From positions 1 through 64,000 of IMG/VR virus record IMGVR_UViG_3300042691_042003: a stretch of DNA of 64,000 nt, one strand, 5' to 3'. The stretch's first letter is position 1; the number at the start of each line of letters is the position of its first letter. The notes beneath the pieces are model-generated. The model was not told where the DNA came from. It did no database searches and saw nothing but the letters and a program-made list of their open reading frames with translations. Below are positions 1 to 64,000 of the stretch, in pieces. The position numbers were made by a program, and so were the translations under genes.

Positions 1-9614
<9,614 letters not shown>

Positions 9615-9629
9615 TCATTTGATTTATTT

Positions 9630-9640
9630 TTTCATATAAT
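9630..9640 (+). promoter_or_regulatory. TTTCATATAAT putative promoter box
   Basis: The same 11-mer lies in intergenic DNA at 9630, 17637 and 58333, each just upstream of a start codon. Confidence 0.55.
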
Positions 9641-9644
9641 TTAT

Positions 9645-10229
9645 ATGGAATCTTTAGAAAATAAAAAATACTACGAATGGACTTCCACTTCTCGAATAGG
9701 GAAAGTGGAATCCTATTTGGCAGAAGACGATACGAATATATATTTTGAAAGTGGTAGATTAGTCCCTAAAGATCAATTTGGTTATCAACTTAATCAAATA
9801 GATGAAGAAGTTTACCTTAGAAAAAAAGAAGTAGAATCATTACCAATTAACCCTCCTTCCCAAAACGATTATTCTGTTAATTGGGATTCTTTATTAGGTA
9901 ATGATCCTCCTATACAAAACAGTCCTACACAGACACCAATAGTAGAACAGAATCCTATAAAAATTATACTTGATAAACAGAAGAAGAAAGAAAAAATTTC
10001 TATTCCTATTAATTTCGAATTTGAAATTCCTAGTAAGAAAGTTTTAGATCTTCTAGATGTAATGTTTGATCGAGATGAAGTCATCGAGGAAATTATTAAG
10101 TCTTCTATTGGAAATATTCAAACCGAATCAGTTATCGAAAAAATATCAGATGAAGTTAAGAAAAAAATTCATTCCTTTTTCGATAGCGATGAAAAAGATG
10201 ACTTAAAAAATGAAATGTCGATTGATTGA
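9645..10229 (+). CDS. Hypothetical phage protein
   Basis: 194-aa ORF in operon context; no motif recognised. Confidence 0.7.
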   Translation: MESLENKKYYEWTSTSRIGKVESYLAEDDTNIYFESGRLVPKDQFGYQLNQIDEEVYLRKKEVESLPINPPSQNDYSVNWDSLLGNDPPIQNSPTQTPIVEQNPIKIILDKQKKKEKISIPINFEFEIPSKKVLDLLDVMFDRDEVIEEIIKSSIGNIQTESVIEKISDEVKKKIHSFFDSDEKDDLKNEMSID

Positions 10230-10419
10230 CAATCCTTATGTGGATAAAAATTTTGAAATTGAATTTGAATCTATAAACGAAATTGAGGAACTCAGAAACA
10301 GTTTAACATCTATGATTAAATACTTTACTATATGTAAAGAAGATGGAGAAGAGCTTCCGCCACTAATTTATAAAATTAAAGATAAGAAAATCCCTAAAAC
10401 CAGAAAAAATGAAAAATAA
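10210..10419 (+). CDS. Hypothetical protein
   Basis: 69-aa ORF that fills the gap and overlaps both neighbours. Confidence 0.55.
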   Translation: MKCRLIDNPYVDKNFEIEFESINEIEELRNSLTSMIKYFTICKEDGEELPPLIYKIKDKKIPKTRKNEK

Positions 10420-10744
10420 TTCATCAGCAAGAAGACAAAGAAGACTTTATGAAAAATATCTAAAGAAAACTTCTTTGCAACAATACAAAGAATGGAAGAA
10501 AGATTCCGTAAAAAGAGGAGAAGAATATCATAAGCAGCATACGGAATCTACTATGAAAGATATAGAATCACAATTTGAAAATCTTCAAACTAGAGTAATT
10601 CAATCTATGAAAACTATCGGGAAAAGCGATGAAGAGATTAATGAATACGTTGAAGATTGGTTGACTTCTACTAAGATTTGGGCAGAATCCGATTCTCCTG
10701 AAAGATTTCATAAAGTAAAAAAGAGAAGAGAATCCAATGATTAA
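10409..10744 (+). CDS. Hypothetical highly charged protein
   Basis: 111-aa ORF with a basic N-terminus; coupled to its neighbours. Confidence 0.7.
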   Translation: MKNNSSARRQRRLYEKYLKKTSLQQYKEWKKDSVKRGEEYHKQHTESTMKDIESQFENLQTRVIQSMKTIGKSDEEINEYVEDWLTSTKIWAESDSPERFHKVKKRRESND

Positions 10745-11081
10745 AATAGAACTATCTTCTGCATCAAACGGTGTAATTAAAAGAGTTCTAGATTCTAATA
10801 CAAAAGAAGATAGTTCTTCTTTTAAAGTTTACGAAATTGATTCTGATCCTAATCTAGACTCTTTTCTAGGAGTAATGGAACTTTTTACCGATATCTCTGC
10901 AGATTTAGGTTTAGATTTAGGATCCGATTTTGATCCCTATCAAATGAAATTTGATATTGATTGGGGTGAAAAATACGTTCCTTCCGAAGAGGAAATAGAA
11001 CAAAAAATTAAATCTCTTAATCTTGAATTGAAGAAGCTAAGAGAATGGAAAAAACTTTTAAATGATGGCGGTAATGTCTAA
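10737..11081 (+). CDS. Hypothetical protein
   Basis: 114-aa ORF overlapping the upstream stop. Confidence 0.7.
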   Translation: MIKIELSSASNGVIKRVLDSNTKEDSSSFKVYEIDSDPNLDSFLGVMELFTDISADLGLDLGSDFDPYQMKFDIDWGEKYVPSEEEIEQKIKSLNLELKKLREWKKLLNDGGNV

Positions 11082-11469
11082 GAACGTCTTTATTGTTAAT
11101 TGTGATAGAAAAACTTTTGAATCCTCATTTTCAAAGAAGAAGAATTCAGATATTATAAATCAATACGAGATTTTTCAGAAATTAACAAATAACGATTCTT
11201 CTAAGATCCCTCCTTCTGAAGAAATAGTTAATTTTCAGATTATAAAAAAGCTAAATAATTTTAAAATCTGTAGAAAAACTGAATTCGTTTATTTCCTTAA
11301 AGAAAAAGTAGACAGAAAATTTATTAAAAATTTAAAAAATCTTTTTAGCAATTGTAATGTTCCTGTTTATTTTCATTTGTTAATTGATTCTGAAGATAAA
11401 AAGGGTTTTATAAAAGAATTTAATACGGTTCAAGTTTTAGAAGATGATAAAGCAACCTCTACTGGATAA
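11062..11469 (+). CDS. Hypothetical protein (start may be the later ATG of MSKNVF)
   Basis: ORF in operon context; no motif recognised. Confidence 0.65.
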   Translation: MMAVMSKNVFIVNCDRKTFESSFSKKKNSDIINQYEIFQKLTNNDSSKIPPSEEIVNFQIIKKLNNFKICRKTEFVYFLKEKVDRKFIKNLKNLFSNCNVPVYFHLLIDSEDKKGFIKEFNTVQVLEDDKATSTG

Positions 11470-11989
11470 AAGAAGTATTTGTCATGCTTTGCTTTATTCT
11501 ACTTCCGATCCAGAAACAATGATCCCAATAAAAGGGATCATTGATGATATTTATTTTGAAGAAGATATTCCTGTTTATTCTATAAGAATTATTAAATTTT
11601 ATGACGGAATTAATTTTCTAAAAACTTCTTTTATAGGAAAATCCTTCCTTACAAATTATAAAGGTAAACCTAAACCTATTGTAATACCTAAAGAAATTAG
11701 GTTAATTGGGGAGTTAGAGAATTGGCTAGGAGAAAAATCTAAATATCGATTTTGTATTGAATCTAATCTCGTTACAAGATCTAAACATGAGATGATGGAT
11801 CTTTTTTATAAGATTCAAGAATATATTATATCTCAAAAATTTAGAAGTTTAAAAAGAATTTTCTTAAGAACTCCTTATGAAGGTCCTTTTAGAATGAATT
11901 CCAATGAAGAATTTAATCGAAGAATAGAAAGAGGATTTGCAGATCTTTTTTCAGAAAATTCATTTAAATCGTTCATAGAAACCATTTGA
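11444..11989 (+). CDS. Hypothetical protein
   Basis: 181-aa ORF in operon context. Confidence 0.7.
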   Translation: MIKQPLLDKRSICHALLYSTSDPETMIPIKGIIDDIYFEEDIPVYSIRIIKFYDGINFLKTSFIGKSFLTNYKGKPKPIVIPKEIRLIGELENWLGEKSKYRFCIESNLVTRSKHEMMDLFYKIQEYIISQKFRSLKRIFLRTPYEGPFRMNSNEEFNRRIERGFADLFSENSFKSFIETI

Positions 11990-11995
11990 TATATA
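11988..11995 (+). promoter_or_regulatory. GATATATA putative late promoter
   Basis: GATA(T/A)ATA recurs at gene boundaries: 11988, 18834, 20046, 47969, 54066, 55509. Confidence 0.55.
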
Positions 11996-12012
11996 ATAAA
12001 ATAATCTAAAAG

Positions 12013-13620
12013 ATGGCTGAAATCAATTATTATAAGTACGACGATTTAGATTTTTCAGGTCCAGCTCCAATAGAAGTTAAAGAGGAAAAAGGAAAAGAGA
12101 TATACAAAGGGATTGATAGGCAAGGAAAACCTTCAATTTTTAATAGATATTCTATTTTCTTTTATAACGGACAGCAATCGGATGCAACAATGCCAGAAGA
12201 TTTCTATGATTCTCCAGATAGAATAGGAGATGCGGCTTTGAAAAAAGTTAGAAATTATCCTTCGGCTCAAAATATTATAGAATGGAGCAAAAGCGGTAAA
12301 GCTAATGCTATAGATTATGCTTGGGAAGATTTTCTTTGGTGTAAAAATTATGGAAAAATTCCAAATAATTACATGGTTACCTTAAGAAGATTTACGGTTC
12401 CTCCTGAAGATGACCTTTCTCATACTGCAAAAAATACTAACCCTGATGTAGCTAGACTAATTACTTGGGTAGACGGAGAAACAAATAAATGGGAAAATGT
12501 TGGTCTAAAATGGTCTCATAATTTAAATTTTAAAGAACTAACTGCAGATCTACAAACTAAGGAATCTCAACCAGGATATGGTAATGAATCAGGAGCTTTT
12601 GAAGGATCTCCATTAGGAGGTATGCTTAAAACTTTCTCTTCTCTTTCGGATTTTGGTGCTTCTAAAGCTGCTGCATCAAATAATCCTCAATCTAACTCTT
12701 TTGATCCTTATCAAAATAGTAATGTAGTATTTGGTCCTATCGATAGAGTTATGAAAATGCAAGTGAGGGAAAAAGGACTAGATTTCTCTCAAGACATAAC
12801 TTTGGTTTTTGAATTCGAGCTTAGATCTATTGATGGAATTAATCCTAAAGTTGCCATGCTAGATTTACTTTCTAATGTTATGATTTGTACTATGAATAGA
12901 GGATCTTGGTGGGGAGGAGATGTTAGATATTATGGAGGAAACCCTAGACAATTAAAACCGATAGGAGATCCAAGTAAATTAGCAAGCGGGGATGTTGAAG
13001 GATATTGGAATTCTTTCGTTAAAGGATTTCAAGGTAGGTTAGATGCATTATCAGGAGGAAAGGGAATATTTAGTTGGGAAGGAGCTAAAAATGCTTTAAA
13101 GAATGTTGCCGGTAATTTTATGTCTCAACTTGCCGGAGGTGCTCTAGATAAAATGGGAAGGCCCGGAATTCAAGCGGTAAATGCTCTACTTTCAGGAGAA
13201 TCTACAGGAGAGTGGCATATAACTGTAGGAAATCCTGCTAATCCTATTATTTCTATAGGAAATTTAATTCTTTCTAAAACTGAAGTAGATTTAAACGGTC
13301 CTTTGGGATTTGATGATTTTCCAACCAAAGTGAAAGTAACTTGTACTCTTAAACCTGCTCGTCCTAGAGATCGTACAGAAATAATGGCAATGTTTTCAAG
13401 GAATGGAAGAACTTATCTCACTGCAGCTCCTCAATCTTCTAAATATGCGGGAAATCGACCAAGAGGAGGACAAAACGGAGGAAAAACACCACCAGGAAAT
13501 AATGCAGATACTTTAAAACAAGCTAATCTAGAAACTAAATTTCCTAAAGAATTACTTGCTTTAAGATTTCCAAATCATAAAGGAGATTTATTAGATAATA
13601 CAGCAAAACATATATTTTAA
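12013..13620 (+). CDS. Putative baseplate / tail-tube initiator protein
   Basis: 535 aa, directly upstream of the gp53-like gene; the C-terminal region (NPIISIGNLILSKTEV...FPTKVKVTCTLKP) is suggestive of a tube-fold baseplate protein. Confidence 0.45.
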   Translation: MAEINYYKYDDLDFSGPAPIEVKEEKGKEIYKGIDRQGKPSIFNRYSIFFYNGQQSDATMPEDFYDSPDRIGDAALKKVRNYPSAQNIIEWSKSGKANAIDYAWEDFLWCKNYGKIPNNYMVTLRRFTVPPEDDLSHTAKNTNPDVARLITWVDGETNKWENVGLKWSHNLNFKELTADLQTKESQPGYGNESGAFEGSPLGGMLKTFSSLSDFGASKAAASNNPQSNSFDPYQNSNVVFGPIDRVMKMQVREKGLDFSQDITLVFEFELRSIDGINPKVAMLDLLSNVMICTMNRGSWWGGDVRYYGGNPRQLKPIGDPSKLASGDVEGYWNSFVKGFQGRLDALSGGKGIFSWEGAKNALKNVAGNFMSQLAGGALDKMGRPGIQAVNALLSGESTGEWHITVGNPANPIISIGNLILSKTEVDLNGPLGFDDFPTKVKVTCTLKPARPRDRTEIMAMFSRNGRTYLTAAPQSSKYAGNRPRGGQNGGKTPPGNNADTLKQANLETKFPKELLALRFPNHKGDLLDNTAKHIF

Positions 13621-14163
13621 ATGGTTATAGAACTTTTTGATTTAAAATCCGAAATGGTTAAAGAAGGAATTCGTATGATAGATTTCCTAGAGAATAATTT
13701 TAATGTAAATTATTCATATCCTAACCTACAAATTTATAAAGTTTTTTTAATTAAAGAGGAATATTTATGTAGACCGGATTTGCTTTCATGGGAAGCTTAT
13801 AATAATGTAAATTATGTTGATATTATTTTAAAATTTAATCAAATTACAAATCCTTTTTCTATGGAGGTAGATGATATTATTTTAGTTCCTTCTATTAAAT
13901 CTGCTAGAGCTTTTTATCAAAAAGATAAATTAGTTAATTCTGCAATTGTTAATGATACTAAAGCTTTATTTTTAGATCCTTCTAAGGCTTCAAAAAAAGA
14001 TTTAGCAAGATTAAAACAATTAGAAAAGATAGCAAGTAGAAGAGCAAATGGATCTACTGAAATAAAACCTACTAATTTATTAAGGAAAGGAGAACAACCT
14101 TTCGAGGTTTCAGGAGGTTATATTAATTTTGCTCCTTCATCTTCTTCAAATACAAATAGATAA
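13621..14163 (+). CDS. Baseplate wedge protein, T4 gp53-like (LysM-like)
   Basis: RPDLLSWEAYNNVNYVDIILKFNQITNPFSMEVDDIILVPS matches the gp53/LysM signature. Confidence 0.8.
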   Translation: MVIELFDLKSEMVKEGIRMIDFLENNFNVNYSYPNLQIYKVFLIKEEYLCRPDLLSWEAYNNVNYVDIILKFNQITNPFSMEVDDIILVPSIKSARAFYQKDKLVNSAIVNDTKALFLDPSKASKKDLARLKQLEKIASRRANGSTEIKPTNLLRKGEQPFEVSGGYINFAPSSSSNTNR

Positions 14164-14175
14164 TCAAATTCCTAA

Positions 14176-15705
14176 ATGAGTAATTTTGAAAGAAGTATAG
14201 TTTCTATTATAGATCCTACTATTAAAACTGATCCAATAGCACAGGCTGATACTGAATCAAAAGAAGCTAGATCTGAAGGTACTGAAGCTATAGGAGAAGG
14301 GTCGAATACTAAAAATTCTTCTAGATGGGGTGCTTTTTTACCTCTTATTTTTATAAATACAAATAGATTTGATCAAGATCAAATCAGTTTAATGGTTGTT
14401 GAATTTGATGATAAAATTCCTACAATATCGGTTATATTAAAAGATCCAAACGGTAAATTTACGTTAGATGCACCTTTAGATGGGGATGTTATTTCTCTTT
14501 ATATTAGACCACCTGATGCGGCAAATCAAAAACCTATTAGAATAGATTTTGACATAACCGATATTTCAGGTAATCCTCCTTCTCAAACTTTTTCGGTTAA
14601 TGGTATTATGAAAATACCCGGATTCTTTGCTGAAGTTTGTAAAGATTTCCCTAAAGGAAATTCATTCGATCATCTACAAGATGTTTGTGAAGAAGTAGGA
14701 TTAGGTTTTGCTTCAAATGAAACTGCTACCGATGATTCAATGCCTAGAATTTGTGCATTTGAACCTTATCAATCTTTTGTTGATACAACAGTAATGCATA
14801 CATATAAAGATGATGATTCATTTTTTACTTGGTATATAGATCCTTTTTATTATCTTTGTTTAGTTAATATTAATAAACAATTTGACTTAGAAGATAAATC
14901 TGAAGAAATAAACATTAATTCTATCACTCCTTTTTCTGGAGGACAAAACGATGACGAGGCTGATGATACTTCTAAAGGTAATTTAGTTCTTACTAATCAA
15001 AGCGATAGAAATGGAACGAACATTTATATAGATCATTGGGCTGTTGATAATAAATCTGCTACAGTTTGGATAAAAAATGGTTATAAAAGATATTCACAAT
15101 ATTTAGAGTTAAATGAAGAAGGAGGAACAGAATATGTTAGTACTTTTGCGGATCCTTTGACTACTAAAGGTGCCGAAAGTGATGCAATTCTTCCTAAAGG
15201 GAGAAAGGGGGATAATTTTTACGAAAAGCAAATAAAATATAAATGGTTAGGAAAACAATCTATAGGTAATGTTCATGATAATTATATTTTTTCTAATCTT
15301 CTCAATTTTCAAAATCTTCAAGAAATAGAAAAATTAAGTCTTAATATAGATTTAGCTGGAATGAATTTTTATATTTACCGATATATGAGAATTCCAGTTA
15401 GTATATATAATGATGGTAGTAGAGGAACCGATAAATTACAGAGATTAAAAGATCGAGATAAAGCTTTAGGAGAAGATAATGATGATAATAATGAAAAAAT
15501 TATTAAGAGGGCATCAGGGGAAAATGAAGTGAATATAAATGATGTAGGAACCGATCCAAGAGATCAAGTACTAAATCAACACATTTCAGGATATTACGTT
15601 GTTAATACTATAAAATACGTTTATTCTCCTCCAGGACCTATTAAAATGAAGCTAAACTTGATTAGGAGAGAATGGCCGATTCCAGCAAAAAATAACGATT
15701 ACTAA
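14176..15705 (+). CDS. Putative baseplate hub protein (gp27/VgrG-N-like)
   Basis: Lies between gp53 and gp5; C-terminal SGYYVVNTIKYVYSP...KLNLIRREW resembles the end of hub proteins. Confidence 0.55.
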   Translation: MSNFERSIVSIIDPTIKTDPIAQADTESKEARSEGTEAIGEGSNTKNSSRWGAFLPLIFINTNRFDQDQISLMVVEFDDKIPTISVILKDPNGKFTLDAPLDGDVISLYIRPPDAANQKPIRIDFDITDISGNPPSQTFSVNGIMKIPGFFAEVCKDFPKGNSFDHLQDVCEEVGLGFASNETATDDSMPRICAFEPYQSFVDTTVMHTYKDDDSFFTWYIDPFYYLCLVNINKQFDLEDKSEEININSITPFSGGQNDDEADDTSKGNLVLTNQSDRNGTNIYIDHWAVDNKSATVWIKNGYKRYSQYLELNEEGGTEYVSTFADPLTTKGAESDAILPKGRKGDNFYEKQIKYKWLGKQSIGNVHDNYIFSNLLNFQNLQEIEKLSLNIDLAGMNFYIYRYMRIPVSIYNDGSRGTDKLQRLKDRDKALGEDNDDNNEKIIKRASGENEVNINDVGTDPRDQVLNQHISGYYVVNTIKYVYSPPGPIKMKLNLIRREWPIPAKNNDY

Positions 15706-17633
15706 TGGCATCACCTTTAAATAATTATAATTATAAAGATCCAGGTGTTCTAAGATTTAAAAAAACAAATCTTTATTATACTGAAGATCCTTATCTTCTT
15801 TATCAAGATCCTACTTGGCTAGGTTTTAAGCTATTTTTTAATTTCGATCAAGCCGATAGTAAGTTATTTGGATTAACCGAAAGTTATACAAATACTGCAT
15901 ATTCTTATCTTTTAAGGATAGGAGATAAGGCTAGAGCCGGATATATGGAAAAATTTGTAAAACATATCTACGAAATTAATAATAAAACTCCTTGGTTTTT
16001 TCAAACTATAACTGGCTTAAGTGAAGCATGGAAAAGAGGATATCAAGATGAAAATTTTAAACCTCTTCTTCCAAATGATAGAAAAATTGAAATAGGTTGT
16101 TTAGAATCTATCGATTTAAGAATATCTGCTTTAATGGATCTGTACAGAAAGTCTTGTTTTGATTGGTATCATAGAAGAGAAATTGTTCCTTGGAATTTAA
16201 GAAATTTTGATGTACTTATTTATGTTTATGAAATAAGAGAAATAAATAGAACGGGTAAACCTTCCCCTTCGGGTATGTTAGATCTTACAAGATTAGCTGG
16301 AATTCCTGATATTAATCAAAAACAACAATCTGAAAATAAAAGGTTGTTAGGTGAAGATCCTTACGGATCTGATGATAGTAAATCTCCTTTAAAACAATTA
16401 ATTGATAAAGGGAAAAGTATAATTGAAGGGGTTAAAGCTGATCCAATTCAAGGGATTAAATCTGCTTTAAATCCAAATACAGCAGGTAACGAAGCATCAA
16501 ATACACCAAACACAAATATAAATAGATTTTTATTTAAATTTAAGTATTGTGAATTCTTACCTGATGAATCAGGAGCAGTTTTAGAAAAAGTTGCCTCTTT
16601 TTCTGGAGGAGAAGGAGAAGCTGCTCAGCAAAAAATAGTTTTTTCTTATAGAGATGTAGAAGAGATCAATTTATATAATATCTATTCCGAGGATCAATAC
16701 GTTCAAGATAAAATTATACAACTTTTTGATCAGGCAGCTATTGACGATCCTAATTTAGTTTTTGCTAACGAAAATGGTAGTTTTAGGACTAATAATTTAA
16801 AAGAAAGACCTTCTTACGGCTTAGAGAGTGTTTTAAATGAAGCAGGATATGGAGTTCTGACTCCTTTTGCTTCTCTTGCAGGTGATAAATTAGAAAGATT
16901 AATTAGCTCTTATGCAGGAAAACTTCTGATGGGTAATATTTATGGATTCTCTCCTCTTAATGCCGCAGGAGCAGTTTCAGGAGTTCTCAGCGGAGATCCT
17001 ACTCAAGTTTTAGCAGGAGCACAAAATTTAGTAGGACAAATAGCTGGAAGTAAATCAGAAAAAAATAGAACGAATGATGTAGAATCAATAGGACCTATAG
17101 ATAAAGGTTCTTCACAATTTAATAATACGAACGATGTAACTTCAATAGGTGGAAGAAGAGCTGTAGATGGATCTTCTCTATCTAATAATACAAAAGATGT
17201 AGGATCTTTAGGAAATACTTATACTCCTGGTCCATCCATTACAAATAAGACAATTGATGTAGATTCTTTAGGTAGTACTTATGATCCTGGATTATCCCCT
17301 AGTAATAATACGAACGATGTAGATTCTTTAGGGCCCATAGAAAGAGGTCAATCTCCTACTAATAAAACTAATGATGTAGGATCTCTCGGAACTAATGATC
17401 CAGGACAGTCACCTTCTAATGCTACAAAAGATGTTAGTTCTTTAGGTTCTATAGCTAAAGGTGATTCTCCTATTAATAAAACTAATGATGTTGGTTCTCT
17501 TGGAAATAATGATCCGGGACAATCACCTTCTAATGCTACAAAAGATGTTGGTTCTCTTGGAACTAATGATCCAGGTCAATCACCTTCTAATGCTACAAAA
17601 GATGTAGGTTCTCTTGGAAATACATTTGGATAA
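15705..17633 (+). CDS. Putative baseplate/tail-tube-like protein with C-terminal repeat array
   Basis: 642 aa in the baseplate cluster; ten 19-21-aa repeats at the C-terminus. Confidence 0.5.
   Translation: MASPLNNYNYKDPGVLRFKKTNLYYTEDPYLLYQDPTWLGFKLFFNFDQADSKLFGLTESYTNTAYSYLLRIGDKARAGYMEKFVKHIYEINNKTPWFFQTITGLSEAWKRGYQDENFKPLLPNDRKIEIGCLESIDLRISALMDLYRKSCFDWYHRREIVPWNLRNFDVLIYVYEIREINRTGKPSPSGMLDLTRLAGIPDINQKQQSENKRLLGEDPYGSDDSKSPLKQLIDKGKSIIEGVKADPIQGIKSALNPNTAGNEASNTPNTNINRFLFKFKYCEFLPDESGAVLEKVASFSGGEGEAAQQKIVFSYRDVEEINLYNIYSEDQYVQDKIIQLFDQAAIDDPNLVFANENGSFRTNNLKERPSYGLESVLNEAGYGVLTPFASLAGDKLERLISSYAGKLLMGNIYGFSPLNAAGAVSGVLSGDPTQVLAGAQNLVGQIAGSKSEKNRTNDVESIGPIDKGSSQFNNTNDVTSIGGRRAVDGSSLSNNTKDVGSLGNTYTPGPSITNKTIDVDSLGSTYDPGLSPSNNTNDVDSLGPIERGQSPTNKTNDVGSLGTNDPGQSPSNATKDVSSLGSIAKGDSPINKTNDVGSLGNNDPGQSPSNATKDVGSLGTNDPGQSPSNATKDVGSLGNTFG
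17064..17630 (+). repeat. Ten tandem ~57-bp coding repeats, consensus NxTxDVxSLGxxDxGxSP
   Basis: Visible in both protein and DNA; the last copies (GATCCAGG..CACCTTCTAATGCTACAAAAGATG) are near identical with a 57-bp period. Confidence 0.9.
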
Positions 17634-17636
17634 CAA

Positions 17637-17647
17637 TTTCATATAAT
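17637..17647 (+). promoter_or_regulatory. TTTCATATAAT putative promoter box
   Basis: Exact copy of the motif at 9630 and 58333, 6 nt before the ATG. Confidence 0.55.
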
Positions 17648-17653
17648 TAAAAT

Positions 17654-18448
17654 ATGCTTAATAATCAAACAGCTTATAAAGACGATCTTGTAGGAACTTC
17701 TTGGGTAGGGGAAGTAGTGGATATTGAAGACCCACAAAAAATAGGAAGAGTTCGAGTAAAAGTATACGGTAAATTTGATGATATTCCTACTGAATCTATT
17801 CCTTGGGCATATCCAGGAAATAATCAAACAGGAGGATCTGATAGTGGAGGAGGATTTTTTTCCGTACCTAAGTTAGGTTCTTTAGTTTCAATTAAATTTG
17901 ATAATGGGAATATTTATCATCCTGAATATTTTTTTAATCAAAAAATTTCAGATGAAACAAAAGAAGAAATAAGTAATTCATATCCTAATGCTCATGTTTT
18001 AATATATGATACAGTTACTGAAGAATTTGTTAAAGTCTTCTTTACTGAAGAAAAAGGTCTAATGTTTGATTATAAGAAAACTCAAATTAATATTAAGCCT
18101 GATAAATCTATAGATATTCATACAGAATCTAATAACAGTAAAATTCTAATAGAAGACGACGGAAAACTTACAGTTTATCATAAAGGAGAAATGAAAATTG
18201 ATTGTGATGCTAATGTTAATCTTACATCAAAAAAAGATGTAAAAGTTAAGTGTACTAATTTAACGATAGATCATTCGGCTTCTATAAAATTAGGTGCAGC
18301 AGCAAGTGAATTAGCAGTTTTGGGAAATCAAATGATGACACTTTTTAATACACATACACATGTAGGAAATTTAGGTGCTCCTACTTCCCCTCCTATGGCA
18401 CCTATGACACCAACTCATTTAAGTCAAAAACAAGTTAAAGTTCAATAA
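17654..18448 (+). CDS. Central spike protein, gp5/VgrG/gpV-like, no lysozyme domain
   Basis: OB-fold signature (WVGEVVDIEDPQKIGRVRVKVYG...WAYP...FSVPKLGSLVSIKFDNGNIYHPEY), a beta-helix-like segment, and a C-terminal HxH (NTHTH) metal-binding apex as in P2 gpV. Confidence 0.85.
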   Translation: MLNNQTAYKDDLVGTSWVGEVVDIEDPQKIGRVRVKVYGKFDDIPTESIPWAYPGNNQTGGSDSGGGFFSVPKLGSLVSIKFDNGNIYHPEYFFNQKISDETKEEISNSYPNAHVLIYDTVTEEFVKVFFTEEKGLMFDYKKTQINIKPDKSIDIHTESNNSKILIEDDGKLTVYHKGEMKIDCDANVNLTSKKDVKVKCTNLTIDHSASIKLGAAASELAVLGNQMMTLFNTHTHVGNLGAPTSPPMAPMTPTHLSQKQVKVQ

Positions 18449-18450
18449 TT

Positions 18451-18816
18451 ATGCCATTAATTCCAACCGTTCTTAAATCAGGAATACAATTAGGGTTAGA
18501 ACCTCTGATATTTGCTAAAACTCAATCTTCTTTTAAAGCTGCTATGGCTAAATTTAAAGAAGTATCAGAAAAACAAACTGGTAATGAAGGAAAGGATGTA
18601 TTTAATGCTGCAAATACTGCAGCTTCTCTAGAATTTGCTAATAATATGAAGCAATTAGCAAATGATATAGCAATGGTCGTTTCTACTAACGTAGATGCAT
18701 ATATAAAGACAGCTACGATTATTATTCCTCCAGGTATAGCTGTTACTACTGCTGGTTCTCCTGCTGCACAAGCTGGAGCTTCTATAGCTCCTTCTCCTCC
18801 AGCAATTATTACATAA
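18451..18816 (+). CDS. Small spike-associated virion protein (hypothetical)
   Basis: Directly after the spike gene; Ala/Pro-rich C-terminus. Confidence 0.4.
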   Translation: MPLIPTVLKSGIQLGLEPLIFAKTQSSFKAAMAKFKEVSEKQTGNEGKDVFNAANTAASLEFANNMKQLANDIAMVVSTNVDAYIKTATIIIPPGIAVTTAGSPAAQAGASIAPSPPAIIT

Positions 18817-18833
18817 ATTTTAAGTTGAATTGA

Positions 18834-18841
18834 GATATATA
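18834..18841 (+). promoter_or_regulatory. GATATATA putative late promoter
   Basis: Recurrent motif upstream of the S1 gene. Confidence 0.5.
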
Positions 18842-18873
18842 TAATATCTTAATACCTTATTATTTTATTATAA

Positions 18874-20037
18874 ATGATTCAAAAAAATAATTCGCTTCAG
18901 GATTTCGATTGGGATCTTTTTGAAGCTTCTTCTCCTTCACACCTTAGGTCAAATAACCGAATTAAAAAATTAAAAGGAGATAAATCTAAAGTTTTTAGCA
19001 GAATGCCTTATGCTCAACAAATGTATGAAGCATATAGTGGTATAGAACAAAAAATTGCAGAAATTACTACTGGTTCTGTAGTACAAGGTAAAGTTGTTTC
19101 AATTAATAAAGACTTTGCTATTGTAGATGTTAATTGGAGAGAAGATGCTATGATCGATCTCCGTAAAGAAGAACCTGATTTTCTTCGTTATATTCAACCA
19201 GGTTTTCCTGTTGAAGTTATTATTGAAAGAATTGGAAACCATCAAGGATCTTCTTCAAAAAGTATTATTGCTTCTTATTCTAAAAATATTCTTGCTAAGA
19301 AAAAACAAGAGCTTTTAGAATCAATTGGAGAGCCGGTAGCTTATCTAGGAACTGTTACTGAATTAATCCATGGAGGATATTTTGTTGATGTTTCTGGAGT
19401 ACAATGCTTTATGCCTGGTTCATTAGGAGGTATGAATAAGCTAGTTAATTTTGAAGATCTTATTGGAAAATCTCTTTATGTAACGATTATTAATTATTCT
19501 AAAGAAAAAGATTATTTAGTTGTTTCTCATAGAGAATATCTTAAGACTTTAGTTCCTGAAGAGATTTCTAAACTTCAAATGGGAATAGAATATGATGGTT
19601 TTGTAACTGGAACTAGCAAACATGGAGTATTTGCTGAATTTAATGGATGTTTAACAGGTCTTATTTCTAGATCTGATATTCTCCCTCAATATTTAGATGA
19701 TTTTGATAATAGAAGAATTAAAGCTGGATCGAGTATTAAATTCTTTATTAAAGAAATTATTGATAATGATAAAATTGTTCTTTCACAAAAACCTGTAACG
19801 ATCGAACCTTCTGCATGGGATGATATTGAAGAAAGATACAAAGTTCCTTCTACCGTTACCGGAAAGATTAAGAAAATTGTTCAATATGGAGCTTTTATCG
19901 AATTAGAACCTAAAATCGTAGGTCTTCTTCATAAATCACATTTAAATGAAAGTTTTGAATTAGAAGTAGGTCAAGAAATTGAAGTTAAAATCACTAGAAT
20001 AGATAAAGAATCCAAAAAAGTTGATTTTGCCATGTAA
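18874..20037 (+). CDS. rpsA: Ribosomal protein S1-like protein (four S1/OB domains)
   Basis: Four S1 domains (GSVVQGKVVSI; YLGTVTELIHGGYFVDVSGVQCFMPGS; GIEYDGFVTGTSKHGVFAEF; VTGKIKKIVQYGAFIELEPKIVGLLHKSHL) plus an N-terminal DFDWDLFE. Confidence 0.85.
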   Translation: MIQKNNSLQDFDWDLFEASSPSHLRSNNRIKKLKGDKSKVFSRMPYAQQMYEAYSGIEQKIAEITTGSVVQGKVVSINKDFAIVDVNWREDAMIDLRKEEPDFLRYIQPGFPVEVIIERIGNHQGSSSKSIIASYSKNILAKKKQELLESIGEPVAYLGTVTELIHGGYFVDVSGVQCFMPGSLGGMNKLVNFEDLIGKSLYVTIINYSKEKDYLVVSHREYLKTLVPEEISKLQMGIEYDGFVTGTSKHGVFAEFNGCLTGLISRSDILPQYLDDFDNRRIKAGSSIKFFIKEIIDNDKIVLSQKPVTIEPSAWDDIEERYKVPSTVTGKIKKIVQYGAFIELEPKIVGLLHKSHLNESFELEVGQEIEVKITRIDKESKKVDFAM

Positions 20038-20045
20038 TCTTCTTA

Positions 20046-20053
20046 GATATATA
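20046..20053 (+). promoter_or_regulatory. GATATATA putative late promoter
   Basis: Recurrent motif, here GATATATAAATA, 16 nt before the ATG. Confidence 0.55.
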
Positions 20054-20069
20054 AATAAAGAAGGTACAA

Positions 20070-21431
20070 ATGGATTTTAATTCTCAAGCACTATTTCCTT
20101 TATTTGAAAAATCACTTATTAGAATAACCGCCGATTTTGAATCAGATAAAGATCCAAGATCGGTGGTTTCTGATTTGTCTAAAGAGCTAAAAATTAAAGT
20201 CTCTTCAGAAGAACCATCATCTTATAATTTCAATTTAAAAAGAGGTGATGATGGAGTTTATCATTTAATTACTCCTTTTATTTTTTATCGAGATTCTCGA
20301 TTAGTTATTATTAATCTTTTTAAATGGATTCAGAGAAGTGGTAAAACTTCTATAAACACAAATCTTTTGATAGATTTAAAGTTTATGGATCGTCAAGAAG
20401 GTCCTTTTAAAGGAACTCTTCTTTCTACGGCAACAAAAATCGATAATATTTCAAAAACTAAATTTATTCTTCAATTCGATGAAGATTTAGTTTATAAAAT
20501 ATTCCCTTCTAGGAAAAATTATTTTATATCTCAAACTATTGAAAGATTTGAACCTACAAGTAAATTTGTATCTAAAGGATATTCTTCAATAGATCCTAAA
20601 TTCTATCAAGTACCTTCAACTTCTAATTGCGGAATAAATTTTGAAACCTTATTTGAGGGTTTTCTTCGAATGCAGTATATAGGAGGGACTAGATATGAGG
20701 ATAAAGTAGATGATGTTTTAAAAATTATTAATCAATTTTGTGTAATCGCTTGGGATTCTACGATAAATAGTAATCTGACAAAAGAAAATTTGATTAAATT
20801 TGAAAAAATCGTAGATAAAAATAAAAAAATAAGAGAATCTTATTTAGATTTTGCAATTTTTAGAAAAAATTACCCTAAGATAAAATTTACGGTAGATTTA
20901 GTAGATAATCATAAATCTTTAGATATATTTTATCAATCTCTTAGAGAAAGGATTTTCGAGATTCTTTCTAATATAGATACAAAAAAGGGATTTGAGCTTA
21001 ATTATGATTCATCAGTTTCAACTTTTCAAATAAATGAAGGAGAAATTGATTGTCGAAATATTAATGGTATTGAATTTATTAATTGTACAATAAAAGGGGG
21101 AAATTTTAGTAAATGTGATTTCTTTAATTGTGAAATAAATGATGCCGTTTTAAACGAATGTAATGTTTTTTTAGAAACGAAAGCAAACAGATGTTTTTTA
21201 AACAATACTTTTACAAATAGAACTTCTACTATTTTCAATTGTGATTTTAGTGGAGTAAATGGAGTTTTAAACGGTAAAATGGAAGGAGGAGTATTCAGAA
21301 ATGGAAAGGTAGGATTATTTGCTGATATATCTCCAAATACTACAGTTATACAATATCAAAAACTTAAAAGTGGATATGTTGTTGCTGGAGATCAAATAAT
21401 AATTCCAACAAAAAAATTTAGACAGTTATAA
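20070..21431 (+). CDS. Degenerate amidoligase (COOH-NH2 ligase)-like protein with C-terminal pentapeptide/beta-helix repeats
   Basis: Motif order is like phage amidoligases (ADFE; HLITP; GINF...LRMQYIGGxxYE) but with catalytic positions altered; Cys-containing 5-residue repeats (INCTI, SKCDF, FNCEI, NECNV) near the C-terminus. Confidence 0.5.
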   Translation: MDFNSQALFPLFEKSLIRITADFESDKDPRSVVSDLSKELKIKVSSEEPSSYNFNLKRGDDGVYHLITPFIFYRDSRLVIINLFKWIQRSGKTSINTNLLIDLKFMDRQEGPFKGTLLSTATKIDNISKTKFILQFDEDLVYKIFPSRKNYFISQTIERFEPTSKFVSKGYSSIDPKFYQVPSTSNCGINFETLFEGFLRMQYIGGTRYEDKVDDVLKIINQFCVIAWDSTINSNLTKENLIKFEKIVDKNKKIRESYLDFAIFRKNYPKIKFTVDLVDNHKSLDIFYQSLRERIFEILSNIDTKKGFELNYDSSVSTFQINEGEIDCRNINGIEFINCTIKGGNFSKCDFFNCEINDAVLNECNVFLETKANRCFLNNTFTNRTSTIFNCDFSGVNGVLNGKMEGGVFRNGKVGLFADISPNTTVIQYQKLKSGYVVAGDQIIIPTKKFRQL

Positions 21432-22207
21432 TGGATAATTGTTCAACATCAAACGTTCCTTATACGGAAGATGAATTTATTGCTTTAGTTCAGCAAGAAT
21501 TAAGCGTTGCTTGCTCTTTACCTTTTACAGTTCCTGTTACTGAAATACAAAGAATTATTAAATTCTCAGCTGATTGGTTTTATAAAAAATATGAAGATGC
21601 AGTAGAAGAAAGATATTATTTTATCTCTACTAAATCATTTCAATCAGAGCAATTTAAAAGAGAAAGAACTGTAACTATGCCTGATTGTGTTTTTTCAGTT
21701 TGGCAATTAAAGAAGCTAAAAGAAGATTTCAGTAGAATGATGTCTTTCGATGGTACTGCTGACTTTGGTATAGAACGTCTATTTCTTTCTGATTCTGTTT
21801 CTATAGGTCAAGGAACGGAAAATCTAATGTATTATACTCTTAATCTTTATTGGTTAGATGTTGCTTCTCATATAATCAATCATACGATTAGCTATAATTA
21901 TAATAGAAATTCAAAAAGGCTTTTTTTTGCAGGACAAACTCCTGATAGGGATTGTGTTGCAATGTGTTATGTTAAAGTTCCTATGGAACATTTGATGAAA
22001 GATGAAATTTTTTATCGTTATGTCGTTGCAAAATGTAAGATACAGCTTTCTAGAATATTAGGTACTTTTAATTTTAATCTTCCTGGAAATATACAAATTA
22101 ATTATGATCTTATACGTTCAGAAGGTCAGGACGAAATAACTAAAATTGAAGAAGAAATTAAAGGAGAAGAAGGAATGGATTTCTTCTTTACTTCTGGAGG
22201 ATCTTAA
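21431..22207 (+). CDS. Neck / head-tail adaptor protein, T4 gp13-like
   Basis: Size, position, and C-terminal AKCKIQLSRILGTFNFNLPGNIQINYDLIRSEGQDEITKIEE typical of gp13-like neck proteins. Confidence 0.7.
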   Translation: MDNCSTSNVPYTEDEFIALVQQELSVACSLPFTVPVTEIQRIIKFSADWFYKKYEDAVEERYYFISTKSFQSEQFKRERTVTMPDCVFSVWQLKKLKEDFSRMMSFDGTADFGIERLFLSDSVSIGQGTENLMYYTLNLYWLDVASHIINHTISYNYNRNSKRLFFAGQTPDRDCVAMCYVKVPMEHLMKDEIFYRYVVAKCKIQLSRILGTFNFNLPGNIQINYDLIRSEGQDEITKIEEEIKGEEGMDFFFTSGGS

Positions 22208-22222
22208 TAAAACTTCTTAATT

Positions 22223-22594
22223 ATGCCTGTAGATTTATACTTTAAACAAAGGGAATATCCTTATTTCGAACCTAACGAAATAGAAGTTTTAGATAATTTA
22301 GAAATTTTCCTTCAACAAATGGAGATGCTTATTACTACTCCAAAAGGTTCAGTCTTAGGTGAACCGGATTTTGGTATAGATTTAGAATCATATCTTTGGA
22401 ATTTTGGTATAGGTTCTTCTAGGGTAAAACAAGAAATATTGGGTCAAGTTTTTAAATATATAGATTATAGTACTATTGATAATATTCCTTTCGATATAGA
22501 TGTTTCTTTTTTAAAAGGACAAATATATGATACTATGATTGTTGATGTAGTAATTGACGGAACTAAAGTCGCAGGATATGCTGTTACTCCATAA
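22223..22594 (+). CDS. Baseplate wedge protein, gp25-like
   Basis: MLITTPKGSVLGEPDFGIDLESYLW is the gp25/GPW signature. Confidence 0.85.
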   Translation: MPVDLYFKQREYPYFEPNEIEVLDNLEIFLQQMEMLITTPKGSVLGEPDFGIDLESYLWNFGIGSSRVKQEILGQVFKYIDYSTIDNIPFDIDVSFLKGQIYDTMIVDVVIDGTKVAGYAVTP

Positions 22595-22606
22595 AAAATA
22601 TAAAAA

Positions 22607-24391
22607 ATGAAATTTTTACAACCTAACAGAATAAAATTCGGCCAGATTAATGAAAATATTAAAGATTGGCTTTTAGAAACCTATAATCAGACAGGTTCTG
22701 TATTGTCTAAATCTTCTCCGTTTGGACAAATTATTGCTGTTATTCAAGAATTTGCTCAGCTAATATTTTTATATATAGAAGATGCTTTAGTTGAATTAAA
22801 TATTTTTACAGCTACAAAACAAAAATCCATATACGGTTGGTCTAGAATTACTGGACATAATCCTACTAGATCACTTTCGGCTCAAGGAACTTTAAGAGTT
22901 AAAATAAAACCAGGGGCTGAAATTCCTCCTAATGCTACATATGCACTTTTATTAAATAAAACAAAAATAAAGTGTGAAAATAACAGTAAAAAATATTTTG
23001 TACAATTAGGAAATGATACTTCTAGTATAAGAATAGATCTTAAAGCACAGGAAAAGACATATGATCTTAAGGTTATACAAGGGGAAATTGAAACTCAAGT
23101 TCTTACTGGAACCGGTAAAGCTTTACAATCTTTTAACGTTAAAACTAAAGGAACCATAGAAAATGAGATGGTTTGGGTAACTGTTAACGGTGAAAACTGT
23201 GAAGTTGTTGATTCTTTATACGATATGCTTAAAGATGATAAAATGTGTTTAGTTAAAACCGCTATTTCCGACGGTATCGATATTTATTTTGGAAATGAAG
23301 ATTATGGAATTATTCCTCCTTTAGGATCTAGAATAGAGGTTATGTATGTAAAAACCGATGGATATGGAGGAAATATTTATTCAAAATCAAATAAAATCGG
23401 ATTTAAATTCGAAGATACAGGTTTTACAAATTTAGGAGATTCTATAGATTTTAATGAAATTTTATCAATTAGCATAGAAAAAACTATAGCTTTAGGAGCA
23501 GATAGTGAGCTTCCTAGTCTTACGAAATTAATTGCTCCAAAAACTAGTAGATCTTACGTTTTAGCTAATACAGATAATTACGTAAATTTTTTATCTAGAT
23601 TTAATTACTCTTATGTAGATGCATATAATACTTTTGAAGATGATTATATAGCAGACGATAATGTAGTTTATCTTTTTATTATTCCTGATCTTTCTAGAAG
23701 ATTATTAAGCAATTCAGATTATTTTACAACAAATATTGAAAATTTCTATTTAAATGAAGAAGAAAAAAATGATTTAATAGATTTTATAGATATGACGGGT
23801 AAGCAAATTATGACTACTGAATTGCAGGTAGTTGATCCGGAAATTACTAGATATATAATGAATGTATTTCTTAGAATTTATGATACAGCTGATCAAAATA
23901 ACATAAAAACTGAAATTATTAATAAAGTCTCAGAATATTTTCTTAAAGTAAAAAGAAGAGATAAAATCCCTAAATCAGATATTATAGCTATTATAGAAAA
24001 TATAAAAGGTGTTGATTCAGTTAATATCGCTTTTATTTCAGAAAAAAATGAAAGAGCTATAAATGATGGTTATTATTTTAAGAAAGTAAAAACTATTGAT
24101 ACTATAAGAAGTTTAACAGTTTTTACTGAAGAAAAAGTAATAGTAAATAAAGGAGAAGATCCTAATTTAGGAATGGATGAATTCGGAGACATAACAATAG
24201 GTTTGAATGAACTTCCCGTTATTAGAGGAGGGACATTTAATTCTATTCAATTTTTTGATAGATTTGGTAATTATTATGAAGATGGAATTTCGGACGATCA
24301 ATATTCTTCAGTTAATATAATTATTAAAGAAGTTATTAACGAAACCACTTCAGTTAGAAAAATGAATGAAAACAAAAATTCTATTAAATAA
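22607..24391 (+). CDS. Baseplate wedge protein, gp6/baseplate J-like
   Basis: Follows gp25; has ATKQKSIYGWSRITGHNP, IYFGNEDYGIIPPLGSRIEVMYVKTDGYGGN and a late VLANTDNY motif. Confidence 0.8.
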   Translation: MKFLQPNRIKFGQINENIKDWLLETYNQTGSVLSKSSPFGQIIAVIQEFAQLIFLYIEDALVELNIFTATKQKSIYGWSRITGHNPTRSLSAQGTLRVKIKPGAEIPPNATYALLLNKTKIKCENNSKKYFVQLGNDTSSIRIDLKAQEKTYDLKVIQGEIETQVLTGTGKALQSFNVKTKGTIENEMVWVTVNGENCEVVDSLYDMLKDDKMCLVKTAISDGIDIYFGNEDYGIIPPLGSRIEVMYVKTDGYGGNIYSKSNKIGFKFEDTGFTNLGDSIDFNEILSISIEKTIALGADSELPSLTKLIAPKTSRSYVLANTDNYVNFLSRFNYSYVDAYNTFEDDYIADDNVVYLFIIPDLSRRLLSNSDYFTTNIENFYLNEEEKNDLIDFIDMTGKQIMTTELQVVDPEITRYIMNVFLRIYDTADQNNIKTEIINKVSEYFLKVKRRDKIPKSDIIAIIENIKGVDSVNIAFISEKNERAINDGYYFKKVKTIDTIRSLTVFTEEKVIVNKGEDPNLGMDEFGDITIGLNELPVIRGGTFNSIQFFDRFGNYYEDGISDDQYSSVNIIIKEVINETTSVRKMNENKNSIK

Positions 24392-24639
24392 TGCATAGAG
24401 ATTCTTTATATAATAAAATTCTTACTGATTTCGAAGAAAGAAAATCGATGGGATATGATTATATGAAAAATGGTTTAATATCTAAATTTGTTTCTCCTTT
24501 GCTTTTCGGCAATCCTAGATTAGAAACATTTTTAAATAAATTAGATGGAATTTTTATAGAATTAACAGAATCAGTAAAAAGGATTCAATTCTATACAAAT
24601 TACACTATAGATAAAAACGATAAGAGATTTAATAACTAA
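24391..24639 (+). CDS. Small baseplate-associated protein
   Basis: 82 aa, translationally coupled (TAATG) on both sides. Confidence 0.55.
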   Translation: MHRDSLYNKILTDFEERKSMGYDYMKNGLISKFVSPLLFGNPRLETFLNKLDGIFIELTESVKRIQFYTNYTIDKNDKRFNN

Positions 24640-27600
24640 TGTATCAATATTATAGGTTTTTTAATAAGAAAGGTGAATATTGTAACTTTGAATATGATTC
24701 TACTAAAGATAAGTGGACTGGTAGGTTAGAATTCCAAACTGTTTCTGAAGGATTAATAGAAGATCAGCAAATTTATATTTTAGAAGAAGTTTTTAATACA
24801 AATACTAATTCTAAAGTTTATGTTTATCCTCATTCTAATTACTCTTATTCGGGAGCAACTTCTAATGATTTAATTGCATCTTTTGATACTTCTATAAATC
24901 CGGTTCCTGAAATATTTTTATATCAAATAGAAGAATCTTCTGGAGATGCTGGATTAGTAAAATCTTATTCAGTTAGTTATGATTTAGATTATGATTTAGG
25001 GCCTACTTATATGAGCTCTAACTTCGATTATCCTAATATTAAATCAACCGATGTTATAAATGAAAAGCCTTTACAAATAAATGTTGCTTTCGGACCTACC
25101 GGAGAAGATCTTTATACTTCGGTTTTAACTCTTAAAGATAGTTCTAATCATGTTATTGCGGAAATTACTCTTTATGGAGAAGGCTTAGAAGAAGATGAAA
25201 GGTTAAAATATCTTCTTATGTCTCTAGGACATGATATTCTCCCTGAAGATTATATTATATTTGATACTGCTGATATAAAAGAAGAAAAACCCGATTGGGA
25301 TCTAATAAATAGAAAAAGAAAAGAGCTTCTTTTAGAATATCATAATATTTTTCCTTATTTAGGATCATATAAAGCCATAATAAATATTCTTAAATTTTAT
25401 GGATATCAAAATGTCCATATGAGAGAATATTGGAAAAATGTCGATATCACTAGTAAAAATTACGGTAAATATCGTCAGACCGATATAATAGATCTTTTCA
25501 CTAATTCTCCGGATCCTCAAATTTCAAAATTAATTCCTAGTAAAGTTTATCGTAAAACTTCGCTTTTTGGTTTATTTTATGATATAAACGTCGAAACTGG
25601 AGAATTTGATGATGACGGAACTCCTATAACTGAAGAGGTTTTTAAATTTAGTCCAGAAGAAGTTTTAATAAAAATATTTGCACTAAAGAAGAAATTAATG
25701 GGATATTATCTCCCATTTAGTGCAAAAATAGTTGATATTATAGGCGAAGCTATTTACTTTGCCAATTATAATATTAATATTGTAACTTCTCAAAATAGAA
25801 TAGATCAAGTTTCTTTAGGAATAAAACCTAAATATGAAGTTTTTCCTGAAAGGAGCGGATATTTACAAGATTTAAGACCTTTACAATATTTAGGAGCTCC
25901 TATTGGTCCAGATTTAAACTTAGGGGGAAATTCAAATTATTATATTTATAGAATATATGTTTCTCAAGGTGTTTCTGCTTCTCCTCCTATTACTGCTAAT
26001 ATAGATATTGGATTAACTATAGGTTCTACGAATTCCGGAAAAGTAAATTTTTATGACGATAAAAGAAGAGGTAGATTTACTTATACTAGAGATGAAGTAA
26101 TGGAATCTATTGTAGAAGAATTTAATAATCCTACATACATACCTTCTTATAATACAAAAGAAGGTATAGAATGGATAAAAAGAAATTATTTTGCTTATAT
26201 AGAGCCTGATAATCCTGGATTTATTAGGATAGTTCAAAAAAATATACTTCCAGGATATACTGCTTCTCTAAATTTAGGATCTGCTAATGGAGGAATATCT
26301 ATTTTTCCAGGAGCAACTGTTTCTCCTGCCATAAATATATCCCCAGGTTATTACTATGGAGCAACTGGTGCTCCTATGTCACTCTATAAGACTGCTTATT
26401 TAGGTTATTTTGAGAATACAAAAGTACCTATTACAAATTTAAATGATGTCCCTAATGCTCCTGTAGGATATCCAGTTATACTTAGAAATAAAACTTTTGA
26501 TATAAATTGGGATAATGCAGATGTTACTTTTAATCAAGTTGATAAAGTAGGAGCAACTTATAGTACACTTCTTTCCAAATTTACTTCTTCTTTTCTAGGT
26601 TATACCGGTCCTTTAGGATGGACTTCTTTTGCAAAACCTTGGGCTTCAGGTCCTACTTCTGGTTCTACTGCTGGAGCTACTTATATTAGCGTAGGAGTTA
26701 CATCAAGTGTCTCTGAATTCCCTTATAACGGTTGGCCTTATAAAAATAATTTTTCTTGGGAAGAATTAGGATATTATGGATATTATCAAATGCAGTGGAA
26801 GGTGTATAAATTCGAAGATGAATATCCTTCATGGAGTTATGATAGTGGAATTAGATCTATTAGTGATATAAACGAAATAAGTCTTAGTCTTCCTTATATA
26901 GGTAAATATTCAGTAGAATTGAGATTATGGGATCTCTATAATAATCAATCTTTTATTATAGATGAAGATTGGATCGAAGTTAAAATTCGAGATGTTGATT
27001 TTATAGCTTGGTATTCAAAAAGAGAAGAAGATTATTTAATAGAAACTCCTAGATATAAAACTCAACAGGACGAAATAATGGATCCTCTTCCTTTAGGTTC
27101 GCCTCCAGATCTTTTAACTTGGGATGATTATTCTTCTTCTTGGGATTTACCCGTACATCCTAATGAACCTATAGACATGGGAGAAATTTCATTTAATTCA
27201 TTAGATTCGATAGAATTTTATCAAACTATGGATTTTCCTATTGACAATCCTCTTGTAGATCGTTATCCTTATACATTTAATTTATTAGGAGAACTACCTA
27301 CTTGGAAAGATACTTATCATTTATGGTGGGATAATACCGGCACAAAAGTTACAGAATGGAAAATTACAAATTGTTCTCCTGTAGGTCCTACATATGGATA
27401 TATTTTTGCTACTAGATCAAATTCAACTTTAAATTTAGGAGCCACAATGAATTATATTATAGGTCCTGCTGGTTGGACTGGTCCTACTAGTTCTTCAATT
27501 TCGGGTTCTACTGGAGATATAACTTATGTTGAAAGTGGAAAAAGAACTTATGTTCATAATGGATTATATTGGAAATATGTTTTAGATGAATTAGATGCTA

Positions 27601-28526
27601 TAAGGATTTCTGTTTCAGGTAATTCTTCTAATAAAAAAGCTGATTCTCTTTCAGTTATAAAAGCTTTAAATCTAATAGATCCTGAAGAACATCCAATTCT
27701 TTCAGATTTTATTTATTATTATGAAGAAAAATATAATTCTTCTTACGGATTAGATTCTTACGTTACCGCAGTTTCTAAAAAATTTGATAAAGGAGGAAGA
27801 CATAAATTTGCATACAAAAATCTTGTAGGAAGTACTTCATCTTTTGAAACTGTTAATTTTGGTCTTTTAGGAGATATACCTACTTATTTTGAAATTTATA
27901 AATTACCTTCATCTTCAGGAGTTTCCCCTTCAGCTTTTACAATAAATTATTTAGATAAAGAAGTTAGAGGTTATACTACATACACTCATAATACTAGCAC
28001 TATTACATTATCTGCATTATGTAATGAATTAAATGGACCTAGTGCTCAGTCAGCTCCTGTTATAGGTGACTTTATTTATAATATGGTTTATGGTGCTTCA
28101 GGCTGGACTGGATCGGGAGCTTCTTCTATTACCGAAGTAAAAATACAAGGAGTTTCTAAATTCTTTACTGAACCTCAATCAATTTCAATAGGTTATACAG
28201 GAGGAATGGAAGGAAATTCATATGGAAGATCATTAATAAGAAATTTATCATGGGATAATGTTAGAATTCATAAATATACTCAAGAGCTTCCTCTTCTAAC
28301 TACTGTTAATTTTACTTTTGACAATTGTAAAATACCAGGAAAGACTAAATTCGAATGGATTTTAGAGAGAGAAGATGATCCGACTTTCGAGAATATATAT
28401 TATAATAATCCATACTTCTCGTATATGTTTAATCAAAGAGGAAGTTATTCTGTTACTCTTACGATTACTGATACAAATGGAAATAAGAATAAGATTAAAA
28501 AAACAGAAATAATAAAAATCGTCTAA
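24639..28526 (+). CDS. Large baseplate wedge protein (gp7-like) with PKD/Ig-like domains
   Basis: GSYKAIINILKFYGY wedge motif; PKD-like YIGKYSVELRLWD and C-terminal FSYMFNQRGSYSVTLTITDTNGN. Confidence 0.55.
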   Translation: MYQYYRFFNKKGEYCNFEYDSTKDKWTGRLEFQTVSEGLIEDQQIYILEEVFNTNTNSKVYVYPHSNYSYSGATSNDLIASFDTSINPVPEIFLYQIEESSGDAGLVKSYSVSYDLDYDLGPTYMSSNFDYPNIKSTDVINEKPLQINVAFGPTGEDLYTSVLTLKDSSNHVIAEITLYGEGLEEDERLKYLLMSLGHDILPEDYIIFDTADIKEEKPDWDLINRKRKELLLEYHNIFPYLGSYKAIINILKFYGYQNVHMREYWKNVDITSKNYGKYRQTDIIDLFTNSPDPQISKLIPSKVYRKTSLFGLFYDINVETGEFDDDGTPITEEVFKFSPEEVLIKIFALKKKLMGYYLPFSAKIVDIIGEAIYFANYNINIVTSQNRIDQVSLGIKPKYEVFPERSGYLQDLRPLQYLGAPIGPDLNLGGNSNYYIYRIYVSQGVSASPPITANIDIGLTIGSTNSGKVNFYDDKRRGRFTYTRDEVMESIVEEFNNPTYIPSYNTKEGIEWIKRNYFAYIEPDNPGFIRIVQKNILPGYTASLNLGSANGGISIFPGATVSPAINISPGYYYGATGAPMSLYKTAYLGYFENTKVPITNLNDVPNAPVGYPVILRNKTFDINWDNADVTFNQVDKVGATYSTLLSKFTSSFLGYTGPLGWTSFAKPWASGPTSGSTAGATYISVGVTSSVSEFPYNGWPYKNNFSWEELGYYGYYQMQWKVYKFEDEYPSWSYDSGIRSISDINEISLSLPYIGKYSVELRLWDLYNNQSFIIDEDWIEVKIRDVDFIAWYSKREEDYLIETPRYKTQQDEIMDPLPLGSPPDLLTWDDYSSSWDLPVHPNEPIDMGEISFNSLDSIEFYQTMDFPIDNPLVDRYPYTFNLLGELPTWKDTYHLWWDNTGTKVTEWKITNCSPVGPTYGYIFATRSNSTLNLGATMNYIIGPAGWTGPTSSSISGSTGDITYVESGKRTYVHNGLYWKYVLDELDAIRISVSGNSSNKKADSLSVIKALNLIDPEEHPILSDFIYYYEEKYNSSYGLDSYVTAVSKKFDKGGRHKFAYKNLVGSTSSFETVNFGLLGDIPTYFEIYKLPSSSGVSPSAFTINYLDKEVRGYTTYTHNTSTITLSALCNELNGPSAQSAPVIGDFIYNMVYGASGWTGSGASSITEVKIQGVSKFFTEPQSISIGYTGGMEGNSYGRSLIRNLSWDNVRIHKYTQELPLLTTVNFTFDNCKIPGKTKFEWILEREDDPTFENIYYNNPYFSYMFNQRGSYSVTLTITDTNGNKNKIKKTEIIKIV

Positions 28527-28527
28527 A

Positions 28528-29070
28528 ATGGCAATCACAGTTACAACTTTAAATGGTACTGATTCTATAGCTTCTTCTAGAATTACTATCAATGATAATT
28601 TTTCAACAATATCAACTTCACTTAATTCACTTTTAACTATTTTTGATATTGCTACCGGTTATTTCGATAATACTGGCTATGGTTCAAATAGTAATATAAA
28701 AACCGAAAATATCACTATTACAGGAGCTAATGGAATCTCGGTAAGTAGTGGTAGTATTACAGTTTCTAATGGTAATGTTGTTTTAGGTGGATATGTACAG
28801 TTTGGAACCGGAACAAATGTTAGATTGAAAAGAACTACAAAAAATACAGGTTCAGGAACTGTTCCTATTTTAGATTTTGCAGGAGCTACAGGAGTTACAG
28901 GCTCTGGGGATATTGGATATTTATCTATACCGAGAAAAGCTACTTCATTTATAACGGATATTAGAAATCCCGAAATTGGTTCTTTAGTTTATGATACTAG
29001 TATAAATAAATTAAAAGTTTGTATTGCAACTGGAACCACAGGAACTTGGGAAACCGTAACATCTTCATAA
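28528..29070 (+). CDS. Short fibre-like virion protein
   Basis: N-terminal SRITINDNF anchor-like motif; Gly/Ser/Thr-rich beta-type body. Confidence 0.5.
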   Translation: MAITVTTLNGTDSIASSRITINDNFSTISTSLNSLLTIFDIATGYFDNTGYGSNSNIKTENITITGANGISVSSGSITVSNGNVVLGGYVQFGTGTNVRLKRTTKNTGSGTVPILDFAGATGVTGSGDIGYLSIPRKATSFITDIRNPEIGSLVYDTSINKLKVCIATGTTGTWETVTSS

Positions 29071-29091
29071 TAAAATATTTACTAAAAGGGA

Positions 29092-31176
29092 ATGCCAACT
29101 CCATTAATTAATCCACTTAGAGTACAAGGAGGAACTTTTTATTCTTTTTCATCAGCGGTAACAGATATACAAAAAACTTTTACTGACGATGATGCTAGAT
29201 TTGTTTTTTCTAAATTCGTTCTCCTTAATCTACCTAATGTACAAACTCCTAGTTCAGTAAACTATGAGAATTTTATTGTTTGGGAAGGGATTGGAGGGGT
29301 AGAAGGAGGCGGTAATTCTTCGGTACCAAATCAAACTTTAATTCCTGATGATAATATTAACGTAGCTCAATCTTTTCAAAATTATGTTTTAAATTTTGAG
29401 CAATTAATACTTCAAGGAAAAAATACTTTAGGAAGAGCTTACGATCCTTCTCAATTACATACAGTTTCTGAAAGGATTTTTTGGAAATGGTTAACTCAAA
29501 TTAATGCAATTAGATTTAGGAATTCCAATTCATTAGAAGCTAATACTACTAATAGATATTCAGAATTAGACGAAACTCAATATTATAAAAAGGTAGTAAA
29601 ATATATTGGTGATATTGATGTAGTTAATAACGTTTCAAGAGGAGGACATGCTTATTCGGAGGTTTATATAAATGTTCCTACTCAGCACGGTAGTACTCCA
29701 GCAATACTTTGGAAGACATATGATGATCTAAATTACGGTCCTGGAAGAACTTGGTCTGATGTAGATGAATATATAGAAGGTAGAAATTCTTCTTCTACAC
29801 ATCCTAGTGGATTAGAATTAAGAGCTTTTTATGATGAAGAAACTACAAATTCTTATAAAACTCGTTCATCTTTTGGATTAGTATCTAATGATGAAATTCA
29901 AGTTGTTGCTGATGGCGGAGGATCGCAAAAAGATGTTAGACTTTCTAGAATGGACGGTGCTATAATTGATTTCGATCCGGTTAATTATACTTCTATAGCA
30001 AATGATCCTTCAATTTCTAAAATCACTGAATTAAATTCTACCGATGCGGCAGGAGACTTTTCGTTTAATGCAGTTTTAGTCTATTATGATTCTTATTTAG
30101 GTTCTCAGCCTGATAAATCTGCAACAAATCTATATGGAATTCTTTTTCTAGACGATTATGCAAATTTTGCTAGTACTTCAGAGTTAAAAAGATTCGATAA
30201 ATTTAAACCTAATAAGGTTACTAAATTAAACGGAAATGGTTATAGCTTTAAACTTGATATTAAATTCGATACTTCCGTTTCTAATTCAGGTGTTGAGACT
30301 TTAATCAACGATTATAATACATTTTCTATGGATTTATTTATCGATGCTTCTACGAGAATGCAAGAAGCTGGAGATATGTTCTTAGAAACAGAATTAGATA
30401 TTATTGATATAAAGAAAAGGATTGATACTTTAGAATCATTTCTTTTCACTCAAGCTCAGTTAGATGAATTTTCTAGGAGAATTTCTTCTTTAGAAAAGAA
30501 TTTAAATAATGCTAAGTTATCGTTTTCCGATTCGACTACTCTTTTAGATCTAATTAATAAAAATGCTGATAATCTAAATCAAATCCTTTCTGGAAATCTT
30601 TCAGTAGATTTATCATATAATACAAACGTTCTTAGACAAGGAGATGGTTTATTTTTTGATAGGTCGGTTCCTAATCAATTAACAATTAATAATAAAGTAC
30701 AAGAATATAATAGCTTTTCTTTATGTAATAATAATGTTGATACAAATAACAATCCTAAAGGATCTCTTCTTTCTACTTTTGATAACGGTCTTAATATAGG
30801 TGCTACCGGAGATAATAATATCCTTTCTTTAGGACCTTATACAAATTATTATAGAAATGTCACTGATAATCATCCTAATATAGATCTTAATACAGGGATA
30901 GAAGATTTTCAAGATGATATGTACATAAATATAAATGATTTTAATTATTCTTGGAAAGTCGGACAAACCTTTAGAATAGTTTTTGATAATCCTATAAATC
31001 TAAACGGATTTTCAATATTTATTAGGACTGATTCTAAAAATAAATTTGGTAATGGTGCTTACGAAGTTTATATCGGAACAATAACTCCTTCACAAATAAT
31101 GAGTAATAAACCTATAATAGAAATAATCTGTACCGACGAAAATTTATATAAATTCAACATAGACATAATCAGATAA
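29092..31176 (+). CDS. Virion structural protein (baseplate/tail) with coiled coil
   Basis: 694 aa in the structural operon; heptad region around aa 430-510. Confidence 0.5.
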   Translation: MPTPLINPLRVQGGTFYSFSSAVTDIQKTFTDDDARFVFSKFVLLNLPNVQTPSSVNYENFIVWEGIGGVEGGGNSSVPNQTLIPDDNINVAQSFQNYVLNFEQLILQGKNTLGRAYDPSQLHTVSERIFWKWLTQINAIRFRNSNSLEANTTNRYSELDETQYYKKVVKYIGDIDVVNNVSRGGHAYSEVYINVPTQHGSTPAILWKTYDDLNYGPGRTWSDVDEYIEGRNSSSTHPSGLELRAFYDEETTNSYKTRSSFGLVSNDEIQVVADGGGSQKDVRLSRMDGAIIDFDPVNYTSIANDPSISKITELNSTDAAGDFSFNAVLVYYDSYLGSQPDKSATNLYGILFLDDYANFASTSELKRFDKFKPNKVTKLNGNGYSFKLDIKFDTSVSNSGVETLINDYNTFSMDLFIDASTRMQEAGDMFLETELDIIDIKKRIDTLESFLFTQAQLDEFSRRISSLEKNLNNAKLSFSDSTTLLDLINKNADNLNQILSGNLSVDLSYNTNVLRQGDGLFFDRSVPNQLTINNKVQEYNSFSLCNNNVDTNNNPKGSLLSTFDNGLNIGATGDNNILSLGPYTNYYRNVTDNHPNIDLNTGIEDFQDDMYININDFNYSWKVGQTFRIVFDNPINLNGFSIFIRTDSKNKFGNGAYEVYIGTITPSQIMSNKPIIEIICTDENLYKFNIDIIR

Positions 31177-31177
31177 A

Positions 31178-34100
31178 ATGAACACGAAATACTCATTAAC
31201 TACACTTCTAAGTAATTTATTAAAACTTCAGAATAATGGATATCAGATAATAACATCATTATCTGATGTTGTTTCTTCTAGTTCAGATACTGTTGGTGTT
31301 GATGTAATGGATTCAACTGGAGTTATACAAAAAGTTTATATTCCTTCTTATGGATCTTTGAAGAATCAATTAGTAAAGCTAGAAAGTGATATAAAAAATA
31401 TTTCTGGTATAGGAGATACAACTTCTTCGGTTCAGCTTTCAGATGGAACTTTTAGAAAAATTTTAGTTTCTTCTCTTCAAAAAGAAGCAGAAGATATTAA
31501 ATCTATGTCAGTTCCTACTAATTTTAATAAAAGAGAAAATTGGTTCTTTGAATCATTTATGAATCCTCTTTTATATGTTTCTTTTGATCTTACTGGTCAA
31601 GTAAAGTACGAAACTGAAAATATAGAAGTTGCAAGATATATTCTTAATTTAGATTCAGATCAAAAAGTAAGAGTATTTAATCAGAATTTTAACGGTAAAT
31701 CCGATATTGCATTTGAAAAATTTGTAAAAACTATTTTAGATAATAATATAACTTTCTTTTTAGATAAAGAAGTTATTGATATGCCACCCAGAAAATTAAG
31801 ATTTTCTGGTAATTTTACGGTTACAAATATGACAGACGTAACTGTAGATGAAACTATTGATAGTGCTACATTCCAAAAAAGAATTTTAAGGCTACAATTA
31901 GATACACTTTTTTATAATGATAGTCAATCAAGATTTCAAAAAACACAACAGCTAAAAATAGGTGATTCTTTAGTAGTTAATAAAGGTCTAAAAAATACTA
32001 GATATAAAATTACTTCGATAGATTCTTCTACTAGATCCATAGATATTAGATTAGTAGAAGGATTTGATGTAGTAACGATTGGTACTGACGTTTTATCTTT
32101 TTACGGAGAAGAAAAATCTACTGTTACTGCAGATATTAATATAGGTTTTAACGAATATTGTGTAATTTTTGTTAAGCCTATAGATCCTGATTCTAGAATA
32201 CAATCAGTTAATTGGTCACCTGGAGTCGGAATTTATACGAATAATCTTTCAATCGTAGATCCGAAAACCGGTAATTCTACTACATTATCTACATTTTATC
32301 AAAATGAAGTTGTAGATTTTGGAGCTTATTTATATTCAACCGTAAAAGATAAAACACCTCCTTCAATATTTGGAATTTATCCAGATCCTCCTACAATACA
32401 ATCTTCAGATTTTAAAGTTTTTCAGATAAATCAACATTTAACTGAATCTGGATCTTTAACTAAATTACAGAAGCTACAATCAGAAAAGCTAAGAATACAA
32501 TCTCAAATACAATCTAACGATAAATCTATTTTAGATTTAAGAACTAAGATTCAAACTACTAAGTACACTTCTGAAAAATTAAAAGATGTTGACGAAAATC
32601 AGCTAACAAAATTAATTAATGAAAGAGATTCTCTCTCTTCTCTCTTTGCTTCTTCTATTGATGAGATTAATAAGATTTCGGTTTCCGAAGGGGCCGAAAA
32701 TTTAACTCCAAAATATCGTCTTAGAGGATTCTTTTCTTATCCTAAACCGAAAACTTCAGATAGAACTTCTCCTCAAGAAGTAGTACAATTTATCATACAA
32801 TATCGATATGTAAAAAAAGACGGATCAGCAAATCAACCTCAACAAATTACTTTTACTGACACGGACGGTCAAACTAGAAGAGGAACTTTTTCTAATTGGG
32901 TTCAATATGTTACTGATGTAAGAGAAAGGAAAGTAGATCCTAATACTGGTAAAGCTTATTGGGTTACTGAAGATTTAGAAAACGCTGATTCTGTTAATAT
33001 TAATCAAGTAGATATTCCTATACAACAAGGAGAAGGAATTGAATTAAGAATTAAATCTATTTCTGAAGCTGGTTGGCCAGTTACTCCTTTAAAATCAGAT
33101 TGGTCTACTATTGTTAAAATTGATTTTCCGGCAGAATTCGAATCTTTAGCCGATGCAAATTCTATAATAGAACAGGCTAAGAAGGATTCGGTTAAAGTTG
33201 ATCTTCAAGCAGAAATAACTAGTATGAATCTAGATAAAATTTCGGATCAATCTTTTACTCAAGGAAATAAATTTTTTGTTTCTGATTCTATGCATATAGC
33301 TTCAGGATTTCTTACTTCTGAAAATAATATAATTTCCCTTTATGATAAATTAGTTTCATTAGAAACTGAATTATCAAAAATCAGAGCTCTCGTTACTGTT
33401 GCTAAAGGAACTCTCTCGGTTAGAATTGTCGATGAATCTGGACAAGAATATAAAGTAGAAAATAATTCTACCGTTAAAATATTTGCTGGAAATTATAGAG
33501 ATGAAGTTCAATCATTACAAGTTCAAAAGGGTGTAATTCTTTCTAAAAATTATTTTGTTAAAATATCTAATTCTTCAGCTTCTACATTAGAAATGTATTC
33601 TAGGATTTACGGTTCTAGATTTGATAGAGTTAATTATTCTTTTAATAATAATGATGAAGACGCTAATTTTAATCAAAATGATACTGATTATAATAACATA
33701 AGAAGATATGATTATGTTCCTGTAGGTCTTTCCAATCCTGACCCTGATCATGTTGAACAATATGGATTTATTAGAAATTCTCCTGATCAATCTTCACAAG
33801 TTAGAGGTCAATTTATAAACTCTCGCTATAGATCGGTTGATGGAAAAAGATATTTATACAATAAACCTTTTAATCCTACTGTAGCCCCTGGATCTGGTGT
33901 AGCTCCTTTAATATTTTCTTCTGATGGGTATGTTTCCGGTTTTAATGGAACATGGGGTCAAGCTACTACAGTAGATCAAATGGAATATACAATTCATCAA
34001 CCATTTGCTTCTGGATCTTCAGCATTTAGTGGAAGTAGTTATTTTATATGGTCCGGACTTAATAATATCAGTTTTTTAATAGGTGCATCCTCTGCAACAC

Positions 34101-34789
34101 AATCACCAGATTATCTAAGTAATATATTTGTACATCAAAATCATCCTGATATACAATCTTGGATCGACGAGGCCTCTGGTCTTTCAGTTAGTGCTTATAC
34201 TATAGCTAAAAAATATATTAGAAATTCTAGATTAGGAAATATACCTAAAGGTTATATAAATTCGGATATACAAAATGCTTTTTTTTATGAAGGTATCGGA
34301 ACTACTGCTAATAATTATTGTAGAGTTTCTTTTGATGATAACGATCAATATTTATTAGGACCTAGGTCAGTAGGTGCTTATTTATTTTTAAATCCTAAAT
34401 CTCATAAAGAAATGATTGTTAATGGATCTGATTCTATTTCTATGAAAACTTTAGAATTTGGAAATGAAAATGCAATTACAATTCCAATAACATTTCAATA
34501 TAGAATGACGGATTATTATGGGGCCGGAGATGTAGGTACAGGTAATGTTGCTGGATTATTAACTTCTACTTCTAGTACAAATTTAGAATATACAAAAACC
34601 ATAGGTATCGATATTTATTCTAACCCAAAAGATAAAGATAGATTTTCTTTTGACTTAGAAGTTACTGCTAGATACTATTCTACTTCTTCAGTTACCAAAG
34701 ATATTCCTACTAGAACTTTTGAAACAGCTATAGACGATCTTGCTAAAGTCGTAAAATCTATAACTCCTACTACATCTAGAGATGTTTAA
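31178..34789 (+). CDS. Large virion structural protein with coiled coils
   Basis: 1203 aa in the structural operon. Confidence 0.5.
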   Translation: MNTKYSLTTLLSNLLKLQNNGYQIITSLSDVVSSSSDTVGVDVMDSTGVIQKVYIPSYGSLKNQLVKLESDIKNISGIGDTTSSVQLSDGTFRKILVSSLQKEAEDIKSMSVPTNFNKRENWFFESFMNPLLYVSFDLTGQVKYETENIEVARYILNLDSDQKVRVFNQNFNGKSDIAFEKFVKTILDNNITFFLDKEVIDMPPRKLRFSGNFTVTNMTDVTVDETIDSATFQKRILRLQLDTLFYNDSQSRFQKTQQLKIGDSLVVNKGLKNTRYKITSIDSSTRSIDIRLVEGFDVVTIGTDVLSFYGEEKSTVTADINIGFNEYCVIFVKPIDPDSRIQSVNWSPGVGIYTNNLSIVDPKTGNSTTLSTFYQNEVVDFGAYLYSTVKDKTPPSIFGIYPDPPTIQSSDFKVFQINQHLTESGSLTKLQKLQSEKLRIQSQIQSNDKSILDLRTKIQTTKYTSEKLKDVDENQLTKLINERDSLSSLFASSIDEINKISVSEGAENLTPKYRLRGFFSYPKPKTSDRTSPQEVVQFIIQYRYVKKDGSANQPQQITFTDTDGQTRRGTFSNWVQYVTDVRERKVDPNTGKAYWVTEDLENADSVNINQVDIPIQQGEGIELRIKSISEAGWPVTPLKSDWSTIVKIDFPAEFESLADANSIIEQAKKDSVKVDLQAEITSMNLDKISDQSFTQGNKFFVSDSMHIASGFLTSENNIISLYDKLVSLETELSKIRALVTVAKGTLSVRIVDESGQEYKVENNSTVKIFAGNYRDEVQSLQVQKGVILSKNYFVKISNSSASTLEMYSRIYGSRFDRVNYSFNNNDEDANFNQNDTDYNNIRRYDYVPVGLSNPDPDHVEQYGFIRNSPDQSSQVRGQFINSRYRSVDGKRYLYNKPFNPTVAPGSGVAPLIFSSDGYVSGFNGTWGQATTVDQMEYTIHQPFASGSSAFSGSSYFIWSGLNNISFLIGASSATQSPDYLSNIFVHQNHPDIQSWIDEASGLSVSAYTIAKKYIRNSRLGNIPKGYINSDIQNAFFYEGIGTTANNYCRVSFDDNDQYLLGPRSVGAYLFLNPKSHKEMIVNGSDSISMKTLEFGNENAITIPITFQYRMTDYYGAGDVGTGNVAGLLTSTSSTNLEYTKTIGIDIYSNPKDKDRFSFDLEVTARYYSTSSVTKDIPTRTFETAIDDLAKVVKSITPTTSRDV

Positions 34790-34809
34790 GATAGAATAAA
34801 TATTATGAA

Positions 34810-37800
34810 ATGGCTGTTATACTTAAAAGAACCTCATTTGGATTAATAAGGACTAATCCAAAATTAACAACTAACATAAAAATAGTTGCAGATTCTAAAA
34901 ATCAAGTTTTTTTAGAATCTATAGATGCTGATCCTTTACTTACTAAATCTATATACAAAGGATTTGAAGTTACTGGAGGATCATATCAAAACGATTTAAG
35001 AAGATTTTATTCTCAAGGTACTCTTCCTCTTCCGAAAAGTATAGCTTATAAGGTTTATGAAAAGGATAAATCTTTAGAAGTTAAAAATCGATATAAAGAT
35101 CAATACGATTTTACATATGCAATGGGGATGCAACCAAAAAATTCTAGAATTTATTCTGAAGAATTTTCTTTATTTTCCCCTTTATGGGTTGAAAAAGATT
35201 CAATTCCTGATTATTTTGTAATTTTTAAATTAGATGGTCCAGTAACTCTAGATTATAATTCTTATCCATCTTCTTTTAATTTAGATTCATCAAAAGAATT
35301 AAATAATTTAATAGTAAATCCTACTTATTTTTTTAATAATTTTTTAAAAGATTCTAAAATTATAAAAACTTTTAGTTTAAAGGATGATTCTTTCATAGGA
35401 AAGTATATCAGAGATTATGTTAATGATGAACTCTTCCCTGAAGCATCTCTTTATGCTTCTTTAGATAAACAAAATTTATCTTATTGGAATGGTATTTCTT
35501 ATGATCAAGGAGGATTTTGTAAAAAAGGAGAAAATATTTATAAAGAATACACCATTGTAGATAAAACGATAACTGAATCCGACGATTTCATAACTATGGG
35601 ATTTTATAGAAATTCCGTAGTTCATCCTAATATTCTTAATATTGAGTTTTTATTTGATGATGAAGATCAAGAAAAATATAAATTTAGTAGATATTTTGGA
35701 TTATATGTTTCTGAAGCCGAATTAGGAAAATTTGAAATAGATGGTAATCGTTTATTTTTAGATAAGGATAATGAAGAATCTCAACTTCCTAAACCTATAA
35801 AAAATAATGTAGGTTATCTAGATGAAACTAGAAATCAATTACAGGCAAACAAAAGAGGAATTAAAGTATATCCTAAATTAAGTATAGGAGGTACCTCTAT
35901 TTACCAAGGAAGACTAATAGAATGGTCTGAGGTTCAATCCCCTAGATTTCCTTATATAAAAGACGTTAATGGAAATTTTTATTCAATAAATCAAACCAAT
36001 GATTGGAACTCTTATACTTCATTAACAGGAGGAACAGGGATTATTGATAATCGATACTTAAGAATAAAAAATCAAAAGATTAATTGGAAGAATTTTAGCG
36101 GAATGACTCAACCTATTGGATATGTTGATTATTTGAAAACCGATAAAAGAGGAAGGCCTAGTTTTTCATTTAAGGTTGAATCTAAAATTACAGATGGAGA
36201 TCAAATTAGAATACAATTAACCGATTGGACAGATCCTAATCAGATTGATGAAATAAATTATCATACAATCGTTGCAGATTCTTCTTTATCAGCTGGAACT
36301 TCAAACGGATTAGTATTTAGTACAAAAGGAACTCTTCAACAAGTTGCATTTTCAATATCAAAATGTATTAATAATATTCAAGAAATTACGAGAGAAAATA
36401 AAATATTTTCCTCAATTTCTATAGGAAATCGAGTTATCGTTTTTTGCAGGGTAGATTCGGAAAATTGGAATAAAATTAAATACTCTCTATTTTCAACTTC
36501 TTTTACTTTTCCTTGGAGTTTACCTAATAAAAATATTTCAATAGAACAAAAAACTTATTTACCTTCTCCTATAGAAACTTCAGTTTTAATTTCAGGAAAG
36601 TATTATGAATCTAATTTTACAGGAGGAAATGATAAACCTAATACTAGATTTGTCATTAATTCTGAAGATTTAGATGATTTTTATGATTTTATAGATCCTA
36701 TATATGTTAAAACTAATTTAGGATTTGATACAATCGGAGATTATTCAATGTATTTAGATGAACCGATTTATAACGAAAGAGGAATAATAATAGGTTTTAA
36801 TAATTTAGAAAAATATTTGGTTTTAGAAACTAAAAATAAAGAGGATATTGTATTTTATTCTTCTAAAAAAATATCACTCTTTCAATCTTTAAAAAATTCT
36901 TTAGGATTCTTAACAATTTTTCCTATTAGAGATTTTGATTTTGATTTTAGAGATACAACATATGTTAAAGATTCAGATTCTTCTTTAACCGATTTTAATA
37001 ATTGGTATAAAGGATCTACATCATATGGTCCTACTGCTACTTTTTCTTATGCTACAATAGGAGTTACTGCTCAAAGATTTATAAAGCAAATTTCTGCCGA
37101 TGATTCTGATTTTGTTGTTTCTGGGAAATTTTCTTCTATTAAAGGAATCCAAGCTACTGAAGTTAGTGATAAGAAAATAACTTTAGTGAATGAATATGAT
37201 AGATTAAAGGAGAATGATATTAGCGAAATAGCTCTTTCTTCTAGAGTTGTTCCTTTTATTAATAAATGGGTTTATGATAATGAATCTGTTGATATTAGAG
37301 AAAATCCTTATCGATTAAATGTTGATCAAGCTTTCGGATATTCTAATTTTTCTCCTTCTTTTGAAGAAGTAAAAAGAAATCCTAAATTTTTTACACATGA
37401 ATGGTATTATTTACAGAAATACCCACCTTACATGTCATTTGAACAAAAGCTAAATTCTTATTCATATTTCGATGAAGATTTAAATTTTCCTAATATACCT
37501 TTTCCAGGAACTTTAGGATCCACTTCTACTTATAATACTCTGACCGGTTCTACCGGAAATTTACTTTCTATAAAAGAAGATTATTTTCTATCTTATTTTA
37601 CAAGAGAAACTATAGGAGGATCTGCTATTCCTAGAGATTTTAAATATTCTATTTTTGAATATGGAGATGATATTAATTTTTCAGAAACTCTATTTAGAGG
37701 AGTAAAAGTTATTCTTAAAGATAGAACTGAATTTAGTGATATCAATTTCAATATTCCTTCACTTAATTTTGTTTCTAATCCCATTTATAATGGATATAAG

Positions 37801-39651
37801 TTTTCATGCGTCCTTACATATTCTAATGCAGGAACTCAAATGACTTTTTTAAAAAATGATAAATGGAAAAATTTAACCTTAGTTATTCAATCAGAATTAA
37901 GAGATCCTATACTTCTTTCATATAATGCTGGAGGTACTTCTCATAATTTTATAGATAGATCATCTTTATATACGTTAAATCATAAAATAGGATCTACTGC
38001 TTCTACTTTAGATTATATTGATACTAATTTATCTGGTACTATTTATAAATGGGAATGGCAACCTTCTCCTCAAAGATGGAAAATTTACGGGAAAGCCGAT
38101 TTAAATGGAAATCTTCCTAATTTTAAAAAAGAATTAGTTCTTAACGAAAACGGTACATATAATGATGTAAGGCTAAAAAATCCTCAAGGAAGAATTATAG
38201 ATATAACTCAAATTTCAGAAGTTACTGAATCGACTTTCTTATGTTCTCTTAATTTTTTAGGAATCCCTGATTTAAATGACAATTCTCCAGATAATCTAGA
38301 AATAGAAGATGGTCAATTTAAACAAATTCCTTCTACTTGGCAACAGAGTAGTTCTGTTACTTCAGGTATAGGAGGTGAAATAGTTGCTCTTATATCATCT
38401 ACTCCAATACACTTAGGAGGTGGATATAATGCTTATCTACCTATAACCGAAGAAATTTCTTTTGCTACTTTAGCTGATAAAATAAATAGAGGAGATCCAG
38501 AAATAAAGTATGTGAATGTTGATGAAAATGGATCTATCACTTTTAATGATTATGTAGTAGAATTAAGTAAACCTGATTTCTTAATGAAAGGAACCTATTT
38601 AAATGTTATTCCTTATAGAGAAAAACCTTCGAAATTAAGAACCGTTTCTAAAACTATTGGATATGAAATCTCTGCTCTTCCGAGGATGAGTGTTAATGAA
38701 ATTTCTAGATATCGTGGATATTATAATCCTAAATGGAGAGATTTAATTAAGTTTATAGATACAGAAGAAATAAAAAATATGAAGGATATTAACGGCAATC
38801 ATCTTACGTATAATAATATCCAAATATTAACGGATGAAGGTTATGTAAAAGATTCGAATATTTTAACTCTTAAGAATTATTATTTTAATAAGGTTAATGT
38901 AGAATCACCTACAATTCTTCTTCGAAGTGATACAAAAATAGGAACCGTTTTCCCTATTTTAGGTGAAATAGCAATAGATTATAAAGATATTTTCCTTTTT
39001 AAATCTAATTGGGACACTTCTTATTATACAAAAAATACTTCTTCTACTACACAGGTTTCCGTTATAGGGGCTAGGGATCCTAAAGAAAATAAATCTTTTT
39101 TTGGATCTAAAATTATTTCTATGCCTTCTCAAATAAACTTGGAAAAATTTCCAGAAGGAGTTATAAGTGAGGTAGATCTACAATCCCCGGAAAAGATTAA
39201 AAAAATTCCTCAAAATATTACGTTTTCTATTAAAAGTAAAAAAGAATCAAAAACTTTAACTATTAATGTTTTTTCTTCTCTTGCTTTAGAAAATTTTTTA
39301 ATATCTGATGGATTTGGTACTGAATTTTATAAGTATATTGATCCAAATTATTCATTCGGAAGTAGAAATCAAGAAGACGACATTAAAAGTTACATATCGG
39401 AAAATATAACAGAAAGATATGTGGTAAAAGATATTATATTTTGGGAAAAATATCCAAAAAGAGGAGAGAATTTACCTAAAATAGAATATAATCTATCAGA
39501 TGAACAAAAGGTTAAAGCAGGATATGTTAAAACTAAAAATTTCCAAACTATTTTTAGAAATCCTGATGACCTAGATTTTAAATTGATATATAATATACCA
39601 CAAGATAGAATATATTCAGTGGCATTTACCGTCATTTTAGAGAAAAAATAA
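34810..39651 (+). CDS. Very large virion structural protein
   Basis: 1613 aa in the structural operon; no enzyme motif recognised. Confidence 0.5.
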   Translation: MAVILKRTSFGLIRTNPKLTTNIKIVADSKNQVFLESIDADPLLTKSIYKGFEVTGGSYQNDLRRFYSQGTLPLPKSIAYKVYEKDKSLEVKNRYKDQYDFTYAMGMQPKNSRIYSEEFSLFSPLWVEKDSIPDYFVIFKLDGPVTLDYNSYPSSFNLDSSKELNNLIVNPTYFFNNFLKDSKIIKTFSLKDDSFIGKYIRDYVNDELFPEASLYASLDKQNLSYWNGISYDQGGFCKKGENIYKEYTIVDKTITESDDFITMGFYRNSVVHPNILNIEFLFDDEDQEKYKFSRYFGLYVSEAELGKFEIDGNRLFLDKDNEESQLPKPIKNNVGYLDETRNQLQANKRGIKVYPKLSIGGTSIYQGRLIEWSEVQSPRFPYIKDVNGNFYSINQTNDWNSYTSLTGGTGIIDNRYLRIKNQKINWKNFSGMTQPIGYVDYLKTDKRGRPSFSFKVESKITDGDQIRIQLTDWTDPNQIDEINYHTIVADSSLSAGTSNGLVFSTKGTLQQVAFSISKCINNIQEITRENKIFSSISIGNRVIVFCRVDSENWNKIKYSLFSTSFTFPWSLPNKNISIEQKTYLPSPIETSVLISGKYYESNFTGGNDKPNTRFVINSEDLDDFYDFIDPIYVKTNLGFDTIGDYSMYLDEPIYNERGIIIGFNNLEKYLVLETKNKEDIVFYSSKKISLFQSLKNSLGFLTIFPIRDFDFDFRDTTYVKDSDSSLTDFNNWYKGSTSYGPTATFSYATIGVTAQRFIKQISADDSDFVVSGKFSSIKGIQATEVSDKKITLVNEYDRLKENDISEIALSSRVVPFINKWVYDNESVDIRENPYRLNVDQAFGYSNFSPSFEEVKRNPKFFTHEWYYLQKYPPYMSFEQKLNSYSYFDEDLNFPNIPFPGTLGSTSTYNTLTGSTGNLLSIKEDYFLSYFTRETIGGSAIPRDFKYSIFEYGDDINFSETLFRGVKVILKDRTEFSDINFNIPSLNFVSNPIYNGYKFSCVLTYSNAGTQMTFLKNDKWKNLTLVIQSELRDPILLSYNAGGTSHNFIDRSSLYTLNHKIGSTASTLDYIDTNLSGTIYKWEWQPSPQRWKIYGKADLNGNLPNFKKELVLNENGTYNDVRLKNPQGRIIDITQISEVTESTFLCSLNFLGIPDLNDNSPDNLEIEDGQFKQIPSTWQQSSSVTSGIGGEIVALISSTPIHLGGGYNAYLPITEEISFATLADKINRGDPEIKYVNVDENGSITFNDYVVELSKPDFLMKGTYLNVIPYREKPSKLRTVSKTIGYEISALPRMSVNEISRYRGYYNPKWRDLIKFIDTEEIKNMKDINGNHLTYNNIQILTDEGYVKDSNILTLKNYYFNKVNVESPTILLRSDTKIGTVFPILGEIAIDYKDIFLFKSNWDTSYYTKNTSSTTQVSVIGARDPKENKSFFGSKIISMPSQINLEKFPEGVISEVDLQSPEKIKKIPQNITFSIKSKKESKTLTINVFSSLALENFLISDGFGTEFYKYIDPNYSFGSRNQEDDIKSYISENITERYVVKDIIFWEKYPKRGENLPKIEYNLSDEQKVKAGYVKTKNFQTIFRNPDDLDFKLIYNIPQDRIYSVAFTVILEKK

Positions 39652-39663
39652 AAATATTTTTCA

Positions 39664-42600
39664 ATGCCAATAGCTATTAAAGAGTTTTTACTTTCCGATT
39701 CCATATCGGAATTATCAGAAAAACTAAATTTTAATTTTGATCAAATTGTATTAGCAGGAGGAGGACCTCCTGGACCTATAGGACCTCAAGGAGTAGCTGG
39801 TGTAGCTGGTCCTCAAGGAAAAAGAGGAGATCATTGGTTTGTTGGTGCAACAACTATTGGATTAACGGCAGATCATGATGGATCTAGCGATTTAAAAGTT
39901 CAAGATTTATTTTTAGATTCAGACGGAAATGTTTTAAAATATTTTGAAATTAGTGGTTCTACTGGATGGACTTCTACAGGTATTAATTTAAAAGGTCCTC
40001 AAGGAGTTGAAGGTGTTACCGGCGGTTCTTTCGAATGGAAAATTTATTTAGCCTCTACTGCAGGTAATGTTGTTAGTACTAATGGATTTTATGGTCCAGA
40101 TTTTAATCCTGGAACAGATAATAACGATATTAATTTTGCAATACCTACTTCTACATATAAGAATTCTATATTTTTAGGAGATCCAAATTGGTCTTATTCT
40201 TACTTAGAAGAATTCGGAACTAATCCTTATCAATCTAATGCTGCTGGATCTTCTGCTTATGTTCCGAAATTAACAATAGTACAAAAAGAGGTTAATAGTG
40301 TAGGAGTAAATGGTTTATCCTTTGGTGCTTATGGATTAACTTCAGGGATAGGTTTACAAGAAGTATATGGGGATACGACTTCACTTACCGATTCTTATTC
40401 ATTTGTTAATGCTGGTTTTATGACCGAACCTTTAGGAGCTGGATCTCATAAAACGAAATGGAGACTTTTTTCTCCTAGAGTTCCTCTAGAAATAAGAGCC
40501 GGTGATGAAATTTCATCAGGAAGTAATGTCCTTCCTTCTTCTATGAGATTAATATCGGATGAAATTGTTATTAGAAATTATAACTTAAAAAATAGTATAA
40601 AAATAAAACCTCCTTTATCTGTTAATGATCCGGACAGGATAGTAGGAACTGTAAGAGAACTATCTATTAATTCATGGGCAGAATTATTATCTTTTAGTGA
40701 CAGTGCAAATAATAACATATATTCATATATAGCCTTACAGAATGAACCAGGCGGAATTGCTCAAATGGTTCAACATTCTCATGGAAATGTAGTTATAGGT
40801 CCTACAGTAGGACCGGTTTTAAATGGAGATAGGCCTTATTCAGGATCACCTGGTTCGGTTTTAGGTGTAGGATCTCCTCAGGCTTTAGCTATAGTTAGAG
40901 ATATAACACAACCTGATACTATAGATGCTGCAGTTAGATTCATATATCCTTCGGAATTTAGAAGTTTTGCTGGGATTTCAGGAAGAAGAATCGATAAGAT
41001 AAAATCTACATGGATTGGATCTATAGTACCAGTAAGAACAAAAACAACATCTGCATGGCCAGATTTAGATTATATGGTTATCTCTTCCGGATTAGGTTCT
41101 GGGTTTATTTCAGGAGTTACAGCTGGAGGTAGAATAGGAATTACTAATACTGTTTTACATGGAGATGGTAATAAAGGATATGTTCCTCAGCATGCTTTTC
41201 ATGTATCAATAATTAAAGATAAATGGACAACTTCTGCTGGCTGGTTAGGTGATACGTCTATGAAAACTGGACCTACAGGAGAACTAGATTTTTTCTTTGC
41301 CGGTTTTGATGTTGCTAATATTCAATCATTATCCGAAGCTAGCGATTCTACAAAGAGAAGAGGAGTAGGAATAGGATTTGCTGCTAAAGAATTTGTTGAT
41401 GTTGTAGGTTCAACTTCTCTATTAGCTGTAATACAAACCTATTATAAAGGAGATTCTCCTCACGGTTCTGCTGATACTGATAATTCTGCTTTTACAGCAC
41501 CTTTTGCTCAAGGATATGGAACTCCAAATCTTTATTTACAACCATATAATACTCCTAATAATTGGGGAGATGAAAGCGGTAATGTTGCTATAGGTTTCGT
41601 TCCTAATAGCGTTTATGATCCTGGATATCCTTCGGCTCCTGGTTCAACATTTGCTTATTATAGAGGACATTATCCATTTTCGAAACTTTCTATTAATGGA
41701 TCTATTACTATAGCCGGGAAAACTAGCGGGTTTCATACTCAATTTGTAACTAGACCTAAAAATGGTATATTAGTAGAAGGACCAATTATTGGAGGTAGGG
41801 GATCTACTTACTCAGCAAAACAATACGGTAATTCTTGGTTTGGAGGTGCAGAATTTTTAAATGCAAATCCTGCTCTTCCTTACGGATTAGGTGTTCAAAA
41901 TATTAATGCTTCTTTTGATAAGCTAGTTATGGCAGGGAATTATACTACAAAGTATAGCGGATATCCTTCACCTTTCCCTGAATATTCTTTTTCGGACATG
42001 AGAACCGGTATACGAATGAAATATACAGGGACTTATAATTCAATGGAATATAATAGTCCTGATTTTGGATTTAGTACTAATAGAAATACTTTACTTACTC
42101 CTTATTCAGGGAGAGGAGGTGTAGGTCAACTTGTTGCTGGTCCTCATCATCAGCTTAATGATTTTACTCAAATCCCTTATATGATTGGTGGTCCTGGATT
42201 TACTGCTTCTAAAGTAGTTGCTGAATGGGCTTCTAGTGGAGATCTAATGCGAGGATATAGAACAAGACAGGGTGGAGCAGGCGATTCGACTTTGAACGCA
42301 GGACCTGATCCGGTTTTAGGTTGGGTATTTCCTGCAATTGGATATGAAAATAATACCGAATATTCTTCTTTAAAAATAACAGATACAATAAGTAAAGAAA
42401 TACTATATAAAGATGTTAGTGATTTAGAAAAAAGATATGTATTTTTTAATGTTGATACAGCAGGTGGTTGGGATCATGTTCCTGCAGGATCGTCTATTGG
42501 AGAAAGAGGAGGATTAAGATTTAGAGGTATTTATTATAAAATCCCTACTAATAAATCAATATGCTATCTAAGATCACCGGGAACTTATTATGGACAATAT

Positions 42601-43713
42601 TATGATCTCGTAAATACTAATGGTAGATTAATAAGAATAAGCAATGCTCAATCTTTATTCTATTTAAATGGATTTACATGGGAAGGGAAAGAAATCCCTG
42701 CTCAAATAGCTCATAGAGAAAGAGCAAAAAGATTTGATTTAACTTCATCAGAACCTACTTCTGCTACTACTACTATAATTCCTATGAAATGGGATTGGAA
42801 TAATATGAATCCAGATGGTAATGGAGCTAGAAGTAGAGAAGCTATGAAAAGATTTAATTATTATTGGCCTAGTAATTTTGCTTATTTTGATGATGGTCAT
42901 TATTACGGCCAAGAATTTACTCTTATAACTGGTGATATGAGTTCAAATAATTCTCTTTATTTAGATGGAACTCCTCCTAGTGAAGGATTTATGAAAAAAT
43001 GGGAATATTTTACTATTAATAATAACTATACTATTAGTGCTGCAGCTCCTGAAGGGAATAGAACTTTACAGGTTGAAGAAGTTTCCGAAGGAAATTTAGA
43101 TCCTTCGACTCCTGAACCATATAAATCTTATTCTCAAGGAGGTGCTGTTGGATGGAATAATAACGATAGAATATTAAAAGTAAAATCTAAAATAGTTTTA
43201 CCTTTAGCTGCGGATTCCGAGAGATTAGCTCCTGGAACTCCTTGGGGACCTTATGATTTTAATGAAAAAAGATCTATTATTTCTCCTGCAAACAATATTC
43301 CTACAGGAATTAATGAATTAGGAAGTTCGATAGAAAGATCTTCGATTGCAGGTAATAAATTAGGAACTACTATAAAATCTAATACGGTTTATAAATTTGT
43401 ATGGCTTCCTGGGGATTGGCAAATGGAAGATTTTATTTCATATAGAAATTCGGTTCCTACTAATCCAGGAGGTTTAGATGGGAGATATAGATATTTCACA
43501 AAGGATAGTAATGCTGGTACTAATAATAGAACTGTTCCAGATTATTTAATAACTGGTATCGACGGTCCAAAAAACGATGCTATAGGAGATCCTGCGTTAT
43601 ATGATCATTCAGGTGCCTGGGTTTGTATAGGAATGGAAAGATTAGTTAGAAGAAATTTCTTCGATTATGGAGCAGTAAATCCTATAGTTAAATTTGCTGA
43701 TTGGGATTTTTAA
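39664..43713 (+). CDS. Tail fibre / receptor-binding protein
   Basis: N-terminal anchor (KLNFNFDQIV), short collagen (GPPGPIGPQGVAGVAGPQG), then a Gly/Ser/aromatic-rich beta-type body. Confidence 0.65.
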   Translation: MPIAIKEFLLSDSISELSEKLNFNFDQIVLAGGGPPGPIGPQGVAGVAGPQGKRGDHWFVGATTIGLTADHDGSSDLKVQDLFLDSDGNVLKYFEISGSTGWTSTGINLKGPQGVEGVTGGSFEWKIYLASTAGNVVSTNGFYGPDFNPGTDNNDINFAIPTSTYKNSIFLGDPNWSYSYLEEFGTNPYQSNAAGSSAYVPKLTIVQKEVNSVGVNGLSFGAYGLTSGIGLQEVYGDTTSLTDSYSFVNAGFMTEPLGAGSHKTKWRLFSPRVPLEIRAGDEISSGSNVLPSSMRLISDEIVIRNYNLKNSIKIKPPLSVNDPDRIVGTVRELSINSWAELLSFSDSANNNIYSYIALQNEPGGIAQMVQHSHGNVVIGPTVGPVLNGDRPYSGSPGSVLGVGSPQALAIVRDITQPDTIDAAVRFIYPSEFRSFAGISGRRIDKIKSTWIGSIVPVRTKTTSAWPDLDYMVISSGLGSGFISGVTAGGRIGITNTVLHGDGNKGYVPQHAFHVSIIKDKWTTSAGWLGDTSMKTGPTGELDFFFAGFDVANIQSLSEASDSTKRRGVGIGFAAKEFVDVVGSTSLLAVIQTYYKGDSPHGSADTDNSAFTAPFAQGYGTPNLYLQPYNTPNNWGDESGNVAIGFVPNSVYDPGYPSAPGSTFAYYRGHYPFSKLSINGSITIAGKTSGFHTQFVTRPKNGILVEGPIIGGRGSTYSAKQYGNSWFGGAEFLNANPALPYGLGVQNINASFDKLVMAGNYTTKYSGYPSPFPEYSFSDMRTGIRMKYTGTYNSMEYNSPDFGFSTNRNTLLTPYSGRGGVGQLVAGPHHQLNDFTQIPYMIGGPGFTASKVVAEWASSGDLMRGYRTRQGGAGDSTLNAGPDPVLGWVFPAIGYENNTEYSSLKITDTISKEILYKDVSDLEKRYVFFNVDTAGGWDHVPAGSSIGERGGLRFRGIYYKIPTNKSICYLRSPGTYYGQYYDLVNTNGRLIRISNAQSLFYLNGFTWEGKEIPAQIAHRERAKRFDLTSSEPTSATTTIIPMKWDWNNMNPDGNGARSREAMKRFNYYWPSNFAYFDDGHYYGQEFTLITGDMSSNNSLYLDGTPPSEGFMKKWEYFTINNNYTISAAAPEGNRTLQVEEVSEGNLDPSTPEPYKSYSQGGAVGWNNNDRILKVKSKIVLPLAADSERLAPGTPWGPYDFNEKRSIISPANNIPTGINELGSSIERSSIAGNKLGTTIKSNTVYKFVWLPGDWQMEDFISYRNSVPTNPGGLDGRYRYFTKDSNAGTNNRTVPDYLITGIDGPKNDAIGDPALYDHSGAWVCIGMERLVRRNFFDYGAVNPIVKFADWDF

Positions 43714-43714
43714 T

Positions 43715-44500
43715 ATGAAAAATTTTAAAGATTATATTTCTTGGGTTTTATCTCTTATTTTAATTATACTTCTTCTTCATCAATGTGATAGAATAGGAGA
43801 TTTAAAAGAAGAGACTAAAATACAAAAACAGAATCAAAAAGCTATTCTTGATTCTGTTAGAATTGTTAAGAATCGATTTGGAGAAGATATTTCTGTAAAG
43901 AATGTTCTCATTGCAGATAATAAAGAGCTAAAGACAATAAATAAATCTCTCTCTGAAGATCTAAAAAAGCTAGAAGGTAAAGTAAAGTACATATCATCAA
44001 TCGTAACAGAAATAAAAAATAGCGAACCTATTGTAATAAGCAACACAATTAGAGAACTTCCTGATGGAACAAGAGAACTTGCTTGGAATTATGAAAAGAG
44101 CTTCGATTCAACTAATTCAAGAATTCTAGAAGGAAATTCTAAATTTAGAATTGATACAATAGGAGGAAAAGTAGAAATTATAGATAAAGGAACTACAATT
44201 TCTCGAGATGAAATAAAAATAAAGCTAACAACAGGATTAACAGAGCTAGATAAATCTTATCAAATATATGTTAAAACCGATTATCCGGGAGTTACTTTTC
44301 CGAAAATAGATGGATCAGTTTTAGATAAATCTATGTTTGTAAAAGAAAAACAACCTACTTTTGTTATAGGTCCTTCTATTAGTGCAGGAATGACTCTTAA
44401 CCCTCTTACTTTACAACCTCAACCTTATGTTGGAGGAGGTCTTAGTTGCACTTTTAACGTTAATAAATATATTAGAAAGATAAAGAATTTCTTTAAATAA
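43715..44500 (+). CDS. Membrane-anchored coiled-coil protein, spanin-like
   Basis: Start at ATG 43715 rather than 43694; N-terminal hydrophobic segment ending LLLHQC, coiled coil, C-terminal amphipathic beta-strands (FVIGPSISAG...PYVGGGLSCTFN). Confidence 0.45.
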   Translation: MKNFKDYISWVLSLILIILLLHQCDRIGDLKEETKIQKQNQKAILDSVRIVKNRFGEDISVKNVLIADNKELKTINKSLSEDLKKLEGKVKYISSIVTEIKNSEPIVISNTIRELPDGTRELAWNYEKSFDSTNSRILEGNSKFRIDTIGGKVEIIDKGTTISRDEIKIKLTTGLTELDKSYQIYVKTDYPGVTFPKIDGSVLDKSMFVKEKQPTFVIGPSISAGMTLNPLTLQPQPYVGGGLSCTFNVNKYIRKIKNFFK

Positions 44501-46689
44501 TGGCTACTACTTCTAAATTTGTACAACTTAGTTCTTCAGTTTTATTAGAATATATTTATGCAGATCAAAATGCAATAAATACTGCAGGAAATCCTTATAG
44601 ATTAAATACTGATGATAATCCTATTTGGAGAACAAAAAACGATCATAATAAAGAAGATATTATTTTTAATGGAGATTCTGCAAAAAGAATAGAATTAGGT
44701 TTACCTATAGGAACTGGTAATGTTAGAGATAGATCTTATGCGTATATAGATCCTTATCGATTAGCACTTCTTGATATCGATAAAGTTACATTTTACAACG
44801 ATTTCGATTCTTCTCTTGATAATACTTCTTCTCTTCCTATTACATTTAACAATATTCAGGCTCCTGTTTATGATACAATTAAGCTTCATTTAGTTCAAGG
44901 TTTTAATTTTGAACAATATACAGGATTAGTTTTTAATATTAAAGTTAAAGATAAAAAAGGAAAAAATATTAATCTCCTTAATTTAGCTTATAATAAATCG
45001 GATTCTTTTGAGGTAAATAATCCTGCATCTTTCTTTTTTGCCGGAAAAGTTTATGATACGTATCTTGAAGTAAGAGTTCTTTCTCTCTATAATTTAATTT
45101 ATGATTATTGGGTTGGAGGGATTGATCCGGATTCTGTAGTTTATAAAATAACTAGAGGAGAAGGAATACAAAAAGAACAATTAATACAAATTAATTTTTC
45201 TTGGATTAGAGATAGAAAGGTAGTAGACGATCAGGAATATGTTTATCCTTATGATATCGTATCAGTAGATATTCCTCCTCAAGATCAATTTGAATCTATA
45301 GCTGCTAAAATTCAAGAATCTGAAGAATTTGATTATATTGAATTTTATGCAACTTACAAAGGAAATATTATAGATAATTTTATTACAGGATTAAATCAAA
45401 ATGGATATGATTATATTATTCTTCATGATTTAATTCTTTCCGAATATATTTACGATCCTACGGGAGCAACTTATTATTGGCAAAAAACCGACGAATTACA
45501 GCTATCTCAAACTTCAGAATATGATTTACCTAATAGATTTAGACCTGTAATAAAAAATGGATCCGCTATAGCTTTTAAAATAGATTATACGGTTAGGCTT
45601 TATAATAGGGAAGATAATTCTCAAATTTGGAAAACATCTTCTATGATTTCTTATTCTGCTGCTAAGTACGGTAAGAAACTTTTACAGATAAATTTAGGAG
45701 ATAATCCTGTACAATCTATAATTTATAATAAAAGTTTTATAAAAGAAGTTAAAATTAATAGAATAACCGAACCGGTTTTAGATAATTTCAGATATATCAC
45801 TTCTTTTATTAATAATACTCAAGTTTCTGTTTCGGTAGATAATACTACTGATAGCGAAAATTTTGTAACTTCTAATAATCCTAATATCTATCCGAATGGT
45901 CTTGCTAGAGTTTTAATTTCCGATTCGATAACTTATCTTAAGTTCTCTATATACACTAAGGATAAATCAGAGACTAATGTCCCTCTTAATCTTTCAGGAT
46001 TAGGAAAACTTCTTATTTCTTTCACTTCGGATACAGGAGAAAGTTTAGATATATATGAAACTCCTAGTCAAACTACATCTAAAACTTCAGGAGAGGTAGT
46101 TTTCAGATTAACTAAATCCGAATCTACTACTGTAAGTAATTATAAAGAAAAACAATTTAAGATTTATCTTATAAACGATAAAAATGAAAAAACATTTTTA
46201 TACGGTGGAAGATTTTATAATCAAAAGGAATGGGTAAAATTAGCAGAATCGGATAGAATTACACTTTTAGAAAAAAATGTTACCGATTTAACAACAGACA
46301 ATTCTAATTTAAATAGTACGATAGTTACTCAATCAGAAAGGATTAATAGTCTTACTCAACAGATGAATCAGCTTCTCACGGAAGATGCAAAAGAGACAGT
46401 AGTTCTCAATATACAAAAAGATACAATTAATGATTTAACTAAACAAGTTAATGAATTAACTGCTAAACTTGATGTTGCTAATTCTAGATTAAATTCTTCT
46501 CAGGGATTAGTTAATAATTTAAGAATAAAGCTAAACAATCAACAAACTTTAAATGCCTCTTTATCTCAACAGTTAAATACATTTAAAACAACTTCTGAAA
46601 CTTTACAAGATCTATTAGAAGCTAATATGGGTAGTGTAAATAATACTAATGCTTCAACCTATAGTACAGGAAGTACTTCTTCTAATTAA
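44500..46689 (+). CDS. Virion structural protein with long C-terminal coiled coil
   Basis: 729 aa; heptad-rich Asn/Gln/Leu tail from about aa 590. Confidence 0.5.
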   Translation: MATTSKFVQLSSSVLLEYIYADQNAINTAGNPYRLNTDDNPIWRTKNDHNKEDIIFNGDSAKRIELGLPIGTGNVRDRSYAYIDPYRLALLDIDKVTFYNDFDSSLDNTSSLPITFNNIQAPVYDTIKLHLVQGFNFEQYTGLVFNIKVKDKKGKNINLLNLAYNKSDSFEVNNPASFFFAGKVYDTYLEVRVLSLYNLIYDYWVGGIDPDSVVYKITRGEGIQKEQLIQINFSWIRDRKVVDDQEYVYPYDIVSVDIPPQDQFESIAAKIQESEEFDYIEFYATYKGNIIDNFITGLNQNGYDYIILHDLILSEYIYDPTGATYYWQKTDELQLSQTSEYDLPNRFRPVIKNGSAIAFKIDYTVRLYNREDNSQIWKTSSMISYSAAKYGKKLLQINLGDNPVQSIIYNKSFIKEVKINRITEPVLDNFRYITSFINNTQVSVSVDNTTDSENFVTSNNPNIYPNGLARVLISDSITYLKFSIYTKDKSETNVPLNLSGLGKLLISFTSDTGESLDIYETPSQTTSKTSGEVVFRLTKSESTTVSNYKEKQFKIYLINDKNEKTFLYGGRFYNQKEWVKLAESDRITLLEKNVTDLTTDNSNLNSTIVTQSERINSLTQQMNQLLTEDAKETVVLNIQKDTINDLTKQVNELTAKLDVANSRLNSSQGLVNNLRIKLNNQQTLNASLSQQLNTFKTTSETLQDLLEANMGSVNNTNASTYSTGSTSSN

Positions 46690-46691
46690 TT

Positions 46692-47258
46692 ATGATTTTA
46701 CAAAACAGAAACGATTTATTTAAGGTTGAATTACCTAAGATATTCATACCTAAAGATATTAAGGCTAGATATGAGCCTTATCTTTTTCGTATGCCTACTC
46801 CTATTACTGATGTTTCGGATTTAGTTAATTATTCTATACAATCTATTACAATTCCTAATTTTAATTTTCAACCAGTTGAACAGGTTAAACCTGGTTATTA
46901 CGATCAAGCAAAAGGAACTGTAAGAAAATGGAGACAATCACTTTCTCCTGAAATGTTGATAGATAGAACCTTTACTCTAACTTTCCAACTTCTTGATGGT
47001 AATGTTAATTATTGGATAATGTTAGAAACTTTCTTTCACTATTATTCTTATCAGACTACGGAACCTTATACTTGTGATATTCCTTTACGTATTTTTGACG
47101 CAGAAGGTTTCTGTATGTATTCTACAACTTTTAAGGATTGTCTTTTTACTGGCCTTAATCAATTTACTCTTTCTTATTCGGAAATAACTCCTGAATTTAG
47201 AACATTTGAGGCTAATTTCGCATTTAATGAAATCAAGATAGATTTCCAAACTCAATGA
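46692..47258 (+). CDS. Tail-tube-fold protein (gp19/gp3-like)
   Basis: YSIQSITIPNF...FTLTFQLLDGNVNYW...LRIFDAEG...TFKDCLFTGL..FTLSY...TFEANFAF fits the tube fold. Confidence 0.65.
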   Translation: MILQNRNDLFKVELPKIFIPKDIKARYEPYLFRMPTPITDVSDLVNYSIQSITIPNFNFQPVEQVKPGYYDQAKGTVRKWRQSLSPEMLIDRTFTLTFQLLDGNVNYWIMLETFFHYYSYQTTEPYTCDIPLRIFDAEGFCMYSTTFKDCLFTGLNQFTLSYSEITPEFRTFEANFAFNEIKIDFQTQ

Positions 47259-47854
47259 TTATAGGTATAGATTTTAGTATTAATTCTACCGCTGTCTGTA
47301 TTCGCGGTGAAGAAACTCATCTTTTTTCGTTTGTTCCTAATTACAGAAAGGAGCTTTCTGGATTTAAGGTCCATAATCAATTTTCAGATTTAATTCGAGT
47401 TGTTTCTTATATAAAAGAATCCCCTTCTAAAGATTCTATCGAAGATCAATCAATTAAGTTAGCTAACGCTGATTCTCTTTCTTATACGATAATGAATTCA
47501 ATTACTCCTTTCGTAGAAGGGATTCCCGAAATAAGAATTGAGGGATTTTCTTTTGGATCTAAAGGAAATTCTTTTATAGACCTTATTACATACAATACTT
47601 TTTTAAAAGTAAAAATGATTCAACAATGGGGACATTGTATTTCTGTTATTTCTCCTAAGACAAATAAGAAACTTTTTACAGGAAACGGCAATGCCTCAAA
47701 ATGTGATATGCTAAGAAAATTTATAGAAAAGAATCAAGGACCTATTAGAGATCGTTTAATTGAAATGGGACTAAATAAAGAAGGAGAATTTACAATCCCT
47801 AAGCCTATCGATGACATCGTGGACTCATGGGCCTTAACGGAATCCTTAATTTAA
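47255..47854 (+). CDS. RuvC-like Holliday junction resolvase
   Basis: IIGIDFS (D), IRIEG (E), KKLFTGNGNASK, IDDIVDSW (D..D). Confidence 0.8.
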   Translation: MIIGIDFSINSTAVCIRGEETHLFSFVPNYRKELSGFKVHNQFSDLIRVVSYIKESPSKDSIEDQSIKLANADSLSYTIMNSITPFVEGIPEIRIEGFSFGSKGNSFIDLITYNTFLKVKMIQQWGHCISVISPKTNKKLFTGNGNASKCDMLRKFIEKNQGPIRDRLIEMGLNKEGEFTIPKPIDDIVDSWALTESLI

Positions 47855-47968
47855 TATACTTCAACTGGAAGAACTTGAGTAACTGTATTCTTCTTTACCT
47901 GAAATCCTTGTAATGGTTATATGACTTCTTGGATGAGTGAGTTTCATTTTTTTAAAATATTTTTCAAG

Positions 47969-47976
47969 GATAAATA
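47969..47976 (+). promoter_or_regulatory. GATAAATA putative late promoter
   Basis: Motif 4 nt before ATG 47981, at the head of the first tagged-protein cluster. Confidence 0.5.
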
Positions 47977-47980
47977 TTAT

Positions 47981-48331
47981 ATGAAAACATTTTACTCATA
48001 TTCAGATCTGCTGAACGAAGCTTCGGGACCTGAAAGTCGAATTGAAGATTTAGCGAAAGATCCTAAAACACATAAGGCTTTAGGAACTTCTGATGAAGGG
48101 AAGCTTAAACATGCATTTATGGTTCTTTTTAAAAGAGGATACGGAGCTGCACAAACTAATTGGGCAGCCGTTAATCCAAATATTAAGAAGTTAGGAAAAC
48201 CTGCAGCATATAATGCATGGGGTTATGCAAGGCTAAATGCATTCATTAAGAAAACAAAAGGATATGAAACAACTGATTCTGATGTAGCTGATTGGCTAAA
48301 CGGAAAAGGTGAGAAACCAGAACCAAATTAA
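47981..48331 (+). CDS. Putative internal head protein (capsid-targeting-like N-terminus)
   Basis: Real start is probably 47981 (MKTFYSYSDLLNE); the body (KRGYGAA...AWGYARLNAFI) resembles a small viral domain (DUF5824-like, recalled, not searched). Confidence 0.55.
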   Translation: MKTFYSYSDLLNEASGPESRIEDLAKDPKTHKALGTSDEGKLKHAFMVLFKRGYGAAQTNWAAVNPNIKKLGKPAAYNAWGYARLNAFIKKTKGYETTDSDVADWLNGKGEKPEPN

Positions 48332-48336
48332 TACAT

Positions 48337-48963
48337 ATGAAAAATATACCTTCATTTGAAGAATTCATTACCGAAAGCTTTCTTTTCGAAGAAGACAAAC
48401 CTAGAGTAGGTCATACCGTTAAGAGAAAAAAATATGCTGATGATCCACCAGATATCGGTCTCTATTCTAAAGGAGGCAGAGATGCTATTAAAGGTACTGG
48501 ATATGCTAATAAAGAAAAAGCCGAATTTACTATTAAGAAGCTTGATGAGTTGATGAAGAAAGGAGAGAGAGTTTGGGCTATGTCTATTGCGACTACAATG
48601 GAATCTAGAGCTAAAAAGCATAAGCATCAAACTCCTGAAATGAGAGAAGCTATGAAGATTTTTAGAGAGTGGATCGATAAGAATAAACTTAAAGAATCCG
48701 AAGATCATAAAGTAGAAGAAGGCGATGGTCTTTTTAGTCCTGGAGATAAAAATGCAGTTAAAGGAACTGGATATGGATCTAAAGAAAAAGCTGAAAAGAC
48801 TATTCAAATTATTGATAAGTTGAAGAAATCTGATCATAGACATGCTATGTCTATTGCTACAACTATGATGAATAGAGCAGAACACTCAGCTAATCAAACC
48901 GAGGGAATGAAAGCAGCTATTCCTATTTTTAAAAAATGGATCGAAGATAATAAAAAAACGTAA
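48337..48963 (+). CDS. Putative internal head protein with a tandem duplicated ~80-aa domain
   Basis: N-terminal MKNIPSFEEFITE; two copies of KGTGY.(N/S)KEKAE.TI...AMSIATTM..RA. Confidence 0.6.
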   Translation: MKNIPSFEEFITESFLFEEDKPRVGHTVKRKKYADDPPDIGLYSKGGRDAIKGTGYANKEKAEFTIKKLDELMKKGERVWAMSIATTMESRAKKHKHQTPEMREAMKIFREWIDKNKLKESEDHKVEEGDGLFSPGDKNAVKGTGYGSKEKAEKTIQIIDKLKKSDHRHAMSIATTMMNRAEHSANQTEGMKAAIPIFKKWIEDNKKT

Positions 48964-48967
48964 AAAA

Positions 48968-49339
48968 ATGAAAAACCTACTTACATTCAAAGAATTCTTA
49001 AATGAAAACATAAACGAAATGGTCAGATCTTTCTCTCTTTCAAAAGACGAAAAAGAATTTAAAGGAGATTTTAAAAACATAAAGAATTCTGCTTCTGATT
49101 TTCTGGATTTCCTTAAAAAAGAAAGATACACATGGTCGGATACGTCTTTTATGTACTTTCCTAATTTTGTTTGGGCCGGTGGTAAGCAGGTTTTTGGTCC
49201 TAGTATAGGAATCTTAATAGGTAGTGATACTATTGCAATTCGACCAATTGGCACCGATAAAGTTATTAAAGTTGGAGATGGAATTCTTCAGCGATTGATA
49301 CAAAATGGTCAGATAGAATCTTATGCAATGAAATTCTAA
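48968..49339 (+). CDS. Putative internal head protein
   Basis: N-terminal MKNLLTFKEFLNE. Confidence 0.55.
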   Translation: MKNLLTFKEFLNENINEMVRSFSLSKDEKEFKGDFKNIKNSASDFLDFLKKERYTWSDTSFMYFPNFVWAGGKQVFGPSIGILIGSDTIAIRPIGTDKVIKVGDGILQRLIQNGQIESYAMKF

Positions 49340-49351
49340 TGTAAAATCTTA

Positions 49352-49684
49352 ATGAGCACATTTCTAAAATATGATGAATTTCTTTTTGAGAAGGCTTATT
49401 CGAAAGAAGTAAAGTCTTCTCATTTAAAAGAAATGAATTATGATAGTGATACAAAAATTTTAGAAATAGAATTTCTAAATGGATCTAGATATCAATATAA
49501 AAATGTTCCTGAAAAAGTTTATAAAGAACTTGCTGAAGAACAAAATATACTGCGTAAATTAGGAAGAGGGATTATGAGAGGAGCAAAAAAGCTATTTGGA
49601 AGTGAAATAGGTGAAGATACATTTGGAGGGAGATTCTGGGAATTAATAAGAAAAGGAGATTACGAATATAAAAAAATAAATTAA
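49352..49684 (+). CDS. KTSC-domain protein with capsid-targeting-like N-terminus
   Basis: VKSSHLKEMNYDSDTKILEIEFLNGSRYQYKNVPEKVYKEL is the KTSC signature; N-terminal MSTFLKYDEFLFE. Confidence 0.8.
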   Translation: MSTFLKYDEFLFEKAYSKEVKSSHLKEMNYDSDTKILEIEFLNGSRYQYKNVPEKVYKELAEEQNILRKLGRGIMRGAKKLFGSEIGEDTFGGRFWELIRKGDYEYKKIN

Positions 49685-49686
49685 GC

Positions 49687-49779
49687 ATGAAATTTTTAAG
49701 AGCTATATTGAAAGTTTTTAAAAAGAGAGCGATAGAAGTTAAGAAAAATTTTGATAACGACATTCATCTTTTTATATAA
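49687..49779 (+). CDS. Unannotated 30-aa cationic amphipathic peptide
   Basis: MKFLRAILKVFKKRAIEVKKNFDNDIHLFI begins 2 nt after the upstream stop and fills the gap up to the next promoter. Confidence 0.4.
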   Translation: MKFLRAILKVFKKRAIEVKKNFDNDIHLFI

Positions 49780-49845
49780 ACTTTTTGTAATCAAGTACAT
49801 ATAATAATTAAATCAAGTAAATAAACGTAAATAAAGTAAAGTAGT
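49778..49845 (+). promoter_or_regulatory. Promoter and repetitive A-rich leader of the SSB gene
   Basis: CATATAAT at 49798; AATCAAGTA at 49789 and 49811; GTAAATAAA at 49817 and 49827. Confidence 0.5.
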
Positions 49846-50793
49846 ATGGAAAATTTCGACATTTTTAATCTAAGTATTGACAATTTTAAGTCAGAAGAAA
49901 AACAAGTTCAAAAAAGCAACGAATACAAAACAGATCCTAAATCTTCAAAAGATTCGATCTATCGTTCAATCGTTCGTTTCATCCCAAACATTAAAGATCC
50001 TAAAAAATCTATCATTAAGAAATTTTCTTATTGGTTAGAAGGAAACGATGGTGAAGGATTCTATGTAGATTGTCCTTCTTCAATCAACGAAAAAAGTATT
50101 ATCCAAGATACATTTTGGAAACTTTTTAAATCTGAATCAGCATTTGATAAAAAACAATCAGAACGAATCAAACGTAAAGAATATTATTATTCTTATGTTG
50201 AAATCGTTAAAGATCCACAAAATCCTGAACTCGAAGGAACTATTCAAATCTTTCGATATCCTAAAGCAGTTAAAAAACTTATCGATTCTCAACTACAACC
50301 TGAAGCAACTGAAATTGAAATGGGTGCAGAACCCGTAAATGTTTTCGATTTCTTTGAAGGGAAAGATTTTTCAATTAAAGTAACTTTGAAAGGCGGATAT
50401 TGGAATTATGACGAATGTAAATTCGCTTCTTCTAAATCTCCAATTACTGTTAAAGGTTCTAAGATGGAAAACAATGCAGAATGCCGTAAACAAATTCTTG
50501 CAATGTACGAAGGTCTTCAACCGCTTGAAGGTTATGAATTTAAACCTTGGAACGATGATCAACGTGAACGAGTTTTCAAATTTATTTCTGATCTAACAGG
50601 AAGTAATCCAGGAAATGCTTATGCAAATACAACTAATTATTCTAAGCCTTCTCCTCCTCCGGTAGAATCACCTAAAGCAGAAAAAACTGAAACCGATAAA
50701 AGAATCGATGCATTTGAAAATGCAAGTAAAGATTCTGCAAAAGCAGCCGATAACGACATCGAAGATTGGTTGAAAGAATTTGATATTAAGTAA
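49846..50793 (+). CDS. Single-stranded DNA-binding protein, T4 gp32-like
   Basis: IVRFIP, YYSYVEIVKDPQNPELEGTIQIFRY, FDFFEGKDFSIKV, WNYDECKF, and an acidic C-terminal tail. Confidence 0.9.
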   Translation: MENFDIFNLSIDNFKSEEKQVQKSNEYKTDPKSSKDSIYRSIVRFIPNIKDPKKSIIKKFSYWLEGNDGEGFYVDCPSSINEKSIIQDTFWKLFKSESAFDKKQSERIKRKEYYYSYVEIVKDPQNPELEGTIQIFRYPKAVKKLIDSQLQPEATEIEMGAEPVNVFDFFEGKDFSIKVTLKGGYWNYDECKFASSKSPITVKGSKMENNAECRKQILAMYEGLQPLEGYEFKPWNDDQRERVFKFISDLTGSNPGNAYANTTNYSKPSPPPVESPKAEKTETDKRIDAFENASKDSAKAADNDIEDWLKEFDIK

Positions 50794-50807
50794 TAAATCT
50801 TTTTTGT

Positions 50808-50844
50808 AAAGGGCATCCATTGAATAAGTGGGTGCCTTTTATTT
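50808..50844 (+). terminator. Intrinsic terminator-like hairpin after the SSB gene
   Basis: AAAGGGCATCCA pairs with TGGGTGCCTTTT (two G-U pairs), followed by a T-rich run. Confidence 0.65.
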
Positions 50845-50851
50845 CATTACT

Positions 50852-51916
50852 ATGGAATTAAATACAACAAAAAAGGAAGAAATTATTTCTAGGGTTCAAC
50901 GAGTCCTCTTAGAAAGATTTGAAGGACCTAAGAAAGAAATCAGAATTTATCTAGATCGTCTGAATTTTGCTTGTCCTTATTGTGGTGATTCTAATGATCC
51001 TTATAAGAAACGAGCAAATCTGTATTGGAAAAATCTAATTTTTCATTGTTACAATGGTGGATGTACAAAAAGACATACAACCCTTGTAGATTTTCTAAAG
51101 GATAATAATCAATCGATAAGTTCAAAAGAAGATTTAGTTTTCTATCTTGATTATATTCGACAAAATCAAGTAGTAGTTCCGACAAAAGACTACATGGAAT
51201 TAGGTGTATTTGAAATAATGAACAAATATGCCATTCCTCTCGAAGATATTAAGAAAAAATTCAATCTTCTTCATCCTTCTGAAAATTTAAGGATCGAAAG
51301 ATACTTAAAAGGAAGATTTTTACATACTAGATTAGATTTTTTTCTTTATGATCCTAAAGAAGAACAACTTTATATTTTTAATCTAAGTCCTGATTTGAAA
51401 AGAACTTATGGATGGCAAATTCGAAATTTTAAACCGAATCGAACAAAATACATAAGTTATAATATTGAAAAAGCAAATCATTTGATTTACGATAAAAGGA
51501 TTGAAGCTTCCGATGATGAATTAATTAAAATGAATACATTAAGTATCTATTTTAATATTGCTTTAGTAGATTTTACAAAAACAGTAACAATATTCGAAGG
51601 ACCTATAGATTCTTTTCTTCATAAGAATTCAATTGCTCTATCAGGTGTTGACAAGCCAATTGAAATGTTCGATGAAATTACTACAGTCAGGTACTTCTTG
51701 GATAATGATCCTCCAGGAAGAAAAAAGATGGAATTCCTTCTAAAAAAGCGTAAATCGGTTTTTATGTGGAATAAAATTCTTAGAGACTTTAAAATTAGAG
51801 AAAACGTAAAAGATTATAACGATTTAATTAAGTACTGTTGGACTTACAAAAATAATGCAATACGAGAATTGGAAAAATATTTCACGGCAAATCCATTGGA
51901 TATCCGTTCTGTCTGA
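50852..51916 (+). CDS. DNA primase, T4 gp61-like
   Basis: Zn finger CPYCGDS...FHCYNGGC; TOPRIM IFEGPIDS and YFLDND. Start is ATG 50852, since the GTG at 50828 lies inside the hairpin. Confidence 0.9.
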   Translation: MELNTTKKEEIISRVQRVLLERFEGPKKEIRIYLDRLNFACPYCGDSNDPYKKRANLYWKNLIFHCYNGGCTKRHTTLVDFLKDNNQSISSKEDLVFYLDYIRQNQVVVPTKDYMELGVFEIMNKYAIPLEDIKKKFNLLHPSENLRIERYLKGRFLHTRLDFFLYDPKEEQLYIFNLSPDLKRTYGWQIRNFKPNRTKYISYNIEKANHLIYDKRIEASDDELIKMNTLSIYFNIALVDFTKTVTIFEGPIDSFLHKNSIALSGVDKPIEMFDEITTVRYFLDNDPPGRKKMEFLLKKRKSVFMWNKILRDFKIRENVKDYNDLIKYCWTYKNNAIRELEKYFTANPLDIRSV

Positions 51917-51917
51917 T

Positions 51918-52115
51918 ATGAATGAACAAGAAGAAAAATTTGAAGAAAGATTTCTAAAAGAAAATGATTATAGGTTAATCGTTGATTTTAACGAAGTGAA
52001 TCTAGAATTTTCAGGAAAACAAATGGAAATAGGAGACATAAAATATAAAAAGAAAAAAGTTTTAAAACAATCTACGATTGATTTAAAAAAGAAAAAAGAT
52101 TCAGATTTATTCTAA
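51918..52115 (+). CDS. Hypothetical protein (65 aa)
   Basis: ATG directly after the primase stop; coupled to the next gene (TAATG). Confidence 0.55.
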   Translation: MNEQEEKFEERFLKENDYRLIVDFNEVNLEFSGKQMEIGDIKYKKKKVLKQSTIDLKKKKDSDLF

Positions 52116-52561
52116 TGAGTGAAGAAGAGAAAAAAGTATCAGAATTAGAAGAAGCTCTAGAAAAAGAGAGAATAGATTATTCTGCTAAGATAGGTGATCT
52201 TTTTCCAATGATTAATAAGATCGATAGAATATCCGAAGCACAAGTTTTAATGCTTTCTTATCGACATATGTTAGTAGAAAAACTTGCTAAATATCGAGCT
52301 GCTAATTACAAAAAGAAATCTAACGATCAGAATTATCGTAAGATGAGATATGAATATTATAAAACTCAACATGATGTTCGTTTAGATTATCGTGAAATAA
52401 ACGAATTTATTAGTTCTGATATGTCTCTTCGAATTAGACAAACTGATCTTCTTGAAAGTCAAATGACATTCTATAGTCAATGTATTGATACTCTCGATAG
52501 AATGGGATTTGCAATCAAAAACCGTCTTCAAATTGAAGAAATAAATAAACATTTAATGTAA
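52115..52561 (+). CDS. uvsY: Recombination mediator, UvsY-like
   Basis: Helical 148-aa protein directly before UvsW, with YEYYK...EINEFISSD. Confidence 0.55.
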   Translation: MSEEEKKVSELEEALEKERIDYSAKIGDLFPMINKIDRISEAQVLMLSYRHMLVEKLAKYRAANYKKKSNDQNYRKMRYEYYKTQHDVRLDYREINEFISSDMSLRIRQTDLLESQMTFYSQCIDTLDRMGFAIKNRLQIEEINKHLM

Positions 52562-54078
52562 TGCAATGGGAACTCACACATAATGATAAGATTCTTACTC
52601 TGAATTCTGCTTCAGAAATGGAGTTAGAGCAGCTAAAAATAACATTTACTAAAGAAGCTGCTAATGCTCGTTGGGATCCTAGAGTAAAGAAAGGTTGGTG
52701 GGATGGAAAAATATCTTATCTAAAAGCAAATCGTTATTTACCTGCAGGTTTATGGCATGAGCTAGTTGATACTGCAAAACAATATAATTTTGAAATTTCT
52801 ATTGATGGAATTGAAAGAAAATTTGATAGAGAAATAGATAAAGATGAATTTGTTTCTTGGGTAGAAGAAAAATGGGCTAATTCTTCTAGAAAACCTAGAG
52901 ATTATCAAATAGAAACAGCTTTTCAAATTATTAAGTATAAAAGTTGTTTAGCAGAACTTGCTACTTCTGCAGGTAAAACTCTTATTATATTTATGGTTTT
53001 TTCTTATCTTTTAGAAAGATTAAAAGCTAAGAAAATTCTTATGATTGTTCCAACCGTAGATCTTGTCGTGCAATCAACCGAAGATTTCTATGAATATAAT
53101 ACTGAATCGGTAAATTTAAAGCTACAGATTCAACAGATATTCTCAGGATCAGTAATTAGAGATGGAGCTAATATAGTAATCGGAACTTATCAATCCCTTG
53201 TTAAGAAAGGAAAAGAATATTTTGATTCTTTTGATACTGTTGTAGTTGATGAAACTCATAAAGCAAAATCGACTTCTATTAAATCTATTCTTGAAAAATG
53301 TGAAGAAGCTGATAGAAAATTCGGTCTTTCAGGTACAATTCCAAAACCTGGAACATTAGATAGGCTAACTCTTATGGCTTACACAGGACCTATTATTACT
53401 TCTATTCGAGCAGATTTTCTTATTGAAAAAGGACATATCACACCTTGTGAAGTTCTTGCAATAGAAATGAATTATGCTCCTCAAGATGTTAGAGAAGGAT
53501 TTAGAACTCTTCATCAAAGATCCGAAGAAGACAGAAAGAAGCTACTTAATCTAGAACAAAATTATGCAATTCAATCGGAAGAAAGGCTAGAATTTATTAC
53601 AGATATGATTTTAAAAAATCATAAAAATTCACTCGTTCTTTTTTATCGAATTGATTATGGCAATAAGTTGTATAATAAACTTCGCCAAAAGACAAATCGA
53701 AGGATATTTTATATAGACGGAAGTACCGATAAAGATCTTAGAGAACATCAAAAAGAAAATCTCGAAGAAGGAGAACAAAAGATAATGATTGCTTCTTATG
53801 GTACATTTTCAACTGGAATTAACGTAACTAATATTCATACAATTTATCTTACAGAATCTTTCAAATCTGAAGTTATTATCCGTCAATCTATTGGTAGAGG
53901 TTTAAGAAAACATTCGGATAAAAAGAAACTTGTGATCGTAGATTTTATCGATGATTATCGAATAGGTCGTTACAATAATTATCTTTTTAAGCACGGACTT
54001 AGTCGACAAGAAATTTATACAGAACAGAATTTCCCCTTTCAGATTAAGTCTATAGACCTAGGAAGGATATATAACTAA
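52561..54078 (+). CDS. uvsW: SF2 DNA helicase, UvsW-like
   Basis: PRDYQ, ATSAGKT, VVVDETH, GLSGT, YGTFSTGIN, RQSIGRGLR. Confidence 0.92.
   Translation: MQWELTHNDKILTLNSASEMELEQLKITFTKEAANARWDPRVKKGWWDGKISYLKANRYLPAGLWHELVDTAKQYNFEISIDGIERKFDREIDKDEFVSWVEEKWANSSRKPRDYQIETAFQIIKYKSCLAELATSAGKTLIIFMVFSYLLERLKAKKILMIVPTVDLVVQSTEDFYEYNTESVNLKLQIQQIFSGSVIRDGANIVIGTYQSLVKKGKEYFDSFDTVVVDETHKAKSTSIKSILEKCEEADRKFGLSGTIPKPGTLDRLTLMAYTGPIITSIRADFLIEKGHITPCEVLAIEMNYAPQDVREGFRTLHQRSEEDRKKLLNLEQNYAIQSEERLEFITDMILKNHKNSLVLFYRIDYGNKLYNKLRQKTNRRIFYIDGSTDKDLREHQKENLEEGEQKIMIASYGTFSTGINVTNIHTIYLTESFKSEVIIRQSIGRGLRKHSDKKKLVIVDFIDDYRIGRYNNYLFKHGLSRQEIYTEQNFPFQIKSIDLGRIYN
54066..54073 (+). promoter_or_regulatory. 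GATATATA putative late promoter
   Basis: Recurrent motif at the end of uvsW, 20 nt before the next ATG. Confidence 0.5.
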
Positions 54079-54093
54079 AAATATTCTTTTAGA

Positions 54094-54321
54094 ATGGCCT
54101 TAATGAAGTTTAGAGCTTTTAATAAAATGATAAAAGAGATTAAAGCTCGAAAAGAATATGAGTCAAAAGCATCTACTTACAAAAAAATCTATTTAGAGAA
54201 GTTAAGCTCTTACGGAGTTAAGGATGCTTCTGAGCTATCGGATGAACAATTATCAGAATTCCTCGAAGGAATGAAATCTTATAGAAATGGCGGAAATATT
54301 AACCCTCAGAGAAGTCTTTAG
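54094..54321 (+). CDS. Small hypothetical protein (possible prohead core component)
   Basis: 75 aa, charged and helical; follows a late-type motif. Confidence 0.5.
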   Translation: MALMKFRAFNKMIKEIKARKEYESKASTYKKIYLEKLSSYGVKDASELSDEQLSEFLEGMKSYRNGGNINPQRSL

Positions 54322-55510
54322 GAAAGAAGGAATCGAATTTGTAGAAAAGCTATTTAGTAGCTATGTGATAATTAGCGAAAAGCTAAATGCAACTAGATTC
54401 GCATTCGAAAAAACCGAAGACGGAATTACTTTTTATAAAAAAGATGGAAAAATAAATTCGATTGAGAGAACTCTTAATCAAATTTTTGAATCACCAATAG
54501 CTTATATAGAAAATCTACCTAAATCCGTTATGGATAAAATCCCTAATGGATACAGATATGGTTTTAGATATTTTCATTCTTCTTCCCCTATAAATATCGA
54601 ATATGATAGGATTCCTCTTAATGGTTTAATCCTTACGGATATGATGAAAATATCTGATAGTCGTATTGTTGATGATCCTTCTATTGTTAATTCTATTGCT
54701 AAACTTTTAAAAGTAGAAAAACCTCCAATTATTTGGTATGGTAAGCTAGATGATCAGCAAAAAGAAAAGCTAAAAGATTATTTAAGAACTTCTGAAGATT
54801 CTCTTAAGAATAAATTTAAAACTGATTCTTTTACCAAATATATTATTTCTATTCTAAATCCTGGAATGAAAAAGACAGCTTTAAATAATGATGTAGAAAA
54901 GCCGATAGATTCAGTTGTTTTTAAGTTTATAGGAGAAAATGGAAAAGAAACTTTTTATGCTAAGACAGTAGATCCTATTATTCAACAGTTAAGTAAAACT
55001 AACGAAAAGGAAAGAGAGCCACAAGATATGTATGGTATAATTCTTTCTGACGTTATGGAATTTATGAAAATAAATGGATTAAGAAAATATTCAATTCCTT
55101 CAGGGGATTATGAAGAAAAATATCTTCACTTAATTTGTAAAATTTTCAACGATTATATTAAGAAAAGAGGGACTAAATATGAAGGTGTAGAAATTGATAA
55201 GAATTCTTTTAGATCTATTCCTCAATTCGATCTTAATTCAGGGTTTATTCCCGATTTACAAACAAGAGATCTTCTTTTTCAATCTAGAATAAATAAAAAC
55301 ATCTTTAAGATTATTCTTTCTTCTTTTTATCGACCGAAAAGAAAACCTACAGGATTTATTACACAAATGATGATTTCTGATCTTTCTGAATTAGTAGATA
55401 AAATAAAAGAAAAGATCGAAAATGTTGATCTTAAGACAGAAAGCAATGTGATGACTTTCGAACAATATTTATCAAATAAAAGAGAAAAATCTTTTAAGAT
55501 TAAAGATTGA
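54287..55510 (+). CDS. Degenerate RNA ligase 2-like (nucleotidyltransferase-fold) protein
   Basis: Motif I-like ISEKLNAT, YGFRY, PPIIWYGKL, motif IV-like IDSVVFKF and motif V-like AKTVDP, in the expected order. Confidence 0.5.
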   Translation: MAEILTLREVFRKEGIEFVEKLFSSYVIISEKLNATRFAFEKTEDGITFYKKDGKINSIERTLNQIFESPIAYIENLPKSVMDKIPNGYRYGFRYFHSSSPINIEYDRIPLNGLILTDMMKISDSRIVDDPSIVNSIAKLLKVEKPPIIWYGKLDDQQKEKLKDYLRTSEDSLKNKFKTDSFTKYIISILNPGMKKTALNNDVEKPIDSVVFKFIGENGKETFYAKTVDPIIQQLSKTNEKEREPQDMYGIILSDVMEFMKINGLRKYSIPSGDYEEKYLHLICKIFNDYIKKRGTKYEGVEIDKNSFRSIPQFDLNSGFIPDLQTRDLLFQSRINKNIFKIILSSFYRPKRKPTGFITQMMISDLSELVDKIKEKIENVDLKTESNVMTFEQYLSNKREKSFKIKD

Positions 55511-55516
55511 TAAATA
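55509..55516 (+). promoter_or_regulatory. GATAAATA putative late promoter
   Basis: Recurrent motif upstream of the second tagged-protein cluster. Confidence 0.5.
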
Positions 55517-55533
55517 TAAAAAAATAAAACGAA

Positions 55534-56028
55534 ATGTTTACTAAAGAATTTTTAGATTCTGTTTTAGAAAGTAGAGAATCTATTTCTATTTTAATTGAGG
55601 GAGAAATCCATACAATTTCTTCTACCGAATTTTTATCCGAATCGGATATTGAAAATATTGAAGAAATTTACGAAAGTGAAGAAGAAATTCTTGAAAGAGT
55701 TCAAATTAAAAGAAAATATGGAGAATATTCTTCTTATCAGGTAAATCGAGGTGCTCCTATTCGTAATAGAATTATTGAATTTGTAGGAAAAAGATTTGTT
55801 ACTGAAGACGAATTAAAGAATTTTCTAATTCGTTTAGAAGAGGAAAAAGGTTCTGCTATCGATCAAAGAAAATGGTTTTCTAGAAATCAAAAATACTTTG
55901 AATCTTTTCAAAATAGAGGTCAAAAAGTTTGGACACTTTCTAAATTTGGAAAAAGAGTTTTAGAATTTGTAGTTAAATCTGCACAACAAAAACAAATAAA
56001 TGAATCTGTAGGTTTATTTAAGTTTTAA
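55534..56028 (+). CDS. Hypothetical protein, possibly processed by the prohead protease
   Basis: Acidic N-terminal propeptide-like segment rich in (I/L/V)xE sites, followed by a basic helical domain. Confidence 0.5.
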   Translation: MFTKEFLDSVLESRESISILIEGEIHTISSTEFLSESDIENIEEIYESEEEILERVQIKRKYGEYSSYQVNRGAPIRNRIIEFVGKRFVTEDELKNFLIRLEEEKGSAIDQRKWFSRNQKYFESFQNRGQKVWTLSKFGKRVLEFVVKSAQQKQINESVGLFKF

Positions 56029-56029
56029 T

Positions 56030-56575
56030 ATGAAGAATATACCTGAATTTGAAGATTTTATTCGTGAAAATGCTTCTGAAGCATTTAAATATCATATGGA
56101 AAGAGGTTTAGGTATTACTGAATCAATTTTCCGTATTGGATCTGAAGCATATAATAAGCTTTTTGAAGAAACTAAAGAATGGTGGGATAAAGGAAATGTT
56201 ATTCTTAATGATAAAGAGGCTTGGATGGCAAAAAATCTTCAAATAGGTAAAAAAGCTAAATTTAAGACTGCTGATGGAAAAATGATAGATGTTGAATTAG
56301 ACACACCAACTAGAGGAGGTGAACGTAAATTTAAAGTTTATCATGATAGTGGCAAAAAAGATGAAGATGGAAATATCCTTGCTATGGAAATAGGTTGGGG
56401 ACAACCAGGAGTTTCTATTAAAAATGAAGATCCAGGAGCTGCAGCAAGTTATTGGAGTAGACAACAATGCGATTTGAAGAAAAGTATGGATCCTAAAACT
56501 GCTAAATTCTGGGCATGTTATGCTCCTTCTCTTTTCACTAAGCAAATCGGTTTAACTTCGGATAATCCTTGGTAA
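56030..56575 (+). CDS. Putative internal head protein
   Basis: N-terminal MKNIPEFEDFIRE; C-terminal basic domain with two Cys (RQQC...KFWAC), resembling a small conserved T4-like phage protein. Confidence 0.6.
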   Translation: MKNIPEFEDFIRENASEAFKYHMERGLGITESIFRIGSEAYNKLFEETKEWWDKGNVILNDKEAWMAKNLQIGKKAKFKTADGKMIDVELDTPTRGGERKFKVYHDSGKKDEDGNILAMEIGWGQPGVSIKNEDPGAAASYWSRQQCDLKKSMDPKTAKFWACYAPSLFTKQIGLTSDNPW

Positions 56576-56591
56576 TAAATTAAACTATAAA

Positions 56592-56855
56592 ATGAAAAAT
56601 CATATTCTTTCTTTTGAGGAATTCTTAAACGAATCCAATAAAATTTCACATTTCGGAATCGAATCTGCCGCAGTTCAATTAGCTCATTCTATGCCTAATC
56701 ATACAAAACCTGATGATAAAGGTAATTTTAGTGATGAACAAATAGAAAATGCAATCAAGAAATATAGTCCTATTCTTAAGCAACATTTAAGTTCTAGAAC
56801 AGGAATGAAAGAAGAAATTATTTCTAGAATTAAAAGCATTGTTAATGAATCTTGA
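56592..56855 (+). CDS. Putative internal head protein
   Basis: N-terminal MKNHILSFEEFLNE. Confidence 0.55.
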   Translation: MKNHILSFEEFLNESNKISHFGIESAAVQLAHSMPNHTKPDDKGNFSDEQIENAIKKYSPILKQHLSSRTGMKEEIISRIKSIVNES

Positions 56856-57118
56856 TGTATCCCTTCGAAGAAAGTAAACAATCAGAAAATACTTATATCA
56901 GAATCTTCTCTAAAGATACTGATGAGTATGATTTAAAATGGCATTGGGACGAAGAAGATAGAATAGTTCAATCTCTAGAAAAAACAGATTGGGAATTTCA
57001 ATTTGATAACGAATTACCGATCAGCTTCGATAAAGAAATTTTTATTCCTAAAGGAGTTATACATCGAATAATAAAAGGAACTGGAGATCTTAAATTAAAA
57101 GTAATTAAATATGATTAA
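56855..57118 (+). CDS. Small cupin-like protein
   Basis: LKWHWDEEDR...WEFQFDNELP...IFIPKGVIHRIIKG has cupin His motifs; start is ATG 56855. Confidence 0.6.
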   Translation: MYPFEESKQSENTYIRIFSKDTDEYDLKWHWDEEDRIVQSLEKTDWEFQFDNELPISFDKEIFIPKGVIHRIIKGTGDLKLKVIKYD

Positions 57119-57458
57119 ACGAATCCCTACATTTTCTGAATTTTTAAATGAAGCAGAAATTCCTTTTTCAATTGAAGGTCTTAGATTAGATAAGCTAAAA
57201 TGGGATGAAGATAATGATTTATCTAAAACTCTTAGAGATAAATTAGGTATAGATAATTCTAGAGTTTTTGTTGCAAGAGATGATTCTAGAGATAGAGAGT
57301 ATAAATTTGAATCTTGGGAAAATTCTTTTGGATATATAATCAGACTTAAAGAAGATAAAAAAATTATTTACGATAAAGTCTATCCTTCAGATTCTAAAAT
57401 TTACTACGATCAAGATTGCGAACTTATTTTAGGATCAAAAATAAAATTAAAGAAATGA
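57111..57458 (+). CDS. Putative internal head protein
   Basis: N-terminal MIKRIPTFSEFLNE. Confidence 0.55.
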   Translation: MIKRIPTFSEFLNEAEIPFSIEGLRLDKLKWDEDNDLSKTLRDKLGIDNSRVFVARDDSRDREYKFESWENSFGYIIRLKEDKKIIYDKVYPSDSKIYYDQDCELILGSKIKLKK

Positions 57459-57688
57459 AAAATTTTGAATCTTTTGATGAGTTCTTAAATGAAGCTACAA
57501 AAAGAACTCCTGATCAAGTAAATAAAGATTCCGAAAAAAGGATAAAAGAACAAATAACTCGTTATTCAGAATTGATGAAATCTAATCCAGAAAGAGCAAA
57601 TTTTTATAAAGCTCAATTAGATTTAGCTCATGCAAGAATGACAGTCCTTGCTTTGAAAAGAAAGGTTGATGCATTAAGATCAAAATAA
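57455..57688 (+). CDS. Putative internal head protein (helical)
   Basis: Real start is ATG 57455 (ATGA overlap): MKNFESFDEFLNE. Confidence 0.6.
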   Translation: MKNFESFDEFLNEATKRTPDQVNKDSEKRIKEQITRYSELMKSNPERANFYKAQLDLAHARMTVLALKRKVDALRSK

Positions 57689-57696
57689 TTTTAAAA

Positions 57697-58053
57697 ATGC
57701 CAGCAGTTTCTCAAGCACAACAACGTTTAATGGGTCAAGCTTATGCTTTGAAAAAAGGTGATCTTAAATCAGATAACCTTAATCCTAAATATGCAGATCA
57801 AATAAAAGATCTTGCAAGTAGTATGACTCTTAAACAGCTTAAAGATTATGCTGAAACTTCTAATGAAGATCTTCCAAAAAAGATTATAAAAGAAAATTCT
57901 CCACTTGCAACAGCTAGTTCTGTTAATGGTATGGGCCCTATTAGTTTACCCGTAGGAGATAAACCTGGCAGTGGAGATATTCCATTTCTTCTTCCTGCTA
58001 AAAAGAAGAAAAACTTTAAAAAGTTCTCTGAACTTATTAAAGCTAAACAATAA
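57697..58053 (+). CDS. DUF3008-like small protein
   Basis: N-terminal MPAVSQAQQRLMGQAYALKKG...TLKQLKDYAET resembles the DUF3008 pattern (recalled, not searched). Confidence 0.5.
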   Translation: MPAVSQAQQRLMGQAYALKKGDLKSDNLNPKYADQIKDLASSMTLKQLKDYAETSNEDLPKKIIKENSPLATASSVNGMGPISLPVGDKPGSGDIPFLLPAKKKKNFKKFSELIKAKQ

Positions 58054-58102
58054 GAGTTGCCTTAAAGGTTAGCGATTCTAATAAAAATTAAAAATATGGA
58101 CG

Positions 58103-58318
58103 GTGATCAACGAAAAGAAAGAAATACCTTTAAGGAAGAAGATGGCAACAGCCTCTTTGATTCTAGCTACGTTTTTCAACCCTCTTGGATTCGATGCCCT
58201 ATTTGCTTTAGTGATGAAGTGGACAAGCTCGTATTGGATTACGGATATTATCTTCTACACCCTTTCGCTCTCATTCTTTGGTCTATATTATTTGCTCTCA
58301 ATTTCATCTAAAAAATAA
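58103..58318 (+). CDS. Small two-TM membrane protein
   Basis: Two hydrophobic segments around NPLGFD and WITDIIFY; start (GTG or the later ATG of MATAS) is uncertain. Confidence 0.5.
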   Translation: MINEKKEIPLRKKMATASLILATFFNPLGFDALFALVMKWTSSYWITDIIFYTLSLSFFGLYYLLSISSKK

Positions 58319-58332
58319 TCTCTTATAGGAAT

Positions 58333-58343
58333 TTTCATATAAT
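58333..58343 (+). promoter_or_regulatory. TTTCATATAAT putative promoter box
   Basis: Third exact copy, upstream of the dUTPase operon. Confidence 0.55.
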
Positions 58344-58359
58344 AATTAAAAATTGAAAT

Positions 58360-58803
58360 ATGAAATTCTTAAAAATAAGAGATGTAAAAACTCCAACTAG
58401 AGGAACTCCTCAATCAGCAGGAATCGATCTTTATATTCCTAACGATTTTCCTGAAACTACAATTCTACCTGGTCTTTCTACTTTAATTCCTTCTGGATTA
58501 AAAGTAAATGTTCCGGAAGGACACGCCTTTATTGCATTTAATAAATCTGGTGTAGCTACTAAGAAAGGACTTCAAGTTGGTGCTTGTGTAATAGATGAAG
58601 ATTATCAAGGAGAAATTCATATTCATCTTACGAATGTAGGAGATGAATCACAAATCATTAATCCAGGTGATAAAATTATTCAATGCGTTCTCCTGCCTGT
58701 TAATTATGAAACAGTTGAATTAGTAGAATCAGAAGAAGAACTTTGGAATGGTGAAATTACTCAAAGAGGAGAAGGAGGATTTGGTTCAACCGATCATAAA
58801 TAA
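58360..58803 (+). CDS. dut: Trimeric dUTPase
   Basis: Motifs 1-5: SAGIDL, KSGVA, VIDEDYQGEI, KIIQ, RGEGGFGST. Confidence 0.95.
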   Translation: MKFLKIRDVKTPTRGTPQSAGIDLYIPNDFPETTILPGLSTLIPSGLKVNVPEGHAFIAFNKSGVATKKGLQVGACVIDEDYQGEIHIHLTNVGDESQIINPGDKIIQCVLLPVNYETVELVESEEELWNGEITQRGEGGFGSTDHK

Positions 58804-58805
58804 TT

Positions 58806-59024
58806 ATGGAAAATATGAAATTAAATGTGGATTTGGCAAAAAATTCCACAGCAGTTAAATGTCAAAACGAAGAATGTGAAAGTGATCTTTTTAGAGAAGT
58901 AGCTTATCTTCGTAAAATTTCAAAATTATTTACAGGAGCACCTAACGATACTTATGTTCCTATTCCTGTGTTCCAATGTTCGGTTTGCGGGCATATAAAT
59001 AAAGAATTTATCCCAAAAATTTAA
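58806..59024 (+). CDS. Small zinc-ribbon protein
   Basis: CQNEEC...FQCSVCGH. Confidence 0.7.
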   Translation: MENMKLNVDLAKNSTAVKCQNEECESDLFREVAYLRKISKLFTGAPNDTYVPIPVFQCSVCGHINKEFIPKI

Positions 59025-60409
59025 TGATACTTGACGTAGAAGTTAACGATAACGATTTAGTTATTTCCTACTTCGATAAAGAAGGGAAGTCTAAAATCAA
59101 AAGATTTGACATACCCAGTCCTACTAATTGGACTATCTGTTCAGAACATGATCCTAAAAAAGATCCTAATTTTAAGAATTGGGATGGTAAAAGTGTAAAG
59201 AAAATTCAAGAAAAAAGATTTAATAAATGGTCGATTTATGAATTTATTCATACTTTACCAAAAGAAGATCGAGATGAATTATCTGCACTTAATTTTCCCA
59301 AAGTTCAATCGATAGATATCGAAACTGAAATTATCGATTCATTTCCAGTTCCTGAAGTTGCTCGTGAAAGAATTACAACTATTGCAATTGCAACAGAATC
59401 TAATTCTACTATCGTTTTAGGATGGAAACCAATCGATAAAAAACAAGAAAAAGAAATTTTTGATAAACATCAAGAATATCTAAAAGGATTTGGTGATTGG
59501 TCATTCAAATATATTTGTTTTGAAGACGAATATAATATGATGTATACATTCATCAATAAATTCCTACCTAATTTTTCTCTTGTCATCGGTTGGAATTTCA
59601 TGGGTTTTGACTGGAAATACATCTTTAATCGTTGTAAAAGATTAGGAATTGATGTTAGAATGGCATCTCCTTCTCATAAACTTCAAGGAAACGATAATAT
59701 TCCTGTTCATGTAGGAATGGTCGATTATCTAGATATTTATCGTCGATGGGATAGAACTGTTGCAATTAAAGAAAGTAATTCTCTAGATTTCGTTTCTAAT
59801 GCAGTCTTAGGTGTAACAAAATTAAAATATAATGGAACACTTAAAGAATTGTATGACCAAGACTATGATAAATATATTTTATATAACGCAATCGATGCTT
59901 CGCTTGTATGTTTAATACATAAGAAATTAAAAACTTTAAATTCAGTCTTATCTGTGTCTTCTTTATGTAATCTTTCAATCTACAAAGCTTCATCAGCGGT
60001 TAATCTGACTGAAGCTCTTCTCTGGAAAGGTTATTACGAAAGAAATCTTGTTATTGCAGACAGAAAGGTAGAAACTCCTCGAGGTGCATATGAAGGTGCC
60101 TATGTTAAAGAACCTGAGCCAGGTATGTTCCGAGCTGTAACTTGCTTCGATTATGCCTCTCTATATCCTTCAATTATGCGACAGTTTAATGTTTCTCCTG
60201 AATCTTTTATTGTAAAAACTCAAGATTCTAAAAAACTAGATAAACATAAAGAAGATCCAAATTATATAGTTTCGGTTAATGGTGCTATTTATGATAATAA
60301 AGAAGTATCCGTCTTAAAGGAAATTCTTACGAATTTATATTCAGAACGTAAAAGAAATAAGAACAGACACCTAGAGATCGAAAGAAAACTAGCAAAAATA
60401 AAAAAATAA
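59024..60409 (+). CDS. Family B DNA polymerase, N-terminal subunit (exonuclease + motif A; gp43A-like)
   Basis: ExoI DIETE, ExoII GWNFMGFD, ExoIII YNAID and motif A FDYASLYPSIM; it stops in the fingers before KxxxNSxYG and YxDTDS. Confidence 0.9.
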   Translation: MILDVEVNDNDLVISYFDKEGKSKIKRFDIPSPTNWTICSEHDPKKDPNFKNWDGKSVKKIQEKRFNKWSIYEFIHTLPKEDRDELSALNFPKVQSIDIETEIIDSFPVPEVARERITTIAIATESNSTIVLGWKPIDKKQEKEIFDKHQEYLKGFGDWSFKYICFEDEYNMMYTFINKFLPNFSLVIGWNFMGFDWKYIFNRCKRLGIDVRMASPSHKLQGNDNIPVHVGMVDYLDIYRRWDRTVAIKESNSLDFVSNAVLGVTKLKYNGTLKELYDQDYDKYILYNAIDASLVCLIHKKLKTLNSVLSVSSLCNLSIYKASSAVNLTEALLWKGYYERNLVIADRKVETPRGAYEGAYVKEPEPGMFRAVTCFDYASLYPSIMRQFNVSPESFIVKTQDSKKLDKHKEDPNYIVSVNGAIYDNKEVSVLKEILTNLYSERKRNKNRHLEIERKLAKIKK

Positions 60410-60412
60410 TTT

Positions 60413-61414
60413 ATGGCTAAAATTTTCGAAGAGAGGATAGAGTATAAACCATTTGAATATCCTGTTTATTATACTGAAGGATGGTTGAAACAAATGCAAG
60501 CTTTTTGGTTACATACTGAAATTCCAATGCAAGGAGATGTTAAGGATTGGAAAGAACATCTTAATGCTTCCGAAAAAAATCTTGTAGGTAATATCCTTCT
60601 TGGATTTGCACAAACCGAATGTGCAGTATCTGATTATTGGACAGGAATGGTTACAAAATGGTTTCCGAAACACGAAATTAAGCAAATGGCCATGGCTTTT
60701 GGTTCTCAGGAAACTATTCATGCTACAGCATATTCTTATCTAAACGAAACACTTGGATTAGAAGATTTCAAAGCTTTTATGCATGAGCCTTCTATTGCCG
60801 AAAAATTCGAATATCTGATTTCTACTGAAGCAGATTATACAGCTGAAGATCTAATTAATTCTGCTAGAGCTAGAAAAGATGTTGCAAAATCTATTGCTAT
60901 ATTTTCTGCTTTCGCTGAAGGAGTTTCTCTTTATTCTTCTTTTGCTGTTCTTTATTCTTTTCAAATGAGGAATCTTCTTAAAGGAATAGGTCAACAAATG
61001 AAATGGTCTGTAAGAGACGAATCTCTCCATTCAAAAATGGGTTGTCAACTTTTTCGTCACATGTGTGAAGAATATCCTAATTTGAAAGATGAAGTTCAAT
61101 CTGAAGTTGAATATGCGGCCGAACTTATGGTTGATATGGAAGAGAAATTTATTGATAAAATGTTCGAAATGGGAGATTTAGAAAATCTAAAAGCTAAAGA
61201 TCTTAAGAATTTTATCCGTAGAAGAGCTAATGAAAAGCTAGTAGAATTAGGTTATCAATCTAAATTTAATTTTGATTATAAATCAGCTGAAGAACTTTCA
61301 TGGTTCGATCATTTAACTGGTGGAGTAACTCATACAGATTTTTTTGCTATGAGAAGTACGGATTATTCAAAAGCCGGTGAAAATGAAAGCTGGGACGAGG
61401 ATGATATCTTCTAA
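60413..61414 (+). CDS. nrdB: Class I ribonucleotide reductase beta subunit
   Basis: AQTE, ETIH..AY, AEG, DESLH metal-binding motifs. Confidence 0.95.
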   Translation: MAKIFEERIEYKPFEYPVYYTEGWLKQMQAFWLHTEIPMQGDVKDWKEHLNASEKNLVGNILLGFAQTECAVSDYWTGMVTKWFPKHEIKQMAMAFGSQETIHATAYSYLNETLGLEDFKAFMHEPSIAEKFEYLISTEADYTAEDLINSARARKDVAKSIAIFSAFAEGVSLYSSFAVLYSFQMRNLLKGIGQQMKWSVRDESLHSKMGCQLFRHMCEEYPNLKDEVQSEVEYAAELMVDMEEKFIDKMFEMGDLENLKAKDLKNFIRRRANEKLVELGYQSKFNFDYKSAEELSWFDHLTGGVTHTDFFAMRSTDYSKAGENESWDEDDIF

Positions 61415-61421
61415 GACAATC

Positions 61422-61442
61422 TCAAGGACAAAATGTCCTTGA
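61422..61442. promoter_or_regulatory. Perfect 9-bp inverted repeat after nrdB
   Basis: TCAAGGACA-AAA-TGTCCTTGA, with no U-tract. Confidence 0.5.
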
Positions 61443-61460
61443 TAAAATAATTAAAATTTT

Positions 61461-61577
61461 ATGAAAGGAATTTTAAGAGTTATAGGTATTTTAGTTTTGG
61501 CTTTTACATTTAGTGCTTGTACTTGTACACCTAAATCATGCCCTACTTACGAAAAAATAAAAATAAATGGAAAATAA
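61461..61577 (+). CDS. Unannotated 38-aa predicted lipoprotein
   Basis: MKGILRVIGILVLAFTFSA-C-TCTPKSCPTYEKIKINGK: basic N-region, hydrophobic core, lipobox FSAC; overlaps the nrdA start by 11 nt. Confidence 0.65.
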   Translation: MKGILRVIGILVLAFTFSACTCTPKSCPTYEKIKINGK

Positions 61578-63351
61578 AAAACATTACGGAGAACAATTTG
61601 GTTGGGAATTAGGAGTAGATTATCCGATCTGGGGTAACACTGAAATTTATGTTAAAACTATTAGCAAAGGTTATCTTCTTCCAGGAGAAACACCAAAAGA
61701 TGCTTATTGGAGAGTTTCTTCTACTGTTGCAAAGCGTTTAAGTAAACCTGAATTAGCTTCTAAATTTTTCGATTATATTTGGAAAGGATGGCTTAATTTA
61801 GCTACTCCAGTTCTTTCAAATACAGGAACCGAAAGAGGTCTCCCTATTTCATGTTTTGGTATTGATGTTGCTGATTCTATTAATGATATCGGTAAGAAAA
61901 ATTTAGAAATGATGCTTCTTGCTAAGCATGGTGGAGGTGTAGGAATTGGAATAAATCAGATCAGATCTGCAGGATCTCCTATTAAAGGAAATGGTACATC
62001 AGATGGAGTAGTTCCTTTTTGTAAAATTTACGATTCAACAATTCTTGCAACTAGTCAAGGTTCAGTAAGAAGAGGTGCCGCTTCTGTTAATATTGATATC
62101 GAACATGGAGATTTTTGGGAATGGTTAGAAATTCGTGAACCAAAAGGTGATGTTAATAGACAATCTTTAAATCTTCATCAATGTGTTGTAGTTTCTGATT
62201 CATTTATGCAAAAAGTTGAAGCAGGTGATAAAGAAGCTAGAGCAAGATGGACAGCCGTTCTTCGTAAACGTAGAACAACTGGAGAACCTTATATTATGTT
62301 TAAAGGAAATGTAAATAGAAATAATCCAGAACCTTATAAGAATTCAGGATTAAAAGTTTACATGACTAATATTTGTTCAGAAATTACTCTACATACTGAC
62401 GAATCTCATTCTTTTGTTTGTTGTCTTTCTTCTATTAATCTAGCTAAGTATGATGAATGGAAAGACACAGATCTTATCTATACTTCTACTTGGTTTTTAG
62501 ATGGTGTAATGGAAGAATTTATTCAGAAAGCAAAATATATGAGTGGTTTTGGTAATTCTGTTAGATCTGCTGAAAAAGGAAGAGCTTTAGGTTTAGGAGT
62601 TCTAGGTTGGCATACTTATCTTCAAGAAAATGGAATTCCTTTTGAAGGACTTCTTGCTCAATATGAAACTCGTAAAATCTTTTCACAAATTAAGCTAGAA
62701 TGTGAAAGGGCAAGTAGAGATATGGCAAGAGAATATGGTGAACCTCTTTGGTGTGTAGGAACCGGAATGAGAAATACACATACTCGAGCAATTGCACCTA
62801 CAGTCTCTAATTCAAAGCTTTCAGGTAATATTTCACCTGGAATCGAACCTTGGGCAGCTAATGTATTTACTGAACAAACTGCAAAAGGAACTTTTATCCG
62901 TAAAAATCCTACTTTGAAGAAATATCTTAAGAAAATGAAAATGGATAATGAAACTGTTTGGAATCAAATTCTTTCCGATGGAGGTTCTGTTCAAGGATTA
63001 GATTTTCTAGATAAATGGTTCTTTGTAGACGGTAAGCTAATTGAAATTATTGATGATTCTGTTAATTTCGATGATAAAATTCCTTTTAAAGAAGTTTTCA
63101 AAACATTCAAAGAAATTAATCAATTAGACCTTGTAAAACAAGCAGGATTAAGGCAACAATATGTAGATCAATCAGTTTCACTTAATTTAGCCTTTCCTAC
63201 AGAAGCTTCTCCTAAATTTATAAACCAAGTTCATATGGAAGCATATAAACAAGGAATTAAAACACTTTATTACATGAGAACTGAATCTGTTCTTCGAGGC
63301 GATATTGCTCAAAAAGCTCTCGATCCGGATTGTCTTTCATGTGATGGCTAA
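61567..63351 (+). CDS. nrdA: Class I ribonucleotide reductase alpha subunit (no ATP cone)
   Basis: ISCF, TNICSEI, CCLSSIN, IAPT, LYYMR and C-terminal CLSCDG. Confidence 0.95.
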   Translation: MENKKHYGEQFGWELGVDYPIWGNTEIYVKTISKGYLLPGETPKDAYWRVSSTVAKRLSKPELASKFFDYIWKGWLNLATPVLSNTGTERGLPISCFGIDVADSINDIGKKNLEMMLLAKHGGGVGIGINQIRSAGSPIKGNGTSDGVVPFCKIYDSTILATSQGSVRRGAASVNIDIEHGDFWEWLEIREPKGDVNRQSLNLHQCVVVSDSFMQKVEAGDKEARARWTAVLRKRRTTGEPYIMFKGNVNRNNPEPYKNSGLKVYMTNICSEITLHTDESHSFVCCLSSINLAKYDEWKDTDLIYTSTWFLDGVMEEFIQKAKYMSGFGNSVRSAEKGRALGLGVLGWHTYLQENGIPFEGLLAQYETRKIFSQIKLECERASRDMAREYGEPLWCVGTGMRNTHTRAIAPTVSNSKLSGNISPGIEPWAANVFTEQTAKGTFIRKNPTLKKYLKKMKMDNETVWNQILSDGGSVQGLDFLDKWFFVDGKLIEIIDDSVNFDDKIPFKEVFKTFKEINQLDLVKQAGLRQQYVDQSVSLNLAFPTEASPKFINQVHMEAYKQGIKTLYYMRTESVLRGDIAQKALDPDCLSCDG

Positions 63352-63400
63352 GATATCCTTTCGCCGTATACGAAGGTATAAAAAATGTTAATAATTTTTT

Positions 63401-63430
63401 ACCCGAGATTTTTTTATCTCGGGTTTTTTT
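63401..63430 (+). terminator. Intrinsic terminator after nrdA
   Basis: ACCCGAGAT-loop-ATCTCGGGT followed by a T run. Confidence 0.85.
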
Positions 63431-63449
63431 ATTATATTAGCTTATCAAA

Positions 63450-63457
63450 CATATAAT
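63450..63457 (+). promoter_or_regulatory. CATATAAT putative promoter box
   Basis: Same core as at 9633, 17640, 49798 and 58336; follows a terminator. Confidence 0.5.
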
Positions 63458-63461
63458 ATAT

Positions 63462-63866
63462 ATGACTACAAACGAAAAATATGCAATGAATCGTACCATT
63501 GGTATATTCATGGGAGGTGAAATTATCGGTACAGAATCTTATGATAGAGGAGGATCCGAACTTGTTATTGAAAGATGGAAAGTTCCTCAAGGAATTGCTG
63601 CTTATGATGATAGTGCAAAAATAGGATATTTTCATTATGATCTTCATTGGGATCGTTTAATGTCGGTTATAGAAAAAATTGAAGAAATGGGACATTCAGT
63701 TATAATTTCTAGAACCACATGTAAAATTGTAGAAGATTTTAAAATCTATCCTATAATTGATAAGACTTCCGATGAGAAAATAGATGCTGTTTATTTAGCA
63801 ATCTGTGAATTTGTTAAGAAACATAACCATGAGCAATTTTTAGAAGATTTAAAAAATGAAAAATAG
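63462..63866 (+). CDS. Hypothetical phage protein
   Basis: 134 aa with HWDRLMSVIEKIE; no function recognised. Confidence 0.65.
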   Translation: MTTNEKYAMNRTIGIFMGGEIIGTESYDRGGSELVIERWKVPQGIAAYDDSAKIGYFHYDLHWDRLMSVIEKIEEMGHSVIISRTTCKIVEDFKIYPIIDKTSDEKIDAVYLAICEFVKKHNHEQFLEDLKNEK

Positions 63867-63891
63867 AATAACTCTTTCTGATATAATTCTA

Positions 63892-64000
63892 ATGGATCGA
63901 AAAATCCGTAGAGATATTGAAATAGAAGCAGGAATGAATCGATCTTCCCTTCGAATTCATCGTTCTAAGAAAACTTATACAAGGAAAAACAAACATAAAT
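63892..64000 (+). CDS. Small basic protein with ArfA-like tail (3'-truncated)
   Basis: MDRKIRRDIEIEAGMNRSSLRIHRSKKTYTRKNKHK..., preceded by GATATAAT. Confidence 0.45.
   Translation, partial: MDRKIRRDIEIEAGMNRSSLRIHRSKKTYTRKNKHK

What the first reader, a model, noticed from the sequence alone, without database searches (positions are those of the whole stretch)
18834..20037. Phage-encoded ribosomal protein S1 inside the baseplate operon under a late-type promoter
Seen: four S1 domains, an N-terminal DFDWDLFE, its own GATATATA box, and a position between spike and neck genes. Established: S1 recruits A/U-rich leaders, Bacteroidota largely lack Shine-Dalgarno initiation, their S1 begins with an F(N/D)WxxFE-type segment, and S1 homologues have been reported in huge phages. 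Inference: this shortened (4- versus 6-domain) S1 replaces or competes with host S1 late in infection to favour the phage's A-rich leaders.
Basis: partly seen in the sequence, partly recalled or inferred. Interest (0 to 1): 0.68.

Follow-up and report, generated by a model that had tools for sequence, protein, structure and literature searches.

The report
Jumbo-phage four-domain ribosomal protein S1 homologue
A 246-kb phage, probably of Bacteroidota, carries a conserved four-domain copy of ribosomal protein S1 among its baseplate and neck genes; S1 genes in huge phages are already published, but this copy keeps the N-terminal helix by which Bacteroidia S1 sits on the ribosome, so ribosome binding can be tested directly.

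Summary
ORF 18874-20037 (+, 387 aa) has four S1/OB domains that line up with domains 1-4 of bacterial bS1. Domains 5-6 are missing. Ahead of them lies a helix-loop-helix whose first helix carries DFDWDLFE. That matches the F(N/D)Wxx(F/Y) motif found in 76 of 80 Bacteroidales RpsA and the F. johnsoniae bS1 helix that contacts uS8/uS2.

The gene lies between a gp5-like hub and a T4 gp13-like neck gene. This position is fixed in every relative examined and extends to a 462-kb huge phage.

The GATATATA box is a real motif across the genome: 22 copies on the + strand against 1 on the - strand, and 13 intergenic against about 1.4 expected. It precedes the portal, prohead protease and tail sheath genes, and it is kept upstream of S1 in 38 of 49 relatives.

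The genome lacks Shine-Dalgarno sites.

The protein belongs to a phage-only S1 clade shared with Lak and the >634-kb huge phages. It is only 24-31% identical to cellular Bacteroidota S1.

Untested: ribosome binding, late timing, and any preference for phage mRNAs. Phage S1 in SD-less huge phages was published in 2020, so this is a new, well-characterised member of a known kind.

The parts
18834..18841 (+). GATATATA box, a putative late-class promoter element for the S1 gene, 40 nt upstream of the ATG
   Evidence: Genome-wide: 22 on + against 1 on -. Thirteen are intergenic, against 1.35 expected. Ten sit 21-29 nt upstream of an ATG. It precedes the portal, prohead protease and tail sheath genes. 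It is invariant in four relatives whose flanking sequence has diverged. It is exact in 38 of 49 distinct upstream regions of relatives, at -34 to -57.
18842..18873 (+). A/U-rich, unstructured, SD-less leader with ACCTTA at 18854-18859 (-20)
   Evidence: MFE -1.8 kcal/mol, z -0.08. In relatives, ACCTTTAA sits at a fixed -19 to -12, followed by an A run. The leaders of the hub, p453 and gp13-like genes lack it.
18874..20037 (+). CDS of the 387-aa four-domain S1 homologue (stop codon included)
18901..18924 (+). Residues 10-17, DFDWDLFE: first N-terminal helix with the Bacteroidia-type F-x-W-x-x-F motif
   Evidence: The model has a helix at residues 13-19. D12 and W13 are nearly invariant. The motif matches F[DN]Wxx[FY] in 76 of 80 Bacteroidales RpsA and F. 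johnsoniae bS1 residues 11-20, which contact uS8 (PMC13000457).
19006..19041 (+). Residues 45-56, PYAQQMYEAYSG: second N-terminal helix, just before D1
   Evidence: The model has a helix at 47-55. Q48 and Y51 are invariant and A47 and Y54 are nearly so. The segment beginning at residue 58, just after this helix, aligns from E. coli S1 residue 10 (EESLKEIE). Lak-A2 has SYAQELYDAY at the same place.
19069..19275 (+). S1/OB domain 1 (about residues 66-134)
   Evidence: Strands 69-134 in the model. Scores best against cellular D1.
19327..19539 (+). S1/OB domain 2 (about residues 152-222), the most conserved part (CFMPGSLGG, VVSHREYL)
   Evidence: Scores best against cellular D2.
19579..19794 (+). 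S1/OB domain 3 (about residues 236-307), the most divergent. The His of the canonical GLxH(I/V)S motif is replaced (GLISRS).
   Evidence: The residue reading comes from the sequence and from general knowledge of S1 domains.
19837..20034 (+). S1/OB domain 4 (about residues 322-387), canonical RNA-binding type (YGAFIEL, GLLHKS)
   Evidence: Best Pfam stretch, residues 327-386. Scores best against cellular D4.
17654..18448 (+). gp5-like baseplate hub/spike OB-domain protein, upstream neighbour
   Evidence: PF04717 and phrog_37871/430. A homologue lies upstream of S1 in 49 of 66 relatives.
18451..18816 (+). 121-aa protein of unknown function between the hub and S1
   Evidence: No family hit. A small gene occupies this slot in relatives.
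20046..20053 (+). Second GATATATA box, 24 nt upstream of the next gene
   Evidence: Variants are kept in relatives.
20070..21431 (+). 453-aa protein that always follows S1; function unknown
   Evidence: It lies downstream of S1 in 79 of 79 relatives. The only leads are weak: pentapeptide repeats and a viral amidoligase-like fold.
21431..22207 (+). T4 gp13-like neck/connector protein
   Evidence: phrog_211. PF26809 on the syntenic orthologues. A direct Pfam scan of this protein itself found no family.

Best explanation
The gene encodes a phage-lineage paralogue of ribosomal protein bS1. It keeps the parts of S1 needed for work on the ribosome: an N-terminal helix-loop-helix of the Bacteroidia type, the ribosome-proximal domains D1-D2, and the RNA-binding domains D3-D4. 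It lacks D5-D6, which are dispensable in E. coli.

The proposed mechanism is inferred, not shown. The N-terminal helices and D1-D2 dock at the bS1 site of the host 30S subunit, on uS2/uS8. D3-D4 then hold the unstructured, A/U-rich, SD-less leaders near the mRNA channel. The phage would thereby supply or replace S1 activity, which limits initiation on SD-less mRNAs in Bacteroidia.

The gene is a fixed part of the baseplate-neck gene block. It carries the same GATATATA box as the portal, protease and sheath genes, so it is most likely made together with the virion proteins, when demand for translation is highest.

Shown: homology, domain order, motif conservation, synteny, the motif classes, the lack of SD sites, and the phage-only clade.

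Inferred: 30S binding, timing, and benefit to the phage. Selective favouring of phage mRNAs over host mRNAs is the weakest step.
For: Homology and structure.
- Colinear homology to bS1 D1-D4.
- The model shows two N-terminal helices and four OB folds. Its best structural matches are bS1 on the 30S.

N-terminal region.
- SLQDFDWDLF compared with F. johnsoniae FLANFNWHNF: the L, F, W and F positions are shared. That helix was built into 30S density in contact with uS8, and the bS1 N-terminus associates with uS2 and uS8 (PMC13000457).
- The same motif is in 76 of 80 Bacteroidales RpsA and in nearly all 120 family members.

Functional background.
- The two C-terminal OB domains of E. coli S1 are dispensable for growth (bioRxiv 10.1101/2021.10.20.465233, abstract).

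Genome context.
- The genome lacks SD sites: 7% of genes carry an SD-like core against a 14% background. G is at 5-10% and A at 45-57% over -1 to -20.

Conservation.
- More than 120 clusters at 54-94% identity, all 380-416 aa apart from two short sequences of 310 and 370 aa on small contigs.
- 475 IMG/VR contigs encode a relative.
- When loci are picked by the gp13-like neighbour, 18 of 18 hold S1 in the same place.

Expression signal.
- The late-class box is shared with virion genes and conserved upstream of S1.
Against: - No direct evidence of 30S binding. The uS2 + S1(1-135) complex prediction gave no verdict.
- Identity to any cellular S1 is only 24-31%, and scores are far below the NCBIfam rpsA cut-offs.
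- D3 has lost the canonical His.
- The loop between the two N-terminal helices carries a basic stretch of about 15 residues that Bacteroidales S1 lacks.
- No RNA data support the timing.
- Host leaders in Bacteroidia are also SD-less and A-rich, so there is no evident basis for discrimination.
- The host is inferred, not identified.
- The fixed position among virion genes could instead mean a virion-associated role.
Confidence: 0.55

Rival explanations
1. It is an RNA-binding protein that works off the ribosome. It could be an RNA chaperone or mRNA protector, or a cofactor of a phage enzyme, as host S1 serves Q-beta replicase and T4 RegB. In that case it has only kept the S1 architecture.
For: S1 domains are common in non-ribosomal RNA-binding proteins, and Al-Shayeb et al. 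caution that 'true' rpS1 is hard to confirm and allow a role 'on or off the ribosome'. Scores fall far below the rpsA equivalog cut-offs. D4 is a canonical RNA-binding S1 domain. Structural matches include S1 in the Q-beta holoenzyme. T4 exploits host S1 for RegB (PMC9409239).
Against: This would not explain the near-invariant N-terminal FxW helix and the YAQxxY helix, which in cellular S1 serve docking on uS2/uS8. Nor would it explain why D1-D2, the domains that do not bind RNA, are the best conserved part.
Confidence: 0.2
2. It is made late because it is packaged into the virion and ejected with the DNA. It would then act on host ribosomes or on the first phage transcripts at the start of the next infection, not late in the current one.
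For: The position is fixed between the hub and neck genes in all relatives, out to a 462-kb phage at 45% identity. It carries the same box as virion genes. Jumbo-phage proteins are known to target ribosomes immediately on infection (PMC10914614, abstract).
Against: No virion proteomics exist for this clade. No packaging signal or propeptide was recognised. Gene position alone is weak evidence.
Confidence: 0.12
3. It is a structural baseplate or tail protein built from OB folds, with no RNA role.
For: It lies inside the baseplate module, next to an OB-fold hub protein.
Against: It shows full-length colinear homology to bS1 with the same domain order, E 6e-53. D4 has canonical RNA-binding features. 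It carries S1-type N-terminal docking helices. No PHROG structural family matches it.
Confidence: 0.04
4. It is a host rpsA fragment, from mis-assembly or a recent capture with no adapted function.
For: Several 'phage' records in GenBank with S1 hits are really host DNA. Examples are a Bacteroidales rpsA on MT835643.1 and an Acinetobacter rpsA.
Against: The family signatures are absent from 185,579 species genomes. All 151 sampled Bacteroidota S1 are only 24-31% identical. In the tree, the phage S1 sequences form their own clade outside the cellular one. Synteny in phage contigs is conserved. The reading frame is intact and strongly conserved.
Confidence: 0.01

Closest known systems
S1 homologues of huge phages (Al-Shayeb et al. 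2020, PMC7162821): LR756500 (462 kb), LR756501-LR756504 and LR745206 (634-735 kb, predicted Bacteroidetes hosts)
   Same: Multi-domain S1 proteins in phages over 200 kb that lack SD sites. They form one clade with the window's family in the tree, SH-aLRT 100. They are also about 360-410 aa, so four-domain. LR756500 is 45% identical and also places S1 after a gp5-like hub.
   Different: The window's phage is smaller, at 246 kb. Its family is a distinct, very populous subclade, 54-94% identical within itself. LR756500 lacks the FDW motif. The N-terminal docking motif, the fixed position in the structural module, and the promoter and leader elements are not mentioned in the passages of that paper read here.
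Lak megaphage S1 homologue (Prevotella phage Lak-A2, MK250019.1)
   Same: The N-terminal architecture is the same: SFNWTPYED, then a basic loop, then KVFSHESYAQELYDAY. It belongs to the same phage S1 clade. Its host is a Bacteroidota (PMC7162821).
   Different: Only 26% identical over 77% of the query. It sits on a long branch. Its genomic context was not examined.
Bacteroidia ribosomal protein bS1 (for example F. johnsoniae bS1; Bacteroidales RpsA, about 595 aa)
   Same: The N-terminal F(N/D)Wxx(F/Y) helix followed by a second helix, then D1-D4 in the same order. It serves an SD-less translation system.
   Different: Six domains against four. Identity is 24-31%. The phage protein has a longer, basic inter-helix loop. 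Scores are well below the rpsA cut-offs. It is not nested within the sampled cellular clade.
Phage-encoded bS21 of Bacteroidetes-infecting phages (Chen et al. 2022, PMC9723584)
   Same: A phage copy of a 30S platform protein involved in initiation. By that paper's title, its expression is linked to late-stage replication. The phages reach 331 kb.
   Different: It is a different protein. This genome has no bS21 gene.
T4-type late promoters (TATAAATA; from general knowledge)
   Same: A single A/T-rich octamer, with no -35 element, ahead of virion genes.
   Different: The sequence is GATATATA(A/T). The RNA polymerase or sigma factor that reads it is unknown, and no transcript ends were mapped.

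Membership tests
Bacterial ribosomal protein bS1 (rpsA) | Tandem S1/OB domains colinear with D1-D4 of bS1 | tested here: met
   Pfam matches four stretches. Residues 48-386 align to model positions 31-372 of 580. Residues 58-385 align to E. coli S1 10-344. The domain-by-domain matrix is highest on the diagonal, narrowly so for D3.
Bacterial ribosomal protein bS1 (rpsA) | Score reaches the curated equivalog cut-off | tested here: not met
   The best is 180 bits against a cut-off of 524 (NF004952), and 157 against 720 (NF004953).
Bacterial ribosomal protein bS1 (rpsA) | Six-domain architecture of the Gram-negative/Bacteroidota type | tested here: not met
   387 aa with four domains; the D5-D6 equivalents are absent.
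Bacterial ribosomal protein bS1 (rpsA) | N-terminal segment that docks on uS2/uS8 | tested here: inconclusive
   The sequence motif and the helix-loop-helix are present and conserved. Binding itself was not shown, and the complex prediction gave no verdict.
Bacterial ribosomal protein bS1 (rpsA) | Physical association with the 30S subunit and a role in initiation | not testable with these tools
   This needs biochemistry or cryo-EM.
Bacterial ribosomal protein bS1 (rpsA) | Encoded in a cellular genome as the housekeeping copy | tested here: not met
   It lies on a phage record. The family signatures are absent from 185,579 species genomes.
Huge-phage S1 homologues (Al-Shayeb 2020; Lak) | Encoded by a phage genome over 200 kb | tested here: met
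   246,081 bp with direct terminal repeats. Phage structural and replication genes are present.
Huge-phage S1 homologues (Al-Shayeb 2020; Lak) | The genome lacks recognisable Shine-Dalgarno sites | tested here: met
   SD-like cores occur in 19 of 265 genes, below background; G is depleted upstream of start codons.
Huge-phage S1 homologues (Al-Shayeb 2020; Lak) | Groups phylogenetically with the published phage S1 proteins | tested here: met
   One clade, SH-aLRT 100. LR756500 is sister to the family at 98. Caveats: long branches and only three sequences from outside Bacteroidota.
T4-like late promoter class | A/T-rich -10-type box specific to virion genes | tested here: inconclusive
   The box precedes the portal, protease, sheath and baseplate-block genes, whereas replication genes carry CATATAAT. 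Variants also precede two homing endonuclease genes. No transcript data exist.
T4-like late promoter class | A dedicated late sigma factor or phage RNA polymerase that reads it | not tested
   No search for gp55/gp33-like or phage RNA polymerase genes was made.

The most novel reading that the evidence does not exclude
The S1 paralogue may be locked into the baseplate-neck block because it is a virion cargo. It would be ejected with the DNA and pre-load host 30S subunits through its Bacteroidia-type N-terminal helices, so that the first phage transcripts are translated at once. Many of those transcripts appear leaderless or carry very short A/U leaders. The conserved ACCTTTAA element, fixed at -19 in its own leader, could be an autoregulatory operator. 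The invariably adjacent 453-aa protein could be a partner or a modifier.
Probability: 0.1. Interest if true: 0.8.

Novelty: new member of a known kind. Interest (0 to 1): 0.45.

Why it matters
Whether phage 'ribosomal proteins' really enter host ribosomes is still largely open, and S1 is the hardest case because the S1 domain is so widespread.

This family gives a concrete test. Its N-terminus matches, residue for residue at the aromatic positions, the helix of F. johnsoniae bS1 that a 2026 cryo-EM structure places on uS8/uS2. It is also a core gene, not a sporadic one, in a large clade of environmental jumbo phages.

If it docks on the ribosome, it would be a phage-made initiation component for an SD-less translation system, and a tool for studying how Bacteroidia choose start codons. 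If it does not, that would caution against reading phage S1 genes as ribosomal.

Tried and rejected
- Complex prediction. Complex prediction with F. johnsoniae uS2 (RS2_FLAJ1) and S1 residues 1-135 scored 0.55, but a control with uS2 replaced scored 0.53. The result is no verdict and is not used as evidence either way.
- PHROGs found no family for the S1 protein.
- N-terminus against PDB sequences. Residues 1-75 alone gave only chance hits.
- The PDB hit named 'Ribosomal protein S1 homologue' (28jw/9tvu) belongs to a chloroplast ribosome and is not relevant.
- Genome scan with the family signatures. Nothing was found in 185,579 species genomes. I take this as evidence for a phage-only family.
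- RNA evidence. The holders found are recorded or guessed as DNA and kept as contigs. One run labelled RNA-Seq is probably DNA. Nothing can be said about expression or transcript ends.
- Megablast of 20 kb against GenBank phages found no match.
- Rfam found no family in the window.
- The sigma-70 and terminator scans gave nothing above chance around the gene.
- bS21 is absent from the genome.
- Limits of the tree. Only three sequences from outside Bacteroidota were available (Acinetobacter, a Staphylococcus contig, a Microcystis phage). The tree cannot say from which phylum the phage clade arose.
- The large representative search was not run. The word search and family scans had settled the protein's identity.
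- Host contamination and a structural OB-fold protein were both considered and rejected (see the rival explanations).
Full report
**What is there**

The window is the first 64 kb of a 246,081-bp IMG/VR virus record with direct terminal repeats. The genome is 31% G+C, and 265 of 270 simple ORF calls lie on the + strand.

ORF 18874-20037 (+) encodes 387 aa.
- Pfam finds four S1 stretches, E 6e-29.
- NCBIfam rpsA models align along the whole protein: residues 48-386 to model positions 31-372 of 580. Scores are 100-180 bits, far below the cut-offs of 370-900.
- phmmer aligns residues 58-385 to E. coli S1 residues 10-344.
- A profile of the family hits a 591-aa S1 chain (9zcd_A) and E. coli S1 about equally, 158 and 151 bits.
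- An AlphaFold2 model on 49 family members (mean pLDDT 77.9) shows helices at 13-19 and 47-55, then four OB folds.
- The best Foldseek matches are E. coli bS1 on 30S complexes, 5e-27.
- A domain-by-domain score matrix against a Bacteroidales RpsA pairs phage D1, D2, D3 and D4 with cellular D1, D2, D3 and D4 (68, 96, 42, 111). The missing domains are therefore D5-D6. D3 is the most divergent, and its pairing is narrow: 42 against 40 for D5.

**The N-terminus**

Residues 10-17 are DFDWDLFE.

A 597-aa S1 on GenBank 'phage' record MT835643.1 is really a Bacteroidales rpsA. It is 86-88% identical to the S1 of Parabacteroides, Bacteroides and Muribaculaceae, and it starts with ...ENFDWDAFE. Of 80 Bacteroidales rpsA loci, 76 carry F[DN]Wxx[FYWH].

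A 2026 cryo-EM study modelled F. johnsoniae bS1 residues 4-40 on the 30S as a helix-loop-helix. Residues 11-20 (FLANFNWHNF) contact uS8, and the N-terminus as a whole associates with uS2 and uS8 (PMC13000457). The phage sequence SLQDFDWDLF shares the L, F, W and F positions.

The second phage helix, PYAQQMYEAYSG, has Q48 and Y51 invariant and A47 and Y54 nearly invariant. It lies just before D1. The HMMER alignment to E. coli S1 starts immediately after it: phage residue 58 pairs with E. coli residue 10. Between the two helices the phage proteins have a basic stretch, K(I)KKHPGDxSKVF, that Bacteroidales S1 lacks. It resembles the KK(V/I)K(V/I)F segment of other S1 proteins from GTDB phylum Bacteroidota.

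The phage protein keeps what looks like the docking module.

**A phage-only, core gene**

The word search found more than 120 clusters at 54-94% identity. All but two short sequences on small contigs are 380-416 aa, and some lie on contigs up to 326 kb. IMG/VR holds 475 contigs with a relative. The family signatures CFMPGSLG and Y(I/V/L)VVSHR(E/D)Y occur in none of 185,579 species genomes. All 151 sampled genomes of the Bacteroidota phylum have an S1 only 24-31% identical to it.

In a maximum-likelihood tree (LG+C20, quick search) the window's family, LR756500, LR756501/2/4 and Lak-A2 form one clade, SH-aLRT 100. LR756500 is sister to the family at 98. This clade lies outside the clade of sampled cellular Bacteroidota S1, which has support 97. 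The branches are long and only three sequences from outside Bacteroidota were available, so the origin of the clade remains open. A recent host capture is excluded.

The other huge-phage S1 proteins are also about 360-410 aa. Lak-A2 has the same N-terminal layout: SFNWTPYED ... KVFSHESYAQELYDAY. Al-Shayeb et al. report that the genomes over 634 kb and the Lak phages are predicted to infect Bacteroidetes.

**Position**

The gene order in the window is:
- gp5-like hub, 17654-18448 (PF04717)
- a 121-aa gene
- S1
- a 453-aa gene
- T4 gp13-like neck gene, 21431-22207
- gp25-like gene
- gp6-like wedge gene

. A direct Pfam scan of the window's own gp13-like protein found no family. The name rests on the PF26809 mark of its syntenic orthologues and a phrog_211 connector hit.

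The same order is found in relatives at 57-68% identity. Among 80 IMG/VR loci, the 453-aa gene follows S1 in 79 of 79, and a hub homologue is detectable upstream in 49 of 66. When loci are chosen by the gp13-like gene instead of by S1, 18 of 18 related loci have S1 in place. The 462-kb LR756500 also has hub, one gene, then S1. S1 is thus a fixed member of this module, unlike typical patchy auxiliary genes.

**The box**

Within the window, GATATATA is not over-represented: 8 found against 8.4 expected. Across the genome it is clearly non-random:
- 22 on + and 1 on -.
- 13 intergenic, against 1.35 +/- 1.1 expected.
- 10 lie 21-29 nt upstream of an ATG, and the S1 copy lies at 40 nt.

Genes behind [G/A]ATATATA include the portal, prohead protease and tail sheath genes and the genes starting at 12013 and 20070. 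Variants also precede two homing endonuclease genes.

A different box, CATATAA(T/A), precedes the SSB, DNA polymerase, DnaB, clamp loader, exonuclease and dUTPase genes.

A third element, TATTATATTAGCTATATCAAATTA, marks small ORFs between 163 and 230 kb.

Upstream of S1 the octamer is invariant in four diverged relatives. It is exact in 38 of 49 distinct upstream regions, at a variable -34 to -57. A variable distance to the ATG fits a transcription signal. 'Late-type promoter' is therefore a reasonable reading from sequence, but no transcripts were available.

**Translation context**

SD-like cores occur upstream of 7% of genes, against a 14% background. G is at 5-10% and A at 45-57% over -1 to -20. 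This fits the description of Bacteroidia as lacking SD sequences and relying on upstream adenines (PMC13000457 abstract).

The S1 leader is unstructured.

In relatives it carries ACCTTTAA at a fixed -19 to -12, which the neighbouring genes' leaders lack. The window's own copy reads ACCTTA at -20.

**Mechanism**

The most likely reading (about 0.55) is docking at the bS1 site through the N-terminal helices and D1-D2, and capture of A/U-rich leaders by D3-D4. This would supply or replace S1 activity while virion proteins are being made.

Two published results support the plausibility. [quoted passage not shown] Preference for phage mRNAs is not supported, because host leaders are A-rich too.

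The rivals are an RNA-binding role off the ribosome (0.2), virion cargo acting early in the next infection (0.12), a structural protein (0.04) and host contamination (0.01).

The complex prediction gave no verdict.

**Novelty**

S1 genes in SD-less huge phages, and the proposal that they redirect initiation, were published in 2020. Metagenomic hints are older. New here:
- the Bacteroidia-type docking motif;
- the monophyly of Bacteroidota huge-phage S1 proteins;
- the core status and fixed position in the structural module;
- the promoter and leader elements.

Verdict: a new member of a known kind, of moderate interest.

Noticed in passing
window 9633-9640, 17640-17647, 63450-63457; elsewhere in the genome G000:C1 90977, 98355, 157632, 207957, 218200, 232042, 235071, 239527, 241316: CATATAA(T/A) lies exactly 12-14 nt upstream of the ATG of 12 genes, and 24-32 nt upstream of about 9 others. 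There are 23 intergenic CATATAAT copies against 1.3 expected. The 12-14 nt spacing leaves room only for a leaderless or near-leaderless mRNA if the box acts as a -10 element. The class is enriched for replication genes but also includes the gp5-like hub gene.
   Followed up: partly
window 18854-18859; relatives L145-L224, positions -19 to -12 before the S1 start codon: The S1 leader in relatives carries a conserved ACCTTTAA at a fixed distance from the start codon, followed by an A run (48 distinct upstream regions). The leaders of the hub, p453 and gp13-like genes lack it. It could be a translational operator or enhancer, but this is unexplained.
   Followed up: partly
window 20070-21431: The 453-aa gene follows S1 in 79 of 79 relatives. 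It has no Pfam or PHROG family. The only leads are weak: C-terminal pentapeptide-like repeats and an N-terminal fold near viral amidoligase-like proteins (TM about 0.5, on a low-confidence model).
   Followed up: partly
window 15705-17633: The C-terminal third of this 642-aa protein, just upstream of the hub gene, consists of repeated units of about 19-20 aa (...NKTNDVGSLG / NDPGQSPSNATKDV...), visible in the translation.
   Followed up: no
window 3-9614, 24639-28526, 31178-34789, 34810-39651, 39664-43713: Five very large ORFs of about 1200-3200 aa. The first is open at the window's start. The first 8 kb are richer in G+C (0.36-0.40) than the rest (about 0.29). Their functions were not examined.
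   Followed up: no
G000:C1 204550-211695 and 225490-225887 (outside the window): ARAGORN calls five tRNA genes (two Met, two Leu, one Arg-TCT) and a tmRNA-like gene whose unusually long predicted tag ends ...PVLMAA. This was not checked against Rfam.
   Followed up: no
G000:C1 163302-205263 (outside the window): An intergenic element of about 90 nt recurs upstream of at least six small ORFs: GTAATATCCGTGTACCTTTTTT ... GATTTTTTTC ... TTTGTATTATATTAGCTATATCAAATTA. It may be an early promoter region.
   Followed up: partly
window 17600-21500 in public runs: Identical contigs occur in runs labelled 'fungus metagenome'. Diverged relatives occur in aquaculture, freshwater and plankton metagenomes, and some conserved S1 segments reach high contig depth in one aquaculture run.
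   Followed up: partly

Follow-up and report, generated by a model that had tools for sequence, protein, structure and literature searches.

The stretch of DNA analysed here, referred to below as the window, comprises bases 1–64000 of a 246-kb IMG/VR contig from an uncultured freshwater phage that is a distant relative of T4. It carries two clusters of small genes, most of which open with a common leader, here called the tag. The genes and the boxes upstream of them are listed below with the scores of their leaders, where given, on a PSSM trained on tags of other contigs.

47969..47977, + strand: GATAAATAT box, 12 nt upstream of the ATG at 47981.
47981..48331, + strand: tagged gene 1, 116 aa; leader MKTFYSYSDLLNE (47981-48019), 11.7 bits.
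48337..48963, + strand: tagged gene 2, 208 aa, pI 9.5; leader MKNIPSFEEFITE (48337-48375), 32.6 bits.
48968..49339, + strand: tagged gene 3, 123 aa; leader MKNLLTFKEFLNE (48968-49006), 30.7 bits.
49352..49684, + strand: tagged gene 4, 110 aa; leader MSTFLKYDEFLFE (49352-49390), 14.0 bits.
55509..55517, + strand: GATAAATAT box, 25 nt upstream of ORF 55534.
55534..56028, + strand: untagged or weakly tag-like gene, 164 aa, first of cluster 2, MFTKEFLDSVLES; fails regular expression and PSSM; box upstream.
56030..56575, + strand: tagged gene 5, 181 aa; leader MKNIPEFEDFIRE (56030-56068), 23.7 bits.
56592..56855, + strand: tagged gene 6, 87 aa; 14-residue leader MKNHILSFEEFLNE (56592-56633), regular-expression match.
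56852..57118, + strand: untagged 88-aa gene within cluster 2; homologues in phages pT24 and immuto.
57111..57458, + strand: tagged gene 7, 115 aa; 14-residue leader MIKRIPTFSEFLNE (57111-57152), regular-expression match.
57455..57688, + strand: tagged gene 8, 77 aa; leader MKNFESFDEFLNE (57455-57493), 28.8 bits.

The eight tagged ORFs are all found on the + strand where the original prediction had placed them, with translations that agree. Each opens with M-K-x-[ILV]-x-[TS]-[FY]-x-[DE]-[FL]-[LI]-x-E, and the terminal [LI]-x-E is present in all eight (LNE, ITE, LNE, LFE, IRE, LNE, LNE and LNE, respectively). A search of the six frames of the window with the regular expression M[KSI].{1,6}[FY].[DEKS][FL][LIF].E returns exactly the eight tagged starts and no others. 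When residues are shuffled within each window protein, 0.08 N-terminal matches per window are obtained (maximum 2 in 2000 shuffles), against 7-8 observed. Without the Met anchor, the core motif occurs 14 times in the 22,101 residues of the window's + strand ORFs, eight of these at most 10 residues from an N-terminal Met, and not once on its minus strand. With the PSSM, trained on 333 tags, the N-termini of this contig fall into two classes: there are fifteen with 11.7 bits or more, the next one reaches 2.3, and the minus-strand maximum is -13.2. The leader shared by the eight ORFs is thus real and far beyond chance. It is also conserved as protein, because no conserved position is restricted to one synonymous codon (TTT/TTC, GAA/GAG, AAT/AAC, and at least six codons at P3). 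Its consensus is M-K-[NHK]-[ILV]-[KPLQ]-[TLS]-F-[ED]-[EDQ]-F-[LIV]-N-E, followed by S, A, K, N or G.

Behind the leader, the eight proteins are indeed unrelated, as had been supposed: once stripped of the tag they show no significant similarity to one another (best E = 0.016 in an 8-sequence database). Seven of the eight mature parts are neutral to basic, and only that of tagged gene 7 is acidic (pI 5.6). The mature part of tagged gene 1 (103 aa, pI 9.5) has no known domain; its start at 47981 lies inside the mechanical ORF 47921-48331, at an internal ATG, and the orthologues in relatives start at the tag (L008:203, L021:9648). In tagged gene 2 the leader is followed by an indel-rich linker and two repeated three-helix units, which bears out the predicted duplication of a helical domain; an AF2 model has a helix at residues 7-16 and helices at 59-116 and 149-205. 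The alignment of this 208-aa family runs from the tag through a hypervariable linker to a conserved domain. Tagged gene 3 has a second INE site directly after its leader. Tagged gene 4 contains the KTSC domain expected from the original prediction (PF13619, E = 8e-16, residues 21-64), and the mature part of tagged gene 8 is strongly basic (pI 10.2). For the mature domain of tagged gene 5, homologues that lack the leader occur in Tenacibaculum phage pT24 and Flavobacterium phage immuto, and partial ones in, among others, pelagiphage HTVC008M. Since the homologues of 56030 and 56852 adjoin in the same order in pT24 and immuto, the two form a conserved gene pair. Nearly all of the cargo domains are without a recognisable function, and the host-takeover or anti-defence roles put forward for them in the original prediction are conjectural. 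It may be added that the tagged families of the clade include a RimK-type ATP-grasp ligase and a MATCAP-type peptidase.

Each cluster had been described as headed by a box. There are GATAAATA boxes at 47969 and 55509, but the second stands before ORF 55534, which is untagged or weakly tagged, and the first is doubtful as a promoter of the 47981 gene because its spacing is 12 nt as compared with 21-40 nt for the other boxes. The GATAAATA box belongs, as one of its variants, to a general element, GATA[T/A]ATA[T/A], which occurs 21 times on the + strand against 5 times on the - strand. For thirteen copies a gene start is found 21-40 nt downstream, and structural genes are among the genes concerned. 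The element is found upstream of the sheath-like, baseplate and protease/scaffold genes, and several tagged clusters lie downstream of it; the box at 55509 and the one before the protease/scaffold gene (GATATATAT...AAAAAAT) differ by one base. A small sigma-like ORF is also present (Sigma70_r2, E = 4e-4, below the Pfam cut-off). The system that invites comparison is the T4-type late promoter (TATAAATA, gp55-dependent), with an A/T box some 10 nt before the starts of late transcription and a gp55-like sigma factor.

About 18 kb downstream of the window, the same contig carries a T4-type head module composed of a gp20 portal (Portal_T4, E = 8e-71), a gp21-family protease fused to a scaffold (Peptidase_S77, E = 3.6e-12), and a gp23 capsid protein (Gp23, E = 8e-36). 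The gp21-like protease that the original prediction proposed to look for elsewhere in the genome is therefore at hand.

L165:10001-11845, same contig: protease/scaffold gene, Peptidase_S77 (PF03420), E = 3.6e-12.

The His and Ser motifs of the protease align to T4 gp21 (GELNHP/GELDHP, VSSRG/ISSRAAG). The scaffold domain fused to it is helical and consists of about fourteen 14-residue repeats, each carrying a Y-x-x-[YH]-I-A-E core in which the aromatic, aromatic, aliphatic and Glu residues are spaced identically to those of the tag. As the repeats share this core, the tag resembles a single scaffold repeat to which a protease site has been added. There are only three internal matches to the core motif in L165, all of them in the scaffold, and the scaffolds of relatives have 2-8 core motifs each at 14-residue spacing, with an identity autocorrelation of 0.27 at lag 14 over a background of about 0.04. 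The N-terminus of the MCP holds three [LI]-x-E sites (LINE, I[IL]E and LYE) that are invariant across the clade; in the alignment, the cleavage site of T4 gp23 has no [LI]-x-E counterpart in this MCP, where the nearest such site, LYE, is about 10 residues upstream. The MCP and the protease of this phage also open with short leaders of the kind seen on T4 head-core proteins (MYLINE, YLLVLE).

The tag is genome-wide and clade-wide, and is not confined to the two clusters of the window. In the 92 kb read (37% of the genome) there are 19-21 tagged genes, or about one gene in six, including four just upstream of the portal (L165:1697, 4905, 5822 and 6664). The description of the clusters as sitting among replication genes is correct for the window, but tagged genes also lie inside the head module, beside portal, protease/scaffold and MCP. 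In relatives, tagged genes are likewise found directly upstream of portal-protease-MCP, and in many of them one lies between protease and MCP. Over 844 kb of relatives' sequence the motif is found 197 times on the gene strand, 178 of these N-terminal, against none on the other strand. The expectation of a portable tag on diverse domains is borne out on this scale by 458 unique tags, exactly 13 residues long in 76%, which are distributed over about 199 unrelated families. None of the replication or nucleotide-metabolism genes identified by Pfam is tagged, nor is any tail or baseplate gene. The closest sequenced relatives outside the clade (LR756500.1, Lak-A2, PTm1 and pT24) have the same head genes and no such tags nearby; therefore, the tag is not required by the head machinery. 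Isolates of the clade are absent from the phage collection.

The predicted likeness to the capsid-targeting sequence (CTS) of T4 holds, in that the same regular expression picks T4 ipII and ipIII (MKTYQEFIAE). The T4 CTS and its cleavage are documented (PMC8442874), and in T4 IPIII residues 4 and 7 have been mapped experimentally to targeting and residues 8 and 10 to processing (PMC9026906). These four residues correspond to P7, P4, P3 and P1 of the tag, which are its best-conserved positions (F/Y at P7, F at P4 in 89%, L/I/V at P3 and E at P1); part of this match follows from the search design, because the regular expression itself fixed P7, P4, P3 and P1. Other T4 sites that end in [LI]-x-E are those of gp23 (FLTE|A), gp24 (MAKINELLRE), gp22 (MLKEQLIAE) and gp21 (QLLIE).

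Based on these observations, the 13-residue motif at the N-termini is likely to be a capsid-targeting and cleavage leader of the T4 type, present here in greatly increased number. The tagged proteins are probably loaded into the phage head, since the leader closely resembles both the T4 capsid-targeting sequence and the phage's own scaffold repeat. The leader would form a short helix that co-assembles with the scaffold core during prohead building, and a protein of any kind that bears it would thereby be brought into the prohead. The protease would then cut after the terminal Glu of the leader, following the [LI]-x-E rule, and free the mature protein from the scaffold, which would itself be cut up and lost. 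The mature proteins, mostly small and basic, would stay with the DNA and would probably be delivered into the next host cell. In this lineage the leader has come to be carried by dozens of genes per genome. Whether the lineage has in this way turned T4 capsid targeting into a general cargo-loading code, in which one N-terminal scaffold repeat sends dozens of proteins per genome, and hundreds of families clade-wide, into the head for delivery to the next host, is a more tentative proposition, to which we give slightly less than an even chance. With about one gene in six tagged, far above the handful of T4, an unusually complex packaged proteome would be implied, and this was counted against the packaging reading. 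Also counted against it were the window clusters among replication genes, a box at 47969 too near the ATG for a typical promoter, the tagless outgroups, and the T4 gp23 site that is not aligned to [LI]-x-E.

The origin and processing of the leader could be the same and the fate of the proteins different: they may be accessory components of the prohead core or scaffold, like T4 gp67/gp68, that are cut up and expelled at maturation and are not retained or injected. Several tagged genes are neighbours of the scaffold within the head module, and of all tagged families the most widely conserved is that closest to the head genes; the products of L165:1697 and 4905 are among the acidic, K/E-rich, low-complexity tagged proteins, and most mature parts contain further [LI]-x-E sites. 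However, two of the eight window proteins are without a further site, compact conserved domains are found in most of them (KTSC, helical repeats, the 56030 domain of unrelated phages), seven of eight are neutral to basic like the T4 internal proteins, and some 199 unrelated families fit a structural role poorly. We consider such a fate unlikely.

It is quite improbable that the leader docks the proteins onto a different partner which they share in the infected cell (a chaperone, sliding clamp, protease or degradation adaptor, for instance) and resembles the T4 CTS by convergence. This would leave unexplained why the leader ends in [LI]-x-E and copies the scaffold repeat, why tagged genes cluster by portal, protease and MCP, and why the experimentally mapped T4 residues are matched, even though short amphipathic helices that contain aromatic residues often serve as docking motifs, the tagged genes of the window are set among replication genes, and the nearest outgroup phages have the same head genes without tags. 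Conservation could also act on the nucleic acid, which might serve as an element of translation initiation or of the mRNA, or might provide a short homology by which gene cassettes are shuffled, with the peptide as a by-product. The motif is AT-rich and opens with ATG AAA AAT, favouring initiation in hosts that do not use Shine-Dalgarno sequences, and the internal-protein loci of T-even phages are recombination hot spots. Against this, synonymous codons are free at all conserved positions, the aliphatic residue at P3 comes from codons of three amino acids, and highly expressed structural and replication genes lack the motif, all of which makes a nucleic-acid signal extremely improbable.

In the literature searched, T4 and its close relatives are the only phages with a described short, portable capsid-targeting sequence; there it marks a few injected anti-restriction or host-modifying proteins and has been used to engineer T4 as a protein-delivery particle. 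If the leader described here is a targeting signal, the principle of scaffold mimicry combined with [LI]-x-E would be old and general in the T4 superfamily. The leader would offer a sequence-only route to candidate packaged or injected proteins in metagenomic phages, and the list of tagged proteins would provide ready candidates for anti-defence or takeover functions. Cargo-loading experiments would also gain a second natural tag, together with the scaffold and protease that match it. Should the cargo-code reading be true, one could tell straight from the sequence which proteins uncultured phages package and inject.

Among known systems, the cargo-loading peptide of encapsulins is short and terminal and is enough to bring diverse cargo into a shell of the HK97 fold. 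It is mostly found at the C-terminus and makes direct contact with the shell protein; it is not removed by cleavage, and no homology with the leader of this phage is known. In phiKZ-like giant phages (phiKZ, 201phi2-1, SPN3US), inner-body or ejection proteins are processed by a gp21-related protease, and their N-terminal propeptides are thought to target them to the prohead (PMC5694885, PMC9026906). These phages have many head-internal proteins per virion and cleavage after Glu by a diverged gp21 homologue; however, their propeptides are mostly >100 residues long, end in S/A/G-x-E and have no common short tag, in contrast to the uniform 13-mer found here. Propeptides of the phiKZ type were rejected as a model on the basis of the 13-aa tags, their [LIV]-N-E ending, and the protease, for which S77 outscores S80. 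The head-core propeptides of T4 (gp22, gp21, gp24, gp67, gp68) are closer, being short leaders that end in [LI]-x-E (for example, MLKEQLIAE, MAKINELLRE and QLLIE), and the tag resembles the scaffold's own repeated cleavage motif; they belong to structural proteins of fixed role, whereas the leader is borne by hundreds of unrelated accessory domains.

The T4 CTS of IPI, IPII, IPIII and Alt, which gp21 removes, differs from the tag in length (10 residues against 13, with three extra after Met-Lys here), at P2 (Ala in T4, Asn here), and in the number of genes that carry it (3-5 in T4 against 19-21 in 37% of this genome). The protease here is fused to the scaffold. Host and lineage differ as well, this being a jumbo phage of fresh water related to LR756500.1 and the Lak phages. 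The two systems also share several features. Both have a leader of 10-20 residues at the extreme N-terminus of unrelated, mostly basic small proteins, with a common core of T/S, aromatic, x, acidic, F, I/L, x, E and cleavage after the Glu of [LI]-x-E, which for this phage is predicted from sequence. Both genomes encode a gp21-family protease and a gp20/gp23 head module, with cargo genes that are scattered beyond the head module and a cargo set that is hypervariable among relatives.

All eight ORFs begin with the N-terminal motif that the original prediction ascribed to them, and the shared-leader observation is confirmed. The genes form two clusters in a region where all genes lie on the + strand:

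47981, 48337, 48968 and 49352, + strand: tagged ORFs of cluster 1
56030, 56592, 57111 and 57455, + strand: tagged ORFs of cluster 2

A six-frame scan of the 64-kb window with the pattern M[KSI].{1,6}[FY].[DEKS][FL][LIF].E matches at exactly these eight starts. The seven-residue core of the tag, searched without the Met anchor, occurs 14 times in the 22,101 residues of + strand ORFs, with 8 of the 14 matches N-terminal, and is absent from the opposite strand.

Three alternative sources of the common tag are rejected, namely chance, paralogy and a DNA-level element. Residue shuffles of the window proteins yield a mean of 0.08 N-terminal matches versus 7–8 observed, which speaks against chance. 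The ORFs had been described as otherwise unrelated; with their leaders removed, the eight proteins are indeed mutually unrelated, and the tag is thus not a relic of paralogy. Codon choice at the conserved tag residues varies freely. Therefore, the constraint acts on the peptide, and a DNA-level element does not explain the tag.

The mature parts are neutral to basic in seven of the eight proteins (pI 7.9–10.2). The predicted KTSC domain is present in the 49352 product from residue 21 and is the sole Pfam domain among the eight. The predicted duplicated helical domain is also present: in the 208-aa product of 48337, a three-helix unit is duplicated internally. The AF2 model of this protein has low overall confidence (pTM 0.39). 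Searches of Pfam, PHROGs, PDB sequences and the ESM Atlas assigned the cargo domains no function beyond KTSC and a weak lead to DUF5754, and the database names are uniformly 'hypothetical protein'. The family of the 208-aa protein is laid out as tag, indel-rich linker and conserved domain, and the domain of 56030 is found without this leader in the phages pT24, immuto and others. Both features fit a portable module. The genes 56030–56575 (181 aa) and 56852–57118 (88 aa) make up a pair whose members also lie side by side in Tenacibaculum phage pT24 and Flavobacterium phage immuto; tagged gene 56592 is an extra insertion between them in this phage.

The window comprises bases 1–64000 of JGI/IMG-VR contig 3300042691 (IMGVR_UViG_3300042691_042003; 246,081 bp). 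Its first 34 bases are repeated at the contig end, within a collagen-like giant gene. Judged from this repeat, the contig is terminally redundant with its break inside a collagen-like repeat gene, and the genome is probably complete and circularly permuted. The surroundings of the tagged clusters are as follows; L147 denotes the final 6.9 kb of the contig:

Window 1–9614 and L147:3839–6925: giant collagen-like (Gly-X-Y repeat) proteins; a 3175-aa ORF runs past the window start
Window 87–47258: tail, baseplate and fibre genes
Window after 47258, in order: tagged cluster 1; gp32, UvsY-like gene, UvsW; tagged cluster 2; DUF3008, dUTPase, half of a family-B DNA polymerase, RNR

The family-B DNA polymerase is apparently split into a 461-aa exonuclease/N-terminal gene (window 59024–60409) and a 398-aa polymerase gene (contig ~65.2–66.4 kb), separated by RNR genes and small ORFs. 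No megablast match to the region was found among GenBank phages. By baseplate and capsid proteins, the closest entries in GenBank are the 462-kb metagenomic phage LR756500.1 (43–55% identity), Lak megaphages, and Tenacibaculum, Sphingomonas and Chryseobacterium jumbo phages. Many DNA runs from several studies, with the labels freshwater, aquatic, plankton, aquaculture or 'fungus' metagenome, contain sequence nearly identical to window 47900–57700, and the phage therefore occurs widely in fresh water. Nearly all runs are DNA; a single RNA run contains 7% of the words sampled from this interval.

The tags extend beyond the window. The census read 92 of the 246 kb of the contig, including L165, which is contig 71957–93798 and holds the head module. 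It added these genes:

L165:1697, 4905, 5822 and 6664: tagged ORFs on the head-module side, the last three immediately ahead of the portal gene
L165:20021, 20284, 20663 and 20916: tagged ORFs after the clamp loader
L165:4431, 15800 (RimK-type ATP-grasp enzyme) and 17278: tag-like leaders
L147:802, 1208 and 1599: tagged ORFs

In a profile scan, a PSSM built solely from the tags of other contigs sets 15 N-termini (at least 11.7 bits) apart from the rest (at most 2.3 bits), and minus-strand scores reach at most −13.2. With 14-residue and 10-residue versions included, the total over these 92 kb comes to 19–21 tagged genes, or roughly one gene in six. In the sequence and gene tables examined, no Pfam-identified replication or nucleotide-metabolism gene is tagged, and neither is any tail gene.

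A scan of IMG/VR with the back-translated tag pattern returned at least 120 loci, and among the short loci listed, 11 have a gp21-like protease beside a gp23/24-like capsid gene. One of these 11 loci, L070, stems from a contig closely related to that of the window; in it, six to seven tagged ORFs lie directly upstream of portal, protease/scaffold and major capsid protein (MCP) genes. With the L070 protease as query, the gp21-like protease that was to be sought elsewhere in the genome was located in L165, on the same contig as the window:

L165:8342: portal (Portal_T4, E = 8e-71)
L165:10001–11845 (contig 81957–83801): protease-scaffold fusion, 614 aa (Peptidase_S77, E = 3.6e-12)
L165:11939: MCP (Gp23, E = 8e-36)

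The alignment of this protease with T4 gp21 runs through GELNHP/GELDHP and VSSRG/ISSRAAG; a tblastn search with T4 gp21 itself did not return the clade among the matches listed. Within its first 43 residues, the MCP of the clade carries [LI]-x-E at three invariant sites. Two genes upstream of the portal, the product of L165:7078–7557 includes a TnsA-like endonuclease N-terminal domain (PF08722, E = 1.6e-17), and LR756500.1 has a similar ORF in the same place. The RimK-type ligase with a tag-like leader lies just downstream of the MCP gene; relatives have it as a fusion with Zn_protease and DUF5661 domains, and a MATCAP-family peptidase on another contig is also tagged. The loci concerned are L165:15800–17275, L184:17177–18892 and L116:5424–6581. 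These genes hint at peptide-ligase and peptidase chemistry within the head.

In 92 kb, the element GATA[T/A]ATA[T/A] has 21 copies on the + strand versus 5 on the − strand, and 13 copies lie 21–40 nt upstream of start codons:

Window 11988, 18834, 20046, 54066 and 55509; L165:541, 1668, 6638, 9974, 13628 and 19997; L147:777 and 5395: the 13 copies
Sheath-like 12013, baseplate 18874 and 20070, protease/scaffold gene, window ORF 55534: among the starts preceded by the element
L165:1697, 6664 and 20021; L147:802: tagged starts preceded by the element

The original prediction placed a GATAAATA box at the head of both clusters. This holds for the box ahead of 55534, whereas the one at 47969 is merely 12 nt from the ATG, and the element also fronts structural genes. 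The GATA box may be a late-type promoter. A different motif, CATATAAT, lies 12–48 nt upstream of gp32, dUTPase, clamp loader and other genes, and the two motifs may represent late and early/middle promoter classes, respectively. A scan for sigma-70 promoters and terminators gave no excess over shuffled sequence. A 118-aa ORF in the head module (L165:4075–4431), conserved in L070, matches Sigma70 region 2 weakly, with E = 4e-4 falling below the cut-off; its product may be a gp55-like late sigma factor.

In relatives, 65 head-module loci totalling 844 kb contain 197 matches to the pattern, all of them on the gene strand and 178 of them N-terminal. Tags are abundant in the genomes whose protease shares about 58% identity or more with the L070 protease (70% for the window contig); more distant relatives retain a single tagged family, the L165:1697 orthologue. 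No tags were found near the head genes of LR756500.1, Lak-A2, PTm1 or pT24, those of pT24 and PTm1 being located via sparse annotation. All loci together give 458 unique tags, exactly 13 residues long in 76%, with the consensus M-K-[NHK]-[ILV]-[KPLQ]-[TLS]-F-[ED]-[EDQ]-F-[LIV]-N-E, then S/A/K/N/G. By similarity, the mature parts cluster into about 199 groups (median length 150 aa).

In the protease fusion, the protease domain takes up residues about 1–170, and the scaffold region (about 238–433) is built from some fourteen 14-residue repeats with many [LI]-x-E sites; its identity autocorrelation is 0.27 at lag 14, 0.29 at lag 28 and about 0.04 elsewhere. Each repeat has Y-x-x-[YH]-I-A-E, internal tag-core matches in L165 occur only within this protein, and relatives' scaffolds have 2–8 tag-core motifs and a conserved F-[LF]-N-F-L-x-E. 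Because tag-core motifs recur in these scaffolds, the tag looks like a single scaffold repeat, cleavage site included, at the N-terminus of a passenger. It is suggested that tags join the helical assembly of the scaffold and would be freed by the same cuts that dismantle it.

In T4, the capsid targeting sequence (CTS) is roughly 10 residues long and exits the head after a single cut, while the internal proteins, or any fused foreign protein, remain (PMC8442874). T4 ipII and ipIII start with MKTYQEFIAE and ipI with MKTFKEF...ITE; the N-terminal sequences of gp22, gp24 and gp21 are MLKEQLIAE, MAKINELLRE and MNEPQLLIE, and the gp23 site is FLTE|A. The predicted likeness to T4 is upheld by the clade-derived pattern, which matches only ipII and ipIII in 26 kb of T4. 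In IPIII, targeting is governed by residues 4 and 7 and processing by residues 8 and 10 (PMC9026906). These correspond to P7, P4, P3 and P1, counted back from the terminal Glu (P1), which are the best-conserved positions of the tag. Protease and scaffold are separate genes in T4, whereas this phage has one fused gene. The protease family, scaffold repeat, head-module position, strand and position specificity, and T4 control provide independent context in support of the view that the tag is a T4-type leader for capsid targeting and cleavage. On that reading, the tagged proteins would be loaded, cut and injected. Varied basic proteins of other T-even phages bear CTS-like leaders (PMC9026906; PMC3012670). 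The principle was already established for T4; the new aspects are its scale and its presence in a distant uncultured lineage.

What the first reader, a model, noticed from the sequence alone, without database searches (positions are those of the whole stretch)
59024..60412. Split family B DNA polymerase whose catalytic half is not adjacent
Seen: the ORF has all three exonuclease motifs and motif A, then ends at LKEILTNLYSERKRNK...KIKK in the fingers. Motif B (KxxxNSxYG) and motif C (YxDTDS) are missing, and nrdB starts 3 nt later, leaving no room for an intron or intein. No ORF in the window supplies the missing half. Established: gp43 split at the fingers into gp43A/gp43B occurs in some Aeromonas and Acinetobacter T4-like phages. 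Inference: a heterodimeric polymerase with a distantly encoded second subunit.
Basis: partly seen in the sequence, partly recalled or inferred. Interest (0 to 1): 0.6.

Follow-up and report, generated by a model that had tools for sequence, protein, structure and literature searches.

The report
Two-piece phage DNA polymerase gene
This jumbo phage encodes its only recognisable DNA polymerase as two separate proteins cut at the tip of the "fingers"; the second piece lies 4.8 kb downstream, just past the window, and the same layout is found in every related phage examined, so it is a real but already known kind of arrangement.

Summary
ORF 59024-60409 (461 aa) holds the exonuclease motifs, motif A and the first fingers helix of a family B polymerase. 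It then stops, 3 nt before nrdB. The missing half exists. It is a 398-aa ORF at genome 65236-66432, on the same strand, 4,826 nt downstream and 1.2 kb beyond the window end. It carries KLAINSIYG, YTDTDS, KKKY and a C-terminal ...SLF tail.

The break aligns to about residues 501-528 of RB69 gp43, the fingertip. That is the same site as the known gp43A/gp43B split of Aeromonas phage 44RR, but a quick tree indicates an independent origin.

All 80 best IMG/VR relatives (42-84% identity) stop at the same point, and so do PAU, Chryseobacterium MA9V-1, Lak-A2 and five huge-phage (0.46-0.74 Mb) records. The usual gene order is PolB-N, nrdB, nrdA, small ORFs, PCNA-fold clamp, PolB-C, UvsX, with the clamp gene abutting PolB-C.

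Both halves are under strong purifying selection. There is no intein or intron signal. A complex model scores 0.86 against 0.00 for the best control.

Verdict: a non-covalent two-subunit replicative polymerase. It is a new member of a known kind, with a conserved cassette that I did not find described in the papers searched.

The parts
58360..58803 (+). dUTPase gene, upstream neighbour of the cassette
   Evidence: Pfam dUTPase, E 4.1e-23. It sits in the same position in the nearest relatives.
58806..59024 (+). 72-aa ORF with two Cys pairs (CQNEEC ... CSVCGH). Its stop codon shares one base with the PolB-N start (TAATG).
   Evidence: It is conserved directly upstream of PolB-N in relatives at 62-84% identity. 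It has no Pfam family.
59024..60409 (+). PolB-N subunit, 461 aa: N-terminal domain, 3'-5' exonuclease (Exo I-III), palm motif A and the first fingers helix (ERKRNK). It ends at the fingertip.
   Evidence: Residue 455 aligns to RB69 gp43 residue 495.
60413..61414 (+). nrdB (ribonucleotide reductase small chain), the first gene nested between the polymerase halves
   Evidence: Pfam Ribonuc_red_sm, E 1.3e-59. It occupies this position in most relatives.
61567..63351 (+). nrdA (ribonucleotide reductase large chain), the second nested gene
   Evidence: Pfam Ribonuc_red_lgC, E 1.4e-90. Synteny.
63401..63434 (+). Terminator-like hairpin (9-bp stem, 5 G-C pairs, T-run) after nrdA. It may end a PolB-N/nrdB/nrdA transcription unit.
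   Evidence: Consensus scan only. The total number of such sites (3) is not above the shuffled mean of 2.0.
63462..63866 (+). 134-aa ORF of unknown function, nested between the halves
   Evidence: No Pfam family. Found in only one relative (L029).
63856..64000 (+). Start of a 53-aa ORF that runs off the window. The cassette continues beyond the window on the + strand, in genome coordinates that simply continue the window numbering: ORFs 64001-64249 and 64239-64496; the PCNA-fold sliding clamp at 64493-65239 (L002:647-1393); PolB-C at 65236-66432 (L002:1390-2586, 398 aa: motif B, motif C, KKKY, thumb, ...GALF tail); and a RecA/UvsX-like gene from 66444.
   Evidence: The clamp stop and the PolB-C start overlap as ATGA.

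Best explanation
The phage makes its replicative family B DNA polymerase from two polypeptides that assemble without a covalent join. PolB-N (461 aa) supplies the N-terminal domain, the proofreading exonuclease, the motif A strand of the palm and the first long helix of the fingers. PolB-C (398 aa) is encoded 4.8 kb downstream, directly after a PCNA-fold sliding-clamp gene. It supplies the second fingers helix with motif B, the motif C hairpin of the palm, the thumb and a C-terminal ...SLF tail that probably docks on the clamp. The chain break sits in the variable loop at the tip of the fingers. The two antiparallel finger helices and the palm sheet can therefore re-form across the subunit interface, as in the gp43A/gp43B enzymes of some T4-like phages and in an engineered split Pfu polymerase. 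Shown here: the two ORFs, their motifs, the position of the break, its conservation, the purifying selection and the absence of intein or intron signals. Inferred: physical assembly, activity, clamp docking through the tail, and the transcription units.
For: 1. Partner: it is found in the phage's own genome, and it is the only other PolB match there. It is a complete ORF with its own ATG.
2. Motifs: Exo I-III, motif A and the first fingers helix are in the N half. KLAINSIYG, YTDTDS (120-125) and KKKY (192-195) are in the C half. Both halves score above the Pfam cut-off, on complementary parts of the profile: 16-137 and 153-367 of 453.
3. Break position: N residue 455 aligns to RB69 residue 495, and C residue 10 to RB69 residue 528. 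In a multiple alignment, the junctions of all split relatives and of 44RR fall at RB69 501-526, between the two finger helices.
4. Conservation of the stop: all 80 best IMG/VR relatives have the N ORF stopping within 0-24 residues of ours, and none is fused.
5. Conservation of the cassette: the order PolN>nrdB>nrdA>clamp>PolC>UvsX is complete in 39 loci, and most other loci show the part of it they reach before the contig ends. The clamp-to-PolC spacing is 9 nt or less, or overlapping, in 39 of 44 loci.
6. Cultured and huge relatives: PAU and MA9V-1 are also split, with a clamp homologue directly upstream of the C half. Lak-A2 and four huge-phage records have the halves 10 kb or more apart, up to hundreds of kb.
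7. Selection: dN/dS is 0.05-0.13 for both halves, with matched dN.
8. Complex model: ipSAE 0.86 against 0.00 for the best of 3 controls. On the tool's calibration this mark was reached by 51 of 78 solved complexes and 2 of 108 mismatched pairs. The runs agree in at least 97% of contacts and the partner's pLDDT is 86. The contacts pair N 431-459 with C 28-53 (the finger helices) and N 356-390 with C 119-131 and 170-193 (the palm).
9. No alternative polymerase: there is no PolA, Pol III alpha or intein Pfam match in the 246-kb genome.
10. Literature: fingertip-split PolB enzymes are active (PMC3061061, PMC2988022).
Against: No experiment exists on this phage or its cultured relatives. The complex score may partly reflect the model's memory of single-chain PolB structures, so it shows likeness rather than binding. 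The halves may be on different transcripts (terminator-like hairpin after nrdA), so equal expression is not assured. Read-level confirmation of the junction could not be obtained. The record is rated 80% complete by CheckV despite its terminal repeats, so another polymerase in unassembled sequence cannot be formally excluded. The divergent split Pol III-like enzyme reported for related jumbo phages (PMC7824862) might escape the Pfam model.
Confidence: 0.88

Rival explanations
1. The halves are joined after translation by a split intein (protein trans-splicing), as in some phage and metagenomic PolB genes.
For: Split inteins do occur in PolB genes (PMC10189870). In relatives LR756500 and Lak-A2 the C half is itself cut at motif C, and Intein_splicing N and C parts flank the cut.
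Against: Neither half has an Intein_splicing or Hint match, and neither does the whole genome. The alignment to RB69 leaves no spare residues: the N half ends about 6 residues after its last aligned position and the C half aligns from residue 10. There is no Cys, Ser or Thr plus His-Asn junction signature.
Confidence: 0.02
2. The two coding parts are joined at the RNA level, with the intervening 4.8 kb acting as a giant intron or through trans-splicing.
For: Group I introns are common in phage polymerase and nrd genes (PMC2988022, PMC12880540).
Against: There is no intron family match at either junction, even at E up to 1. The intervening DNA holds conserved functional genes: nrdB, nrdA and the clamp. 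PolB-C has its own ATG overlapping the clamp stop. In relatives the halves lie on opposite strands or hundreds of kb apart.
Confidence: 0.02
3. The N half is a stand-alone exonuclease or a relic, and the C half is a decaying remnant. Replication would then rely on a host polymerase or an unrecognised one.
For: The N half alone carries a complete exonuclease active site. The halves may be transcribed separately.
Against: Every catalytic polymerase motif is intact in both halves. dN/dS is 0.05-0.13 for both, with matched rates. Both halves are kept in all relatives where enough sequence is available. No other polymerase was found.
Confidence: 0.05
4. The split is an assembly or sequencing artefact in a gene that is really contiguous.
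For: The record is a metagenome assembly. An A-rich run precedes the stop codon. Read data could not be consulted.
Against: 80 independent contigs from different samples show the same stop position and the same nested genes. Sequenced isolates PAU and MA9V-1 are annotated with two polymerase genes. What follows the stop is nrdB, not polymerase sequence.
Confidence: 0.01

Closest known systems
gp43A/gp43B split polymerases of T4-like phages (Aeromonas 44RR2.8t, 25, 31, 65; Acinetobacter 133; Petrov et al. 2006 and 2010, as cited in PMC3061061 and PMC2988022)
   Same: The break is in the fingertip between the two finger helices. The piece sizes are nearly identical (498+391 aa in 44RR against 461+398 here). 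There are two cistrons, each with its own start, and no intein. The phage 25 halves co-purify and are active (PMC2988022).
   Different: The origin is independent: 44RR groups with unsplit RB69, far from this clade. In 44RR the cistrons are 49 nt apart, and in the T4-like group 2 bp to 3 kb apart (PMC3061061). Here 4.8 kb of conserved replication genes (nrdB, nrdA, clamp) lies between them. The split is fixed in every relative sampled rather than sporadic.
Sphingomonas phage PAU gp105 / gp109 / gp110 and Chryseobacterium phage MA9V-1 ORF135 / 137 / 138
   Same: The layout is the same: PolB-N, a few genes, a PCNA-like clamp, then PolB-C. [quoted passage not shown]
   Different: Identity is only 31-33%. 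The nested genes differ: dUTPase and unknown ORFs in PAU, no nrdAB in either. The papers read list two polymerase ORFs but do not discuss a split (PMC10537231, PMC4889955).
Engineered split Pfu polymerase (Hansen et al. 2010, PMC3061061)
   Same: It is cut near the fingertip and reconstitutes full activity from separate fragments. The C fragment needs the N fragment to fold.
   Different: It is archaeal, artificial and bicistronic with coupled translation. It was studied for its acceptance of nucleotide analogues.
PhiKZ DNAP-N/DNAP-C (chimalliviruses; PMC13648687)
   Same: It is a family B phage polymerase made of two stably associated subunits encoded by non-adjacent genes, working with a clamp-related factor.
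   Different: The split lies in a large palm insertion, not the fingertip. The subunits are much larger (638+731 aa). Its partner, Rhc, is a single clamp-derived subunit fused to RNase H. It is a different phage lineage.
Split-intein PolB genes (PolB16 OarG intein, PMC10189870)
   Same: The PolB gene is in pieces. The same device appears at motif C in relatives LR756500 and Lak-A2.
   Different: No intein is present at the fingertip break or anywhere in this genome.

Membership tests
Family B DNA polymerase (Pfam PF03104 + PF00136) | Exo I (DxE), Exo II (NxxxFD) and Exo III (YxxxD) motifs | tested here: met
   DIETE at 98-102, GWNFMGFD at 189-196 and YILYNAID at 284-291 of the N half. PF03104 E 3.8e-13.
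Family B DNA polymerase (Pfam PF03104 + PF00136) | Motif A (DxxSLYPS), motif B (KxxxNSxYG) and motif C (YxDTDS) | tested here: met
   Motif A is FDYASLYPS in the N half. Motif B (KLAINSIYG) and motif C (YTDTDS, 120-125) are in the C half. PF00136 scores 67.5 and 49.5 bits against a cut-off of 23.
Family B DNA polymerase (Pfam PF03104 + PF00136) | DNA polymerase and exonuclease activity | not testable with these tools
   Needs purified protein.
Fingertip-split gp43A/gp43B type polymerase | Chain break between fingers helix N and helix P | tested here: met
   The N half ends at about RB69 residue 501, and the C half aligns from RB69 residue 528. The junction column lies next to that of 44RR.
Fingertip-split gp43A/gp43B type polymerase | Two separate cistrons with their own start and stop, and no intein or intron | tested here: met
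Fingertip-split gp43A/gp43B type polymerase | The two products form a complex | tested here: inconclusive
   The model supports binding (0.86 against a best control of 0.00), but this may come from memory of single-chain PolB folds. There is no biochemistry.
Fingertip-split gp43A/gp43B type polymerase | Common descent with the Aeromonas/Acinetobacter T4-like split genes | tested here: not met
   44RR groups with unsplit RB69 (SH-aLRT 100). This clade lies across a branch with support 100 (quick tree, midpoint root). The mechanism is the same, but the split arose separately.
Split-intein-joined PolB | Intein N and C blocks flanking the break | tested here: not met
   There is no Intein_splicing match in either half or in the genome, and no spare residues at the junction.
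PhiKZ-type split PolB | Split inside a palm insertion domain | tested here: not met
   The break here is in the fingers and there is no palm insertion (against PMC13648687).
PCNA/gp45-type sliding clamp (248-aa ORF upstream of PolB-C) | Two-domain clamp fold of about 230-260 aa | tested here: met
   AF2 pLDDT 91.8 and pTM 0.85. The top Foldseek PDB hits are all PCNA clamps: E 7.6e-11, probability 1.0, TM 0.65. hhalign to PAU gp109 gives 97.5%.
PCNA/gp45-type sliding clamp (248-aa ORF upstream of PolB-C) | Sequence homology to T4-type gp45, ring trimer, loading by gp44/62 | tested here: inconclusive
   There is no signal against 44RR gp45 or against PDB sequences. Ring formation and the clamp loader were not examined in this genome.

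The most novel reading that the evidence does not exclude
The fingertip split would be more than a tolerated accident. On this reading it is an ancient, fixed and functionally used feature of a large lineage of jumbo and huge phages: marine and freshwater contigs, PAU, Chryseobacterium phages, Lak phages and the 0.46-0.74 Mb phages. The clamp gene stays coupled to the C subunit, the N subunit sits in a separate nucleotide-supply transcription unit, and in the largest genomes the halves have drifted hundreds of kb apart. The split could let the phage control assembly or stoichiometry of proofreading against synthesis. As in split Pfu, it could also open the fingertip to unusual nucleotides.
Probability: 0.15. 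Interest if true: 0.6.

Novelty: new member of a known kind. Interest (0 to 1): 0.4.

Why it matters
It shows that a fingertip-split replicative polymerase is not a curiosity of a few T4-like Aeromonas phages. It is the standard form in every related phage examined here, a set that includes cultured PAU and MA9V-1, the Lak gut megaphages and the largest phage genomes known.

There is a practical consequence. Gene callers and marker-gene phylogenies that expect one PolB protein will see two "DNA polymerases" or a "truncated" one in these phages.

The conserved clamp/PolB-C gene pair and the PolB-N/nrdB/nrdA unit give a testable model for how such an enzyme is expressed and assembled. PAU and MA9V-1 are culturable systems in which to test it.

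Tried and rejected
- Clamp, sequence level: a profile of the clamp family against PDB sequences gave only a chance hit. hhalign against 44RR gp45 gave nothing. The clamp assignment therefore rests on the fold and on homology to PAU gp109.
- Clamp in megaphages: an HMM search for the clamp beside the C halves of the megaphage loci found it only in LR756500. The flanks there were short, so this is not informative.
- Introns: Rfam at a permissive threshold found no intron at the junctions.
- Promoters: the promoter-like scan was not above shuffled expectation and is not used.
- Tree: the careful tree search did not finish in the time limit. The quick tree is reported, with long branches for PAU and MA9V-1.
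- Fused relatives: the search for homologous proteins and the big representative search were not run. The length window of the first would hide fused full-length relatives, and the family question was already settled.
- Rejected explanations: split intein, RNA splicing, relic or stand-alone exonuclease, and assembly error (see rival explanations).

Full report
**1. What is in the window.**
The window is bases 1-64000 (+ strand) of a 246,081-bp virus record with direct terminal repeats. It is about 30% G+C. It carries myovirus-type genes such as a baseplate wedge subunit, and also a DNA helicase.

The ORF at 59024-60409 encodes 461 aa. Pfam finds the family B exonuclease domain (E 3.8e-13). It also finds the polymerase domain (E 1.3e-18), but only profile positions 16-137 of 453 are matched. 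The N half contains Exo I (DIETE, 98-102), Exo II (GWNFMGFD, 189-196), Exo III (YILYNAID, 284-291), motif A (FDYASLYPS, 375-383) and the basic first fingers helix (ERKRNK, 441-446).

The ORF ends ...KLAKIKK-TAA at 60409. Three bases later nrdB starts, followed by nrdA.

**2. The missing half.**
A PF00136 search of the whole record gives exactly two matches: the N half, and a second at 65347-66069 on the same strand. The second lies in a 398-aa ORF at genome 65236-66432 (L002:1390-2586). That is 4,826 nt after the N-half stop and 1,236 nt beyond the window end.

This ORF has motif B (KLAINSIYG), motif C (YTDTDS, 120-125), the KKKY motif (192-195) and ends ...TSGALF. Its Pfam match covers profile positions 153-367, which complement the N half. 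No PolA, Pol III alpha or intein domain is detectable in the genome. The split PolB is therefore the only recognisable DNA polymerase.

**3. Where the chain is cut.**
Against RB69 gp43 structures, N-half residue 455 aligns to RB69 residue 495 and C-half residue 10 to RB69 residue 528. From published RB69 structures (my knowledge, not tested here) the fingers span residues 469-572. On that basis the break lies in the loop at the tip, between the helix bearing R482/K486 and the helix bearing K560 (motif B).

In a multiple alignment, the junctions of all split relatives fall at RB69 501-526. So does the junction of gp43A/gp43B of Aeromonas phage 44RR2.8t (498+391 aa). No residues are left over for an intein.

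**4. Gene layout.**
Between the halves lie nrdB, nrdA, four small ORFs and a 248-aa ORF. The stop of the 248-aa ORF overlaps the PolB-C start codon as ATGA.

The 248-aa protein folds with pLDDT 91.8 into a two-domain clamp. Its best PDB matches are all PCNA rings (E 7.6e-11, probability 1.0, TM 0.65). It is homologous to PAU gp109 (hhalign 97.5%). Kazlauskas et al. had predicted gp109 to be a gp45-like clamp next to the polymerase (PMC4889955). It is also homologous to MA9V-1 ORF137 (96.8%).

A RecA/UvsX-like gene follows PolB-C. The same gene follows gp43 in cyanophage S-SM1. A terminator-like hairpin follows nrdA at 63401-63424. This hints, but no more than hints, that the two halves belong to different transcription units.

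**5. Relatives.**
A tblastn search of 50,697 phage records puts the following closest: uncultured huge phages LR756500-LR756504 and LR745206, Sphingomonas phage PAU, Chryseobacterium phages MA9V-1 and MA9V-2, and the Prevotella Lak phages. Unsplit cyanophage gp43 follows at 30% identity or less. Where both halves were located, they map to different places in each of these records:

| Record | Separation of the halves |
|---|---|
| MA9V-1 | about 2.2 kb |
| PAU | about 2.4 kb |
| LR756500 | about 10 kb |
| LR756502 | 133 kb, opposite strands |
| Lak-A2 | 222 kb |
| LR756504 | 281 kb |
| LR756501 | 619 kb on the linear record |

In IMG/VR at least 474 contigs encode a relative. In all 80 best ones (42-84% identity) the N ORF stops within 0-24 residues of ours, and none is fused. 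The order PolN>nrdB>nrdA>clamp>PolC>UvsX is complete in 39 loci. Most of the other loci show the part of it they reach before the contig ends.

Two loci, L036 and L038, show no nrdA or nrdB match but keep clamp-PolC-UvsX. Four contigs carry the C half 14-17 kb downstream. The clamp-to-PolC spacing is 9 nt or less, or overlapping, in 39 of 44 loci.

**6. One origin or several.**
A quick maximum-likelihood tree was built from concatenated halves. It places all 22 sampled members of this clade on one side of a branch with support 100. Split 44RR is sister to unsplit RB69 (support 100) on the other side, together with unsplit S-SM1 and Mosig.

The T4-like split and this one are therefore independent hits on the same permissive loop. 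Within this clade a single ancestral split is the most economical reading. The tree is only midpoint-rooted, and PAU and MA9V-1 sit on long branches.

**7. Are both halves functional?**
Against five relatives, dN/dS is 0.05-0.13 for both halves, with nearly equal dN. Synonymous sites are saturated, so the ratios are approximate. The C-terminal ...SLF tail is kept across most of the clade. It resembles the ...SLFDMFDF tail of RB69, which is known to bind the clamp (my knowledge of the T4/RB69 literature; inference here).

A complex model of the two chains scores ipSAE 0.86 against 0.00 for the best of three controls. On the tool's calibration this mark was reached by 51 of 78 solved complexes and 2 of 108 mismatched pairs. 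The runs agree in at least 97% of contacts and the partner's pLDDT is 86. The interface pairs the two finger helices (N 431-459 with C 28-53) and the motif A strand with the motif C hairpin. Because single-chain PolB structures are known, this pass shows likeness to an intact polymerase rather than proving binding.

**8. Alternatives.**
- Split intein: excluded by the absence of intein blocks and of spare residues.
- RNA splicing: no intron model matches either junction, the intervening genes are conserved and functional, and relatives have the halves on opposite strands.
- Relic or stand-alone exonuclease: contradicted by intact motifs and purifying selection on both halves.
- Assembly error: contradicted by 80 independent assemblies and two sequenced isolates.

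**9. Comparison with what is known.**
Natural fingertip splits of gp43 are described for T4-like phages 133, 44RR, 31, 25 and 65. Their cistrons lie 2 bp to 3 kb apart, and the phage 25 halves co-purify and are active (PMC3061061, PMC2988022). An engineered fingertip split of Pfu polymerase is fully active (PMC3061061). PhiKZ has a two-subunit PolB that is split in a palm insertion (PMC13648687).

In the papers searched I found no description of the clade-wide split or of the nested nrdB/nrdA/clamp cassette. Iyer et al. 2021 discuss a split Pol III-like enzyme in these phages but not this split (PMC7824862). The MA9V-1 and PAU papers list two polymerase ORFs without comment. The library is incomplete, so this is not proof of novelty.

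**10. Verdict.**
This is a real, functional two-subunit family B polymerase of a known kind, the fingertip split. It arose independently of the T4-like cases, is fixed in every related phage examined, and has a conserved replication cassette nested between the halves. Interest is moderate. It matters most for annotation, for marker-gene work, and as a natural test case for modular polymerase assembly.

Noticed in passing
L005:27721-31121 (LR756500.1); L019:1405-2214 and L022:1213-2184 (Lak-A2); L112/L113 (IMG/VR contig G003): In these relatives the C half is cut a second time at motif C (our residue ~125). In LR756500 and Lak-A2 the upstream piece ends with the N part of an Intein_splicing domain and the downstream piece begins with the C part. 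In LR756500 a 567-aa DUF7487 + REase_MTES_1575 gene lies between them. This looks like a split intein whose parts are separated by a free-standing endonuclease gene, so their polymerase would come from three ORFs. For the G003 contig only the cut at residue 125 was seen; its pieces were not scanned for intein domains.
   Followed up: partly
L005:17416-19359 (LR756500.1): A 647-aa paralogue of that DUF7487 + REase_MTES_1575 gene sits directly after PolB-N, with its start overlapping the PolB-N stop. A putative mobile nuclease gene therefore occupies the fingertip junction itself in the closest huge-phage relative.
   Followed up: partly
window 63401-63434: A strong terminator-like hairpin (9-bp stem, 5 G-C pairs, then a T-run) lies just after nrdA in a 30% G+C region. 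It would separate the two polymerase halves into different transcripts.
   Followed up: no
window 60385-60409: PolB-N ends in an A-rich run (gcaaaaataaaaaaataa). It is a possible slippery or error-prone tract, but nothing polymerase-like follows in any frame.
   Followed up: partly
window 3-9614: A very large ORF (3,203 aa, open at the window start) lies in a stretch of higher G+C (0.34-0.40 against 0.27-0.33 elsewhere). Further ORFs of 1,200-1,600 aa lie at 24639-28526, 31178-34789, 34810-39651 and 39664-43713. None was annotated here.
   Followed up: no
window 22607-24391 and 52561-54078: A baseplate wedge subunit (PHROG 219, E 4e-23) and a DNA helicase (PHROG 16, E 6e-88). Most other large ORFs tested have no PHROG family.
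   Followed up: partly
L036, L038 (IMG/VR): Two relatives at 62-69% identity show no nrdA or nrdB match between the halves but keep clamp-PolC-UvsX. PAU has dUTPase there instead. The clamp/PolB-C pair is the constant core and the nrd genes are exchangeable cargo.
   Followed up: partly
whole record G000: CheckV completeness is given as 80% although the record has direct terminal repeats.
   Followed up: no
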